A DNA stretch of 64,000 bases from Paraspadella gotoi (GCA_051294375.1 CM119269.1:1752537-1816536); one strand, 5' to 3'. Numbered from the stretch's first letter, positions 1 through 64,000 are shown. Notes: generated from the letters alone by a model not told the origin. Numbers and translations are program-made.

Positions 1-143
1 ATGATAATATGATCTTGTGGTGGACACAATCTCCATTTTTATAATCTCATCGACTGAAGAAACAATAAGAACCATTCATATTGTATTAAGATAGATACAA
101 ACTAATTGCAACTCCCGACCGGCCACTCCGGCTCTCCCACAAG

Positions 144-3100
144 GCCTCCTCGTCCCATGGATCGGCAACGTGCCTCTCTTCGCGACGCTCCGCTTCTTCG
201 TCGGCGCGTCTCTCGCTGGCGCCGGATCCGTCAAACTCTGGGTGACGGAGGTGACGCCGTTTCAGCGGCGGACGGGGGCGTTGGTGGCGATGGACGCGGC
301 GCTCTTCCTCTCCGTCGCTGGATTCTTCTTTATCGGCAGCGTCGTCTGCAACTGGAGGGCGTTCTGTCTCTGTCTCGCTTTGATCCCTTTTCTCTCGGTT
401 CCGTTTTCTTGTTCGACGGGTGAGTCAGTTCTGGTTGGGTCGTCCTTGAGATCTTCGTCATCGTTATTGTTCTCATTGTTGTCCAACTTTTTATTGTTTT
501 TGTTCGTTGTTGTTATCCGCCTCATGAATTACGTTTTTATCTTTCCCTATTCCGATCTTTTGGATGGCAATAGTCCTCGGCAGCAGGGATGTGGAGCCGA
601 CCTAATTTTGTCTCGGCAGTATATTTAATTAAAAATCGATTTGCTCTATTTTCCAGAATATATCTGTCGGGATAGTTGTCCTGATCTTTTTATCTTTGTC
701 AATATAAAATACCTATCTGTCAAATATTTTTTATCGTACATCATCGTTCGTTCTCCTTAATCACCCTGGGATAATTTTTTGGGGGGGTTCTACTAATTAA
801 GTTATTAAAAATTCTTAGTTACTAAAGGTTCAAAAGTTTATATGTGTAGTTAAAATTGGCAGAGGCAAAAAAAGACAAAAAAGGTGAAAACTACTAATTA
901 ACTTTGTGGGGAAAAAAATGATTCTACGGAAATGGAATAGTAAGATGAGAACCATAATGCGAAAAGGAAAAGGTACAGAATGAAAACTAATAAACTATGC
1001 TCAGTGGGTGCGGGGAGCAAATATACTACTGAGATTCTGTCACTGACATTAATCTTTATGAATACAAATTGACCTCTTTCCCAGTGAAAATTATTTAACT
1101 TTGTCATAAAAATATTTCAAAAAAGTTAACGTCACCTTGAATTTAAATTTAATCTCCGGGCAATTTCATAATCCTCGACTTTTATATCTTTTTATTTCGC
1201 GAACAACATAATTTCACTAGGATTCTATATTAACTCCTCCCCGTCCCGGGCGCCTTCCCGCCATTCCTACCCCCCCTATAGCGGAGAGCTTCAAGTGGCT
1301 GGAGAGTCGCGACGACTTCGGTCTTTATCCCCGAGTCCTCGCGCGGTTCGTCGAGGAAGACGACGACCCCTCCGTGGCCGTGCGGACACGGACCTTCAAG
1401 CTGAGCGAGAAGGATCGGCGGACGAGGACGTACAACGTCGAGGACGAGGACCTTCTGCTACAAAGGTCCGGGCGGGTGGATGGGTCCTGAGTTCGAATTC
1501 CCCTTTGGACCGGTTGTTTCGAAGTGGGACAGTTCCGGTGACTTTGCCTCCGATAAATAATTATTGAGTTGACATTAACTTCGCGGTTATCCGAGTCATG
1601 AGACTTGTCCCAGTTTGAACGGGAACGCCTTTTCTTTTCCTCCATTTTCTTTTGGCTGTAAGTGACACTTTTCATCGAATAATCAATTTGGTGTTCTGTC
1701 ATTTTCTTCTCGGGTAATTGTCATGGCCTTTACTTTCGTCTGATTTTCTCACTCACCCATGACAGTCGGAAACCTCAAAGTTTTACAATCACTACCAATC
1801 ATCCTCTTTTTTTTTGCTGAAACGCTTTTTTATTCAACGTGTTTCGGTTTATCTAGATGTTCCAGTTTTTGTTCCACCCCCAGTTTTTATTCCTCCCCTA
1901 GATCCAACCCTCAACGCCCGAAATGCGTGTCTGCTGTCCCCACGACCACGAATCACATGCGACGCTTGAACCGGGCCGCCGCCGACAAGGCGCCCCTAGC
2001 GGCGTTCGTTGTCGCGTCGGGCGTCGCGCAACTGACGGCGGCGACGGCGATTGCTCTTTTGTTAGGTAATAAAGAATAATGTTCTTGGGGCGGTGAGAGA
2101 TAGCCGATAGCCAAGGCGAAGCACAAATTGTTTATTTTGCTGTACGGGTTCGTTGACAGTAAAAGGCCGTTTTTGGACGGGCTGAGAAAGGTCTAGAGTC
2201 TATGGCCTAGTATCTAGTAAAGAAAAAGAAAAGGGAGAGTAATCTCCAAGAAAAGCAAAAGCTCAATCTACAAAAAGATCAAAGAAATGGTAAAACAAAA
2301 TGGCAAAGAAATAAATAGAAATGGCATCGCCATTTCTCTTCAATTTAAATTAGAAAAAAGGTAGTCTAGCTACACATTCACTATCGCCACCTGACTGAGT
2401 TGGCGTAGGAGTGAGAATTCTCTCTTCCCACCAAGCGGACTTGGGTTCTCGCCCCATTGATGCCAATGCTAGTAAGCGGGATGGGACGTCAAGCCCACCT
2501 TTAGTGGCGGACTACAGTCAGATCCGAACTAAAGTAGATCAATAAATTTATTTTTGACATATTAAAGACGGACCGATTTTAAATTCTTTTTATAGACATT
2601 GTCTTCTCATACAGAATAAAACTTAATGAAATTTTACCCGCAATAACGATACACACGAGGCAATATTTTACCGAGTAAAAAACCTTTGGGGGAAAAAAAG
2701 GTTACAGTGTGGCAGTTATTAATAACTGCCACAACAGGTAATTTTTTTATTCCAAATCGCAAAATCGTTGCTCACAAAAGGAAAAGCGGTTGTTTTTTTT
2801 TGCGCTGAAAAGAAGAAAAGCCGACGTCTTTTTTTCAATTAACGATCCTCTTAAGTTTCATCAGCCCCCCTCTGATTTCCTCTAATTTCAAAAATTCTTT
2901 ATTCAGGTTTGACGACTTTTAATTTATTTTCAGGTGAGAATTCTCAGAGTGAAAGAAGAAAAAAAAAACCAAAAGAGAAAGAAAGAGCAATCGACAAAAT
3001 TATTTCTTTTACTTTTTAATCTCGTCGCCCCACCGTCGCCCCGCCCCCATTACCCGACAGCCTCCTCCCACTTTCCGGTGCCGGACGAAGCCGTCCCCCC

Positions 3101-5242
3101 GGCGTCCGGCTTCTCGGAAGCGGCGATCGTCCGGCGGATTAGTCTTTACGTTTTGCCGGGACTTCTCTTTCTCTCCGCCCTCCTTCATTGGATCCTCGCG
3201 TTGAAAGGAGGAAGGATCAGACCGTTCGTGGCCAGCGCCGCTTTGCTCGGACTATTCTTGGGTAACGCATCGATTGGGTTTGTGTCAGTGTCACTGTCAA
3301 TGTCACTGTAAATGTCAATGTCAGTGTCAATGTCAGTGTCACTGTCACTGTCAATATCACTGTCGGTGATAAAGTTGTAAAAGGAGTTTTTAAATTGTTT
3401 CATTGTTGAATGTGGTCAAGAATTTTTAAATCGTCAAAAGTTATTTTATCATTTTGTTTTTTTATAAATAATTTATTAAATTATGAATTTTATTTTCTTT
3501 ACCCACAAACAAAATAATTAAATGGGAAAAAAAATTTATACCGTTAAACTTTTTTTTTCGTTGATTAAATTAAAATTTAAGATAGAAGAAAAAGTTTCAT
3601 TAATTAATGTCGCTTAAAATAATTATAACGCGACTACGTAATTTCTATTATCTTCCGGGGACATTTATTCGATCTTTTGTCTCTGTTTTTTTTTTTTTAC
3701 AAAGTCGTCGCTATTCAATCCGGCGTCGTTACTAATTGGACTAACGTTAGCCAATCAGACCAGTCCCACAAAAGTTTTATGTCATTTTTTTCCCTCTTGA
3801 CAGGAACAACTTTCGCTGTTAAATACTGTTATGATCTCAAATTAATCCGAGAACCCACAACGCTGCACATTGCGAAGGCTTTGGAACTGTTGACGACATT
3901 TTTCGCGGCGCTGAGTTTACAAAGCGCGAGAATGCTGGAACTGGAATCATTCCCGGGTGAATGAAAGGAATCAAAGTTTGAGCAAACAATGCCGGATCTG
4001 CCCACGGCGAGCGGCTGATCAGATAATTAATTAATTAATATTAATTTTTTTTTTATTATTTGCGTCGAAATCGTTTTCCACTTTGTCTCGCCTCTCAATC
4101 ACAAAGCAACAACCTTTGAGGTACTTGGCGTTCAAAGCTAACGGGGGACGGACGGACAGATGGATAGACATCAATTTTTTTTGGGATAATATATCGTAAT
4201 TCTATATTCTGAGATGATATAAATGACTTACCGACAAGATTTTGGTGTGGGACCGACCGACAGACAAAGTGAATTATAGAGCCGGAATCTGCAGTAAGCA
4301 GATCCGGCTAAAAAGCCAAATGAAAAAAAAAAAGAAATAAAAAAGAACAAAAATGATAAAAACTCTTTTATCTCTCAGTTCAATACCGCGGGGTCATATC
4401 CGGTTTAATCGGTTCTCTTCGGTGGATTTCTCTTCTCGGCGTTTTGTTTATCGTCCATTTCTCCATAGGAGACGAACTGGTAAAAGCAGACGTTGCCACA
4501 TACAAACATACATACATACATACATACATAGATACATACTCTCGGAGTGAATAATCTCGACTTTGAGAAAATCGTGATCGAAAGCCCCCCTGGGCCCTCC
4601 CTCAATTCAGGTCCGGTTGATTTCGGCGGTGGCGGTGGGCGTGATCGTCTTCGTCAGCGGCGCCTGTCATCTCCGCTTCGCCAACATGGCGCGGCGCCCT
4701 CTGCCGCAAGACGCTGACGATTTTCAGTTCGCGATGGACGCGTACGGACGCCAAACCGCGCGAGCCTTTCGTTGTTGTCCCCGGAGAGTAAGGGGCAGAT
4801 CCTGGAGTTGATTTGTTTGCGGTTACGGTACTTTTGATTTTTTTTTCCCCGCCAAATGTGTTTTGTTTATTGTTGAGCGGTTTTTTTTTATGTTCGTTTG
4901 TTTAACTATCTCTTTTTTTTTTCTTTTACTTTTTGCACAACGAATCTGCTCGAAAGTATCAGTCAAATATTGTCCCTTTTAATTTGCATGCCGTTTGTCT
5001 CGGAGATAGAGGAGTTCCGTTGAAACTTTAAACTAGTACAGAGACAAGCTTGTGCAAAAGCTTGGTCCCCGTCTATTTTTGACTATCGGCCACGCTCCAA
5101 TTTTCAGGACTTCTACGATTTTGAAGAAACGCGGCGAATGTCCCAAAAATCCGAAGAGGGTATCGTGAGATCGTGCACGCTGAAGCAGATGACTACTTCG
5201 AGCGCCAAGTTGCTGAAACACACCTCCTTCAATCGACTTTGA
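144..5242 (+). CDS. SLC22-like / sugar-porter MFS transporter, 5'-partial, about 8 exons
   Basis: GT-AG exons at about 144-419, 1281-1465, 1903-2065, 3061-3261, 3804-3956, 4379-4479, 4611-4787 and 5108-5242 join in frame. They give hydrophobic helices with divergent MFS motifs: LRFFVG..WVTEVTP..RR, NWR, AESFKWL (PESPRWL-like), KGGRIRP, LESFPVQYRG (ELFPT.R-like) and RRPLPQD. The last exon is less certain. Confidence 0.75.
2398..2465 (+). pseudogene. Degenerate tRNA-Gly-like sequence or SINE head (intronic)
   Basis: TGGCGTAGGAG (A-box-like), AGAATTCTC..TTCCCAC (resembles the tRNA-Gly anticodon arm) and GGGTTCTCGCC (B-box-like). The stems pair poorly. Confidence 0.3.
3282..3366. repeat. (GTCA(A/G/C)T)n hexamer microsatellite
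   Basis: Tandem gtcagt/gtcact/gtcaat units in an intron. Confidence 0.85.
4143..4313 (+). mobile_element. DINE-1/Helentron-like non-autonomous element remnant
   Basis: GACG/GACA microsatellite, then GACAGACAAAGTG, then a 3' stem-loop AGCCGGAATCTGC-agtaa-GCAGATCCGGCT (4280-4309) followed by an A-run. A related sequence lies at about 52733-52890. Confidence 0.5.
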
Positions 5243-5978
5243 CAATATTTTAACAAGATTCAATTACGTAAAAGTTCTTGTTTAAACGATTTATTATTTA
5301 ACAACTTTTCGTGCAAAACCCATAACCCTTTGTATCAATGTATTGAATTCGGGGCTTTTTTCCAATTGCTTTTCATTGTTGCCTTAGAATAAACACCCTA
5401 CTTGCCTGGCTCTCTCCGTTTAATAGGAGCATGGAAACGTTTTTGGTTAAGTAAACAGCAGTTTCATATCGCTCCAGCTTATGTGGCCCTACTAGGCTCT
5501 TACCCAATGCTCCGTAGCTAGTATATTGCTCTCTAGGTTTCTTCGGTGATAAAAGAAAATGAGTTGTAATATTTTTAAAATGCTTCTTTATTAGTGAATA
5601 AATACTGCGTGATCATCGATTTCGTAAGGTGGTTCAATGCTTGTTGGTTTGATTTCCATAAAAAACGAGTGACAACAAAATTCGAGAGTAAATAATTGAC
5701 ACAACATGTGGCTAAATTAAGAGTAAAACGTGACCAACGGTGATTGTAAAATGTAACAAAGATAACGAGTTGTTTTCTCGACAAGAGCTGGACCATGGAT
5801 AACCGGTGGTCCAATCTTGATCGGCCTCACAATACGTTGACGCATCGTGAGGCAAATTCGCAACAAAGGAAAGAAAAAAAAAATAAATACAAAATGTTAC
5901 AGATTTGTTTTAGTTTTCTGATATATTTTGTTTTCATGATTAGATTTTGTTCCGGTTTGATTTTGGCCGCATCATCTT

Positions 5979-5984
5979 TTTATT
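5979..5984 (-). terminator. Polyadenylation signal AATAAA of the myosin gene
   Basis: Minus-strand AATAAA about 30 nt after the TGA at 6013. Confidence 0.6.
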
Positions 5985-6012
5985 CTTCAAGATTGTATTG
6001 AGATGAATTGAA

Positions 6013-7244
6013 TCACTTCTTTCCCTTCTTAAGCTTGTAGGTGACGTAGGAGTGAAGCTTGTAATGCATCTTGACCAAAGCTCCAACGTTCTCAGGATCC
6101 ACCTGAAAAAATTAGATTTCGTGTAGACTTGATGTTGCGACTGTTTAAAAACTTATTTGCATTGGAAATTTGACTAAAAAAACCAAGTATTATTCCGAAT
6201 TCGATTTTTAATGTCTTACTTGAAATCCTTCTTTCTCCAGGTAAGAAGCTCTTGCAAGGGAAGTAGTGATGTCGGATTGAATGGTCTGTCAAAAAAAAAA
6301 TAAATGAAAGAATTTGAAAAAATTAAAAGTATATCTTAAAATAGTATTAATCATAGTTCGACTTATGACCAAAGAAAATTCACTGCAACACGGTTTTCTT
6401 AGATCAAGTAACTATGGTGAGTAAGCCGTATAAAAAGTCTACAATTGCAGAATTAAGTGCCATTTCAAGATAATTATTACGTGAACGATTTGCAACTAGA
6501 CTTGGTCCTTTACTTTTGCTGCACTCATCTTTCTCAAATAAAAAATCGTCCGTTACTTGATCTAGTCAAACCTTTTTTTTAAATAAAACACTTCAATTTA
6601 AAAAAAAAAATAGTTTGAATTTTTTTAAGCTTTTTTTACCTAACATTTAAAGACGGAGAAAAGCTTGGTGATTCGAGGTGGTAAATTTAACAGCCTGAAA
6701 TAATTTTAATTTTTTTTTTTAATGTCTAAAATTTTTACTGATTAAAGCGATAAAACAGATTTCATTTTTTATTAATAGATGCAAAATTCTTTGGGTCCTA
6801 TGCCTGGTTCTTACCAAACTGTATGAAACCTGTTTTATCTTTCATTATATTTTTACTAAGAGAGGGGAATTAAAAATAGCAAAGACAAGTTAAAAAAAAG
6901 AAAAAACGTAATTCGGTCATATTTTTCCGATTTGGAAACTCGTTCTTTATTCCACATCTTGGCACTACTCTCTATTTTTTAAAGCCATCCTCAAATTAAA
7001 CCCAATTTTAATTTTTTAAAGTTTAGCTAAGGTTTTCATTGTGCAGCAAGAGTAAGAACCAAGCATTAATTTATTTTCCGAACAACCTTGATAATTTATT
7101 CCGTTCGTCAAAAACAATTACGGCCTACTCATCAATATACCAATATATATTTTTGAAAATTAAAACGATGAATTATACAGAAAAAACTGAATTGATTGTT
7201 TTTAAATTACGTGGAAAAATAGAGCAAGAAAGGGGGAAAAGGGT

Positions 7245-7301
<57 letters not shown>

Positions 7302-10300
7302 AGAGAAGAGAGAGAGAGAGAGTGGAAAGACACGGAGCCAGGCAGTGAAAGAGAGACAGAGAAGATAAAGGAGCGAAAAAGACAAGAGACAGTGATTCCA
7401 AATCATGTGCGAAACTCACGGAAATGGTGGACCACATCTCCCTCTTCTCGACGAGAAGAGCGGCGGCCTTCTTGTCGAGGGCGGCGATGGAGTCGGCCAC
7501 GACGGTGATGTTGCCCTTCATCGCGGTCTTCTCGGCCTCGAGAGAGATCGCCTTCGTCTTCAGCTTTTGGTAGCCTGAGGAGAGAGAACGAGAAAGTTCG
7601 TTCCAATTGTTTACTTTGTTTTTTTTAGATTCTAGTTTAATAAATAATCATGCAGTTGTTCTTTGATTTTTCTTTCTTTCTTTCCTTTCTATTTTACAGA
7701 AATAGTATATCGAAGCAGTAAACAAAGCAAACATCATTAGTATTAGTTGCGCCAACACCAGTTAAAAAATACAACGTGAACGACTTCATTCTGGCTCCGC
7801 AAAAAGAGAAAACAAAGTCCGACGACAACAAAAACAAAAATAAAAACAACCTGACGGCGTAGCAACAGCAACTTCCTCCTCAAACTGACACCAGTGCTGT
7901 CAACGGCGTTTTGACTCACCTCCGGAAGTGGCCTCAACCTTGGCCTTGGTCGCGGAGAGCTCCCTGGAGACCTCTTCCTTGGTCTTCGTGAGCGAAGCCT
8001 TCGTGTTCTGCATCTGAGACTTGAGGCTGGACCTGTGAATCGAAGAGGAAGAGGAAGAGTGGAGGGACGGAAAAAAGTGGGGCTTCAGAGATGCGATCCA
8101 AGTTTTGATTCGTTATATTTAAAAATAAAAGCTGAATATAATTTAATAACCTTTAATCATCCTCGTTCAATTTCTAAAAGATACGATAAGAGATAAAAAA
8201 AAAAAGAAAACATCATTTCAAACTAGTGACTTTCGATAACAATATAGCCTAACTACGACCAGATATGTAGGTGCAAGGTATGCTTTTCTCTTCTAATGAA
8301 AATTTTCACGATAAAACCTTACCTCTCGTTGTCGATGGCGGAAGTCACGCTGGCCAGGTAAGAGGCGGCGGACTCTGCGGCGGCCTCAGCGGCTCTGATC
8401 TCATCCGCCTGCGTGCCGGCGTACTCGCCGAGGAAGGACATCTCCTCGCGGATGGCGGCGGCCTTGGCGCGAGAGGCGTCGTTGGCGGCCTTGAAGGATA
8501 CGGAATACGAAAGGTGGCGATGAGAACCTGCGGCTTCTTTGGTTCGGAAGTGGAGTCGAATCTCCTTTCGACACTCACCTGGGCGGCTTCGCGCTCGAGA
8601 GCAGCCTGGGCGAGGATCGCCTGGAACTTGGCCAGGCCCTCGGCCATCTGCTTGCGGCGCTCCTCCTCGGCCAGCTTCTTCTTGAGGACGGTGAGCTCGC
8701 TCTTGATCATGGTGTAGAACTGGTACCAGGCCCAATCCTGGAGAGAAGGGAATGGATGATTAAAATAATTTTAAAAATTTAATTTGAAAGGCTCTTTCCA
8801 CAAATCATCCAACCCTGCAGTTGTAGTAGAGGCGAATGTTCCTCTGGATCGAAGAGATCGACTTCTTCTCGGATATCTTCTCCTGGTACTTGACGTGGAC
8901 GAGCACGCGGCGACACTGGCACTGCATCTTGACAAAGATCTTCGCCAAGGCGCCCTCGCGGATCTCCTCCAGTTGGGATAACATACCGGCGCGGAACATG
9001 ATCTGAAAAGTGAGGTTAAGTGATCGTTAACATATGAAAGACTAACTTGAAGTAAAAACGACAGGCTGGAAAGCATTTTCGGTACTTACCTTGGTCTTGC
9101 CGCAACGGAAAGAGTCGGGGTCCATGCCGGACTGAACCAGAGACTTCTGGGCGCAGTTCTTGGGGTCGTCCTTCATGTCCGAGAAGATCTTGGGAGCGAT
9201 GATGGAGTAGCGCACCATGAAATCGGCGTGGGGGACCTGGAGGAATGAATGCAGAACATATTTGAAATATGAAGAGGTCGACATGCTACATCATCGTCAA
9301 CATCATCGTCTTCGTATAACTGAACCTTGTTGGGCAGACCCAACATGCAAATACGGATGCCCTCCAGCACGCCGTTGCAGTTGAGCTGATGCATGACGAG
9401 GGGAGCGTCGATGTAGCCAGACTTTTTAATCTCGTTGGGGATAATGCAGCGCACAAAGTGAGGGTGAGTCGAGTGCAAGTTGTGCATCAACTTGTGCAGT
9501 GACTCCCTGATGTTGATAAAAAGAAATGGAACTTAATAAAATATCTTTGTGCAATGAGCTATGTGATAATCGCTCAGTAATCTACTAATCATCGAATGAG
9601 ACTTAAACAAAACGTTTGCGGTTACCTGTGGGCAGCGGAGATGGTCATCATGGAAGCACCCTTCTTCTTAGTGCCATCATCCTTCTCTTGGAAGACAAGA
9701 GCGACGACAGGGTTTCCGGCTGAACCCATCATTCCGGTCACGGCCTCGTTGACGGGATCCTTGTTCTTAAAGAGCCAGCCGGTGACATTGTAGCCGACGG
9801 TTCCGGCGTAGTGATGGATCTCGAAGTGAGCCTCGGGCTTACCCTTCTTGGCAGGCTTGGGCTTACCGAAGGACTTGTGCTTGCCCAAGTGCTTGCCCAT
9901 CATCTTCTCCAGGTAGGTCTTGTCGGTGGCCTTGGGCACGATGCACTCCTCCTCCAACATGGCGAGGATGCCCATCTTCTTCTCGATGAGCTCGATGGTG
10001 ACGACCAAGTCCATGCCGAAGTCGACGAAGTTCCACTGGATGCCCTCACGCTTGTACTCTTCCTGCTCCTCAACGAACATGTGGTGGTTAAAGAACTGCT
10101 GCAGGCGCTCGTTGGTGTAGTTGATAAGCAGCTGCTCCAGCACGTTGAGCTCAAAGATCTCGAAACCTTTGGAAGTAGAGAATAATGACGTTGTGGCGGT
10201 ATATTCACACCACCTCATGTTCATGTACAGATTAGAACAATTCTTTTTATGAATTTATATTTAGTAGTAGTAGTAAATCAGTTTGTCAATGTGATCTGGT

Positions 10301-13256
10301 GACTCACCGGCGATGTCCAAGACACCAATAAAGTTCTTCCTCGGGTTGGGGGTGTCGAGAGAATCGTTGACCAAGCGGACGATCCAGTCGAACATCCTGG
10401 CAAAGAGGGACTTGGACGTGGCGGAGACCGAGAAGGAGACCTTGAAGTTTTGGAGTGACCAATTTGTTAAGTAAATCAAGTTCAAATGTTTAGATATACG
10501 TACATGTAACGAAGCATGTAAAAAAAGAAACGGCTTACCTGGTCCAAGTTCTGACCCTTCTTGACGAAATCCTTGCCGACCTTCAACTTGGGCTTCATGA
10601 ATGTGTCGACGAACCAATCGGCCTCGATGCAGAGCAGATCGGCCGCCTGAAAACAAAAAAAATTTCGATCGCATTTGTCGAAAATAATTCTCGGTTCAAT
10701 AATTTCGCTTCGTAACGAACCCTGGAGATGAACTCCATGCCATCGGGTTCGGCCTGCTCCTCGCGTCCCTTCATCTTCCACTTCTGGTTTCCCATGTAGC
10801 AAATGGCGATGGTGCCCTGTTTGTTTGTGGGGAAGTGGTAGGGGCGTTTTTAGATTCGAGATGGATTGGATTTAAGATTAAACTGACTCATGAAGAAAAG
10901 TGTGGACTGTGGAGGCGTGGAAGTATCATCCACAATCACCTTGAAGAGACCGTCCTTGTCGTCCTGAGTGAAACCGAGAATGTCGAAGGCCTCGTCGGTG
11001 GCCTGCATCTCAGCCTTGTCGTCCATCTTGTCGACGGTCAAGACACCCTGGAATTCAATAATTCAATTGTAGACACTGATTTGTCTCTTTCACGTAGGTA
11101 AATGAAAAATATATTTTTTAATATATAATCATACTTATACCTAATAAAACTTTGGTGGTTTCGATCTATGCATTATTTGATTTAGTATTAAGCTCTATTA
11201 TATCAATAAATACTTATATTAAAAAAATTAATATTAATATTAAAAATTTTATTTTTAAACATAATGTTTTTATACACTTTTTTTTATTTCATAATATTCG
11301 AAATAAGCTCATTTCATTTGAAAAACGCCTATTTTTTATATAAATATATTATTTTTAATTTTTAAATAAAAAAGCGGTAAAAGTTACTGAAACTAGAAAA
11401 GGTTTTGGCGACCTATTCATTTTCCAACATGGCAGCTGCCTTAACTCACCTGGTTGATGAAGTAGTAGTCTCCGGGGTGAGGCTTGTCTCCCAACAGACA
11501 CATGCCATGGTACTTGGGGTAAGCGTCGGTCATGATCTGGTAGAAGATGTGGTAGTTCCTCTCGATCTCCAGCTGGAAGGTGATGCGAGACTTCTCCAGC
11601 AGGTAAGTCTCGATATCGGCGGCGGCGATCTTGGACGTCGGACCGAAGTGGATACGGATAAACTTTCCCTGAAGAGGCGCAAAATGAGTATTTTTTACAA
11701 CACTTAAGAGTGGAAAAAAAAAAAAACCCCGTAAAACAAGAGTCTGAAACTCAATAACAGAAAAGCAGGAAATAAAATAACTACTAAATACTCACGAATC
11801 GGGAGGAGTTGTTGTTCCTGACGGTCTTGGCGTTACCGTAGGACTCCAGAGGAGTGTTGGCTCTGGACAATCTGGTCCTCAAGGGATCCCATCTTGCCCG
11901 ATGTGTCGGCCTTGGACTTGGCGGCCTGAAGATGATAGGGATCGTTTAGAATGAGAAAGGACACAATGCAAATGGAAGACATTTAAAATTAAAAAAAATC
12001 AAAGGAACCAACCTTGGGGTCGGCGCAGTTTAGAGCGTAGTACTGCAGCACCTTCTTTGTGTTCTCCGTCTTTCCGGCACCAGACTCGCCGGTAATGAGA
12101 GATGACTGGTTCTTGCATTCTGCAGAATAAAAGGCGTAGTGATTATTGGTAAGTCGCCTCCACATTATCGTTAATAGTTCGGATTAGTTATCATACAATT
12201 ATCAAGTGTAGCAATATTGGTATCATTAATGAAGTTAAAGCTCACTCTACGGTTTCACTCTTTGGTTACTGGTTAATTTTAGAACTAGTAATCATTTAAT
12301 TAGATATTTTAATCAAAACTTATTCGCCCTTCGCGTGACTCACCCATCTCCAGAAGCTGCAGCGCTCCGTCAGCGACGGCGTAGAGATGCGGCGGGGCGT
12401 CGGTCCTCCTCCTGTTCCTGTAATGAGCTCTCATGACGGGCGTGTACACCATGAGCCACTTGTAGGGGTTGATACAGATACAGAAAAGACCCGAATAGGT
12501 GTAGATCTGAAGGCACTGGTAACGGCTCTTCAAGTTGTGCAAGACGCAGGCTCTGGAAAGAAAAAGAAAGACAGAAATTAAAGATACGTGGATAAAAAAT
12601 AAGAAAATATTAAAAGAAAGATAAAAAAGGAAACATTCAATTCTCCAATATTTAAAAAAATGAATATACTTGTTGAGAATGGACAAGTTCGACATATCTT
12701 CCTCCTTCTCGAACTTTGGTGGGTTGCAATCCAGAATCTCGGCCTTGGGCAGAGTGCTCGACTGGGGGAAGTAAGTGTGTTGAAAGAGGGAAGAGAAAGA
12801 GGGGAAAAGTTAGCGGTTGAATATATTAAATATAATTATACTCAAAATTTAAAAGGCCAAATAAATAGAATAAAATTTTAACATTTTTTTAAAAGTTTAA
12901 TCAATTAATAAGACGTCTTCTCGGCTAATCTGTCGGCGGATGAAAAGTAAACTCACCCCCTTGGCGGTTTGAACTTCGAACTTATCCCCGCCGCCGCCAG
13001 TGATTTTGCCCCTGACGTAGACTTCGTCGGGGTCGGAGATCCAGCACTCCGTCTGAATTTATAATGAATTATAATGATTTATAAACGAATTAGGCTATAA
13101 TTAATGATAGGTGAAAAAAAAAGAAAAAGTAAATAAAGGATGATCCGAGGAAACCTTGGGATCGAAGGGGACCGATCTTTCGGCCATCAGTTGTTCGCCC
13201 GGAGACTGGAGCCAGATCCAGTCCGGATGTTTCGGGGACAACCTCTCCTCAGGCAT
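6013..13256 (-). CDS. Class II (striated-muscle-type) myosin heavy chain with a short ~210-aa tail; about 20 coding exons, about 1045 aa; one apparent +1 frameshift near 11862
   Basis: ATG at 13256 ([13 protein letters not shown]). Motifs: [30 protein letters not shown]-loop GESGAGKT, switch I NNNSSRF, switch [46 protein letters not shown], two IQ-like segments and DWAWYQ. The last exon 6102-6013 ends KLKKGKK*. Confidence 0.9.
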
Positions 13257-13819
13257 GGTTGTTGTTGTTGTAGTGAAAAAGGATGAGGATTAAGCGAAAA
13301 CCTGGAGGAATCGGAAGAGAACATTGTCAAAGTCGGTCGCGTAAAAAGTCACATGAAATTTTATTTAAAAAAAAAAAATTTCACAAAGTTTTTATCACTT
13401 GATTTCGAAAATAAAAAAATTGCAAGATTACTAGTTTTACTATATTTTTTATTTAAAAAAAAATAAAAATAAATGTAAAAAAAAAGTTACCTTTAGGTTT
13501 TGTTTCTCAGGTTTTGCTGTTGGAAATGACCCTGTCGAAAAAAAACAAAAAAACTCAACCTTAATCGATGTAAAAATAATATTTTGTTTGAAAATATTTC
13601 TACTAAATCGTAGAATCGTTTTGACTTTGATTTAAACCGCATGAACCATCATCGAAAGAGACGTGAGTTTCTCCTTTTGTTCCTTTGTTTTATTTATCAA
13701 ACTCATAATCAATCAATCAAAAAATTAAAAATTAAACAAAAAAGATAGAAGAAAAGCCGTGATACGCACCCCTCGGTTGTGGAGATGTGGCGGTTGAGGT
13801 CGAAGCTCGAGGGTCGGCC

Positions 13820-13826
13820 TTTTATA
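13820..13826 (-). promoter_or_regulatory. TATA box of the myosin gene
   Basis: Minus-strand TATAAAA in a GC-rich context. It is followed by a short non-coding exon with a donor near 13769 and a second UTR exon at about 13491-13532. Confidence 0.65.
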
Positions 13827-14749
13827 TCCGCGACCGGTTGGAGAGGGCAAGACGCGAAAGCGAAGGAGGAAGAGGAGGCGACGAAGCAGTCGGGAGACAC
13901 GGGGCTCGCTCGATCACCACTAGAGGCAGAGGGAGGGAAAGAGGGGGGGCAAAAATCCGGTAGAGGGAGAGAAGTAGTTGAAGGAGGAGTCGACGAGAAG
14001 GTGGGGGCGGGGACAACCTCGACGATGCGGTTTGCGTAAGTTGCCGCAGATGATGCGAGTCAATTTTAAGACGGGCTTTGCTATTCATACCTAGTACGTA
14101 TATTACAAGTTAAGCGATATTACCTGAGAGTGATTTCTCCGTCGTCTGGGTCTCTCTCTCCCTGTCTCTCCCTCTCTCTCACTCTCTCTTTCTCTCTCTC
14201 TCTCCCCAATTAACCGCAACCCCCTCGCTCCCATACGCGATCCCGAGATCGATCACTCGTTCGCGTCGCCGACCGAAATCCGCAAAGTTGAAAAAAAAAA
14301 ATAAAAGAACAGTCGCGTTCAGTTGATGTTTCGAACCTCAAATTTGATACCGAATAAACCAAACCGAGCTAAAAACACAAATTATCCTACTATATATCAT
14401 TACATGTAACTCGTTTTAACGGACCTGTCGTTACAGAAATATGGGATGAAGAATGGTTCAAGTTTTTTGGCAAAAATGTAGTTTTGTAATATGTGGTAGA
14501 ACGGTAAAAGAAAGACAAATATTGTTACAAATTAATTTCTGAGACTGAAATTTTCATAGAATTGGCTAAACCTACTTACGTATTACATCTGGAAAATTAC
14601 CGTTCTATACGTCCCAATGTAATCATAAATTCCGGACGAAATTGATAAAAATCACGTTTGCTCGATCACAACCTGACTTGATTTTCCAAACGCATTGGCT
14701 CGACTCACCTGCCCCAGCTTTAAACCACTGACAGAACGTGGGGTGGGTA

Positions 14750-14789
<40 letters not shown>

Positions 14790-15179
14790 TCGGTAGTTAT
14801 CCGTGATGATTCTCTTCAGCTTCGCCCTTCAGTCCCTCGCAATGACGTCGACTATCGGGGGGTGGGGGGGGGAGGAAGTCCTTTCGAATCCGATTCGCTG
14901 AATTCAGGTCAACGACTAATGATGAACGATGATAAACGATATGAACGAATTCGCATTTATGAAGTCAATTTCTCTCTCGTTCCTAACATTTCGATCGAAT
15001 TAAATCTTATTTATTAGTATATACGTATATATTATATTGGTTGTACCAATTTCATAATTCTATTAAAACCACATTCAAGTTTATTTTGATCGTTTTATTT
15101 TAAAATTACAGAATTAGGGTAAAATTATACATTCACTGTTGAGGACCTTCCCGATTTTTTTAAATTTTTTTTTAATATT

Positions 15180-15330
15180 ACCCCAACCACCTTTAACTAC
15201 CCTTCACCACCCTTAACCATAACCTTGGAAACCCCTAACCTTAACCACCCTTAACTCTAGCCACCCCTAACATTAGCCACCCCTAACCCTAATCCCGCCT
15301 AACCCTTACCACCCCTAATCCTAAATATCT
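15180..15330. repeat. Degenerate (CCCTAA/CCTTAA)n telomere-like tract
   Basis: Repeated ccttaacc/ccctaacc. Similar tracts lie at about 34570-34610 and, on the other strand, about 40259-40310. Confidence 0.65.
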
Positions 15331-15913
15331 TTAAGTTTAACCTTAAACAAACTTTACTTTTTTCTTGTTGTATCAAACCACGGTAATGATATATGGGAAT
15401 AGAAAAATAACCGACTGGCTCGGTTCCAGTCAGTGAAAGTAAAAAAAAAACATCTTGGTAAAATAAAAATTTGTTTGAAAACAAGTAAACAAACTTTGCT
15501 TCTCTCTAAATTTTACAATTAAAAGCAATGATACGACAATTTTTTCACCATCTCGTCCACCGGATTATTCTTATATTTTAATTTTTTTTTAAATTATATA
15601 ATGTAAATGCGATATACTTTTAGAAATAAGTAAAGAAAATTAAAACATGTTACAACATCGAGAAACGAAGCATGAATAATTTTTGAACATGGTAAATCCA
15701 AATGGCGACGACGACGACAACCATCTCATTCATATTTAGATAATAGATTACATAATTAATGAATTTTTCTGTTTCGAAGTAAGGAAGATTATTTAAAATT
15801 ACAGATAAAAATTCAGTAATCATACTGCGCTTTAAGAATACTTATTACTATTAAATAAACGTTTCCTCCCTTTTAGTAAATAACAGAAAATAAAACTCCC
15901 GCCGTCTAAAAAG

Positions 15914-16410
15914 CTACTGATCGCCGTCGGAGAATGGTTGTTCTTTGCGAACTCCCCCCATATCCTGCAACGCCAATCCCCAAAGAAACTGAAAAATGGT
16001 GTCGTAAGATTGACGTGCCACGCCCATTCCTTTTTGAACGTCCTTCATCATCACCTGAAAGTTAAGAGCAGTCAGGAGGGAAGGGGTTATCAACGGTATT
16101 CATGTATCAACACTATCAACATATCATATCATATCAACATCAACACTAATCAATATTCATGTATGTCTTCGCTTCAAAGTACCTGTTTGGCAATCAGAGG
16201 GTCACGCTCCCGCTGCTCCAAATTTTGCACGGAGCTGGAACCGCTTCCGGGTTTGTACCGATCGACGGAGTTAGTTCGCGGCAGTGCGTTCGGATTCCAG
16301 AGGTAAGGATCCTGGAAATTTTCCTCGTCGGAGACGGGCGCGGATAAGGCCGACCACGTCAGTACGCTCGTCAACAAGATCGTGGCGAAAACAACGTATT
16401 TTAATGCCAT
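15914..16410 (-). CDS. Small secreted orphan protein, 122 aa, 2 exons
   Basis: Exon 16410-16183 starts with a signal peptide (MALKYVVFATILLTSVLTWSALSA). A phase-0 GT-AG intron leads to exon 16054-15914 (VMMKDVQKGMGVARQSYDTIFQFLWGLALQDMGGVRKEQPFSDGDQ*). Confidence 0.7.
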
Positions 16411-16939
16411 TTTTAAAAAAGAATAAACTTTTGTAGTGTTTAGCGTCACGCTGATTGAAGCGGGTTTAAAATGATTCAAGAAGAAATTGATTCGATATTA
16501 AAGTATTCCTGAATGAGCAAATTTTTCTTTGGTGAACGGAATCACGGGGCGAAGGTCTTCTGCTGAGGTCGCAAATATTTTTTTTTTCCTAAATAATCAT
16601 TTCTCTCTGTAGCAAATGTGGAAAGGTTACTTTACATAATGGAAAAGAAATGAAAAAAAATTAAAATTAGTAGCCCAGTATGTCATTTACATAACTGTTT
16701 ACTTCTCTACAAAGATAAAAGTCTTTTATTACGTAAAATTACCAAATTCAACTATATAAACAAATAATCGATGACACGGTTGCCTTAATCCCATACTCAA
16801 AGTTCTTTCGTTATATTTTTCTCCCACGCCAATCGGTAACATTCGTTTGAAATTTTGACGTTGCATGGAATCAGCCAACATTTGGAAATGCGTGGCACTT
16901 CAATTTGCTTTCCCTGAATTGGAACGCAAATTTTGTTTT

Positions 16940-17032
16940 GATTTATTTGATGACTGATTTATTTGATGACTGATTTATTTGATGAATGATTTATTTGATG
17001 ACTGATTTATTTGATGACTGATTTATTTGATG
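16940..17032. repeat. 16-bp minisatellite (TGATTTATTTGATGAC)n, about 5.5 copies
   Basis: Direct tandem units with no spacers. Confidence 0.9.
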
Positions 17033-17605
17033 CTGGTCCAAGTATTTTGAAAATATTAAATTTGAGTAGAGAAAGACTAAAATAGCGAAGACCTTTTTAT
17101 CTCCTTGAACGAAGCAAAGAGGTTGGTTCAAATGGCCTTTTTCGCCCAACCGTCGGCAGAACGGAGCTTTAAAATCTTCCTAAAAAATAATAAAAAAAAT
17201 ATGTATCCCTATCAGAACATACAATTCTACATGGTAGTCTTATCCCTATTGGTAAAAAAATCATATATAACCTTGGTCCACCCCTCAAAAAATTATCCAT
17301 TCCCACCCCTTTCTGTTATGCTTCTTAGATATTATGATTTTTCATTAATGACTTTCTAACAGAAATGATGTGTGATATCTATTAGAAAACTAGGACATAT
17401 AGTAATCTAACCTTGTGTTGTATAGATGCTCCCTCTATTTCCAGAAGACAACACTGACTTCCCCTTCCCAAATTGAATTATTAGATAAATAAAACATCTT
17501 TAAGAAAGAAAGCAATATATATTTGATTAAATAATGTAGATTAAATACTAAATCCTTCATAAAATATAAAAATAGAAAATAGTGAAACAAGTAATTTGCA
17601 AATTT

Positions 17606-19497
17606 TCATTCAATCGAAGTCTTGAAAGTATTTTGAAAAAAAAAAATATTTAGCTCTCTAAAATAATAGAATGGATGACAGTTGTAAAGTGTACATTCTA
17701 GATCATGGCAACAATCAATACATTGCTTATTACAAAAACGATTACTTATGGTAACATCGTCAGCATTTAGCCTTACTCCTTTGTGAGCGTTGGGCATTTT
17801 AGCAACGAGTTCAATAAATTGACGCGGTAAGACTCCCTCCTGTGTATTTGTCTCCTTCATCAGCGCGGCGACCCAATTTTTGTTCTCTAACACATCGCTC
17901 CATTTCAAGCAATCGTTTCCGTCCCTGAGGGCGTAATGGAAAATATTAACTGTCACAGTATAACGTTTGAGTGCAACAGTTAAATATAGACAAAGATGAC
18001 AAAAATAAATTTTAATTGCTAATACTTTGGCTGTGGCAGTAGAGACCAGAGAATTTGAGAAAATTGATTATGAGACTAAATTTTATAAAAAAATTATGTA
18101 AAGTGATATATAAACGAGACTGTGAGAGAGTCTTGATTGAAAGCATGCAGAGGACTGCTATGTCATTATCTTGTAAGAGTGATGGAGGCCTTAAATCACC
18201 AAAGCCTGTTCCAAAGTCAAGGGCAAGATAGCTTATTTATAAATGAATGGATATTTTTATATTGGTTGTACAATTCATAAAATTCAGCTCCTTGTATTTT
18301 GATGCTAGTGCGGAGTACAATAAGTATTCCCGATCTAATACTTAAGGGAGTGGTCTTTTTCATACAATTAAACTTCTTTGAATATTTTCCACTTCATTGA
18401 TAGGGAAGCCAGGAACTCTGGGAGTGGAATAAACGAGACTGTGAGAGAGTCTTGATTGAAAGCTTGCAGGGACCTGCTATGTCATTATCTTGTAAGAGTG
18501 ATGGAGGCCTTAAACCACCAAAGCCTGTCCAAAGTCAAGGGGCAAGATAGCTTATTTATTAAATGAATGGATAATTTTATATTGGTTGTACACAATTTCA
18601 TAAAATTCAGCTCCTTGTATTTTGATGCTAGTGGAGTACAATAAGTATTCCCCCGATCTAATCTTAAGGGAGTGGTCCTTTTCATACAATTGAAACATTC
18701 TTTGAAATATTTTCCACTTCATTGATAGGGAAGCCAGGTACTCTGGAGTGAATAACGAGACTGTGAGAGAGTCTTGATTGAAAGCTTGCAGGACCTGCTA
18801 TGTCATTATTTGTAAGAGAGGAGGCTTAAACCACCAAAGCTGTCCAAAGTCAGGGGCAAGATAGCTTATTTATTAAATGAATGGATAATTTTTATATTGG
18901 TTGTACCAATTTCATATATATTTTTAAAAATATTAAATCTGTGTTATAGTTTATATGATTTGTTACTGTTTACGACTACATACTACATACTACTACATAT
19001 TGGGTAATTTTGTTTTTGTTTTAATTGGCCGTCAAAAGGTAATATTGATATATTCTATAATTATGAATTTTAATTTTATATTTTAAATAGAAAGGTAATT
19101 ATTTTTATTTATTCATTTATTTTTTATTTTCCTAAGTGGGAAATTCATGGATGTAAATTTTAAACTATAATACTCACATGTCCATTGTGTTGTAACCGCG
19201 ATATGGACACGGGTTTTGAGGATCAAGGAGCCCGGTGGAGCCAAACCAGTAGCAAATATTGCTCTCAGTCACGTTGAAAGTGTATTGAGGAGGGTCAATG
19301 TCAGATTCCATGACAAACCTAGCGACAGTTTGACATCTCGTAAATATGTTGTTGATTACTTTAAAAACAAGCACAAATCAGACTGTCACTGTCACTATGT
19401 CAAAATTTTGAACATTGTATACAGAACCAGACCAGGGGATTCCGGTAAGAGCGACTGCTATGACCACAACCAAAGTGACGCGAAGTACGTCGGCCAT
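17606..19497 (-). CDS. Secreted Cys-containing orphan protein, at least 3 exons, 3' end uncertain
   Basis: Signal peptide MADVLRVTLVVVIAVALTG (19497-19428), exon 19358-19178 (INNIFTRCQ...NICYWFG...PCPYRG) and a phase-compatible exon from 17924 (DGNDCLKW...). It either splices at 17777 or reads on through FCNKQCIDCCHDLECTLYNC to the stop at 17606. Confidence 0.55.
18111..18917 (+). repeat. Tandem array of about 2.5 copies of a ~325-bp unclassified repeat
   Basis: Units begin AACGAGACTGTGAGAGAGTC at about 18112, 18431 and 18754. The array ends at TTGGTTGTACCAATTTCATA. Confidence 0.9.
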
Positions 19498-19776
19498 GAT
19501 ACTTAAGACCAGGAGGCCTTCAGTGTCGCAAGATCTTGAAAATATCAATCAATGACTGGTTATTATATTTATTCTTAGACGATTAACATAAAACCTTCGA
19601 AGTTTAATTGCAATTTATCTTGAAATACATACTAACAGTTCTACAGTTTACTTTCTTCAGTTTCCAGAATCTTGAATTAATTGCCTTTTAGTTTTAGACT
19701 AAAAAATTGTTAAGTATATGATTTACCTACAATAAATAGAGGAGGCAATTACAAATATAAATGAATATGACCTTAC

Positions 19777-21364
19777 CTTTCAGATTCTTCGCCGTTAGAT
19801 TCAGAAGAACGACGTCTTTTGTTTGTTGGGTAAGTTTTAGTTTTGCTTCCCACGCTGATGTCGCTTTCGACTGGGGCTAACGTCGCTTTCTTAGTGACTT
19901 TCCAAGAAAAAAGAAAAACTACTATTACTAATAGTATTAGCCCCTTGAATTTCAATTTCCCGTTTTAAGTTTACATTGTTTTTAAATATATAAATTCATC
20001 ATTCTAATGACTTAAGAGGAGCGTTAAGATCAAAAAGTGAAAAACTGTTTGGTTGAACATAAACCCCTAGATAATTTCCCAATCTGCCCGAATGTTCCTT
20101 ATTTTCAAAAAATGTCGCATTTGCTTACTGGCAAGAATACGTAATCTCAATAGCTATCTACCGAAAATATCTTTTCTTTTGGGCGCAAGAATGGCCTCCA
20201 TTTCAGGGTCAAAGCCCGGATCGTAATTTGGATCGGAAAGAGGACCTTGTAGTATTTTGGGCATAGGTTGGCGCTTGTTCGTGCCTGATCAAATAAAAAT
20301 TAACTAAACGCATATAATTGACAGAGCTGTCAGTATACCATATAATAGTATTTTTGTTGCCTACTGACAAGTGACTACCGTCTTCCTTAAGCTTCTCTGG
20401 TCCCCGTTTCGACTTAAGCTCCGCACTGGCGTTTTTCCAGTTTTCGATTCCACGTGCGAAAAGTTCTTCTACGGTGAATTCCGGACTATATGGACCAGAG
20501 TAGTGCATACGAATTTAGCGGCATCTGATTATTTCCCTTTTTTTTTTATCTTGGACCAATTAATGATTTGTCATCGATTATAGACTTGAGAATTATTGAT
20601 AGTGCAAAGTCACCTAAATGTTAAAATACCTGTCAAGGATAATGTTGATGTTATCATTATCCGAATCATCTGTAGCGCCACCGTAATTAGCTTTCTAAGA
20701 TTAAAAATTAAAATTAAACATTCGGATTTCTTTCTTTTTCCTGTTCTCAATTTATTTGTTTTAATTATTATAATTTTAATTTTAATTATTCAGTTTCATT
20801 TGCAATTGTCATTAGAATGTGCTTTTTAAAATTATTTCTCCCCAAATATGTATGTTTAAATCTAAAATTTATTTTACGTTCTCCAACGCGTTTGCTAGAA
20901 GTCCTTCGGAACTGGGAACGTCCTGAACCTCGTCCTATAATATTGGAATGAGAAAACAATAGAATTATTAAAAAAAGGTTTAGTAAGAAATATCGTACAC
21001 CAAGTGATACACATGCGTGTTGTTCAAAAAGTTTTTTTAACTCACCGGTTCGTCATCCACGTCAGGAGTAACAACCTAATGGTTTATTATTTACATTTTA
21101 AAAATTTTCACGACTCTTGACATAAATTTATTATACCGACCGATTTTTCTTTTTCTTCCGAAACGGGCTCCTGCAAAATTTCGGTGCTCGTGGAAAAAGT
21201 TTCCAACCTTCTGCGCAATTAGTTCTCCTTACCTTAGTGTCATTTTCCGGAGGGGGAGCCTAGGACCAGGTTGAAAATTATTGCACACTTCATGACAGTT
21301 ATTAACTTTATCATAAGAAATATAGAGATTTTACCTTCTTTTTGAACTTAAAAAAATTAAACAT
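19777..21364 (-). CDS. Putative orphan gene built of many short exons; internal and 3' structure unresolved
   Basis: Five phase-0 exons join cleanly: MFNFFKFKKK|APPPENDTK|KVGTFSTSTEILQEPVSEEKEKS|VVTPDVDDEP|DEVQDVPSSEGLLANALEN. Further exon-like blocks lie at about 20630-20695, 20380-20510, 20162-20284 and 19777-19880. I could not join the 20630 and 20510 blocks in frame. Confidence 0.45.
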
Positions 21365-22633
21365 CTCTGAAGTATCGGTGATATTAATTGATAAGGAAAA
21401 CTTGAATAACACCCTTCTAAAGAAAAGAAATTAACTTGCTATCTTAGTCAATACACTAACTTCAGACGAAGGTGTAAAAATAACTAAAAAGTGACTGAAA
21501 ATCACTCGTCATTAGTGGTAAAATGATAAAAAAATATTGGACTTAAATGGCACCTTATGTTTTTGAGCAGGTTTTTAAAATTGTTAGTTTCAAGATTCCA
21601 GTTTTCAAATTTTCTGACGCTTTTATCTTCTAACATTACTGTGACTGGCATAATTGATTGAAAATTAAAAAAAATCGATTTGTTCATAAATAATGTATTT
21701 TTCATTCAGTTAAAATCCTTAGCAACATCCGCCAAGACAGGCAAACAAATTTAATGAAAGCCTACATTTTATTTTAGTCGTACTCGGTAGTTATGGAAAA
21801 AAAACCGGACATGTCTAATTACATCTAGGCAGAAAAAAAAGCAGTACTCAAATGTCCAGCAAAGATTGACATGATAATGATTCGAACATCTGAATATAGT
21901 TCTTCCATAAACGACGTGTGCGTTTATATTCATATCCATATGCGCTGGATATACGAAATATGGAAAGAACGCTTAATTTAAGTCGCCATAATGAATGAAT
22001 GAATGAATGAATGAATGAACGTAAAAAATACACGAGAAAAAAATGTGAAAAAATTTAGGTACTGATCAAGTCTTTAAAAAGTTGTCTATAAGATGAGGAT
22101 GCTCAATTAAAAACCAAATTCGACAGTGCATAGATCAAAATATACATAGTAGTTTTAAGCAATATATTTTAAAGTGATTAATGAAGAAAATACAATCAAA
22201 TTACACAAGTTATTTTACCTATCATCGATACAGGGCTGCTTGACTTTGTCAAGCACGGAATGGCACTATTTTTATACCGATCACATTCGCAATGTACAAG
22301 TCCGCCAGAATGACTAGACCATGATGGGTGAGACAAAGCTGGAAGTATGCCAATATATTTCATATATTTAATCTTTCATGACAAACATAGTTAAGAAAAT
22401 ATCTAATATTAATTAGCCAAAATGAAAAGGAGCACTGAGAAGGAGATAACTTTAGGAAAACAGAAGGGAATGAAAATATAAATGAAAATAAAAGTATAAC
22501 TAATTAAAATAATTTTAAAAAAAATTACATACGTACAAATCTCTAAAGAAAAGTTTTTTGAGGGGCGGAATTTTTTTGGCACACAACCCACCGCGAACTA
22601 AGAAACTAGTAATCTTTTGGCAATATTTCATAA

Positions 22634-23514
22634 CTAAGAACGACCTCCTTTGGAATGCGCAATGAGCCACTGCAAGGTGATATCGATATTGTCTTTCTCT
22701 TTACACGATATAGAGTAGCAGCAGATTTCTCGATCTTGAATTGCGCTGAGGTTCATTTTTTCGATGAGCTCCTTCTCATCAAGCGCTCCGAGCAAATCTC
22801 TTTTGTTGCCGAGAACTGTGAATAAAATATAAATACATATATACGAATAAAAGAAGGATGCCGAAATAAGTTTTTTTTTAATTTAAAATATTTTCGTTTT
22901 AAAACCTCACCCAAAACAGGGATTCCCGCCAGCTGCGGTTTGTCCAATAAATTATGCAATTCGTTCCTTGAAGCTTCCAATTTTTCATGGTCGGCTAAAA
23001 ATTATAGGATATTTTTATGAGAAAGTGAGAAACTCGACAAAAGTAGAGAGAGAATTGTAATCGTCCTTTAACATTTATCCCGTTTGCCTTGAATTAACAT
23101 TAATTAGCATTAACAGAGACATTTCTGCCGACTACAATGAAAAAAAAAATTTAATTTGCATGCTTTCAGCAAGATTCTCTTTTTGAGTTAATTAAACAAT
23201 TATGAAAGAATAATCTCACCCGCGTCGACCATGTAAACAATGCAATTGACTCCTCGACAGTAACGTTCCCACATTGACCGAAAGCGAGGCTGTCCACCGA
23301 TGTCCCACAACTTGATTGTAACGTTGCCCTTTGTGATCTTTCGCATGTTGAACCCCACAGTAGGAATCATGTCTTCGCTGAACTGTCCCGAGGCGATAAC
23401 GTTGACGAATGTGGTCTTGCCAGAATACTGTAATCCCACTAGGGTAAGTTCCATTTCCTCTTTCCAGAAAAGGCTCTTGAACCAATCCAAAATGCGGGTA
23501 AGAAAGGAAAACAT
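22634..23514 (-). CDS. ARL8: ADP-ribosylation factor-like GTPase 8, 3 exons
   Basis: Exons 23514-23220, 22994-22911 and 22815-22634 give [64 protein letters not shown] and [20 protein letters not shown]. Confidence 0.97.
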
Positions 23515-24693
23515 GGTTTTCGCCCAGAGTCGTTCGAAAAAAAAAAGTAATCTGAAAGGCATTCAATTCACAAATCACGCAGGGAAGTAGAACGATAAAA
23601 TTTAAGGCTAAATTATAATTATCCAAAAATGGTTTAAATTAAGGCTTTTTAAATTCGGGAAGTACAAGTATTCCTAGGAAAGCTGATCCGAGATAGGAGG
23701 GGCGTCGATTCCTCCGTGACGGCAGTGATTCAGACTCCTTAGTCTTGACCAGGGCGCTGAGGCGGCTGCGTTAGAGCAGTAGCAAGCCTCGGATCGCATA
23801 GAGCGATCGGAACTGGAATTTAGCGTTTTTTGCATGCATTATAAATAAAGTCAGGAAAATTTTCATTTCATCGCCATATTAGCTGTTATTTTTTAAAACA
23901 GGAAAGAAATTATACGTGATTCAAAACGTCAATAAAATGATTATTAACAACGGCGTCTTCTGCAGCCGACGCTGCAGCTACTGAAAAACAGGAGCCGCGG
24001 CAGCGCGAGTCGGTCGCCATGGAAACAGCATCAGGATAAGAACGCGTTGATCTTGCCGCGGCGGAGCAGCGTTGCCGCAGGATTGCAGCAGAGTTGACGC
24101 GGAGATGACACAGCGCCAATTGCCTCTCTCTCACTCCCTCTGTTTTGTGATCCATGTTTACCGTTCTTCACTAATTTCCCCGGCGCCCCGATTCTCCAAT
24201 TCCACTCTTCCGTTCCATTTTCCTTCGTTCACCTTATCTGTTGCAAAATTGCAATGATTACTGAAATTTGGATGGTGACATATTTTGGTGCCGCAGGTCT
24301 GAACTTGCCACTACCTTACGCTTAGCAATTTCATGCTTTAAATGATTTCTTTGCTTTTAAATTAAATGTAATGATATAGTTGAATTCAAACACGGAATAT
24401 GAGCTGATAAAAACCATTAAATAACCACTTTATGCATTGTCATGGGTGAACCGCCGATTGACTTTGTCCAAAAACTAAAAAAAAGTGAAGTCCGTCCCGT
24501 GGCCCACGTTTCTCAGCTTGGGACCTCTTTTCGAGACCCATCTGGTTCTGGCGATCGCGTCAACACTGAGGTCGCCGTTGCCGACCAATCTGCTTCGCTC
24601 ATTGCTGAGAACTTGTCCCGGGTTAGTTGACGAATGAAGACGAACGATGGGATTAATTTGACGTGATTGTACAATTTTTTTGTCTCGCAGATA

Positions 24694-25932
24694 ATGTCTC
24701 CTGGTAACGACACTGAAGAATCTCCGTCGTCTGGATCAACCCAATCGGCGGACGCCTCGGAGGTCGGTCAGGGAGACGCTGATCGTCACTCCGTCCAAGA
24801 AAATCGCGACTCAGGGGCTCCGTCGTGGCAACCGCGACTATTTTCCGATCATCAGTCACCATCCCAAGTTTCTCCCGACGAAGAACTCGGCGCCGTAGGG
24901 GGAATCGAAGACAGTCCAAGAACGCCGGGTGGGGCAGCGTCGCCTCGGGTGCCTCTTCTTAACTTCCCCATCCCGGATTCGTCTAAGCTCAAGGAGCCTC
25001 TGCGGCCGCTTTTCGAGAACGACAGGCCGCTGTCGCCGCCGGTGCCTGTAGCCGAGGTCGAGGACCAGGTAACCAACTAGTCTTAGTAGGCGTCTCTTCG
25101 TCCTCTATTAGCGAATCTGAAAGTTTAATTAGTATAATTTTGTTTTTTTGGTTAAAGGCTGGATTTATTATCCAAAGTTTTTTCGAAGAGAGATGGCGTC
25201 AAGAGAGCGGAGACGCCCCCAGCGAACTTGTCGTCCCTCAGTCTTCTTCCGCGTGGTCTTCAAACGCGGAGAGGAACCCTGGTGGGGATTCGGTTACGGA
25301 GAGAAGGGCCGACTTTCTTTCCCCGGAACACGCGGTCGACGGTCGTCGTTCCCAAGGAGACAAGGAGGTGGACCATAAGTAAGACACTACAGTCTCTTCT
25401 TAACAACATATTAAACATTAAACATGAACCAAAATTTTAAGCATCCGCGCCGTCTCAGCCAAGTTAAACTTAATCGCCCAAGAGATCGACCAAAGGTATT
25501 CTGTCGAGTTCGACGACATGATTGATGTTCTCAAAATCAATGGATCAACTGCCTATGAAGCCTTCGCTCAAGTCGCCAAACAGTAAGACAGGCATTGTTG
25601 TCGATAATTCGATCCTTTTTTATCTAAATCATTTTATTCAAAGGATGCTAACCGGCGGAATTTCTTGGTCCCGAGTGATTGCGCTGCTGGTGTTCGGGTA
25701 CCGAATGGCTCGGCGATTTGTCGACCTGGCTATTCCCAACTTTGTCCAGCGGATCGTCGGCTACCTGGTGAAGTTCGTGTGTCGCCACGTGGCAAAGTGG
25801 ATTGCAGATCGCGGCGGTTGGCTCGCCATTCTTCAACTCGAAGAGGGAATCTCTTGGACAGGATTCTTCGGTATCATGTCCCTCGGGTTCGGTATCCTGG
25901 CTGCCGTAACTTACGTCAGGAACAGATTATAA
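24694..25932 (+). CDS. Multidomain Bcl-2 family protein, Bak-like, 4 exons
   Basis: Exons at about 24694-25068, 25157-25378, 25442-25582 and 25644-25932. BH3-like LNLIAQEIDQRY..EFDDM, TAYEAFAQVA, BH1-like GGISWSRVIALLVFGY, BH2 WIADRGGW and a C-terminal TM helix. Confidence 0.85.
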
Positions 25933-26513
25933 AGACTACGGCCGGTTCCGGGAGTAAACCATTTCTTATGTTCTTACCCACCGTACCTGTGATCGATCGA
26001 GCCTTATTTATTTTTATAAAACTTTTTCATTCATGACGCTTTGTCGCATTTTATTTTTAAAAGCTCTTAATCATTGTCTTACAAACGATGTTGGCAAAAG
26101 AAATGTTATCTCGAAAAAATGGCATTTTTGAAGATATGTAAATATAACAATAAGCATAACTGAAACGTCCCTCAATGTCCAGCCGAATTTCGAAACTTTT
26201 ATGGGATTGTTTTTGATCTCTTACGATTTGTAGCTTATACATCGATGTTGCAATTTAAAACAGGACCAATTTTTGTATCGTACATATTTTTTTTTAACTA
26301 AACAAGGCTGTATAGACAATATTTCCAGCGAGTGTTTCTCATAGATGAATTTTTTGCCTTTGCTAAAATTTTTATTAATTCGTTTTGTCTGATTTCAAGT
26401 TTAAAACCATGAAGAGAATACAAATAAGGCGAGAATATTTAAAGCTTATGATTAAAAGACTCTCGATGGGCTGATTACTCTAATGAAGGCCAACTTCAAT
26501 ACAAACACAAAGA

Positions 26514-29151
26514 ATGGCAGATGTGATTCAATCTGATGTGAAATTACCGCAAGAGAACAACAACGAAAAACAATCTCGCGACAACCTCTCTCTTGTTTCG
26601 GATCCTTCGAACGAGGAGAAAATCGAAGATGTCTCGGAGACGGTCCAGGGCGGTGACTCGGAAAAGGGCGTCGTTGATACCCTGACCGAAGGATCGTCTG
26701 CGCAGGCGCCTCGTCGTCGCGCTGGTTGCGAGGGAGACGGAATTGAAAAGGTTAGCGTTAAGAATTACAACTTACCAAGCGAAACTCTTTAGAACTTCAA
26801 TTTTCTTCGTTTTCTCACACAGCCCATGACCTCGACTCCCGATTCGAAGCGACCCTCGACTTTAACCGGCCTCATGGGCGAATCTGACTCTTCTCTCGGA
26901 GACATCGGAAAGAAACTCTCTCCTTTCGAAGAGGAACTCGGGGAAGACGAAGAAGACATGGCGGGGTTAGTTTAAGAAATTTTCGATGATACCCGCGGCC
27001 ATTTAATCTTAACCGCGAGGCTGGCTATTGAGAATTGGCCGATTACATGTGCCCAATTATTGGGGTTCGAAGTCTAAGAAGAGGGTTCCATCAATTTATT
27101 CGTTTCTTTTCGTTTTCAGCGTTAGGAGAAAGAGCGTAGCTTTGCTGGACGCCAAGGAATCTGCGATTTTGCGACTTCAAGAAGAATTGAACAAGTCCAA
27201 AGAAACTTTGAAGCTTCGCGACGTCGAAGTAAAAAAATTTAACTTCAGTTGTTTTTTTTGTTTTGTTTTGTTTTTTTGTTGTTTTTTTTTTGGTATCTTT
27301 AGTTGGCATAACATCTAAATGAGAAATTCATTTTCGATTTTACAACGGCACAGTTTATTACAAAAATAAACTGAGGGGTTTCGGCTATTGTGATAGCCTA
27401 CATTAGCCGAAACATATTGGAATTTCTCCTGTATTTTTGGTTTGAAAAATATTAGGTCGAGAAGCTTTCCAAGATTCGGGACGAAGTCGGCGCTGAGTTG
27501 GAAGAATTGACGGCGTCTCTTTTCGAAGAGGCGCACAAGATGGTGCACGACGCAAACGTTAAGCGTGCCGCGGCAGAAAAACGAGTCGCCGAAGCAAACC
27601 TAAAAGTGAGAAGGAAGAGGCTTTCAAATTCATGGCGCTTATTCTTCGAGGTCAACTTCATTTGTTAATTTGTTTGTCCTTTTTAAGATTGAAATGTTGG
27701 ACGCGGAAGTTCAAGCGTTGAAAGCTCTTGTGCTGACGTCGACTCCTTCAACGCCGAACCACCACCTCCATCCACAAATCTCGCCGAAGATCGACCGTAA
27801 GAACCCACCCAGCCCCGGCAAGACCATCCTTAACGGTGATTAGGGAATGTGAAAAAAACTTAGTCGGTTCGAATCCATTTTCTACAGTTAAATGCATTTA
27901 CTTGCTTGTTCAGTTGCGGCAGCCGTTACTTTTCACATTCTCTCTAAAGGTCACAAGCGTGCCTCTTCACACGGTGGCGGGTCAGGTTCCGGTTTTACCG
28001 TCTCCTTTACCGGTGCGCGTTCGAGCTTCGGCGCTGGCGGTGGCGTCGCGGCGCCGCATTCTGATCAAAGGTTAACATCAACTTTTGTATCCATTATAAT
28101 AATTATGGTCTGTCGTAGATTGATTAATGATTATTATTATTACTAATTTATGCAGCTCTTCTCACAACGTTCCCTTGCCACATCCCTGCCCTACCTCTTC
28201 GCAAAATTCCGAATCCTCCGCTCCGTCGCTAAAAAAAGAGCAGGTGTCCGAATATCCCCTTTTAAAAAAACTTAATCATTAATTGATTAATCATTAAATA
28301 ATCAATCTTTCACTTTCTCGAATTTTATATAATTTAATGTTTGTTTGTTTTTTTCTAATAGATCGACCCGATCGCCTTTGACGAATTTTCTGATTGGATC
28401 GAGAATCCCGTCCTTGACAAAGACGCCCCTTTCCTTGCAAGAATCTTTGCCGAAGACATCGGTCCTTGTTTCGACTTCAAAAATAAACAGGTCAGCGATA
28501 ATTTAGTGGAATTTTCATCTTTACTTCCTTCTTCAACCATATTTGTCGTCTTTCAACATTAGTTAGTAAATGATTCAACGTTCAACAATCAACGTAATGA
28601 TTATCTTCTTTGATTCTAACATTTTCATTTAGTTGGCTTCGGAAATTCTTTCTGCCATCCAATCCAACTCAATTGTCATCGAGCCGCTGCTCTCGCTCAA
28701 CACTAGTCTCCCGAAGTCCTCAGCAGCGTACGGAGGACGAACTTGCGCGCTATCCCAACTATCAAGGGCTTGCAACTACAAGGTGCTTAAATTTTATAGT
28801 TAAACACGGTTTTTGTTTCCCGAAAAGAGTTTTTTTAGCGAAGGTAGTGCTCGTTTTCAGATCCGGCTTGAGGAGGCTTCTGACGACAAGGATCCTCCTT
28901 GGCATTTCATTTCCGATTTTGGCCGCAATCGTGTTATCGCCGTCTGTGATTTCTACACCTACATCCGATACATAGTTCAAGGTAGTTTTTTATCATTTCG
29001 ATCACTACTGACGGTGGCCTTTTATCTTTCTATCGATTATTCAGGTCTAGTCAAGAAAAAAGACAACACTCAGGAAACGTTTTCCAGAGTCAACCTTTTA
29101 CGTCGTAACATGAACCTAGCAAGACTGGGATTCGATACTCAAGAATCCTAG
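26514..29151 (+). CDS. RAB3IP: Rab3A-interacting protein / Rabin8 (Sec2-domain Rab GEF), about 11 exons
   Basis: Sec2 coiled coil [46 protein letters not shown]-terminal domain motifs [22 protein letters not shown]...C.YKIRL and [23 protein letters not shown], ending [12 protein letters not shown]. Confidence 0.92.
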
Positions 29152-30303
29152 TTATTTTGAGTTTGTAATAGGCAACTAACGTTTCTACAACCGCCATAGT
29201 TTGTAGACTTGGAAAAAGCGTTGCACTCGGAACCGCACAAAATATTGTACCGCCAGAAGACGGTCATCACTCGATAAACGCCTCGAAGACTTCTCTTGTC
29301 CCGAGCCCTGTCAAATAACGATATACGTACTCTATTTTTTTTTATTTGATCTCCTCTTTTAAATTACGCAGCATAACCCTGGTCTTAAGAAAAAAGCATG
29401 CTATTAAGATCTATTTATTTTAGATAATAATCATTCAACGGTCGTTTTAAAACAGGACCTGTTAGGTGTATCCGTCGTTTGTCTCGTTACCTAAATAATA
29501 CAAGTTTTTATTTAGTTTCTCACCCAAATATTAACCTGCTGAGTTTTGTACTTTATGGTCACGAAAACGGGCTCGTTCTTCAAGGAATCGCGAAGCCTTT
29601 GGTGCTGACATTTTGAACAGACTCCCGACTCATCTTCAGATTGCTGAATTGGCCCAACAAGATAACTTTTCTTTTATTCCAATTGCTCGATTTACTATTA
29701 CTTCCTTTTTATGATATTATTTGGCTTTTGTATCCTACTCTATTATTGGCATTTGTCATTTACATACACCGGTGACGTCCTTGATTGGGTACTTTTTTTA
29801 AATCGAAAAAGTAAAATTAGTTACTCATTAGTCTTAAAAGCTATTTCGAAAATAATTCTACCAAAAAATTAGTTGTTTGGGAAGCTACTTTGCAGTTCAC
29901 CTTCGCCGAACGCGTTAGTTTCGCTTGCCAACAGTTTTCGATATGTCAACTCAAAGCGATACTACTCGTCTGTGATTTTTGTTCCTACTGCAAATCTAAT
30001 GGAATAACGCAACCCGGCCGAATTTTTTAGTTTTTTCGGAGTATAATAATTGCGCTCGTGACTAATAGGGAAAGAGACGGCGACGGGAGAATATGGAGTA
30101 CATTCCAGCGTAAATATTCTTTGAGAGTATACTATTCTACTACAAGTGTTGTAGAAATTGATAAACCAAACTATACCCTACTTTTATTTCGTTGAGATTT
30201 TATGTTTTCTTTTTTCGACTTGAATTCGAAACGCATTCCGTCCCGCAGCGCTTCGGCTTTGAGGAACCAGTGCGCCGGTGGCGAAAAGAATGTCAATTTC
30301 CGA

Positions 30304-32992
30304 ATGCCAATCGGAAGTCCGGTTTGCGAGGATGACCCCTCCGAAACAAACGTCAATGCAAACAGCAACAACAGGGGGCACCCTAACCTTATCTACTCTA
30401 GCTACGGCGTCCAAGGTTGTCCGGCGCCTATGAAACCGGGACCCGGAGACTGCGCAGTTCTCGTCGGCGCTCAAAATTTGATGGCCAATTACATTCCTGT
30501 CTTCAATCCCAAGGTTTTTTCTCCTTTAATTATTTTAAGCGATTAGACTAATAGAAACGATTTTAAAGAATTGAAAAAGTGTATTATTAAGGGAGCAATC
30601 GTTGACATGTACGGCCCGCCTCATGGGGGACTCGACAAAGAAAACTACGCCAAGAAGATTGAGGGCTGGAAGTCCAGCGTGGAGCAGCGGGAGCGGGTCG
30701 GTGGAATTGGGGCGGGGAAGTCCACGTCCCGCGCGCCGGAGCCGGTCGCCATTGAAGCGCCCATGGCGCCGCCACAGCCAAATTGGAACCGAAACAGAAA
30801 TAACAGGAGTCGCAGCTACGATGAGACGAGGAAGCAGAAGAACCGATTCAAAGACAGAAAAATATTCAGGGATTTAAACAAGAATCAAAACCACAGGGTG
30901 AACTGAATCGACTCTTGCACCTTTAACTCGGTTACCGATTTGACGCAAAGCCCCATTTTTCAACTTTTTCACCCGAAGAACGAATTCGATGACAACTTCA
31001 ACCAAAACATCGAACCTCTCGGCGAATGCCTCGACTACATCGACGACGAATACAAGGAAGCAAGGGAGTACGTCAGACTTTACCATCAGAGCCTCACCAA
31101 GATTCACGATACGCTCAAAGTGAGACCCATTCTTTGACAATTTGATTTCGACGTTTTTATATCGTTATTTGTTCTACCTCAGTCGACTCTTAAGCCGGGA
31201 CCCCCAATAGGCAGCCGATGGGAGGCCTTCAAGAATGCCTTCAAAGCCGGAAATATCGCTCGATGTCCGGAGTTGCAGCTTTCCACCGATTTCGATGACT
31301 ACGAAAAGGTGCCAGTTGCAACTTTATGTTGTTTAATCTTGTAAGTATATTGTGAGTTTTCTGAAGAAAACATGTTTTTTTTTTCAATTTTTAAGGTATT
31401 TCAATGTATGAATCACTGTTATCACGCTATTTTCCTTATCACCAACAGGTTATGGTTGCGCCCGGTTCACCGCTTGACGATGCTGTGACGGACATGAGCC
31501 AAGCCTATCGTTATATATGTTCCGCCAAGGAGGCATTGGAGCATGACATCAAGACGCAATTTCTCGAACCGTTGCACGTTTTCATCGAGAAAGTGAGTTT
31601 TATATTATTGAAGCACCAAAGTGAACGAAGGCTGGAGTGGTGTTTTGTTGGTCGTAACCGCTACTTACTGATTGCGCAGGAGTGGAAAAACGTCGTTAAC
31701 CACGACAAGAACGTTATGCATCTGGCTTCTAAGATTCAGAAGGCCAAGTCAGAGGGACGCGATCAGGCGGCCATTGCCGATTACATGGATATCTTCAACC
31801 GTGAGCGAGAGAAAACCCTCTATCTCTTCAATTTCATCCTAAACAGCGATTACAACCAGATTAACAAATTCATCGACTTGGTCAACTGTTACATCGATTA
31901 TCACAAGTGAGGCTTTGTTGCAGATAACAATTGAATTCAAATTGAATCATGATCTAAGAAAATATGCGCTTGTGCAGTATATATATTTATTTATATTTAT
32001 TAGTTTATTCAGAAGTTTTTTGCTCTTTTAGGGAAAACTTAACTCTTCTCGAGGAGCTGTTGAAGACACTCCGTCGCCGCGCCAAAGCGGCGAAACCTGA
32101 CCATAATACGCGCGCGTCGCGTCCAATCGACGGAACTGGGGGATGCATGGGCACGTGTTACAGACCCTGCGCTCTTGCGCCAGGACTAGTCACTGATGTG
32201 ACTGGCGATTCCAAAGGTAAGTTTGTGAGTGGGAAAAAGAAATTTTTACTTTGTCAGTTTGTATTAAGATTTGAATAAATAAATATAATATCCAGCTGTC
32301 GAAAAAGAGTTTGAACGTATTTTCGGGGCGCCAATGCCTCCCAGAGATTGCGGAGAACACGGCTTTGGAATGACTTGCGCTAAGGATAAGGAGGTGTTGA
32401 ATTGTGAAAAATACTCTCATAATCTCGTTCGTCGTTATGACTGACGAATCAAAATTTTTTCCGCTCGGTGTTGTTGTCCATAGCAACCGGAAACGGCGCT
32501 ACCCCTGGAAGCTAAGCAGAGCTGTGAGGCGGACGGCAGCGCCGCCTTCCTAGAATACATGGAGAAGCGCATCAAGACGAGACCTTACGGGTTTGTTAAA
32601 GAGCCGTACGAAGCCAAGATGCCCGGGGAGATGTCACTTTACTCGGGAGAGATTGTTTACCTCAAGGTGAGCTTCTTTTGAGATTGACGAGAATTGTAGA
32701 TATGATGAGCGGAAAACCCCGCTCATTGTGGATATACGTATATTTTTTTCATGACACTTGTAAAATGAAAATTGTTTAATGGTACTATTACAAATTTTAA
32801 TAACTAGTAAGGCGCAATCAGATATATTTACAATTCTTTAATGCGAATCGTTAGTTATACTTATAGCATTAATAAATTATTTTATCGAATAAGGGCAAGC
32901 CTGGATTCGACTTGTACTGTGGGGAAAAGGAAGACGGAACCAAGGGCAAATTTCCGCAGAAGTGTCTGGACATCATCGTGGATATCTGTTAG
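30304..32992 (+). CDS. Divergent endophilin-like BAR + SH3 protein, about 10 exons
   Basis: Helical BAR-like region (PGSPLDDAV..MSQAY..AKEALEHDIKTQFLEPLHVFIEKEWKNV; QINKFIDLVNCYIDYHKE..LLEEL) and a C-terminal SH3-like region PYEAKMPGEMSLYSGEIVYLK...GTKGKFPQKCLDIIVDIC*. The start codon is uncertain. Confidence 0.75.
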
Positions 32993-33907
32993 GGAACGTT
33001 AAACATCAGATTGAATGGGTTTTCGGCTATAAAAAAAGAAAAGACTGTCGATATGGATAACTCTCAATATGTGGGGAAAATACTTTTTTAGTTCAACTAG
33101 TAGTATACCATACCAATCATAAGGTATCAATAATAAATCACAAATTAATGATATCGTGTTTTTGTGCAGCCTGCAAAATAGAAGATTAAGTATTTCTATA
33201 TTTCGTTTAAAAAAAACAAAACAAAAACGCGCCACTTAATCAATTTAAATTCTTGGCGTTCCAAAAGAATATTTTTAAAAATTATATTGGTTGTACCAAT
33301 TTCATAAAAAAACTAAGGTTTTTTAATAAAAGAATTAACATGTGCATTTTATCACAAACATTTTTTAAAAAAGAATAAATAAATTTTATTTATTTTATTT
33401 AATAACCTTATATTTATTATTTAAGAATCTGGGTAAAGCAATCCCTCCAGATGTCCAGTATAATTTTTTGTCATTTTTATTTTATTACAAAAAATAATGT
33501 ATCAGAAAAAAAGATAAGTTTGAAATGAATAAAATTCTGAAACGTTTAGCTTTTCTGTCGGTGTAAAGTTTTTCAATTTAAAGAATGATTGCTCCCAAAC
33601 GGATTGTATAAAATTTATGCTAAACTCTTTTAATTACATTTTTGTTTTTTCTTAGAATATATGTTAGGACCGGACCGGCGGGTCCTATCATATATAGGTT
33701 ATTTTTTAAAGTTTGATATGAAGTGGCTCGTTTTTTTACTCATGACTTTATACTATAAAACCATAACAATCTTTTCATGATATCAAATATCTGATTCGTT
33801 ACCGTGGCGCATTTTGTTAGCAATGTTTCCGACGCATCGCCACCTTTTGGAATTGCCTTTAAAACCTCGCCTCCTGAGAGGCTTCCGTGTTTCATCTTTA
33901 ATTTTAT

Positions 33908-33923
33908 CCGCCATCTGACGTCA
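33908..33923 (+). promoter_or_regulatory. YY1-like (CCGCCAT) plus CRE (TGACGTCA) motifs, possible AEBP2 promoter
   Basis: Adjacent motifs in a locally GC-richer patch, followed by a donor-like CAG|GTGAAA at about 34050. Confidence 0.3.
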
Positions 33924-34825
33924 CGAGTCTCGTAAGTCTCGACAAGCGTTTAGAGAGACACCGAACAACTCTGCAGCTTTAGTCTCAATCTAAAAACAAT
34001 AAACCATTTTTTTCTTCGTTAATAATACTTACGGGGCTCTTGATCTGCAGGTGAAAACAATTTTATACTTTATTTTCCTAGATGGTATTGAAGTATCTAT
34101 CTTTCTCATAAAATTCCAACTTAAGTTCGCTATCGTATTATGTAGCGTTTAACTCTTTATGGATATAACTAATGACTAAAGTCTGGTTTACGTAAAATGG
34201 ATCTTTTTCAGTCATACTATTGAAAATTCAATTCTTTTCATATTTCCTTACCGCCGGTTATAAATTTTTTTCGGATTGATTCGATTGAATACATACTAAT
34301 AGGACAAGCTACTTTACATACAAGTCTTGATGAGCTGTAAACGATTTGTGATTATGGTCTAAATGTAATCTTTAATTACATGCACTTCGCACTTCTCAAA
34401 TAGCTTTTATAGCTGGGATTGAGCAAAATGTCAAATGATGGTCTATTGACGTATCAACAATGGTAACTGTAGTAATAACGCGGTCACAAGCATTTTTGAT
34501 TGTATTGTTGTATAAAAATTTTATTATTTATATAAAAACAATAAAAGTTATAATGTAACTGTAAATACTTTAACCCTTAAACCATTCTTTACCCTAAACC
34601 ACCCTAACCCGAGTCGGCGAATCTAAAATTAAGCCCATCTTTGGCCTGTAATTTGAATTGAGTCGTGCATTCATTGTCTTTGCTCTTCTCGGTTCCTTGG
34701 CTTTACTTTTAATGGGGAGAGACATTTTGTAGAATATTATAGAAAATAGAATAATATAGATTGGTTTGTTGTCTGCTTTAAGCTTTATTTTAAACTTTTT
34801 ACCAAAATGATTTCAGTAAACGCAG

Positions 34826-35102
34826 TTGGTTGTACCTATCCTATGAAATTGGTACAACTAATATAAAAATTATCCATTCCTATAATAAATAAGCTATCTT
34901 GCCCCTGACTTTGGACAGGCTTTGGTGGGTTAAGGCCCCATCACTCTGACAAGAGAATGACATAGCCGGTCCCTTCAAGACTCTCTTTCACTCCCAGAGT
35001 ACCAAGCTTCCCTATCAATATGAAATTGGTACAATCAATATAAAAATTAGCCATTCATTTAATAAATAAGCTATCTTGCCCCTGGCTTTGGACAGGCTTT
35101 GG
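34826..35102 (-). repeat. Two truncated head-to-tail copies of the ~325-bp repeat
   Basis: Both start TATGAAATTGGTACAA on the + strand (about 34842 and 35019) and match the reverse complement of the 18-kb array. Confidence 0.85.
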
Positions 35103-37820
35103 CGAATGTAATGTAATAATGATTATAATTTTTTTTTAATCAAAATTGGCAAAACGAATTCGCCTCGTTCACTTTGAATCTTTTATTAAATGTCTCTGAA
35201 GACAAAAACATTATTATTATTGGTTAGTACACGAATTATTAATACATATTTAATATTATTCATGTATATTTATTTCCAAGAGTGCGTGTCTTTATCGAAG
35301 TGAAATTTACCGTTTAACAATTAATTAATTATTTGTATGATAATTATGTAGCTTTTGCCCCTGGCGCTTTTACCGAGAAACCTCCCAAACTCGAAATAAT
35401 ATCTCGATTATTCTTTATTATCTTTTGTTACAAAGCAGACGTTTTTAGTCAATGTGGGAGAGACCTGTTACCGGTTACTTCAGTTGCCTTTTTACCTTGT
35501 CGGTGCCAGGGAATTCATTATCTACAATTATCCCTTATGATTGGAATTTTCATTGTCTAAATTCCGTCTCGATTGCCATTTCTTTTCTGTTTAATTTTAA
35601 AGTTAGACATTGTATTTAGACTTTCTCTTTTGTTGTTTAAAGTTTAAGGAATCGTTTGCAAGCTGCTCTGAGTCTCTCTCTCTCCCCCCCCCCCATTCTC
35701 TTTCTCCCTTCTTCCTTCCATATCCTGCAATTGCGGCGACAGATGGATTGACACGCGTTCTTCGCTCGCTTCCAATTTCTGTCGGGGGCGGAGGGAGCAG
35801 CGAGAGGATGATGAATTTGGGGGGGGAAGGGGAGTGGTTTTTTTGCGAGTGGGGTGATCGGTAAAGATAGGAGGAAGAGATTATCGCGCGGAAGGTGAGG
35901 CAGGAAGGGGAAAAGGGGCCCTGTCGGTGGGGGATTGAAAAGGGCAGTTTATTGCGGAAAAGGATTGAAGGAAGTCAGAGGAGTAGCCATGCTATCAACT
36001 CTTCGCATGATGGGAGGCGTCGTTTAGGGTGTTGTAATTTAAAAACGTTCGCGCGTTAATCGATGAGGACTGTCGTTCGCGGTTAGTGTTTTTAGGAAGT
36101 TGGACGGAAATTAGAAACGATTTATGAGGCATCGAGGGAAGGAAAGGTCCAAGTTAATTTTAATCTCGAATTATAATTGTCGTTTAGTTTGTAATTAATA
36201 TATCAGAAATGAAGTAATTTTATTTTAGGTAATATTTACTTGCATTCTATTCATTTATGGCTATGAACTTTATTTCAATTTTTATCAATGGAAAATAAAA
36301 CCCATTTCTGTTTTTTAAACACAAAAAATAAGCGCCATTATTTTTTTTATGTTTTATCAACTACTGTTAAATATTTTATTTTTAAATCTAAAAAATATAA
36401 AGATAGTGAAACAAGTAATTTTGAAACTTTTATAACTATTGTGAATGGTTGAAGGTAGGATGATCGACATGGGAGGGTATATTTAATGACCGCCGCGACG
36501 AAAGTTGTTTTTTCTACTTCCCAAAGGGAAGCGGGCGGGCGACAAAAGGGGCAGAACGCGAAGGGGATTGTTGGGGATGAATGGGGCGACAGCTGAAGGG
36601 ATACCCTTTGTCCCCGATTTCATCGACGCGACGACGATGTTTATGACGATGAAAGCGACGACGACGACGGTGACGACGAAGACGAAGGAACACATGGCCC
36701 TTTCGAGAATTTGCGACGCGTCGAAAGACTGAAATCGATTTGGTGAAAACGATCTTTTTTGTTTCTTTTTGTTTTAATTTTTTTTTACTGGGGCAAAGAT
36801 GTAAAGATTATTATTGTTACCAGTTAAAATTGTAACAAAGTACGACCGGCCAAACATACCATGATTAATACAGTAAAAAAACCGTCGTCGATTTCATCAT
36901 AATCATTTCTAAATCTTTTGAGAGTCGAAGGCGCGATCGAGTTTTTCGTCTCTCATTTTTGGCAACAGGGATTGGATGTAAAGATTCCGCTTTTGTCTCA
37001 TCTCGGATTATCATTATGGATTCTTCACTCTCGCCTCTCGACATTTTTTTTTCCGAACATGTTAAACCTTTTTGCCGTTTTATTTTAAACAAATTCCCAG
37101 CTTGGCTTTTTTAGCTTCATATTTTATGTATACTAACATTTGAGCCACTATACTTTCTCTTTTGAAAAGCCACATCTATATATTTGTCAAAGCCGACATT
37201 TACTTCGTCAAATTTTCAAACGTATTTTTCTTTTTCCCTTTTTCGCCGCGATTCTAGTCATTCGAACCGTTTATCATCGTCTTCGTAAAATCGTCAGTGT
37301 CGCCCGGGGCGACGACGACGAAAAAAAGACAACTGCGCTATAATCCACTTTTTTGACGTTCATGATCATGAGTAGGATCCCAGGTTTTTGTTTCCACTTC
37401 TTTCGCCCCAATGCCCCGACTCTTTTATTGATAGTTTTTGAGGGATTCCGGGTGTTGGCAAGCCTTTCTTTGTGGATTTTTGTCTCGGACTGGAATTAGC
37501 ACTCTCACTTTTAGATTTATATTATTTAACCCATGTTTATATTTTAATTATTTAAATTTACGTTTATCTTTTGTAATTGTGTCAGTGGTTGTTTCTACGA
37601 TCTTGTAATTGAGCGAAAAAGAATTCTCCTTACTAACCTCGGTTAAAAGCTTTGATGACCTCTTCCAGTGAACCCGAGAATTGGGGATCTCAACAGTTTC
37701 GTGAGTTACAACTGAGAAGATACAAAAATCGAGAACCAGCGAATATCGATGAAAATTAAGCCTTGTCCCTTGGCCACCTCGATCTTCCACTTGACCTTCA
37801 TTTATCCAAATCAGTGGGAA

Positions 37821-37872
<52 letters not shown>

Positions 37873-38822
37873 AAGACAAACAGAGGGGATTTTCGCCTGA
37901 ACACAAAGACCTCTGCAGTTCAACTCTCTTCCTCCGCTCTATCGGGATGATCGATCAGAGTTAAGAGAGGTCCGAGGAAGAGGAAAACCTAACCTACAGT
38001 TTGGTACCGATTCGTGCACTTGGGGCAAACTCTCGGTCGCTTCCACGTGATTATTAGGGATTTTCGCAGCTACGAATCCTGTTTAATTCTTTTCGACGCT
38101 TGTTTCTTTTCTTTTTATTTTCCCCCCAAAGATCGTCTTCTTTTGTTTTGCTCTTTTGGAACCGAATCTGTAAAAAAGTTGGGACGATGTTAAATTTAAC
38201 ATCTTTGTTTCCTCTCGTTTTGAAGAGCTCTCGGATCTCGGGAGTTCTCTTGTTGTCGTCTCATTTTCCTCGAGTTTTTCTTCGAGTCGATTCGATGTCG
38301 TAAAAAGTAAAAACACCGGCTTGATCAAACGCCCAAGGTTGACTCGACATAATAACCCAGACCCGAAACACGACTTAAAAAAAAAAAAGTAAAAAAGGAA
38401 ATTGTTTTCATCGAAATCAGAGTTGTTGGACCGAAAAGAAAAAGGCTTAACGTCACCCGAAGGGCGAACTCGGAAAACAACAACTGTAACGAAAATCTCT
38501 CTCGTTCTGACGTGAATGGATTTTGACCCATAAAATCGCCCATTGAGAGGATTTTCAACGCTACATTCGTTTCTTATTCTTTTGTTTCGTGTCATAACCT
38601 TGGATCGAATTGAGCCTTCCAACTTCCTTCCGGGTGAAAAAACTCGCGTAAAAACGATGTCGTAAATATGTTATTTTGCTCCCCTTTCTTCGCCAACCTT
38701 TTCTTTTATTTATCTCATGTTTCAAACAAACTTTGCTGTTATTTTTAAAATTCGTTTGAATATTTCTATTTCCATCTCAAAGAGAAATTGTAACTCGTCA
38801 AACTTTCCGTTCTATTTTCAGT

Positions 38823-41800
38823 GTGAATCATGCTTTAGTGCAAGACGGACATGTGTTCTGTATTGAAGAGGCCATGCTGACGACACCTTTGGAGAGCGAC
38901 CTGGCGACGCTGGGACGATCCACGGTCGAGGGGAGTTTGATAGAATCTCCGAAGAGCGTCGCCGATGCCGCGGGATTCTTTAAGGACGGCGAAGACGAAA
39001 ACGCACGGGACGCGAATCTCCGTCGCAGGTGCGACGGCGATCGTCCCTCTCGCGGGGGAGACGTTTCCCCCCGGTACGGCGAACCTCCGTGCCGGTGCGG
39101 AGAGCGCCGCTCCGACGAGGGTCCGGCCAATTCCGCCCCTGACCCCGTCCACTGCGATTGCGGATTAAGCTCCGACGACATCTTTTACTCGACTCCCGAC
39201 GCCGCTCTGCCTCTTCGTGGAGAGGGCGTGTCTTCTACTCCGCCTATCGACCGCTCGCGCTCTTCTACTACGAAGTCAACGAAAGCGGCGATCCTCCGTG
39301 ACGCCGCTTCCGACTTCGCCTCGACCCGATCGGTCGACGACGCCTCTCAATGTGCCTTTTGGTTGTGTTACGTGCAGAACCGTTTTCCGCTTCATCTTCA
39401 TCATCATCATCATCATCACCATTATCATCATCATCACCACCATCGATTAATCCGGCGCACATTGAGCGACGGCGCCGTCGACGACGCTTCTCTGAAGGAC
39501 GATTCGGCGACGACGGGGGCGCCTCTCGAGTCTCTCGTCAAATCCGAACCCGTTGATTTCCTTCGTCGACATCCGAGTTCCTTGCCGCTGGATTCGAGCG
39601 AGGGAGCCGAAGGTTCTCCCGACTCGGCCGTCTCCGCGCTCGACACGCCCTCTCCATTGTCTGACGTTTCTTCTGGAGGGACGCCGTCCACGGATTCTGA
39701 CTCGCTGGAACGACGCCGGCCCACGACGCCTTCTGCCGACGAGGGCGTCCATTCGGGATCGGAGGCGAGCGGCGAGCTGGCTGGCGCCGAATCACCCGGC
39801 TCTACACGTTTGGACGATAACTCTCTCGAGGACGCGAAATGCTGCGGCGGCGTCGGAGTCTGCGGCGGCGTGGATTTTCCGCGTCAAGAAATGCCGAGGT
39901 TCGACGTCGATCGTTCCGAAGCTAAAACCGCGTTTTCGTCGTCGTCGTCGAATCGTTTTATCTGTGATGCGATGTCCGTGAAGTCTTCGCACCTTCATCG
40001 TCGCCGCAAAGACCAACTCAGTCGGCCCCGCGCTGATGCCGTCCCCGACTGCAACGCTTCGTCGTCGAGACCTCTCGCTCCAACCAGCAGCGGAGTTCAA
40101 ACCGCGAGCAAGTTCGGCGTCGAAATATCTCGATCTCTCAATCCCGCCAATTCGGAACCCGTGCAAAGGTTGTCCTCGAAAGTAGTAAACTAAACTTTAG
40201 TAGATGTTATGGATAATATGCAAAATTAATTTTATGGCATAATTTTACTTTCGCCGACTAGGGTTAGGAGTTGGGAGTCATTAGGGTTAAGGGGGTTTAG
40301 GGTTAAGGTAATTAGGTAATAATAAATTACTAAACGACTAAATTACTTTTTCGTTCAGCTTGAAACCTGGTTTCCGTTCGGAAAGCGACAAAATTCAGGG
40401 AGCCCCTCAGTCGTTTTCCTCAACTGCAAATTTCATTCCACAACAGCTCAACCTCGCGTTAGTAGGTAAATGGCGTTATCGTTTGTTTCCGCAAAACTGT
40501 TGATGATGTTAGTAATCCTGGAAAAATATTTGTAATTTGTAATTCTTTCCAGAATTGTCGGGATCTTCGTCGACTTCGTCGCCTCCCGTAAGTCGACAGA
40601 TCTCCTCCCGCCGCTGCTCCGAATCCTCTACCACTTCCTCCACGCAGCTCTCCTCCTCCGTGGGAAACTCTGCCGCTTTTACTGGACTTGGCTTTCAATT
40701 CAACGTCCGCAATAACCAAGTGCTTTGCAGGTTCGACTTACTAATGTTGAAGACTTGTGAACTAAACTTCACCTTCATCAAGTAAAAAGTAATAAGAGGT
40801 TTTTGCTACTAATTTTTTCTTTTATTAAAAGGTGGGACGACTGCAATTTCGAATGCTGCGACAACGCCGCCTTGTTGGAGCATCTTCGCAACCAACACGT
40901 AGATCCTCAACTGGTAGGATGGTTTACTAGCGAGTTCAATCGAGAGGATTGGTTGTTGTTTCAAAACTTGACTCTTCCGTCCTCCAGCACTCCGCCGAGT
41001 CGAAGAAAGCCTCTCCGTCCTCAGACTCGTCGAGGTTCGTTTGCAAATGGATGGGATGCAAAGTCTTCGATCGCCCCGCCTCCTCTTTCAGTTGGCTCGA
41101 GCGACACTACGTTTCCCACGCCGGCGCCAACGCCTTCAAGTGCATGATCGGCAAGTGCTTCAAGAGATTCAACTCCCAAATGGCACTCCAACGCCACGTC
41201 AACATGCATTTCAAGGGTAAGATTGACCGAAGAAAAAATTAAAATTGACGAATCGGAAGTTGTGTAATTTCGCTGTTCGTGCAGATTCTCTGGCGAGCGA
41301 CATGGAAAATCCCGACAACGCTCATCATTCTCGCGGCGAGGGGGCCCCTACCGGCGCTCGAAGTCGGGACGCGACCCCTACCAAAATCGGGGCCAAGAAA
41401 AAGAAGTTAATTAGGGTTAGGCTCAAAAGAGTAGGTAAGTCGTGTAGGAAAAATGTTTGTTGTGTTTTGTATCATCAAACTCATCTTGGGTTTGTCACCA
41501 ATTTTTTTGTTTGGATTTTAGTGCAATTTGAAGACTTCATGGACACCCATACGGTGGAGGTGCTGAAGCATCGTCTCGTCCGAATGGATACGTTTTTCCG
41601 AAAGCGAAATCTCTCGTCAGACGAAGGCGAAAAAGACCATCTACGTTCATTAAGGCGATGTAAAGTTCTAAAAGCTGACGACGAGACTATTGAAGACGAA
41701 TTAATAGGGAACGAACAACGGGATTCGCCCCCGAAGGTGAGATTTCGTAAATCGCGAAAAAAGATTTAGATCTATCCATGAAATTTCAGTTCCGAAACCA

Positions 41801-43050
41801 GAGTAAGTAGTATGAAGTATTCGAAAACCATTTCGAAAAACGTCTCGAAAACCTGAGTAAATAATATTAAGTATAAGCTTAGTACCCTATAAGTATAACT
41901 ATTTGTTCACTAATTACTAGTATACGAAAAAATGTTTTTTTGATTAATTGGTATTATTGCAGTTATTCGGACTGTAATTGATTAGTATATTTTCGTAGAT
42001 GTTATGCATGTAGTAAAACTTCATTATAATTCATACGCACTTTTTTCAGGTCATGGGTCAAAGAAAAATTCATGACGAAAGAGAAGTACTTCTCTCGACA
42101 GATTTACACATCGGGTAATTTGGAATGGTTTCTATGATGTATGAGATAAAATATCATCAATCTTCGATTTATTTGGTGACATTGTATTTCGTATTTCGTT
42201 TATTTGTTACAAACAACGATTTTTATATATACAATATACACCACCAATAAACCATATACCAATGACCCGAGCCCAACGGCAATGGAGAGACGAACTGAGT
42301 TGCTTCAGCAGTGGTTGAGGCTCCGGGTGCCCATTGCCTATGAAGAGGCCTCCAACTGACTGGTGGAGTAGAGAGGGGAACCATTCTGTGAACGTGGTGG
42401 CGTCCGGCATTCCACCACGCTTTTGATAAGTGAATCATAGCTAGGAGGGGGAGCTGGAATGGTCCTCCATCACGGTTCAGTGAGGGTTCGAGGACCTTGA
42501 TGTGTATAACCTCTCTTACCTCTGGTGTACCAATTGTTGTCAATTTGTCATGGGCCAGCAGGAGACAGTTATTTTTCCTAAACAGATGTCCTTTGCCTGC
42601 TACATGCTCTGCTATGCTGTTGTTGGCAAGCTATATATATATATATATATATTCCCCTTTTAATATTTGGTAAAATTTTTCACTTTGCGCTGATGAAGAC
42701 TCGAAACATGTCCGCTGTATATTAAGAAATCGTTGTTTGTAACAAATAAAAAGGTTTTCTCTATTTTTATTTGTTAAATAAGAAATGTTCTCGTTCACAG
42801 ACTACACCATTGGGTGAAGGCCGACTCGGCAACTGACAAAACTTCCCATCCTAATTTCGATTCTATTCGAGCGTTCGACCATCGAGATTTGGGATCGCTC
42901 CTCGATCTCTCAGGCGAGCGACGTCCCGGCTTCGATCACGTTCTCGACTCGGCAGCGCCAAAGAGGATCTCTCGCTTCACGATGGCCGACAACTCTTTTC
43001 CTCTGGAAATTTACCGTCGCCATAGATTTAGGCCGTCCAGACGCAAGTGA
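38823..43050 (+). CDS. AEBP2: AEBP2/Jing-like PRC2 cofactor with three C2H2 zinc fingers, about 9 exons
   Basis: ZF1 LCRWDDC...LLEHLRNQHVDPQ, ZF2 FVCKWMGCKVFDRPASSFSWLERHYVSH and ZF3 FKCMIGKCFKRFNSQMALQRHVNMH. Also a basic KKKKLIRVRLKR, FEDFMDTHT and a C-terminal YRRHRF. The long low-complexity first exon is 38822-40168 and the first in-frame ATG is at 38874. Confidence 0.88.
42199..42752 (-). mobile_element. 5'-truncated Penelope-like retroelement (GIY-YIG C-terminus) with an inverted pLTR, in the last AEBP2 intron
   Basis: Minus-strand frame SIAEHVAGKGHLF..N..LL....EVREVIHIKVLEPSLNRDGGPFQL matches the PLE endonuclease end. 42199-42235 and about 42716-42752 are inverted repeats (AAATCGTTGTTTGTAACAAATAAA). 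A (TA)n run marks the junction. Confidence 0.8.
42687..42715 (+). ncRNA. Minimal type-I hammerhead ribozyme motif
   Basis: GCG-CTGATGA-AGACTC-GAA-ACATGT-C-CGC: complete core, GCG/CGC helix I, palindromic ACATGT helix III and a GUC cleavage triplet. Helix II is rudimentary. Confidence 0.65.
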
Positions 43051-44129
43051 CTCGACCGCAGTTCCAAATTGTTGCAATTGCTCTCCACTTTCCCCCCAAC
43101 TTCTCCCCTGGCGTCCAGCCCCATTGCTTCTCCAGTTTATCAATCAACATCCGCACAAATATCCTAAATGACCAAATTGACCATTGACCAGAGTCATGAC
43201 AACGTTACAGTCGGGCGAACCTACCCAACTCCTCCCAGCCGTATCACTGCCTCCTTTTTCACTCGCTTTTAATTTGCAGTTTACGTGCGCCGTGTCAACA
43301 TTGTTTCTATGCAACGTTCCCAGTTATTCCAAAATCTAGTATTTGAATTTTGATAGAGGTAATCCATTCTGAAAAACACGCGCCCCTCTTCCTCCGCGGG
43401 ACAAAAAGTTACAAATAATGCCAAATGTAATGCATCAGATTTATGAAATCTGGTTATTCTTAATCTTATTTTGGTAGTTTGCACAATTGAAATTGTTGAT
43501 TTTTGCTTATTTACTGTATAGTAATTTATTTATTGATTAATGAAATATTATTAACTATTGACTGCTTGAAAAGAAAATTCTTGTATCTCATCGAGGACAA
43601 ACTAGCTGCAGAAAAATTTGTTCTCGGAATTTTTTTTTTTTCGTACTGTCCATTTCTTTAGAGGGGAGGGGAAACTCTCGCCATTTTGATTTTCAATTAA
43701 TTTTGCTAGTTTCTTTTTTTAATTCGTTTGTTAGTGCAACTTCTCATCAGATATCTTAGAATTATATAGCATAAGTTTTATTTTCATTCGTGTTTTTATT
43801 GCTTTAGTTTATCTGAAGTTATGATAGGTTTAAAAACGAAACTAAATTTAATTACCTTATCTCATAGAAATTCAAAACCTAAAACTTCGAATGTTATAAT
43901 TATTAGAAAAACATGATCATAAATTTCTAGGGAAATTAACAAGGCAAGGTGCCAACTCGAAAAATGTTGTTTTGCGAAATACCCATGGACCCACTCTACT
44001 CCAGTCAAATATATAAGCCGAAAGTGTTAGGCGAAATTTTTTATTTGCCAAAAAAACATTCGAATAACAAAGAATAAAAAATATAACACAAAAATATTAT
44101 TTTTCTTTTCCTTGTTTGTTTACTTACGA

Positions 44130-44321
44130 GTTTTATTAAGAAACTAATTTTCGGCTTCAATCAGCGCAAAAACGAATTGATTTGTGAAAAAAAAAATTTT
44201 ATAGACTTTAAAGAGAGAGAAAGTCTGTAAAAATATTTGTTTCACAAATCCATTCGTTTTTTAGCTGATGAAGGCTTTCATTGAAGCTGAATCATGTCCG
44301 AAATTTGTTTCTTTATAAAAC
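44130..44321. mobile_element. Inverted pair of pLTR-like remnants carrying a degenerate hammerhead
   Basis: Arms at about 44130-44210 and 44219-44321 are imperfect reverse complements. The right arm has CTGATGA-AGGCTTTCATTGAAGCT-GAATCATGTCCG (44265-44300). Confidence 0.6.
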
Positions 44322-46095
44322 AAATCACCGACCGGTGGTACCTAAGGTTGATTACGGACGTCGAATAGTAAATTATTATTGCGTTTCCCCCGAGAAATTA
44401 ACGAAGTAACCTGAAAACTCTTTTATAAATAGTATTACGAAAAATGATTATACTGCAGCCTACGTTGCACTGAAGCCTGTGGTAAAAAGTACGGCGTAGG
44501 TGATGCTCAATTTAACAAGTTTTTGTTTTAGGTTAGCTAAAAGGCAAACTAATCAGGACTAAGCTGCCCTCTACTCCTGTTATGAAAAAGTTTTAAATTT
44601 TTCTTCTTGATTGACAAAAGTTCTATTCCTCGAAGCTTGTCCGCTGAACTTGCCTAGTAAAGTACGTAGTTATTATTAAAATACATTAAAAGGTTACGAG
44701 CTATCTGTTTATGGTAAAATTTGACATTCACTGTTTATTCAGTGATAAAGACCTTCCAGTTAGTGATTTTTTTTTCGCATTTTTTTGAGTAAAAAAAATT
44801 AAAACCGCAAAAAAACAAATCAGCGTTAGTTTTTTTAATATTTATTACTTTAACCACCCTTATTACGTTTATAAAAATAAAATTGTGTGTGTGGGTAAGA
44901 AAGTATGTTTTTAAGCTTGCTATAAAGTTTCGATGGAATCGTTCAATTGAAAATGAGTTTTAATGGAAAAAAACAAAAGTTACATTTATTTGAATTTGAT
45001 TAATTGTTACTAATTGTTAAGTTAATTGACTGATTGATCGATATATTTTTTTTAATGATTTATTATGAAATATGTTATGATTTATAATCCAATGATCTAA
45101 AAATTATTTAAGTTGGTATTGGTGCAGCTACTGGTAGCTATTGATGGATCACTAAATGTACTGAAGAGTGGCTGATGACTGATGGCTTTACTCAATGAGC
45201 CACCAGGTCGCGACTGAAGGTATCATGCTTATAGGCGGGATGAACTTATGCAATGCCCGACTGCAGATCAACTGATTTATAGATTTTTTTTTTTCATAGA
45301 TTTATAAAGAAGACTGTTATGATTTGTTATGTTATCATTTTTTAATATCACAAATTGAAAGTCAAAAAGAATTATCGTGATTTGTCATCGCATTATTACC
45401 GCTTAATTATCGTAGGCAGATCCGACGTGGTTTGCTTAAACTGGTTTTAAACAACCCAGGTTTTTGCCAACCCTGCGTGAAATGGGGGCTTCGATGGGAA
45501 AAAGTGCTCAAAATTTCATTCGATACCCGTCAAACACTCAGTTACCACTGACCAGTCCTTTCGCGTTCAGCTCTTTCTCACTATCTCACTCCTTCAGTCT
45601 TCTCTCTCTCAAAAACGGAAAAAAAGGCCGGCGAAGCGAAGGAGACGAAAATCGATAAAAGAAGATTATCCTTTCACTTTTTCTTATTTTCGAGAGACTC
45701 TGTCTATAGATGTGATTTCGATGGATTTCCTTTTTTTTTCTTCGGGATCAACGAAGGAAGTAGGCGTGGTTTATTATGGGAGAAATAGGAGTAGTTTTAT
45801 TGACATTAAAACACGTTGGGATGATGATAATTAACATTCAAAATATGTAGATTATGCAGAGAAAAGGCAGGCAATAAACAATATAATAAATAGTCCATAA
45901 GGAGTTTGATGTTTGTTTCTTGAAGGTAAGTTGAAGAGTGATCCAGTTCCCTCTCTCGTTTCTCTGCCGTCGGTTACCTGAGGGAAGTCTCCTCTCTGAT
46001 TGGTCAATCAGAAGAAAAGACGAAGAAGCCAAGAGAGACAAGCCACTTGATAATCCATTCTCTGCGTTGGGATTTTTAAGTGTATATATGCGCAG

Positions 46096-49000
46096 TAAGC
46101 TGGATTGATTAACGAGTTAAGAACTACCTCTAANNNNNNNNNNNNNNNNNNNNNNNNNNNNNNNNNNNNNNNNNNNNNNNNNNNNNNNNNNNNNNNNNNN
46201 NNNNNNNNNNNNNNNNNNNNNNNNNNNNNNNNNGATTAACGAGTTAAGAACTACCTCTAAACTTTTTTGATGCTTGACTATGTATATAATAAAAATATGA
46301 AAATATTTTTTTAATATCATTCTCATCATTAGGCATTTTTTAAATTTTATATTTTTGTTAATGCTTCCGACAAGATTTGAGAATCTAATACTTCTGATAT
46401 TTTTCCGAGGCAAAGGCGAACGTCATTGGTTAAGCGAAAATACTCAACCAATCAGAGCAAAGAATTTTGCGTCATGAATTTTATCTTAAGCTGTGCGCCG
46501 GTCAAGCTATCAGCTGGTTGAGATTGACCGACGAAGGTTTTAAAGTTTTCATTTTGCGATTACTTTGTCATCATTTTAATTTTAATTTAACTAAAAATGG
46601 GTAAAATAAAAACTCGAAGCAATGAAAATTCAATAATTGGTCCATCAAAGCCGCTTATTCAAACACAACTACCGTCTTTTCGCGATGTTCTCGCTCATGC
46701 AAAATATAAAGCAGCAATTTTGTCAAAAGTTGATTACACGTTTTTTGAAGAAATTTCCTCCGACGTAATCGACGTATTTCGGAAAATAAATTCTGAACTA
46801 CCCATTCTTTCGGCAAAATCTCTTTCGTGGCGTTTTCGTAAAGAATGGATGGAACTACGCCTATTAACTCGTTCTGCTTCTCAAAAAAATCGACTGAAAA
46901 AATTTGCAGCTCGACTCGACGAACTTTATAATATAATGCTCTGCAAATGCAATATCAACACTTGTGAAGAGGTCGGGTGTGATAAGGAGTGTCAATGGAA
47001 GGCTCACATTGACTGTCTTTGCCCAGTCTCAAATAAAATTCCAAAAATTGAACTCGCCTTCCTTCTTGACCAAATGCGGCGCGGAAAAGAAAAGGGAAAA
47101 ATGGCTATGACCACGTTGGACTTTAAAGCCACTAGAAAAATAGCAAAACGACAAAAACTTAAAGTTAGACAATCAAATAAAATAACTGAATATAAAAAGT
47201 TAAAGGAAGAAGAGAGACTCGAAAACCAAAAAGAAATAAGTATTTCCATAAACTCTGCTTTGCAAGAAGATATTGAGATCGAAATCAACGACGCAACCTG
47301 GACTCCTCCATCTCGAATTCATTCAACAGGTTATATCAATATTTCTTATGCTTTTGATTCCATATTTCTTATCGTGTAATAATAATTTATTAATATTTAG
47401 AGAATGGATGAAGTATCGGTACATTTTTTTGTTGAAGTAAAAACATTTTTTTTAGGAAATAACACCCAAAATCTCGAAAATCTTGCACGGGAAGCGGACC
47501 GATGGCCGAACGCGTCCGACCGGATGGTGGCGGCGCTTGCGACGGCCGTCCTCATTGATTATGGCATTGTTACCGCCGGGGATTCAACGAAAGCCATCGA
47601 TCGGAACAAAGTTCGACGCGAAAGAGAAAGGATTCGAAAATCGATGTGTGAAAAACAAACTGAACTTTTAAAGGATGAAACCGTGAAAGCAATTTTTTTT
47701 GATGGTAAGGAAGTTGAAACTCGGATAATGATAAACGATGAAAATGGTAATAAAAAACTTAGCAAACAAAAACAAGAACACATTGTAATAGTAAGCGATC
47801 CCGACAAAAATTATTTAACGCACGTGACGCCCAAAGCAAAATCTGCCGGGCCGACAGCAGAATCGATTGTCGAGTTTTTATCTTTAAATCAGTTGTCAAA
47901 TGATATTCAAGTACTCGGCGGAGATTCCACACCGATTAATACCGGTCATAAATCTGGTGTTTTTTCGCGTATTGAGGAGGCACTCAAGCGTCGCTGTTTG
48001 TGGAGCGTGTGCATGTTGCACACGAACGAACTCCCACTTCGTCACCTTTTTACAGCTTTAGACGGCGAAACATCCGGAAAAGGTTCTTTCAAGGGAGAAA
48101 TAGGGAGACTTTTGTCGACTGTAGAAAAACTTGATTGGAATTATTCGTTTAAACCTATCAGCAAAATTGAAGAAATAAATCTTCCCGAGGAAATCGCCTC
48201 TGACCTTTCCTCCGATCAAAAGTTTTTGTTTTACGCGGTCAAATCAATTAAAACCGGAGAAATTCTTCCACAAATAAAATCGCTCAGGCCAGGCCCAGTG
48301 TTCCACGCACGCTGGGTTACCAATGCAAATCGACTGCTTTTACTCTATATGAAAAAAAATAAATTAAGCAAAGTTTCACGAAGTAATTTACATCACATTG
48401 TTTTTTTTATAACTACTAACTATGCTTTCCTTTGGTTTAAAATTAAGAGAATCTTCAATTTTAAATGCTCCATTTCACATTCTGAAGCAAATTGAACTGT
48501 TAAAACTTTTACCAAAATCTATCTTTAAAATAGTTTCACCATATACAAAATCCTGGTTTGCGCATCCTGAAAATCAATTGAGTGCATTTATGGCTTCATC
48601 AGAAAAAGATATTCGCTGTTTTGCAATTGAAAAAATTTTAAAAATACGAAATGGAAAAAATATCGGCGATGTAAGTGTTCGCACTTTTGAACCTCCCAAT
48701 CTCAATTTCAGTGCGACCTCAATATTTGAGCTTATTGATTGGGAAAAAGTTAAATGTACGGAGCCAATATTTTCTGCTTCTCTTTCCATTGTGGAACTCC
48801 AAAAAATAAAAGAATCACCACTTTCTGTACCCAAATTCAGCTGCCATACTCAACACGTAGAACGAATGGTTAAGGAGGTGACTGCAGCCTGTCAATCTGT
48901 AGCCGGATTTGAACGAAGAGACGGATTTATTCGCTCACGAATTCAATCTCGATTTTTATTGCCAAAGGCGGATACTAAGTCTGATTTTAATACTATTTTT

Positions 49001-49305
49001 GCGGTACAGTAAAATATGTTTTTGATTGCATGTTTATTTTTATTTCTTTTATTGAAATAAAAATTTGGTTTGTACCAAAAATACATTATTTATATTCTAA
49101 GTATATAGGAGGAGTTTCATAGGGGAGTGAGACAAACATTTTGAAAATCTGTAAATTCAACGGTTGTAAATGAAAAAAAATGCGTGTGATCCGGAGCATA
49201 TTTAATTAATTTTTTGTTATGAAATTCAAGTTTTGTGTATGAAATAATAAAAAAATCGGGAGGTAAAGGCTTTTAAAAAAATATATAGTATATCAATCCA
49301 GCTTA
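46096..49305 (+). mobile_element. Full-length hAT-superfamily (hATm-like) DNA transposon
   Basis: Perfect 14-bp TIRs TAAGCTGGATTGAT (46096-46109; reverse complement at 49292-49305), a perfect 8-bp TSD ATGCGCAG (46088-46095 and 49306-49313) and an internal transposase. Confidence 0.93.
46597..49012 (+). CDS. hAT-type DDE transposase, 2 exons, apparent frameshift near 48448
   Basis: Exon 46597-47329 (Cys-rich CKC..C...C...C....HIDC.C), intron to about 47456, then FFDGK, GDSTPINTG, CMLHTNELPLRHL (CxxH), HARWVT and CHTQHVER. The frame changes at WFKIKR/ESSILNAP. Confidence 0.85.
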
Positions 49306-50059
49306 ATGCGCAGCCATTGGTTTGGTATGGTACGATCTGTTATGATCACGAATTGAAAGAAGTATCGTCATTTTAGCTGATTACCGATTAATTATCGTAG
49401 GCAGATCCGACATAGTTTGCTCAAACTTTTTTTTTTAACGTTTGATAAGCCTTATGTTTTAGGCGAACGCTTTCTGCTTACGTCCGGAACTTTCATGACC
49501 TCAGTCTTCCTTAACGTCATCATCATCATCATTGCTATCATCGTCATGATCATCGCTTTTTGTTTTCGTCTAATTAGAGGCCTTGACAAGAGGAGACAAA
49601 TCTTTGACGCGCAGGGAAGCGAAAAACGCTCAACGAAAAGAAAAAAAAATGACGACGACGACGAAGGCAACGACTGTTAAGAGTTAAGACTAATCAATAT
49701 TTTTCCACCTTAATTAATCTCTTTAAAATCAAAGATCCGTCGTCATTTTGATATTTTCTCTCAATCAACATTTCTGAGTTGCTGGCGGCAGTGGAACTTT
49801 CATTTTCTTTTTTTTTTTTTCAACCCTTTTCATGTCCGTTCTGTACTAACGACGTATCTAGCAGTATCTTATCAATTAGTTAAGTTAAAACATTTTTTTT
49901 TTTCGAACTCGCACGGCTCCGACGACTCCCCCCCCCCCAAGTCCGCCACCCTTGGATCCGTTTCTTCGTCGTCCTCTTCAACATCTCCAACGCTCCGACC
50001 TCATTTCGACTACATCGTGACGACCGTACTATTTTTCCTCTTCGTCATCGTCGAATCTC

Positions 50060-50105
50060 GACGTTGTGGCAACAGAAACACGCGTGTTTCTGTTGCCACA
50101 ACGTC
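50060..50105. repeat. Perfect 46-bp spacerless palindrome
   Basis: GACGTTGTGGCAACAGAAACACG|CGTGTTTCTGTTGCCACAACGTC. Confidence 0.95.
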
Positions 50106-50487
50106 TTCTTTACCGTGATGATCATTGTTAAATAGTTTATAAATATTTAATTAGTTTTCGAAATTAATATTCAGTTTTATATGGAATACCAATAACGTTA
50201 CTAGCTTAAATTCTCAAACTCGTCCTCTATTCCATGATTTCATTGGTTAATATTTAGTTCTTAAATCTGATTGGACGAGACCTTTCTGATCCAATTATTG
50301 GTAGTATTCTCAAAAGTCGAAAGTCGTTTTTAATTGGTCTATTTAAATTTAAAGAAGTATAAAAGGGCAAGTAGATGTTAAACTTTTAGGAGATTGCCCA
50401 GGAAACATTAGGTAACATGATGAAATATTTGTAACTCTTTGAAATGAATTCTAATCATTGAAATCATCATTTCCGTCGTCGTCGTCT

Positions 50488-50519
<32 letters not shown>

Positions 50520-51021
50520 TTCGACATCGTCGCTCGTAGACGTCATCATCGTCTTCTTCGTCTCTCCTCAGTTCAAAGCGTCAATCGAGCGCCATCAACG
50601 GAGAGAAAGAGAAAATCCCTTGAGACGTTAGAATCTCGTTTGTGTCCCTTTGAACGAGGGTGAGGCTACGGGAACGCGCCACCTACTTTCCTCTTCACTC
50701 ACTCTTTTTTTTTTCCTTCCTGTCCGAGTCTCACTTATCTTTTTTCCGGTTTTCCTGTCCTTGTCTATTCTTACCCTTTCACTATTTCCTGTCCTCCGTT
50801 AGCCTTCATTTTTTCTCTTCTCAGGTCGTCTCATGTTTCTTTTTATTTTGACTAACCTCACCTCTCTTTATTTTCCACTCATCTCCTCTCCTTTCCTTTC
50901 CTCTCTTCTCCTCTCCTCTCCTCTCTTCTTCTCTCCTTTTCTCTCCTCTACTTTCCTCTCTTCTTCTCCTCTCCTCTTCACTTCTCCGTTTTCTCGTCCT
51001 CACCACTTCCCTCCCTACCCT

Positions 51022-51081
<60 letters not shown>

Positions 51082-51438
51082 TTTTCTCATCCATTCGTTT
51101 CTCTTTTCGATACTGAATAATTCTGATGTTATGAATTTTATTAATTTTAATTTTTGAGACGTTAAATTTGTAATTCTAAACGATTTTTCCCGTCGATGTT
51201 GCAGAATTTCTCCGATGACTCCATCGAGAGGTTCGGAGCAACTTAACATAATAAATATATTATTTAACTATGCATATTTTAAAAAAAATAAAAAATAAGC
51301 ATTATGGGCAGTTGAGCACGGCATTTCTTTTTTTTTTTTTTACTGTTCACTTAATCTTCATTTAATATTTATCATTTTAGTAACCTTTACAAACTCGAAA
51401 GAAATTCAAAAGAAAACCTTCGCGCGAGTTTTTTTTTC

Positions 51439-51547
51439 ATTCGATATGAGTCGGTTATCTTCCCCCCCCCCTCCCAGGCCGCCCCCCTTTTGATTCGATA
51501 TGAGTCGGTTATCGCTCTGGGTCCCCCCCCCAGGCCGCCCCCCTTTT
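51439..51547. repeat. Local ~55-bp tandem duplication
   Basis: ATTCGATATGAGTCGGTTATC...C-run...CAGGCCGCCCCCCTTTT occurs twice. Confidence 0.85.
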
Positions 51548-52732
51548 CATTTCCATAATTGCTAAAGGCAAAAAAAAATTTTTTTCTTCCGATCGGTTAA
51601 CTTGAATTTTTCTTCCCAATTTTCACGAGTTTTGCAAAGAACTTTCACAAGCCCTAATCATCGCCCCTTTTCTTTCGCTTTCACGCGTAGATTTCTTCAT
51701 TTCTCAAAAACTCTTTCTCACAACTAGACGTAGGGGTCTATCTCAGTAAGTTGGGTCAAAAATTTTAATTGAGAACCTGCTCATTTTTAAAAAAATTAGG
51801 ATAGACAAAAAAATTTAATATTTAATATTTATATATAGATACGAATGGCTAAAAACATTTTTAAGATTTTTCTATTTTTAAGATCGAATTCAGGTAGCTA
51901 GCAAAAAGTATAATTCTTTTTGTGATATTCTGCTTATAAGTGGGTGAAATATAATAAAAACTATTAAAAATTATTATTAACATCATCTTTCGATAATTTT
52001 GTCAGTTTTTCTAAATTTTGACCAAGAAAACGTAGGAATTTTTAAAGTTGTAATTATATTTTTTATTTAACTTTTTGTTCTCTATCAGAATCCATTAAAA
52101 TAATTCAAGATTGATTAAAAATTTTTTTATTATTATATATTAATATAGTAATATAAAAAGAAAGCTATTAAAATTGAAATGTTTAAAATAAAAATTTTTC
52201 TACCTGAAAGTAGACATCAAGACTAAAGTTTTGTACTCCTTCCCTTTTTTATTTTAATTTTATAGTAGATCTCTCCCAGAAGGAAATTAAAATTCACCGG
52301 ACGATCATTTTTTTAAATCTTACACGTTTCACTGATTCGTGTGATGTATTCGGATACTATATCTTTTTTCCTTTTAACATTTATGAGCCCCGTTATTCAA
52401 CCACTTTCAACAAGTTTTTGGACTGTGTTTTACTTGCGTTTTGCCTTTGTTTCTTGTAATAAATATACGTTTCTAGAGACTCGTCAAAACTTCTTTGGAC
52501 GGGCGACGAGAATGTGAGTCTCCGCGGGTGAGAAGATAGAAATTCTTCTTCAGAGAGAGAGAGAGAAACTTTAATAAAATTCAAGTAATTGTGAATTTTG
52601 TTTTTTCCATTTAAACTCATTTCCACTTGCACGGTTCCATCGAAACTTTATATCCAGCTTAATCATAAAAATTTCATAACCACACACGGAATTTCATTCC
52701 AATCCATCCATCCAATTGGAGTTTAATGCTAA

Positions 52733-52890
52733 GGGGGGACGGACGGACGGACAGACAGACAGACGGACATTTTTTGCATAATTTATCATAATCATAATTT
52801 GTTGAGGAATAAAGGTTATATAATATATATGATTCGTTACCTTTGAGTGTTGAGGGACATCATACTATACTTTTCTTAGTATACACCCCG
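52733..52890 (+). mobile_element. DINE-1/Helentron-like remnant related to 4143-4313
   Basis: GGGGACGGACGGAC(AGAC)n followed by TTTTTTG.ATAAT.TATC.TAAT, shared with the 4143 copy. Confidence 0.45.
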
Positions 52891-53199
52891 TTTCTTTTCT
52901 TTCTTTTCTTTCTTCTTTTCTTTCTTTCTTTCCTTTCTCTTATTTCCCTACCATTTCCCCGCCTTTTTCATTTTATCTTCGTTCATTTTTTCTTTCACCA
53001 TTTTTTTCTTCCCTCACCATAATCATTGATCTCCGTTTGTTTTTCTCCCTATCTTTCTTTCCTTTTTTTATATTTTTTTCTTTTTCATCTTTTTTTTTAT
53101 TTGCCTATTTCTTATACTCTTAGTCTCTCTACAGGGGGTGCATATTCGTAGAAGACGTTTCTCTCATCACTCTAATCCACTGAGTACTGACTTTCACTC

Positions 53200-53263
<64 letters not shown>

Positions 53264-53354
53264 ACTCTATCTCTCTCGCTCCGAAAATTAGTAATGGGTT
53301 TCTTTTGTCTCCAAATCATTCGATCGTCGGATCCAAGAGGGAAATGTTTCAGTA

Positions 53355-53429
<75 letters not shown>

Positions 53430-54195
53430 ATTCTCGATTCACTGTATCGAACCCCTAGACGTAACGATCTAACACACTCTTCTCCCGTGACGTAAGGCCC
53501 AACGAATTCGACTTTTCAAATCGAAATTGTAAAAATGAAAGAGAAAAGGAAGGATTTAATCGATCTTTGGCACTGAGGAAAAACTAAGGCGAAAAAATGG
53601 TCGAGATTAGAATAGAAATTGGTGAATTTTCCGCCATCTTTTTTTTTTAAAGTGAGAAGACAGAGAGCGAGAGAAAAAAAAAGAGAGAGAGAGAGAGAGG
53701 GAGAGAGAGAGAGAGAGAGAGAGGGAGAGAACCGATGTTATTGAGAAATTTAGCATGAGTCGACTAAATCACGCCTATTATAAAAAAAATCTATCTCACT
53801 ACAAAGGACTGTTTAAAATTTTAATAAAAAATTGATTTTAAATTTTAAAGTCAATTTTAAATCTTCATTTCTTGTTGTGAAACGACTTTTGCAAATATTC
53901 TAAATTCAGTCTTAATTTTGTACACTTATGCAGTAATAATATTATATTAAGTAACAACTGCATTTAACCTGTGAAACTCCTACTGATTCACGCGGATAAC
54001 AGTGAAAGTTCACAGAACACACGCTCGTCTTTCGCACGCCAATGTGCGAAACTCTTGCGCGCGACTTCGTGAGGACGCGACGTGACGCGCGGGAGTTGCG
54101 CGACTTCGTGAACGTGAAGATAAAAGAGAGAGCGAGAGAGAGTGAATAGTATTGGGAAGAAATATAGCGCGCCGAGCTCTTTCGCTCTCGCTTTT

Positions 54196-54299
<104 letters not shown>

Positions 54300-54335
54300 T
54301 TTTTTTTTCTTTCTTTCTTTCCGTCGGCTTATAGC

Positions 54336-54374
<39 letters not shown>

Positions 54375-55611
54375 TTCTAAATCGATACTAATAAGAAACA
54401 TCTCAATAATCGTTGACGTAAACCTTAATGCAGCAAAAAAATTTGGAAAAAAATATACCGAGAAAAAACGCTAAAAATCAAAGACAAAAAAACAAACAAA
54501 AAAGAAATGAAAAAAAAGAGTTGGGGGGAAATCTGTTTTGGCTGAACCCATTTCCGGTTCGGACGCCGGACGCCGGAATCCAAAGAGAACGCTGACCCAA
54601 AATCCTTTTTTTTTCTCTCTCTCTCTTTTTCGATCTCGGCTCATTTTTCTTCGGCGGCCGAGGAGGCAAGGCTGGTCAGTTGGTCAGTACTGGGGATCAG
54701 CGCCGGAAAAATAGGGCGAGACGGAAGATCTGTCCGGCTGGAAATTTTCAGAGAGTTGGATGGACTGAAAAAATAATGTGTTTGGCCATTAATGATTATT
54801 CGAAAGGGGGGCTGTGGGTATTTATTGAGCCCGCCATGAATATAATTATATATGGAACAAGGCTCGTTTGGAAAGATCACCATCTGTTCGACTTAAATGC
54901 AATAATGTACTTCTCATACGGAGAATTCTTTTATAAAAAAAGGCCCAAAAACTATAAAAAAAAAAAAAATTTAATTAAAAAAGTTTTTATTTTAATTTAG
55001 GTCTTTGAACTTTCTTTGATGAAGTCCCAAACGTGAACCGAAGCGTAAAATTAATCCCGAAATTAAATTCCACATAAATAAAACTTTGCTAAATTAAATC
55101 CAAATGATTCTGCGCGAAATTAACTCTCGAAAAACAGACATTCATTTGACGACGTCTTTTCGGCGCTGTGTTCCCAAAACTCAGTTTCCAAGACATTGAA
55201 GTGAAATTAAAAATAAAATTATAACGACTCACGCGTGGAAAAAAAAATATCCACGAAAATCTAAAACGTCTAAAGTCCAGAGTCGCTGATGAAGAGAATT
55301 GAAAATTGAAAAAGATAATCTTCAAATCTCCCTGACGAAAATTCAAAATGTTGATGGGCGTTGTCGTTGGCGGGGAGATTGACCGCGTTGGCAGCGGGAT
55401 GGGCGGCGGATGCAGCGGCTGGGGCGGAGGAGGCAGCGTCAGGGTCGGAGGAGGCAGCGGCAGGGGCGGAGGAGGCAGCGGCAGGGGCGGAGGCAGAAGC
55501 AGCCGCGTTGAGAGTTGCGCAGTAAGATTAAGTCCTAACTTTTCAAACGTCTTCGTTTTGTCGCTGCTCTTGATTTCTGTCACGTTAGTGAAGTCAATGC
55601 CATCTTCTATT

Positions 55612-55650
<39 letters not shown>

Positions 55651-57063
55651 TCTTTGAAGTCATCGTCTTTAATTGCGTTTGGCAAAGAAAGGAAAAAAGA
55701 GGGACAAGAAAACAACGGAGTTGGAGAAACGAAAAGAAAAGAAAAAACAGGTGAGGAATTTGAACTTTTTATCGTTTACGACCAAAATATATAACAATAC
55801 AAATAATCTAGAGAGCAGAGACCCCGAAGAAGGAGAAAACAAAGTTTAATACAAATAAAAAAAAAAAAACTAAAGAAAAAGTTTGGCTGGAAAATTCAGC
55901 GGTTGTTAGCAGCTCTTTACTTTTTTCCGATAAATCCCACGAAGCGAATATCGGGCGCGGTTTAAAAGGGGAGTGGGGGGACCTAAGGGGTAATAGGGGT
56001 TGATATCGGACGAAACGCAATCCTCGGGGGTTTGGAACCGCGAGATATCCGGACGCGCATCCGGGATGGAAACGCGTTCATGGAATTGAGGGGGAAAAAA
56101 ACATCGGAATTCGTTCATTTTTAATCTTATTTTAAGAACCGTCCTTTGATTAGCTTTCTCTCTGTCTCTCTCTGTCTCTCTCTGTCTCTCTCTTTATTTT
56201 GAATTTTTCGGACTTATTTTGGGTCAGAAGTTTGATTTGGGAACCTTCCCAGATGAAACTTCATACATTTCTGAACAAACTTTCAATGGATTAAAATTTT
56301 CTAAAATGTCAAAATATTTTTTAAAAAATTTTGTATTTTTAAAAGCAGATTCAAATTGCTTATAAAAAGTTGTCTACAAAAAGTATAATTTTTTTTTGAA
56401 TGTTTTGTTGATAAAAACCTTAAAAAATTACCGTCATCTTACGATGATTTTAGTAGTTTTTACTAATTTTCGGTAATAAAACATCAAAATTTAAAAAAAG
56501 TTGCAAATTTTTTTTTCGTTTAACTTTTTGAGCTCAATCAGAATCAATTAATTATCAAAAAAAATTTAACATTATATAGCAATATAATAATTTAAATTAG
56601 CGAATTACTCATTGGTTCGGAGCATTTTGGCGGCTAATGCTAGTCGAGGTTGTCCTCGCCAAAACATTTCTTTCTCTCTCTCTTTCCTTCAGTCTTGGCG
56701 TCGACGAAAGCCTTTGGCGAAAAAGATTCTTCTTGCTTTGGAAGCCGTCGATACGTTTTAGTCTTTGAGCCAAACTCAACTTTATTTTTTTTATTCCGAG
56801 AGTCAAAAAACCCGAAGGACTGTCATCTAACTCGGAATTTACATTTTGTTCATTGTTAAATAAAAATAATAAGTTTTTGTTTCCTTATTTTCCATTTTGG
56901 TGGGTTTGATTGTTTTCTACTAGGTTTTGTTTTTGGTTTTTTGTTTGTTTGTTTTCTTTTTATTTTGTTTTTAGTGGAGAATCCAATTTTTGACCCTGAG
57001 AAAACGAGGCCGCACGTTGGCCGTCCTGATCGTCGTCAGTGACTTCGATGTGGTTTTGCCGCC

Positions 57064-57150
57064 TTTTAAGTTTTTAAGTTTTTAAGTTTTTAAGTTTTTA
57101 AGTTTTTAAGTTTTTAAGTTTTTAAGTTTTTAAGTTTTTAAGTTTTTAAA
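57064..57150. repeat. (TTTTTAAG)n octamer tandem repeat, about 11 copies
   Basis: Seen directly. Confidence 0.95.
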
Positions 57151-57367
57151 TTTTAAAATTAAAAACATCCAGTCCTGCACCACAAAATCAAACTATTTTT
57201 TAATCTAATTTTAACCTGCGGTATTATTATATTTTTTAATACCTATATACGTATATTTCCGTCGTTGACATAACTTCTTTATTTAATTAGATTAACCCAG
57301 GATTAAAACAATACAAATGACTATATACGTGGTCGGAGGTTGTATATGTAACAATTTTTTCTATTAA

Positions 57368-57703
57368 ATGAAATTGGTACAACCAATATAAAAATTATCC
57401 ATTCATTTAATAAATAAGCTATCTTGCCCCTAACTTTGGACAGGCCCCGGTGGCCCAAGGCCTCCATCACTCTTACAAGATAATGACATAGCAGGTCCCT
57501 GCAAGCTTTCAATCAAGACTCTCTCACAATCTCGTTTATTCACTCCCAGAGTACCTGGCTTCCCTATCAATGAAGTGGAAAATATTTCAAAGAATGTTTC
57601 AATTGTATGAAAAGACCACTCCCTTAAGTATTAGATCGGGGAATACTTATTGTACTCCGCACTAGCATCAAAATACAAGGAGCTGATTTTTATGAAATTG
57701 GTA
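57368..57703 (-). repeat. Single complete unit of the ~325-bp repeat, bounded by the direct repeat ATGAAATTGGTA
   Basis: Reverse complement of the 18-kb unit. It begins ATGAAATTGGTACAACC and ends ATGAAATTGGTA. Confidence 0.9.
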
Positions 57704-57744
57704 TATTTTTTATATTTATATTTTTTCTTCATTTCGTTTCTTAG

Positions 57745-58094
57745 ATTTGGCATCGTCGTCGTCATCGTCGCTTTTCCTTAACGAGTCATCGGAAATCAAT
57801 TCCACCTTCGATATCTCTAATTATCCTTTCTCCATCAACATATCTTCCTCCTCCATCAACATATCTTCCTTCTCCAATTCCTCACTTTTCCCCATCAGCG
57901 TGAGTCGATCCCATCCCAGCTCAGCCTTATCTTTCCTTCCTTCGTCCCTAACCAACCCACCGTCCTCCAACCGACGAAACAACATCACCTTCAACCGCAT
58001 CAACCCTATCTCCTCCAGCACCAGCCCCATCACCTCCAGCTCCACCCTCGCCGACGACAGCGTCGTTCCAACAAATCTTCGGGCAATTTCGTCG
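57745..58094 (+). CDS. Possible isolated Ser-rich exon with multiple N-glycosylation sequons
   Basis: Pyrimidine tract plus TAG acceptor, an open frame with NES/NST/NIS/NIS/NSS/NIT, and a GTGAGA donor. No partner exons were identified and an N gap follows. Confidence 0.3.
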
Positions 58095-58262
58095 GTGAGA
58101 GATTTATGCGGAAATGCTGGAGGAAAAAAAATGATGGTGTAAATAAAAAATGAGATTAAATATGAGGCGAAAATTAGGGAGGAAAACGAGGGCGGGAGGG
58201 GNNNNNNNNNNNNNNNNNNNNNNNNNNNNNNNNNNNNNNNGAGGAGAGAGGAGAGGAGAGAC

Positions 58263-58306
<44 letters not shown>

Positions 58307-59461
58307 GGAGAAGAGGGAGACGAAGGGAGAGACGGAGGAAGAGGAGAGAGAGATTAAAATATGGAGATTATGGAGATTAAAAATATGAGATAATAATGAG
58401 GATTAAAGAGACAGACAGACAGACAGACGTTGAGGGTGTGGGGGATTCGAATTTTCTCGCTTTTCTTCTTTAATGACGTTAATCACGTCGTTGTTGTTGT
58501 CGTCGTCAAGTCTTTGCAGTCGAAATCTTCGTCGTTTTCCGTGTTGTCGTTGTAATTTTAAATTTAACAGATTGTATGTATTTTTGTATTCTTCGTCGTC
58601 GTCGTCGTCGTCGTCGCCACCGACAAGAGCGTTTGTTCTTTTTACTGCCTCTATCGTTTTAGACGACGTCGTCGTCGTTGTCGTCGTCGTTGTCTTTTTT
58701 CGTTTTTCTCCTTCGACGACGAAACCCAATTTTTTTTTCCTAATTANNNNNNNNNNNNNNNNNNNNNNNNNNNNNNNNNNNNNNNNNNNNNNNNNNNNNN
58801 NNNNNNNNNNNNNNNNNNNNNNNNNNNNNNNNNNNNNNNNNNNNNNNNNNNNNNNNNNNNNNNNNNNNNNNNNNNNNNNNNNNNNNNNNNNNNNNNNNNN
58901 NNNNNNNNNNNNNNNNNNNNNNNNNNNNNNNNNNNNNNNNNNNNNNNNNNNNNNNNNNNNNNNNNNNNNNNNNNNNNNNNNNNNNNNNNNNNNNNNNNNN
59001 NNNNNNNNNNNNNNNNNNNNNNNNNNNNNNNNNNNNNNNNNNNNNNNNNNNNNNNNNNNNNNNNNNNNNNNNNNNNNNNNNNNNNNNNNNNNNNNNNNNN
59101 NNNNNNNNNNNNNNNNAGAGAGAGAGAGAGAGCCTGGAAGCAGGATTTATGAAGCTGAATCCTTGGGTGAGAAACAAAGGTGAAAGAGTTTAAGGAGACG
59201 AATGTGGGGTGAATCAAAGGAGTTTAAAAAAAAGGTTTGTAGTTGGTTGCAGACATGCAGACCTCAATCAATGTATCAATCAATCAATCAATCAGTATTT
59301 AATCAGTATTCAATCTATCGCCCGCAGTTCTAGCTTCCTTCTCTCTCCGATTCACGAGCGAGATTTTCAATTCTCGTTTTCTTTATTTCCTCTCACCGAG
59401 ATTCCGGGCGTGAAATTCGATCGGCGTGAATTTGTGAAAATCGTTACGACGCCGGGGGGAG

Positions 59462-59499
<38 letters not shown>

Positions 59500-62400
59500 A
59501 ACATTGCCAGCCTTCGTTGCGCCAGAACGAATGTTGCAAAGTCAGGTCTCAGTTTTGGATCCAAGCCGGACCCCTAGGAAAATGTTCACAGTTGTAGGGA
59601 AAAGTTTTCGCTGGAATGACGACGACGACGACGACGACGACAACGGCGACGGTGACGGACCTGGATTTGCCTCTAACGACCCCCCAGGGCCCGAAAGGGG
59701 GCAAAAAACAAAGTTGTAAGACTCGAAGCGTTTCGAGATTTTTCCTTTTCCCTGATGCTTCGCTCGAAAGTCGGAGACCAACGCGTAAGATGAGCTTCGA
59801 TCTTTTAATTAGAATATAATCAAATGTTTTATGCAAATGAGAAATGTTGATTCTTCAAAAAATTGGGCCCAACTCGGAACGTGCTCAACGTTAAAGCTAT
59901 CCCATCCTGGTTTTTTCAGTGTATTACTCATTACATCCGAGTTTTTAAGAAGATTCAAACGCGTGCATAGTACGAACGACAATTTATTAATAATAATTTA
60001 AATGACAATGCGAAGTATGCTTACTAAGATTTAGAATTTCTTAACTAGTATGTACGTATAGGAAATTTGAAATATTTAAAAAACTATAAATATTATTAAC
60101 ACAATTCGAATTTCTAAGTCGACTTCGTCTTTAATCTCAAATAACTCAAACATAACGAAAGAAAGTTTAATCACAATGTCTAATAACAAACAACATGATT
60201 TAAAGAGTGATGCATCGAGAGTGAAACTTTCTTTCAACTGATTTCTTTTTCTTTTCTTTTTGGTCGTGAAACCGAAATGTGGTTTTGTGTTTGTGAATCT
60301 GGTTCACGGTTCACGGTTCACGGTTGGCCGCGGAATGAGGGCGATGGGGGGGGGTGGAGCGGCGAGACGCCAACGGACGTTTTCGACTACGAAACTCACA
60401 GTTCAAGGAAAAGAAAAGAAAGTCTATTTTAAAATCTTTAATAACTACAAACAACCAACCATTTTTATTCATATGAATATATTCTCTCTTTACGTTTTAT
60501 TCACAGTAATTCGCTCCTTTTTTACTTTTAAAATTTTTTGTTCTGTTTTCGTTTTCGTTTTCTTCGTGACGTAAAAATTGTGCCTTTTTTTTCAACTTTT
60601 CTTTTTCTTACTTTATTTTTTTTAATTTTCTATCTCCTGCCCTCGGTGACTCGTCTACTTTTTTTATTTCGCTTCTTTCATATTCTACAGAGCGCTCACT
60701 TCACAGTTCTTCCACTTGGCTCTCTTTTCATTTTTTTTTCATTGTATTCCATTTCAATTGCAGATCTCGAGATAATTTTTTTTATTCTTTCCCAGTCTTC
60801 CAGTTTTATTTTTAAACGTTTTAATATTAAATTTGCACTTTTCACTTTTTTTGGCTTTCTGTAATTTTTCCAGCATTAAATAAGCATTAAATAAGCAATC
60901 TATATAATTTCGTTAGATCTTTAAATTTGTTCATCTGTTTCTTTTTCATTCACTTTCTTTCCTCACTCTCTTTTTTTCTTTCTCATTTTTTTTTCCGTTC
61001 TCGATTTATGCGCGGCGATGTTGCGAGTCCGAGAGACGAGTTGTTCATCTCTTCCATTTTCTATTCTTGGATTCGGAATGGGTCGTAATTGCAGAGGGAT
61101 TTCGAGGGGGTGGAGGAAAGGAAAAAAGGAGGAAAGGAAAAGGGAGAGAAAGAGAAAGAAAATGGAGAAAGAGAAAGGAAGAGGGAGGAAAGGAAAAGGG
61201 AGAGAAAGAGAAAGAAAATGGAGAAAGAGAAAGGAAAGGGAAGAAAAAGGGAAGAATAGAAAAGAAAAGGAAGGAAAGGACCTAAGGAAGAAAAAGGGAG
61301 GAAAGGAAAAGGCAGAAGGGAAAGGGGAAAGGAGAAAGGAAAAAAGGAGGGAGGAAAGGAAAAGCGAGGAAAGAAAAGGGATTGAAGAATAAAAGGGAAC
61401 GAAAAGGAAGGACAGAATAAAGAAAAAAAAGAGAAATGAAACATAAGTCCGTGAACAAGAGAATAAAAAGAAAATAAAAAAGAAAGGAAAAAAAAAGAAA
61501 AAAGAAAAGAGAAAAGAAAAGAAAAAAGAAAAGAAAAAAGAAAAGAAAAAAGAAAAGTAAAAAGAAAAGAAAAAAGAAAAGAAAAAAGAAAAGTAACAAG
61601 AAAAGAAAAAAGAAAAGAAAAAAACGTCCTCTAAGAAATAATTGAAAAAAGGTTGTGGGACAGAGAGATATGAAAAAAGGGAGGAAAGGTAACCAAAGGA
61701 AAAAAACGTAGAAATGAGGAAAGCATAAATCATAATTGCNNNNNNNNNNNNNNNNNNNNNNNNNNNNNNNNNNNNNNNNNNNNNNNNNNNNNNNNNNNNN
61801 NNNNNNNNNNNNNNNNNNNNNNNNNNNNNNNNNNNNNNNNNNNNNNNNNNNNNNNNNNNNNNNNNNNNNNNNNNNNNNNNNNNNNNNNNNNNNNNNNNNN
61901 NNNNNNNNNNNNNNNNNNNNNNNNNNNNNNNNNNNNNNNNNNNNNNACTTGTGAGGAAAACTAAATCTATCTTCAAACTTGGTCCTAATTATACATTAAA
62001 AAAGAAGAAGGAATTCGAGCTCAGGTAGAATTTTTAATCTTAATATTTCGCCAAAAAAAANNNNNNNNNNNNNNNNNNNNNNNNNNNNNNNNNNNNNNNN
62101 NNNNNNNNNNNNNNNNNNNNNNNNNNNNNNNNNNNNNNNNNNNNNNNNNNNNNNNNNNNNNNNNNNNNNNNNNNNNNNNNNNNNNNNNNNNNNNNNNNNN
62201 NNNNNNNNNNNNNNNNNNNNNNNNNNNNNNNNNNNNNNNNNNNNNNNNNNNNNNNNNNNNNNNNNNNNNNNNNNNNNNNNNNNNNNNNNNNNNNNNNNNN
62301 NNGAGAGAGGAGAGAGAGACGGAGAGAGAGAAGGAGAGAGAGAGGAGAGAGAGAGCGTAAGAGAGAGGAGAGGATGAGAGAGAGAGAGTGGAAACAAAGA

Positions 62401-63529
62401 TAAATACACCTACCAATGGCATCTTTTAATCTTCAGCTTTCTTTGAAGTGTCGGAAAATGGAACTGATGTCAAAGATAATGCGGGCCGAATGGAGAGAGA
62501 GAGCGAGAGAGAGAGAAAGAGAGAGAGAGAGAACGAGAGAAAGAGAAAAAGAGAGAGAGAGAGACACTGAAAGAGGAAGAATTTATTGGTCCAGAATTGA
62601 AAATTCTTTTAAGGGTTTTTCTGATCATAATTTTATTCTAATGCTGTATAAATCAACATAAAAAAGTTTAAAAACCTTTGAACCCGAAAGAAAGAGTGAT
62701 ACATAGAAAGAAAGAATGGAGAATGGCGTTGGCGTTGGCGTTGGCGTTGACGCTTTTGGAAAAGTTATGTCGAGGTGTGAAAGAGATTCGACTGAAATTG
62801 AAAAAGATTTAATTAAACCGAAATGAGTTTCGCCTTCTCTCGGATTCACTCAAAATTTAGGCTCAGCTGGTATGAACATTTTCAGTTCCTGTCAATGACT
62901 TTCGCAAATTCAATTAACGGAATAAATTCCGCCCTCGATGCGAAAAAGTGATCGATTGATGACAATTTAAAGGCCATGTCAGTAACTGTCAGTTTTCGCC
63001 CTTCATTTTTTTTAATAACCAGGGTTGCATTGCTAGTTATTATAAATATAAAATGATTTTAAAACTTTCTACGCAAGCCCCCCCCCAAAAAAAATAAAAT
63101 ATTTGTCAAATTTTGAAAGGAGATAAATCATAAATTCATAAATTCTAAACATTTTTTCAGTCGGTTCTTCTTTTAATTCATTTTATTTTGTTTGTTCTTA
63201 AACTTTCTTCGTTTTCTTTATCTTTCGTTTATGTCTCTGAAGCTCATTAATTATTCTCTCCTTTTAGTGTCATAACCAGGACAGAAGAGAATAAATAGGG
63301 TTTAGAAATTTTAATGTTTTCTTTATTTAACGATTTTTTATGCGAGCGAAGATTCTTTGTTCGAATGTCAACAAAAGTTTGCGACTAAGTTTTTTTCCCG
63401 AATTTCCCAAGTAATATTATGTTTTTTTTTCCATACTAGTAATGGAATGGAATATTCTCTCTCTCTCTCTCTCCTTTTCTATGATGGCAATGAAGTCAAT
63501 TTTTAAATGAAAATTAAATTAATAATTGT

Positions 63530-63531
<2 letters not shown>

Positions 63532-63612
<81 letters not shown>

Positions 63613-63666
63613 ATTATAATTATTATTATTATTATAATTATTATTATTATTATTATTATTATTATT
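63532..63666. repeat. (ATT)n microsatellite
   Basis: Seen directly. Confidence 0.95.
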
Positions 63667-64000
63667 TGTGATTCAATATTTTTAAATATTTATTTATCAG
63701 AGGTTAATTGTTAATTGTTAATTGTTCTAATGGTAATTGACTATAACCAATTGTAAAATTTTTTTTTGAAAACCGAAGAAGCGAGGCAATAACCGAGAGA
63801 AAGAGGACGAGTAAATAATTCAGGAAAGTGAGGGTCGACATATTGCGAAGAAACCGGGCTTACAAGTTTCTTGTCAGCCGCCCGCTCCGCCTCGCGCCGC
63901 CGCTGCGCCGCACCGCCGCTGCCGTGTTCACCGTTTGTCGCCGTCACTTCTCATCGGACGAGATGACGTTAATCCAGAAACGATGACCCGACTCGACTTT

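Follow-up and report, generated by a model that had tools for sequence, protein, structure and literature searches.

The long rod, the proline at the head-rod junction and the capacity to assemble into filaments are treated as defining features of myosin II. The gene considered here, situated on the minus strand of a 64,000-nucleotide stretch of DNA (the window), had been predicted to encode a muscle-type motor of this class with almost no rod, which raises the question of whether such a protein is real and, if so, what it might do.

According to the coordinate model the gene extends from an ATG at 13256 to a stop codon at 6013–6015 and contains 21 coding exons specifying 1068 aa; all features given below are on the minus strand. 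The 20 introns of this long isoform are all of the GT-AG type and are short, as in an animal-type gene. A TATA-like box (13820–13826), recognized by its sequence, lies 5' of predicted short non-coding exons and may serve as promoter. Exons 1–14 (9090–13256) specify an N-terminal SH3-like domain and the motor domain (aa 1–756), as defined by the gene model, splice joints, motifs and ranking against the PDB. Transcript evidence came from the assembled contigs of two runs from two studies, which we presume, as a guess, to be RNA and which were used for spliced joints, not for depth; the share of sampled words present in the two runs was 0.36 and 0.33. In the assembly, motor exon 6 is frameshifted by one surplus base at 11862 and, since this base is missing from both runs, it is likely an assembly error.

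Exon 15 (8814–9002) encodes the end of the converter and two IQ-type light-chain sites (aa 757–819), identified by alignment to myosin II necks together with a Pfam IQ match (E 0.0045) which is below the curated cut-off. In exon 16 (8579–8737) the gene model, alignment and joints place the WxW hook, Ser832 instead of the invariant proline, a Lys/Glu/Arg-rich segment (aa ~838–850) and the start of the heptad tail. There follow exon 17 (8323–8489), an Ala-rich helical part of the tail on the evidence of joints, gene model and composition, exon 18 (7920–8032), also helical tail and defined by joints and gene model, and exon 19 (7420–7574), which carries a distal conserved heptad segment (aa 966–1017).

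Contigs of both runs skip introns at canonical ends (15 joints listed of 35), and five joints define the 3' end of the gene: 7573–7919, 6285–7420, 6693–7419, 6285–6640 and 6100–6218. The donor of exon 19 is the switch point for alternative C-termini. In both runs its partners are 6285 or 6694 only, and it therefore goes either to the 66-nt exon 20 or to a 55-nt cassette exon carrying a stop. Exon 20 (6220–6285; joints 6285–7420 and 6100–6218 in both runs) adds 22 aa that end the long helix, and the last coding exon (6013–6102), defined by joints, the gene model and AlphaFold modelling of a close homologue, specifies a short loop, a predicted 24-residue basic helix and the stop. The cassette exon (6640–6694; joints 6693–7419 in run X1 and 6285–6640 in runs X1 and X2) contributes 15 aa and an in-frame stop, giving a 1032-aa isoform without the Lys-rich end. 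No joint from the 7420 donor to anywhere else was found in the two runs, nor was there a loose contig end at 7420 among the 7 looked at of 9; the distant rod exons which had been named as the outcome contrary to the original prediction are not among its partners.

At 6285, 6640 and 6693 the shorter side of each joint measures 20–31 letters (38 and 68 for the last intron). Joints with sides of 20–31 letters need outside support, and this is supplied by the C-termini of homologues, both ends of the window gene being found again in other assemblies. Two full mRNA contigs have a stop codon followed by 479 or 958 nt of 3' UTR. One of them, L001, has an end of the long-isoform type and continues 479 nt past the stop; in the other, L002, the cassette exon and its stop are followed by the same two downstream exons within the UTR. 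The alternative splicing is therefore conserved. Variant contigs covering motor exons in the same runs suggest that further paralogues may be present there. An AATAAA had been noted about 30 nt after the stop, and it does exist (5984–5979), but the contigs run on beyond it to 5572 (X1) and 5617 (X2). These ends fit a second AATAAA at 5592–5587, which is likely the main polyadenylation signal, and the 3' UTR is given as 5572–6012.

The statement that no recognizable rod exons lie near the gene holds for the whole 64-kb window, in which tblastn with three true rod queries gave no match at E ≤ 1. A fourth rod-slice query matched motor exons only, because the slice contained motor sequence. The window has no N gaps before 46134. 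A convergent transporter gene had been placed with its end at 5242; an in-frame end at this position is possible, but its identity as a transporter was not borne out by Pfam, none of the four ORFs scanned giving a match.

The window motor retains an intact P-loop, switch I and switch II, and the N-terminal SH3-like domain (PF02736) was found in five short homologues of full length, among them P0019, the nearest. Compared with the PDB, exon 12 of the window gene scored 212–233 bits on 49 entries for striated myosin II and 169–175 on smooth and non-muscle myosins (60 best matches), and a full-length homologue gave the same order, with striated myosin II first. Unusual changes in the relay and SH1 regions also occur in all ten full-rod sequences of the same lineage and are therefore lineage traits. 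The neck retains the two IQ sites and the WxW hook which the available text of PMC11335295 describes for myosin II. No MYO6_lever, TH1 or cargo-binding domain was detected in the six short forms scanned by Pfam, and with no class-specific tail domains and striated class II ranking first by sequence, membership of the unconventional classes I, VI and X was rejected. An Atlas feature search of P0019 put a myosin VI cluster first (0.94, a lead), with which the sequence disagrees. The class II motor originally proposed is thus upheld by the PDB ranking and by a head tree, the latter with class II rows only, and the same ranking speaks against the unconventional short-tailed classes I, VI and X. 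Judged from these comparisons, the protein is by motor descent derived from striated myosin II. It is classed as a short-tailed myosin derived from class II, and not among the conventional myosins II, because it is missing the tail domain (PF01576) that belongs to the class II definition in the portion of PMC3942036 consulted.

It does not stand alone. A search with exon 12 against longer proteins gave at least 120 matches, the close ones from JGI and merc assemblies. Among the 120 matches listed, 99 have the lineage motor signature, 34 are proteins of 990–1100 aa with the same short tail, a single one is full-rod and another has part of an S2; the orthologue search that had been proposed thus yields homologues in which the two C-termini recur. 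A search with the tail produced 39 matches, and a tail profile run against 1.84 billion representatives produced 68, most of them matching known short tails, plus a divergent fifth class. Twelve of these 68 have Val-Ser or Val-Leu directly after the conserved distal motif, at the same apparent intron position as the exon 19 donor, as would be expected if the intron at 7420 were common to classes A, B and C, which we infer. Five long profile matches (P0368, P0393, P0406, P0407 and P0412) have no myosin head, four of them bearing bacterial or unrelated names and the fifth none, and were set aside as coiled-coil noise. In all there are at least five short-tailed classes (A–E) beside a full-rod sister in marine metatranscriptomes. 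Their motors are 86–92% identical to each other and to the full-rod sister; their tails are 29–39% identical between classes and 61% within class A. Since many of the 105–110 short-tailed sequences are near-copies or possible assembly chimeras, such counts overstate independence. That the gene specifies a real short-tailed protein is nonetheless almost certain, and the sequences point to a conserved family of short-tailed muscle myosins, likely of arrow worms.

This taxonomic assignment derives from trees. In a head tree of 36 rows, class II only (IQ-TREE quick search), the window gene, 12 short forms and three full-rod sisters fall together in a single clade (SH-aLRT 100, stem 1.41) which is sister to the rotifers (support 98). 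The rod of the full-rod sister is closest to that of Seison (65%), followed by bdelloids and molluscs (60–64%), and groups with rotifers in a FastTree rod tree (0.999). An arthropod or chordate origin was rejected, since head and rod trees both join rotifers. A marine source and a non-rotifer gnathiferan placement make chaetognaths the likely bearers and, in a tree with a long stem and no named chaetognath row, we regard this lineage as very probably chaetognath. The trees mix tail classes, full-rod forms falling inside the short forms, and assembly chimeras or gene conversion could be responsible.

Beyond the neck the protein departs from any ordinary myosin II. The neck-tail junction proline, called invariant in the available text of PMC11335295, is present in 123 of 123 full-rod sequences and in none of 105 short-tailed ones, which have Gly (86), Ser (16) or Ala (3). 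The junction MIKSEL, reported to be without its proline, was correctly read: Ser832 (codon 8699–8701) occupies that position. Myosin_tail_1 (PF01576) was absent from the six short forms at E ≤ 1 in Pfam, the full-rod sister matching it at E 6.9e-155, and the tail matched none of the rod regions significantly. Depending on isoform the tail comprises 200–236 aa, the long isoform stopping 236 aa after the hook. The earlier estimate of about 210 aa was right as to a short tail, but the length is 236 aa after the proline position, the 66-nt exon at 6285–6220 having been overlooked. The description of the tail as Ala-rich and heptad-like was confirmed; heptad periodicity was found, and Ala makes up 18% of it in the window (median 24.5% over 105 short tails) versus 6–14% in four S2 regions. 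Over 196 residues the net charge is −8 to +6 in eight short tails versus −12 to −18 in six S2 regions.

A Lys/Glu/Arg-rich stretch without core residues, at tail positions 6–17, lies where the tail is best conserved (52% between classes). Further on, between-class identity is 24–27% in the Ala-rich mid-tail and 32–36% in the distal heptad segment, which ends in Trp in most classes. A good deal of the mid-tail core is Ala, Gly and Ser, with gaps of 11–24 residues between strongly hydrophobic columns, and the coiled coil may therefore be weak or not two-stranded. The spacing between hook and distal motif is 193 residues for 98 of the 110 sequences compared (by class, 50/53 in A, 31/38 in B, 10/12 in C, 5/5 in D and 2/2 in E) and less in the remaining 12. 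With the textbook rise of 0.1485 nm per residue this spacer would be ~29–30 nm long. The stagger in thick filaments is 98 residues, or 14.3 nm, and, speculatively, the spacer may be regarded as close to twice this value.

For the tail of a close homologue AlphaFold predicted a single helix of 201 residues and, beyond a loop, a second of 24 (mean pLDDT 86, pTM 0.34); the full-length model, with a mean pLDDT of 48.6, was too poor to use, and homodimer predictions of the tail, made without alignment, scored 0.00 in two runs and speak neither for nor against a dimer. The C-termini vary widely from class to class. The net charge of the final 22 residues is +7 in the long class A isoform, and the long class C ends have +5, so that what had been called a basic, non-coiled cap is indeed basic, but a 24-residue helix, set off by a short loop and with conserved Tyr/His/Leu positions, is predicted for it. 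This Lys-rich end is absent from 73 of 105 short tails (37 of class B, 33 of the cassette isoform and three of class D). As to the origin of the tail, an S2 register (S2 residues 102–186) ranked first in two comparisons by small margins (z 3.6–4.1, runner-up 3.2–3.8); it was not first with a class-balanced profile or with the divergent class E, and the HMM score was not significant. An internal duplication was considered unconvincing, the best self-shifts (92, 53 and 99) reaching z 2.2–3.0. A fold search with the tail model gave no match at E ≤ 0.001, the tail profile had eight matches at E ≤ 1 among PDB sequences, none of them a myosin (best E 0.0017), and the best Atlas score for the tail was 0.84, with Myosin_tail_1 clusters at 0.76–0.79, below the lead threshold.

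The proposal that this is a natural HMM-like myosin II, devoid of LMM and assembly competence domain, is therefore well supported by the splicing, the 34 homologues, the two full mRNA contigs and the lack of Myosin_tail_1 in six of six short forms. As to its working, a motor ~90% identical to that of the full-rod myosin, recurring in many independent assemblies, suggests a role in muscle, which we consider probable. The heptads and the continuous helix suggest that the tail would dimerise through a ~30 nm coiled coil to give a natural HMM-like motor; the molecule is predicted, with good probability, to be two-headed. Thick filaments require the assembly competence domain, according to the accessible part of PMC11708916, and a protein which lacks it and ends ~860 residues short of a full rod would not be expected to self-assemble in the usual way; with no LMM either, such a myosin would presumably build no thick filaments alone. 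In the OFF-state model, as given in the available text of PMC6582153, an arginine-rich mesa contacts the acidic proximal S2, and with both the acidity and the proline lost a weak folded-back OFF state is predicted. The fixed length, the better conserved distal segment and the exchange of C-termini by splicing would suit docking. A scaffold at a set reach would most simply be the thick-filament backbone formed by the full-rod sister myosin, to whose lattice the switchable C-terminal helices would attach the motor. Given a short-tailed, two-headed muscle protein, docking on the thick-filament lattice is somewhat favoured. Overall, a two-headed HMM-like accessory motor docked by its distal tail on the lattice of the full-rod sister best fits the ~90% motor identity, the fixed spacer and the splice-swapped C-termini, and we advance it tentatively, at a little under an even chance. 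The possibly weak mid-tail core, the class-divergent C-terminal ends and the clade stem of 1.41 count against this reading.

The same distal segments might instead associate in antiparallel fashion. The product, a four-headed bipolar unit of ~50–60 nm, would slide or cross-link actin with no thick filament involved, and it might belong to the unusual sarcomeres of chaetognath secondary muscle. Such pairing would suit the fixed spacer length, a distal segment better conserved than the mid-tail and ending in Trp in most classes, and the near-neutral, Ala-rich tail. Secondary muscle accounts for little of the chaetognath body wall, which fits poorly with how often full-length transcripts were assembled. 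Its striation is unique, as far as the available portions of PMC5054868 and PMC4254178 go, but the chaetognath taxon is itself a deduction, and we think this arrangement unlikely. The original prediction had raised the possibility of a tether to membrane or cargo through the Lys-rich C-terminus of a two-headed motor. The charge of the long class A and C ends (+7 and +5) would agree with this, as would the toggling of the Lys-rich end by splicing, which is expected of a targeting signal. As a general mechanism it is weakened by the many members without that end (73 of 105), including the window gene's own 1032-aa isoform, and neither the sarcomere-type motor, ~90% identical to the full-rod sister, nor the six Pfam scans, in which no lipid- or cargo-binding domain appeared, lend it support. 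The end is moreover a predicted helix whose conserved aromatic and aliphatic positions would suit protein binding equally. We judge a tether improbable.

If there were no anchor at all, the protein could be a two- or single-headed actin binder acting as a muscle brake, cross-linker or thin-filament activator. Its heads would be free, the determinants of the OFF state being lost, and the weak mid-tail core would agree with this; however, the strict length and conserved distal segment are hard to account for without an anchor, and a free active myosin would waste ATP, which leaves this a slim chance. There is finally the artefact, an ordinary myosin II misassembled, truncated or pseudogenised, with its rod exons elsewhere. 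It could draw on the frameshift at 11862, on a search for distant exons confined to the 64-kb window and on RNA evidence from contigs with short joint sides. Against it, the surplus base is missing in both runs, the joints reach short exons only, the same two C-termini recur with stop and UTR in many independent assemblies, and the full-rod myosin has a second IQ and junction of its own; this explanation is largely refuted and has next to no probability. There is also a bolder proposal. In chaetognath muscle the work of myosin might have been divided between one rod myosin, which builds the filaments, and a family of rodless motors of fixed length, docked on the thick filament or self-paired into tiny bipolar units, which supply a large share of the working heads. 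This we hold to be less likely than not; were it true, chaetognath sarcomeres would follow a design not known from other animals, and the unusual muscle of the group would have a molecular basis.

Both primary and secondary muscles of these animals are indeed described as unusual in the accessible parts of PMC4254178 and PMC5054868. No published description of a short-tailed chaetognath myosin was found in titles and abstract openings; older muscle papers, which are not searchable, might mention a myosin of ~115 kDa. The word 'myosin' does not occur in the main text or three supplements of the chaetognath genome paper (PMC12460157), of which one further spreadsheet may list these genes. In a Spadella single-nucleus preprint (10.1101/2025.01.31.635879), 'myosin heavy chain' and 'myosin-7' mark two muscle clusters, their tails not being described in the text available. 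The main text of PMC5583752 contains neither 'chaetognath' nor 'short tail' or 'truncated', and nothing relevant on such myosins was found in PMC11078758 or PMC13193452. What emerges is a real and conserved variant of muscle myosin II, apparently not described before, in which one lineage has kept the muscle motor nearly unchanged and, across at least five classes of paralogues, has exchanged the rod for a fixed-length spacer. It provides named candidate proteins for arrow-worm striated muscle, known by its ultrastructure but not, in the literature searched, by its myosins. These proteins also correspond, in nature, to the HMM constructs engineered for work on the folded-back OFF state, and one could therefore test whether the proline and the acidic S2 are needed for that state.

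Among known systems the closest are the striated myosins II (squid 3i5f, scallop 1dfk/1b7t, human MYH7, rotifer and the same-lineage full-rod forms), which share the SH3-like N-terminus, the motor, two IQ sites and the WxW hook and give the best PDB scores; the window motor is 89–92% identical to the same-lineage full-rod myosin and ~60% to that of Seison. Unlike these, the short form has no invariant proline, Myosin_tail_1, LMM or assembly competence domain, and its tail of 200–236 aa is Ala-rich and near-neutral. HMM and the recombinant 25-heptad beta-cardiac HMM have two heads, as predicted here, on ~25–28 heptads (PMC6582153, available text), and the 25-heptad constructs fold back on the acidic S2 (PMC6582153 and PMC9242648, likewise in part). 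Such molecules are proteolytic or engineered and keep the proline and the acidic proximal S2, whereas the window myosin is gene-encoded, with a diverged tail and C-terminal helices of its own. Myosin-18A has a long coiled coil. It is a myosin II relative which joins filaments built by another myosin and is enzymatically inactive (PMC11335295, in the portion consulted); the window myosin in contrast keeps its catalytic motifs and has no rod. Unconventional myosins VI, X and I resemble it in a short Lys/Glu/Arg-rich segment after the lever and, for some isoforms, in a basic end, but its motor ranks with striated class II and it has no MYO6_lever, TH1 or cargo-binding domain. Mollusc myorod/catchin and the Drosophila myosin rod protein are muscle myosin derivatives that have kept the rod and lost the head. 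They too are half a molecule, whereas the window myosin keeps the head, loses the rod and is specified by a separate gene.

The motor domains of all short-tail paralogue classes and of the full-rod gene are 86–92% identical in pairwise comparison, whereas in the same set the necks share only 46–85% and the tails 24–39% of their residues. Alignment of the full-rod contigs also revealed two different versions of the first IQ motif on the same rod. The two IQ versions, and the contrast of the motor with neck and tail, might stem from gene conversion, from the use of alternative exons or from chimeric assembly. The class E short tail, represented by the homologous proteins P0371, P0426 and P0429, is divergent and Glu/Gln-rich rather than Ala-rich; its gap-free alignment with the tail of the window gene spans 204 residues at 31% identity.

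In the cassette exon (6640–6694, minus strand) the stop codon precedes the last junction by 73 nt and could possibly trigger nonsense-mediated decay. Despite this position, the cassette-exon peptide is kept across assemblies, and its conservation suggests that the product is a real protein isoform.

The convergent plus-strand gene (approximately 100–5242) is multi-exonic and encodes hydrophobic stretches; a Pfam scan of four of its ORFs returned no matches. Splicing from 4787 to 5108 allows it to end at 5242, while one contig ignores the donor and continues to a stop at 4811. Upstream of the myosin gene are two small groups of minus-strand ORFs (16174–16497 and 19174–19548), both starting with signal-peptide-like hydrophobic stretches. 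The former had no match in a Pfam scan; for the region of the latter the scan covered only the plus strand, that is, the strand opposite to the ORFs. Pfam scanning also located an Arf-family GTPase (22600–23562, minus strand), presumably Arl8-like, and, on the plus strand, a Bcl-2 family gene (25522–25932), a BAR-domain gene (30500–32300) and a C2H2 zinc-finger gene (38760–41770) which we take to be AEBP2-like.

A repeat unit of approximately 320 bp (18110–18916, 34842–35105 and 57365–57700) has tandem copies upstream of the myosin gene and others dispersed in the window (79–95% identity). Long intron-poor ORFs of 262, 364 and 199 aa (46591–49012, plus strand) look like a transposon-derived gene; a Pfam search with the 364-aa ORF gave no matches.

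Exons 12–13 (9326–10166, minus strand) carry lineage-wide substitutions at conserved myosin II sites: the relay Cys is replaced by Leu, and MLGL stands in place of the RKGF motif after SH1. Among the top counts listed, none of 113 other full-rod myosins has the relay Leu or MLGL. In the trees the stem is much longer for the head than for the rod (0.66 vs 0.35).
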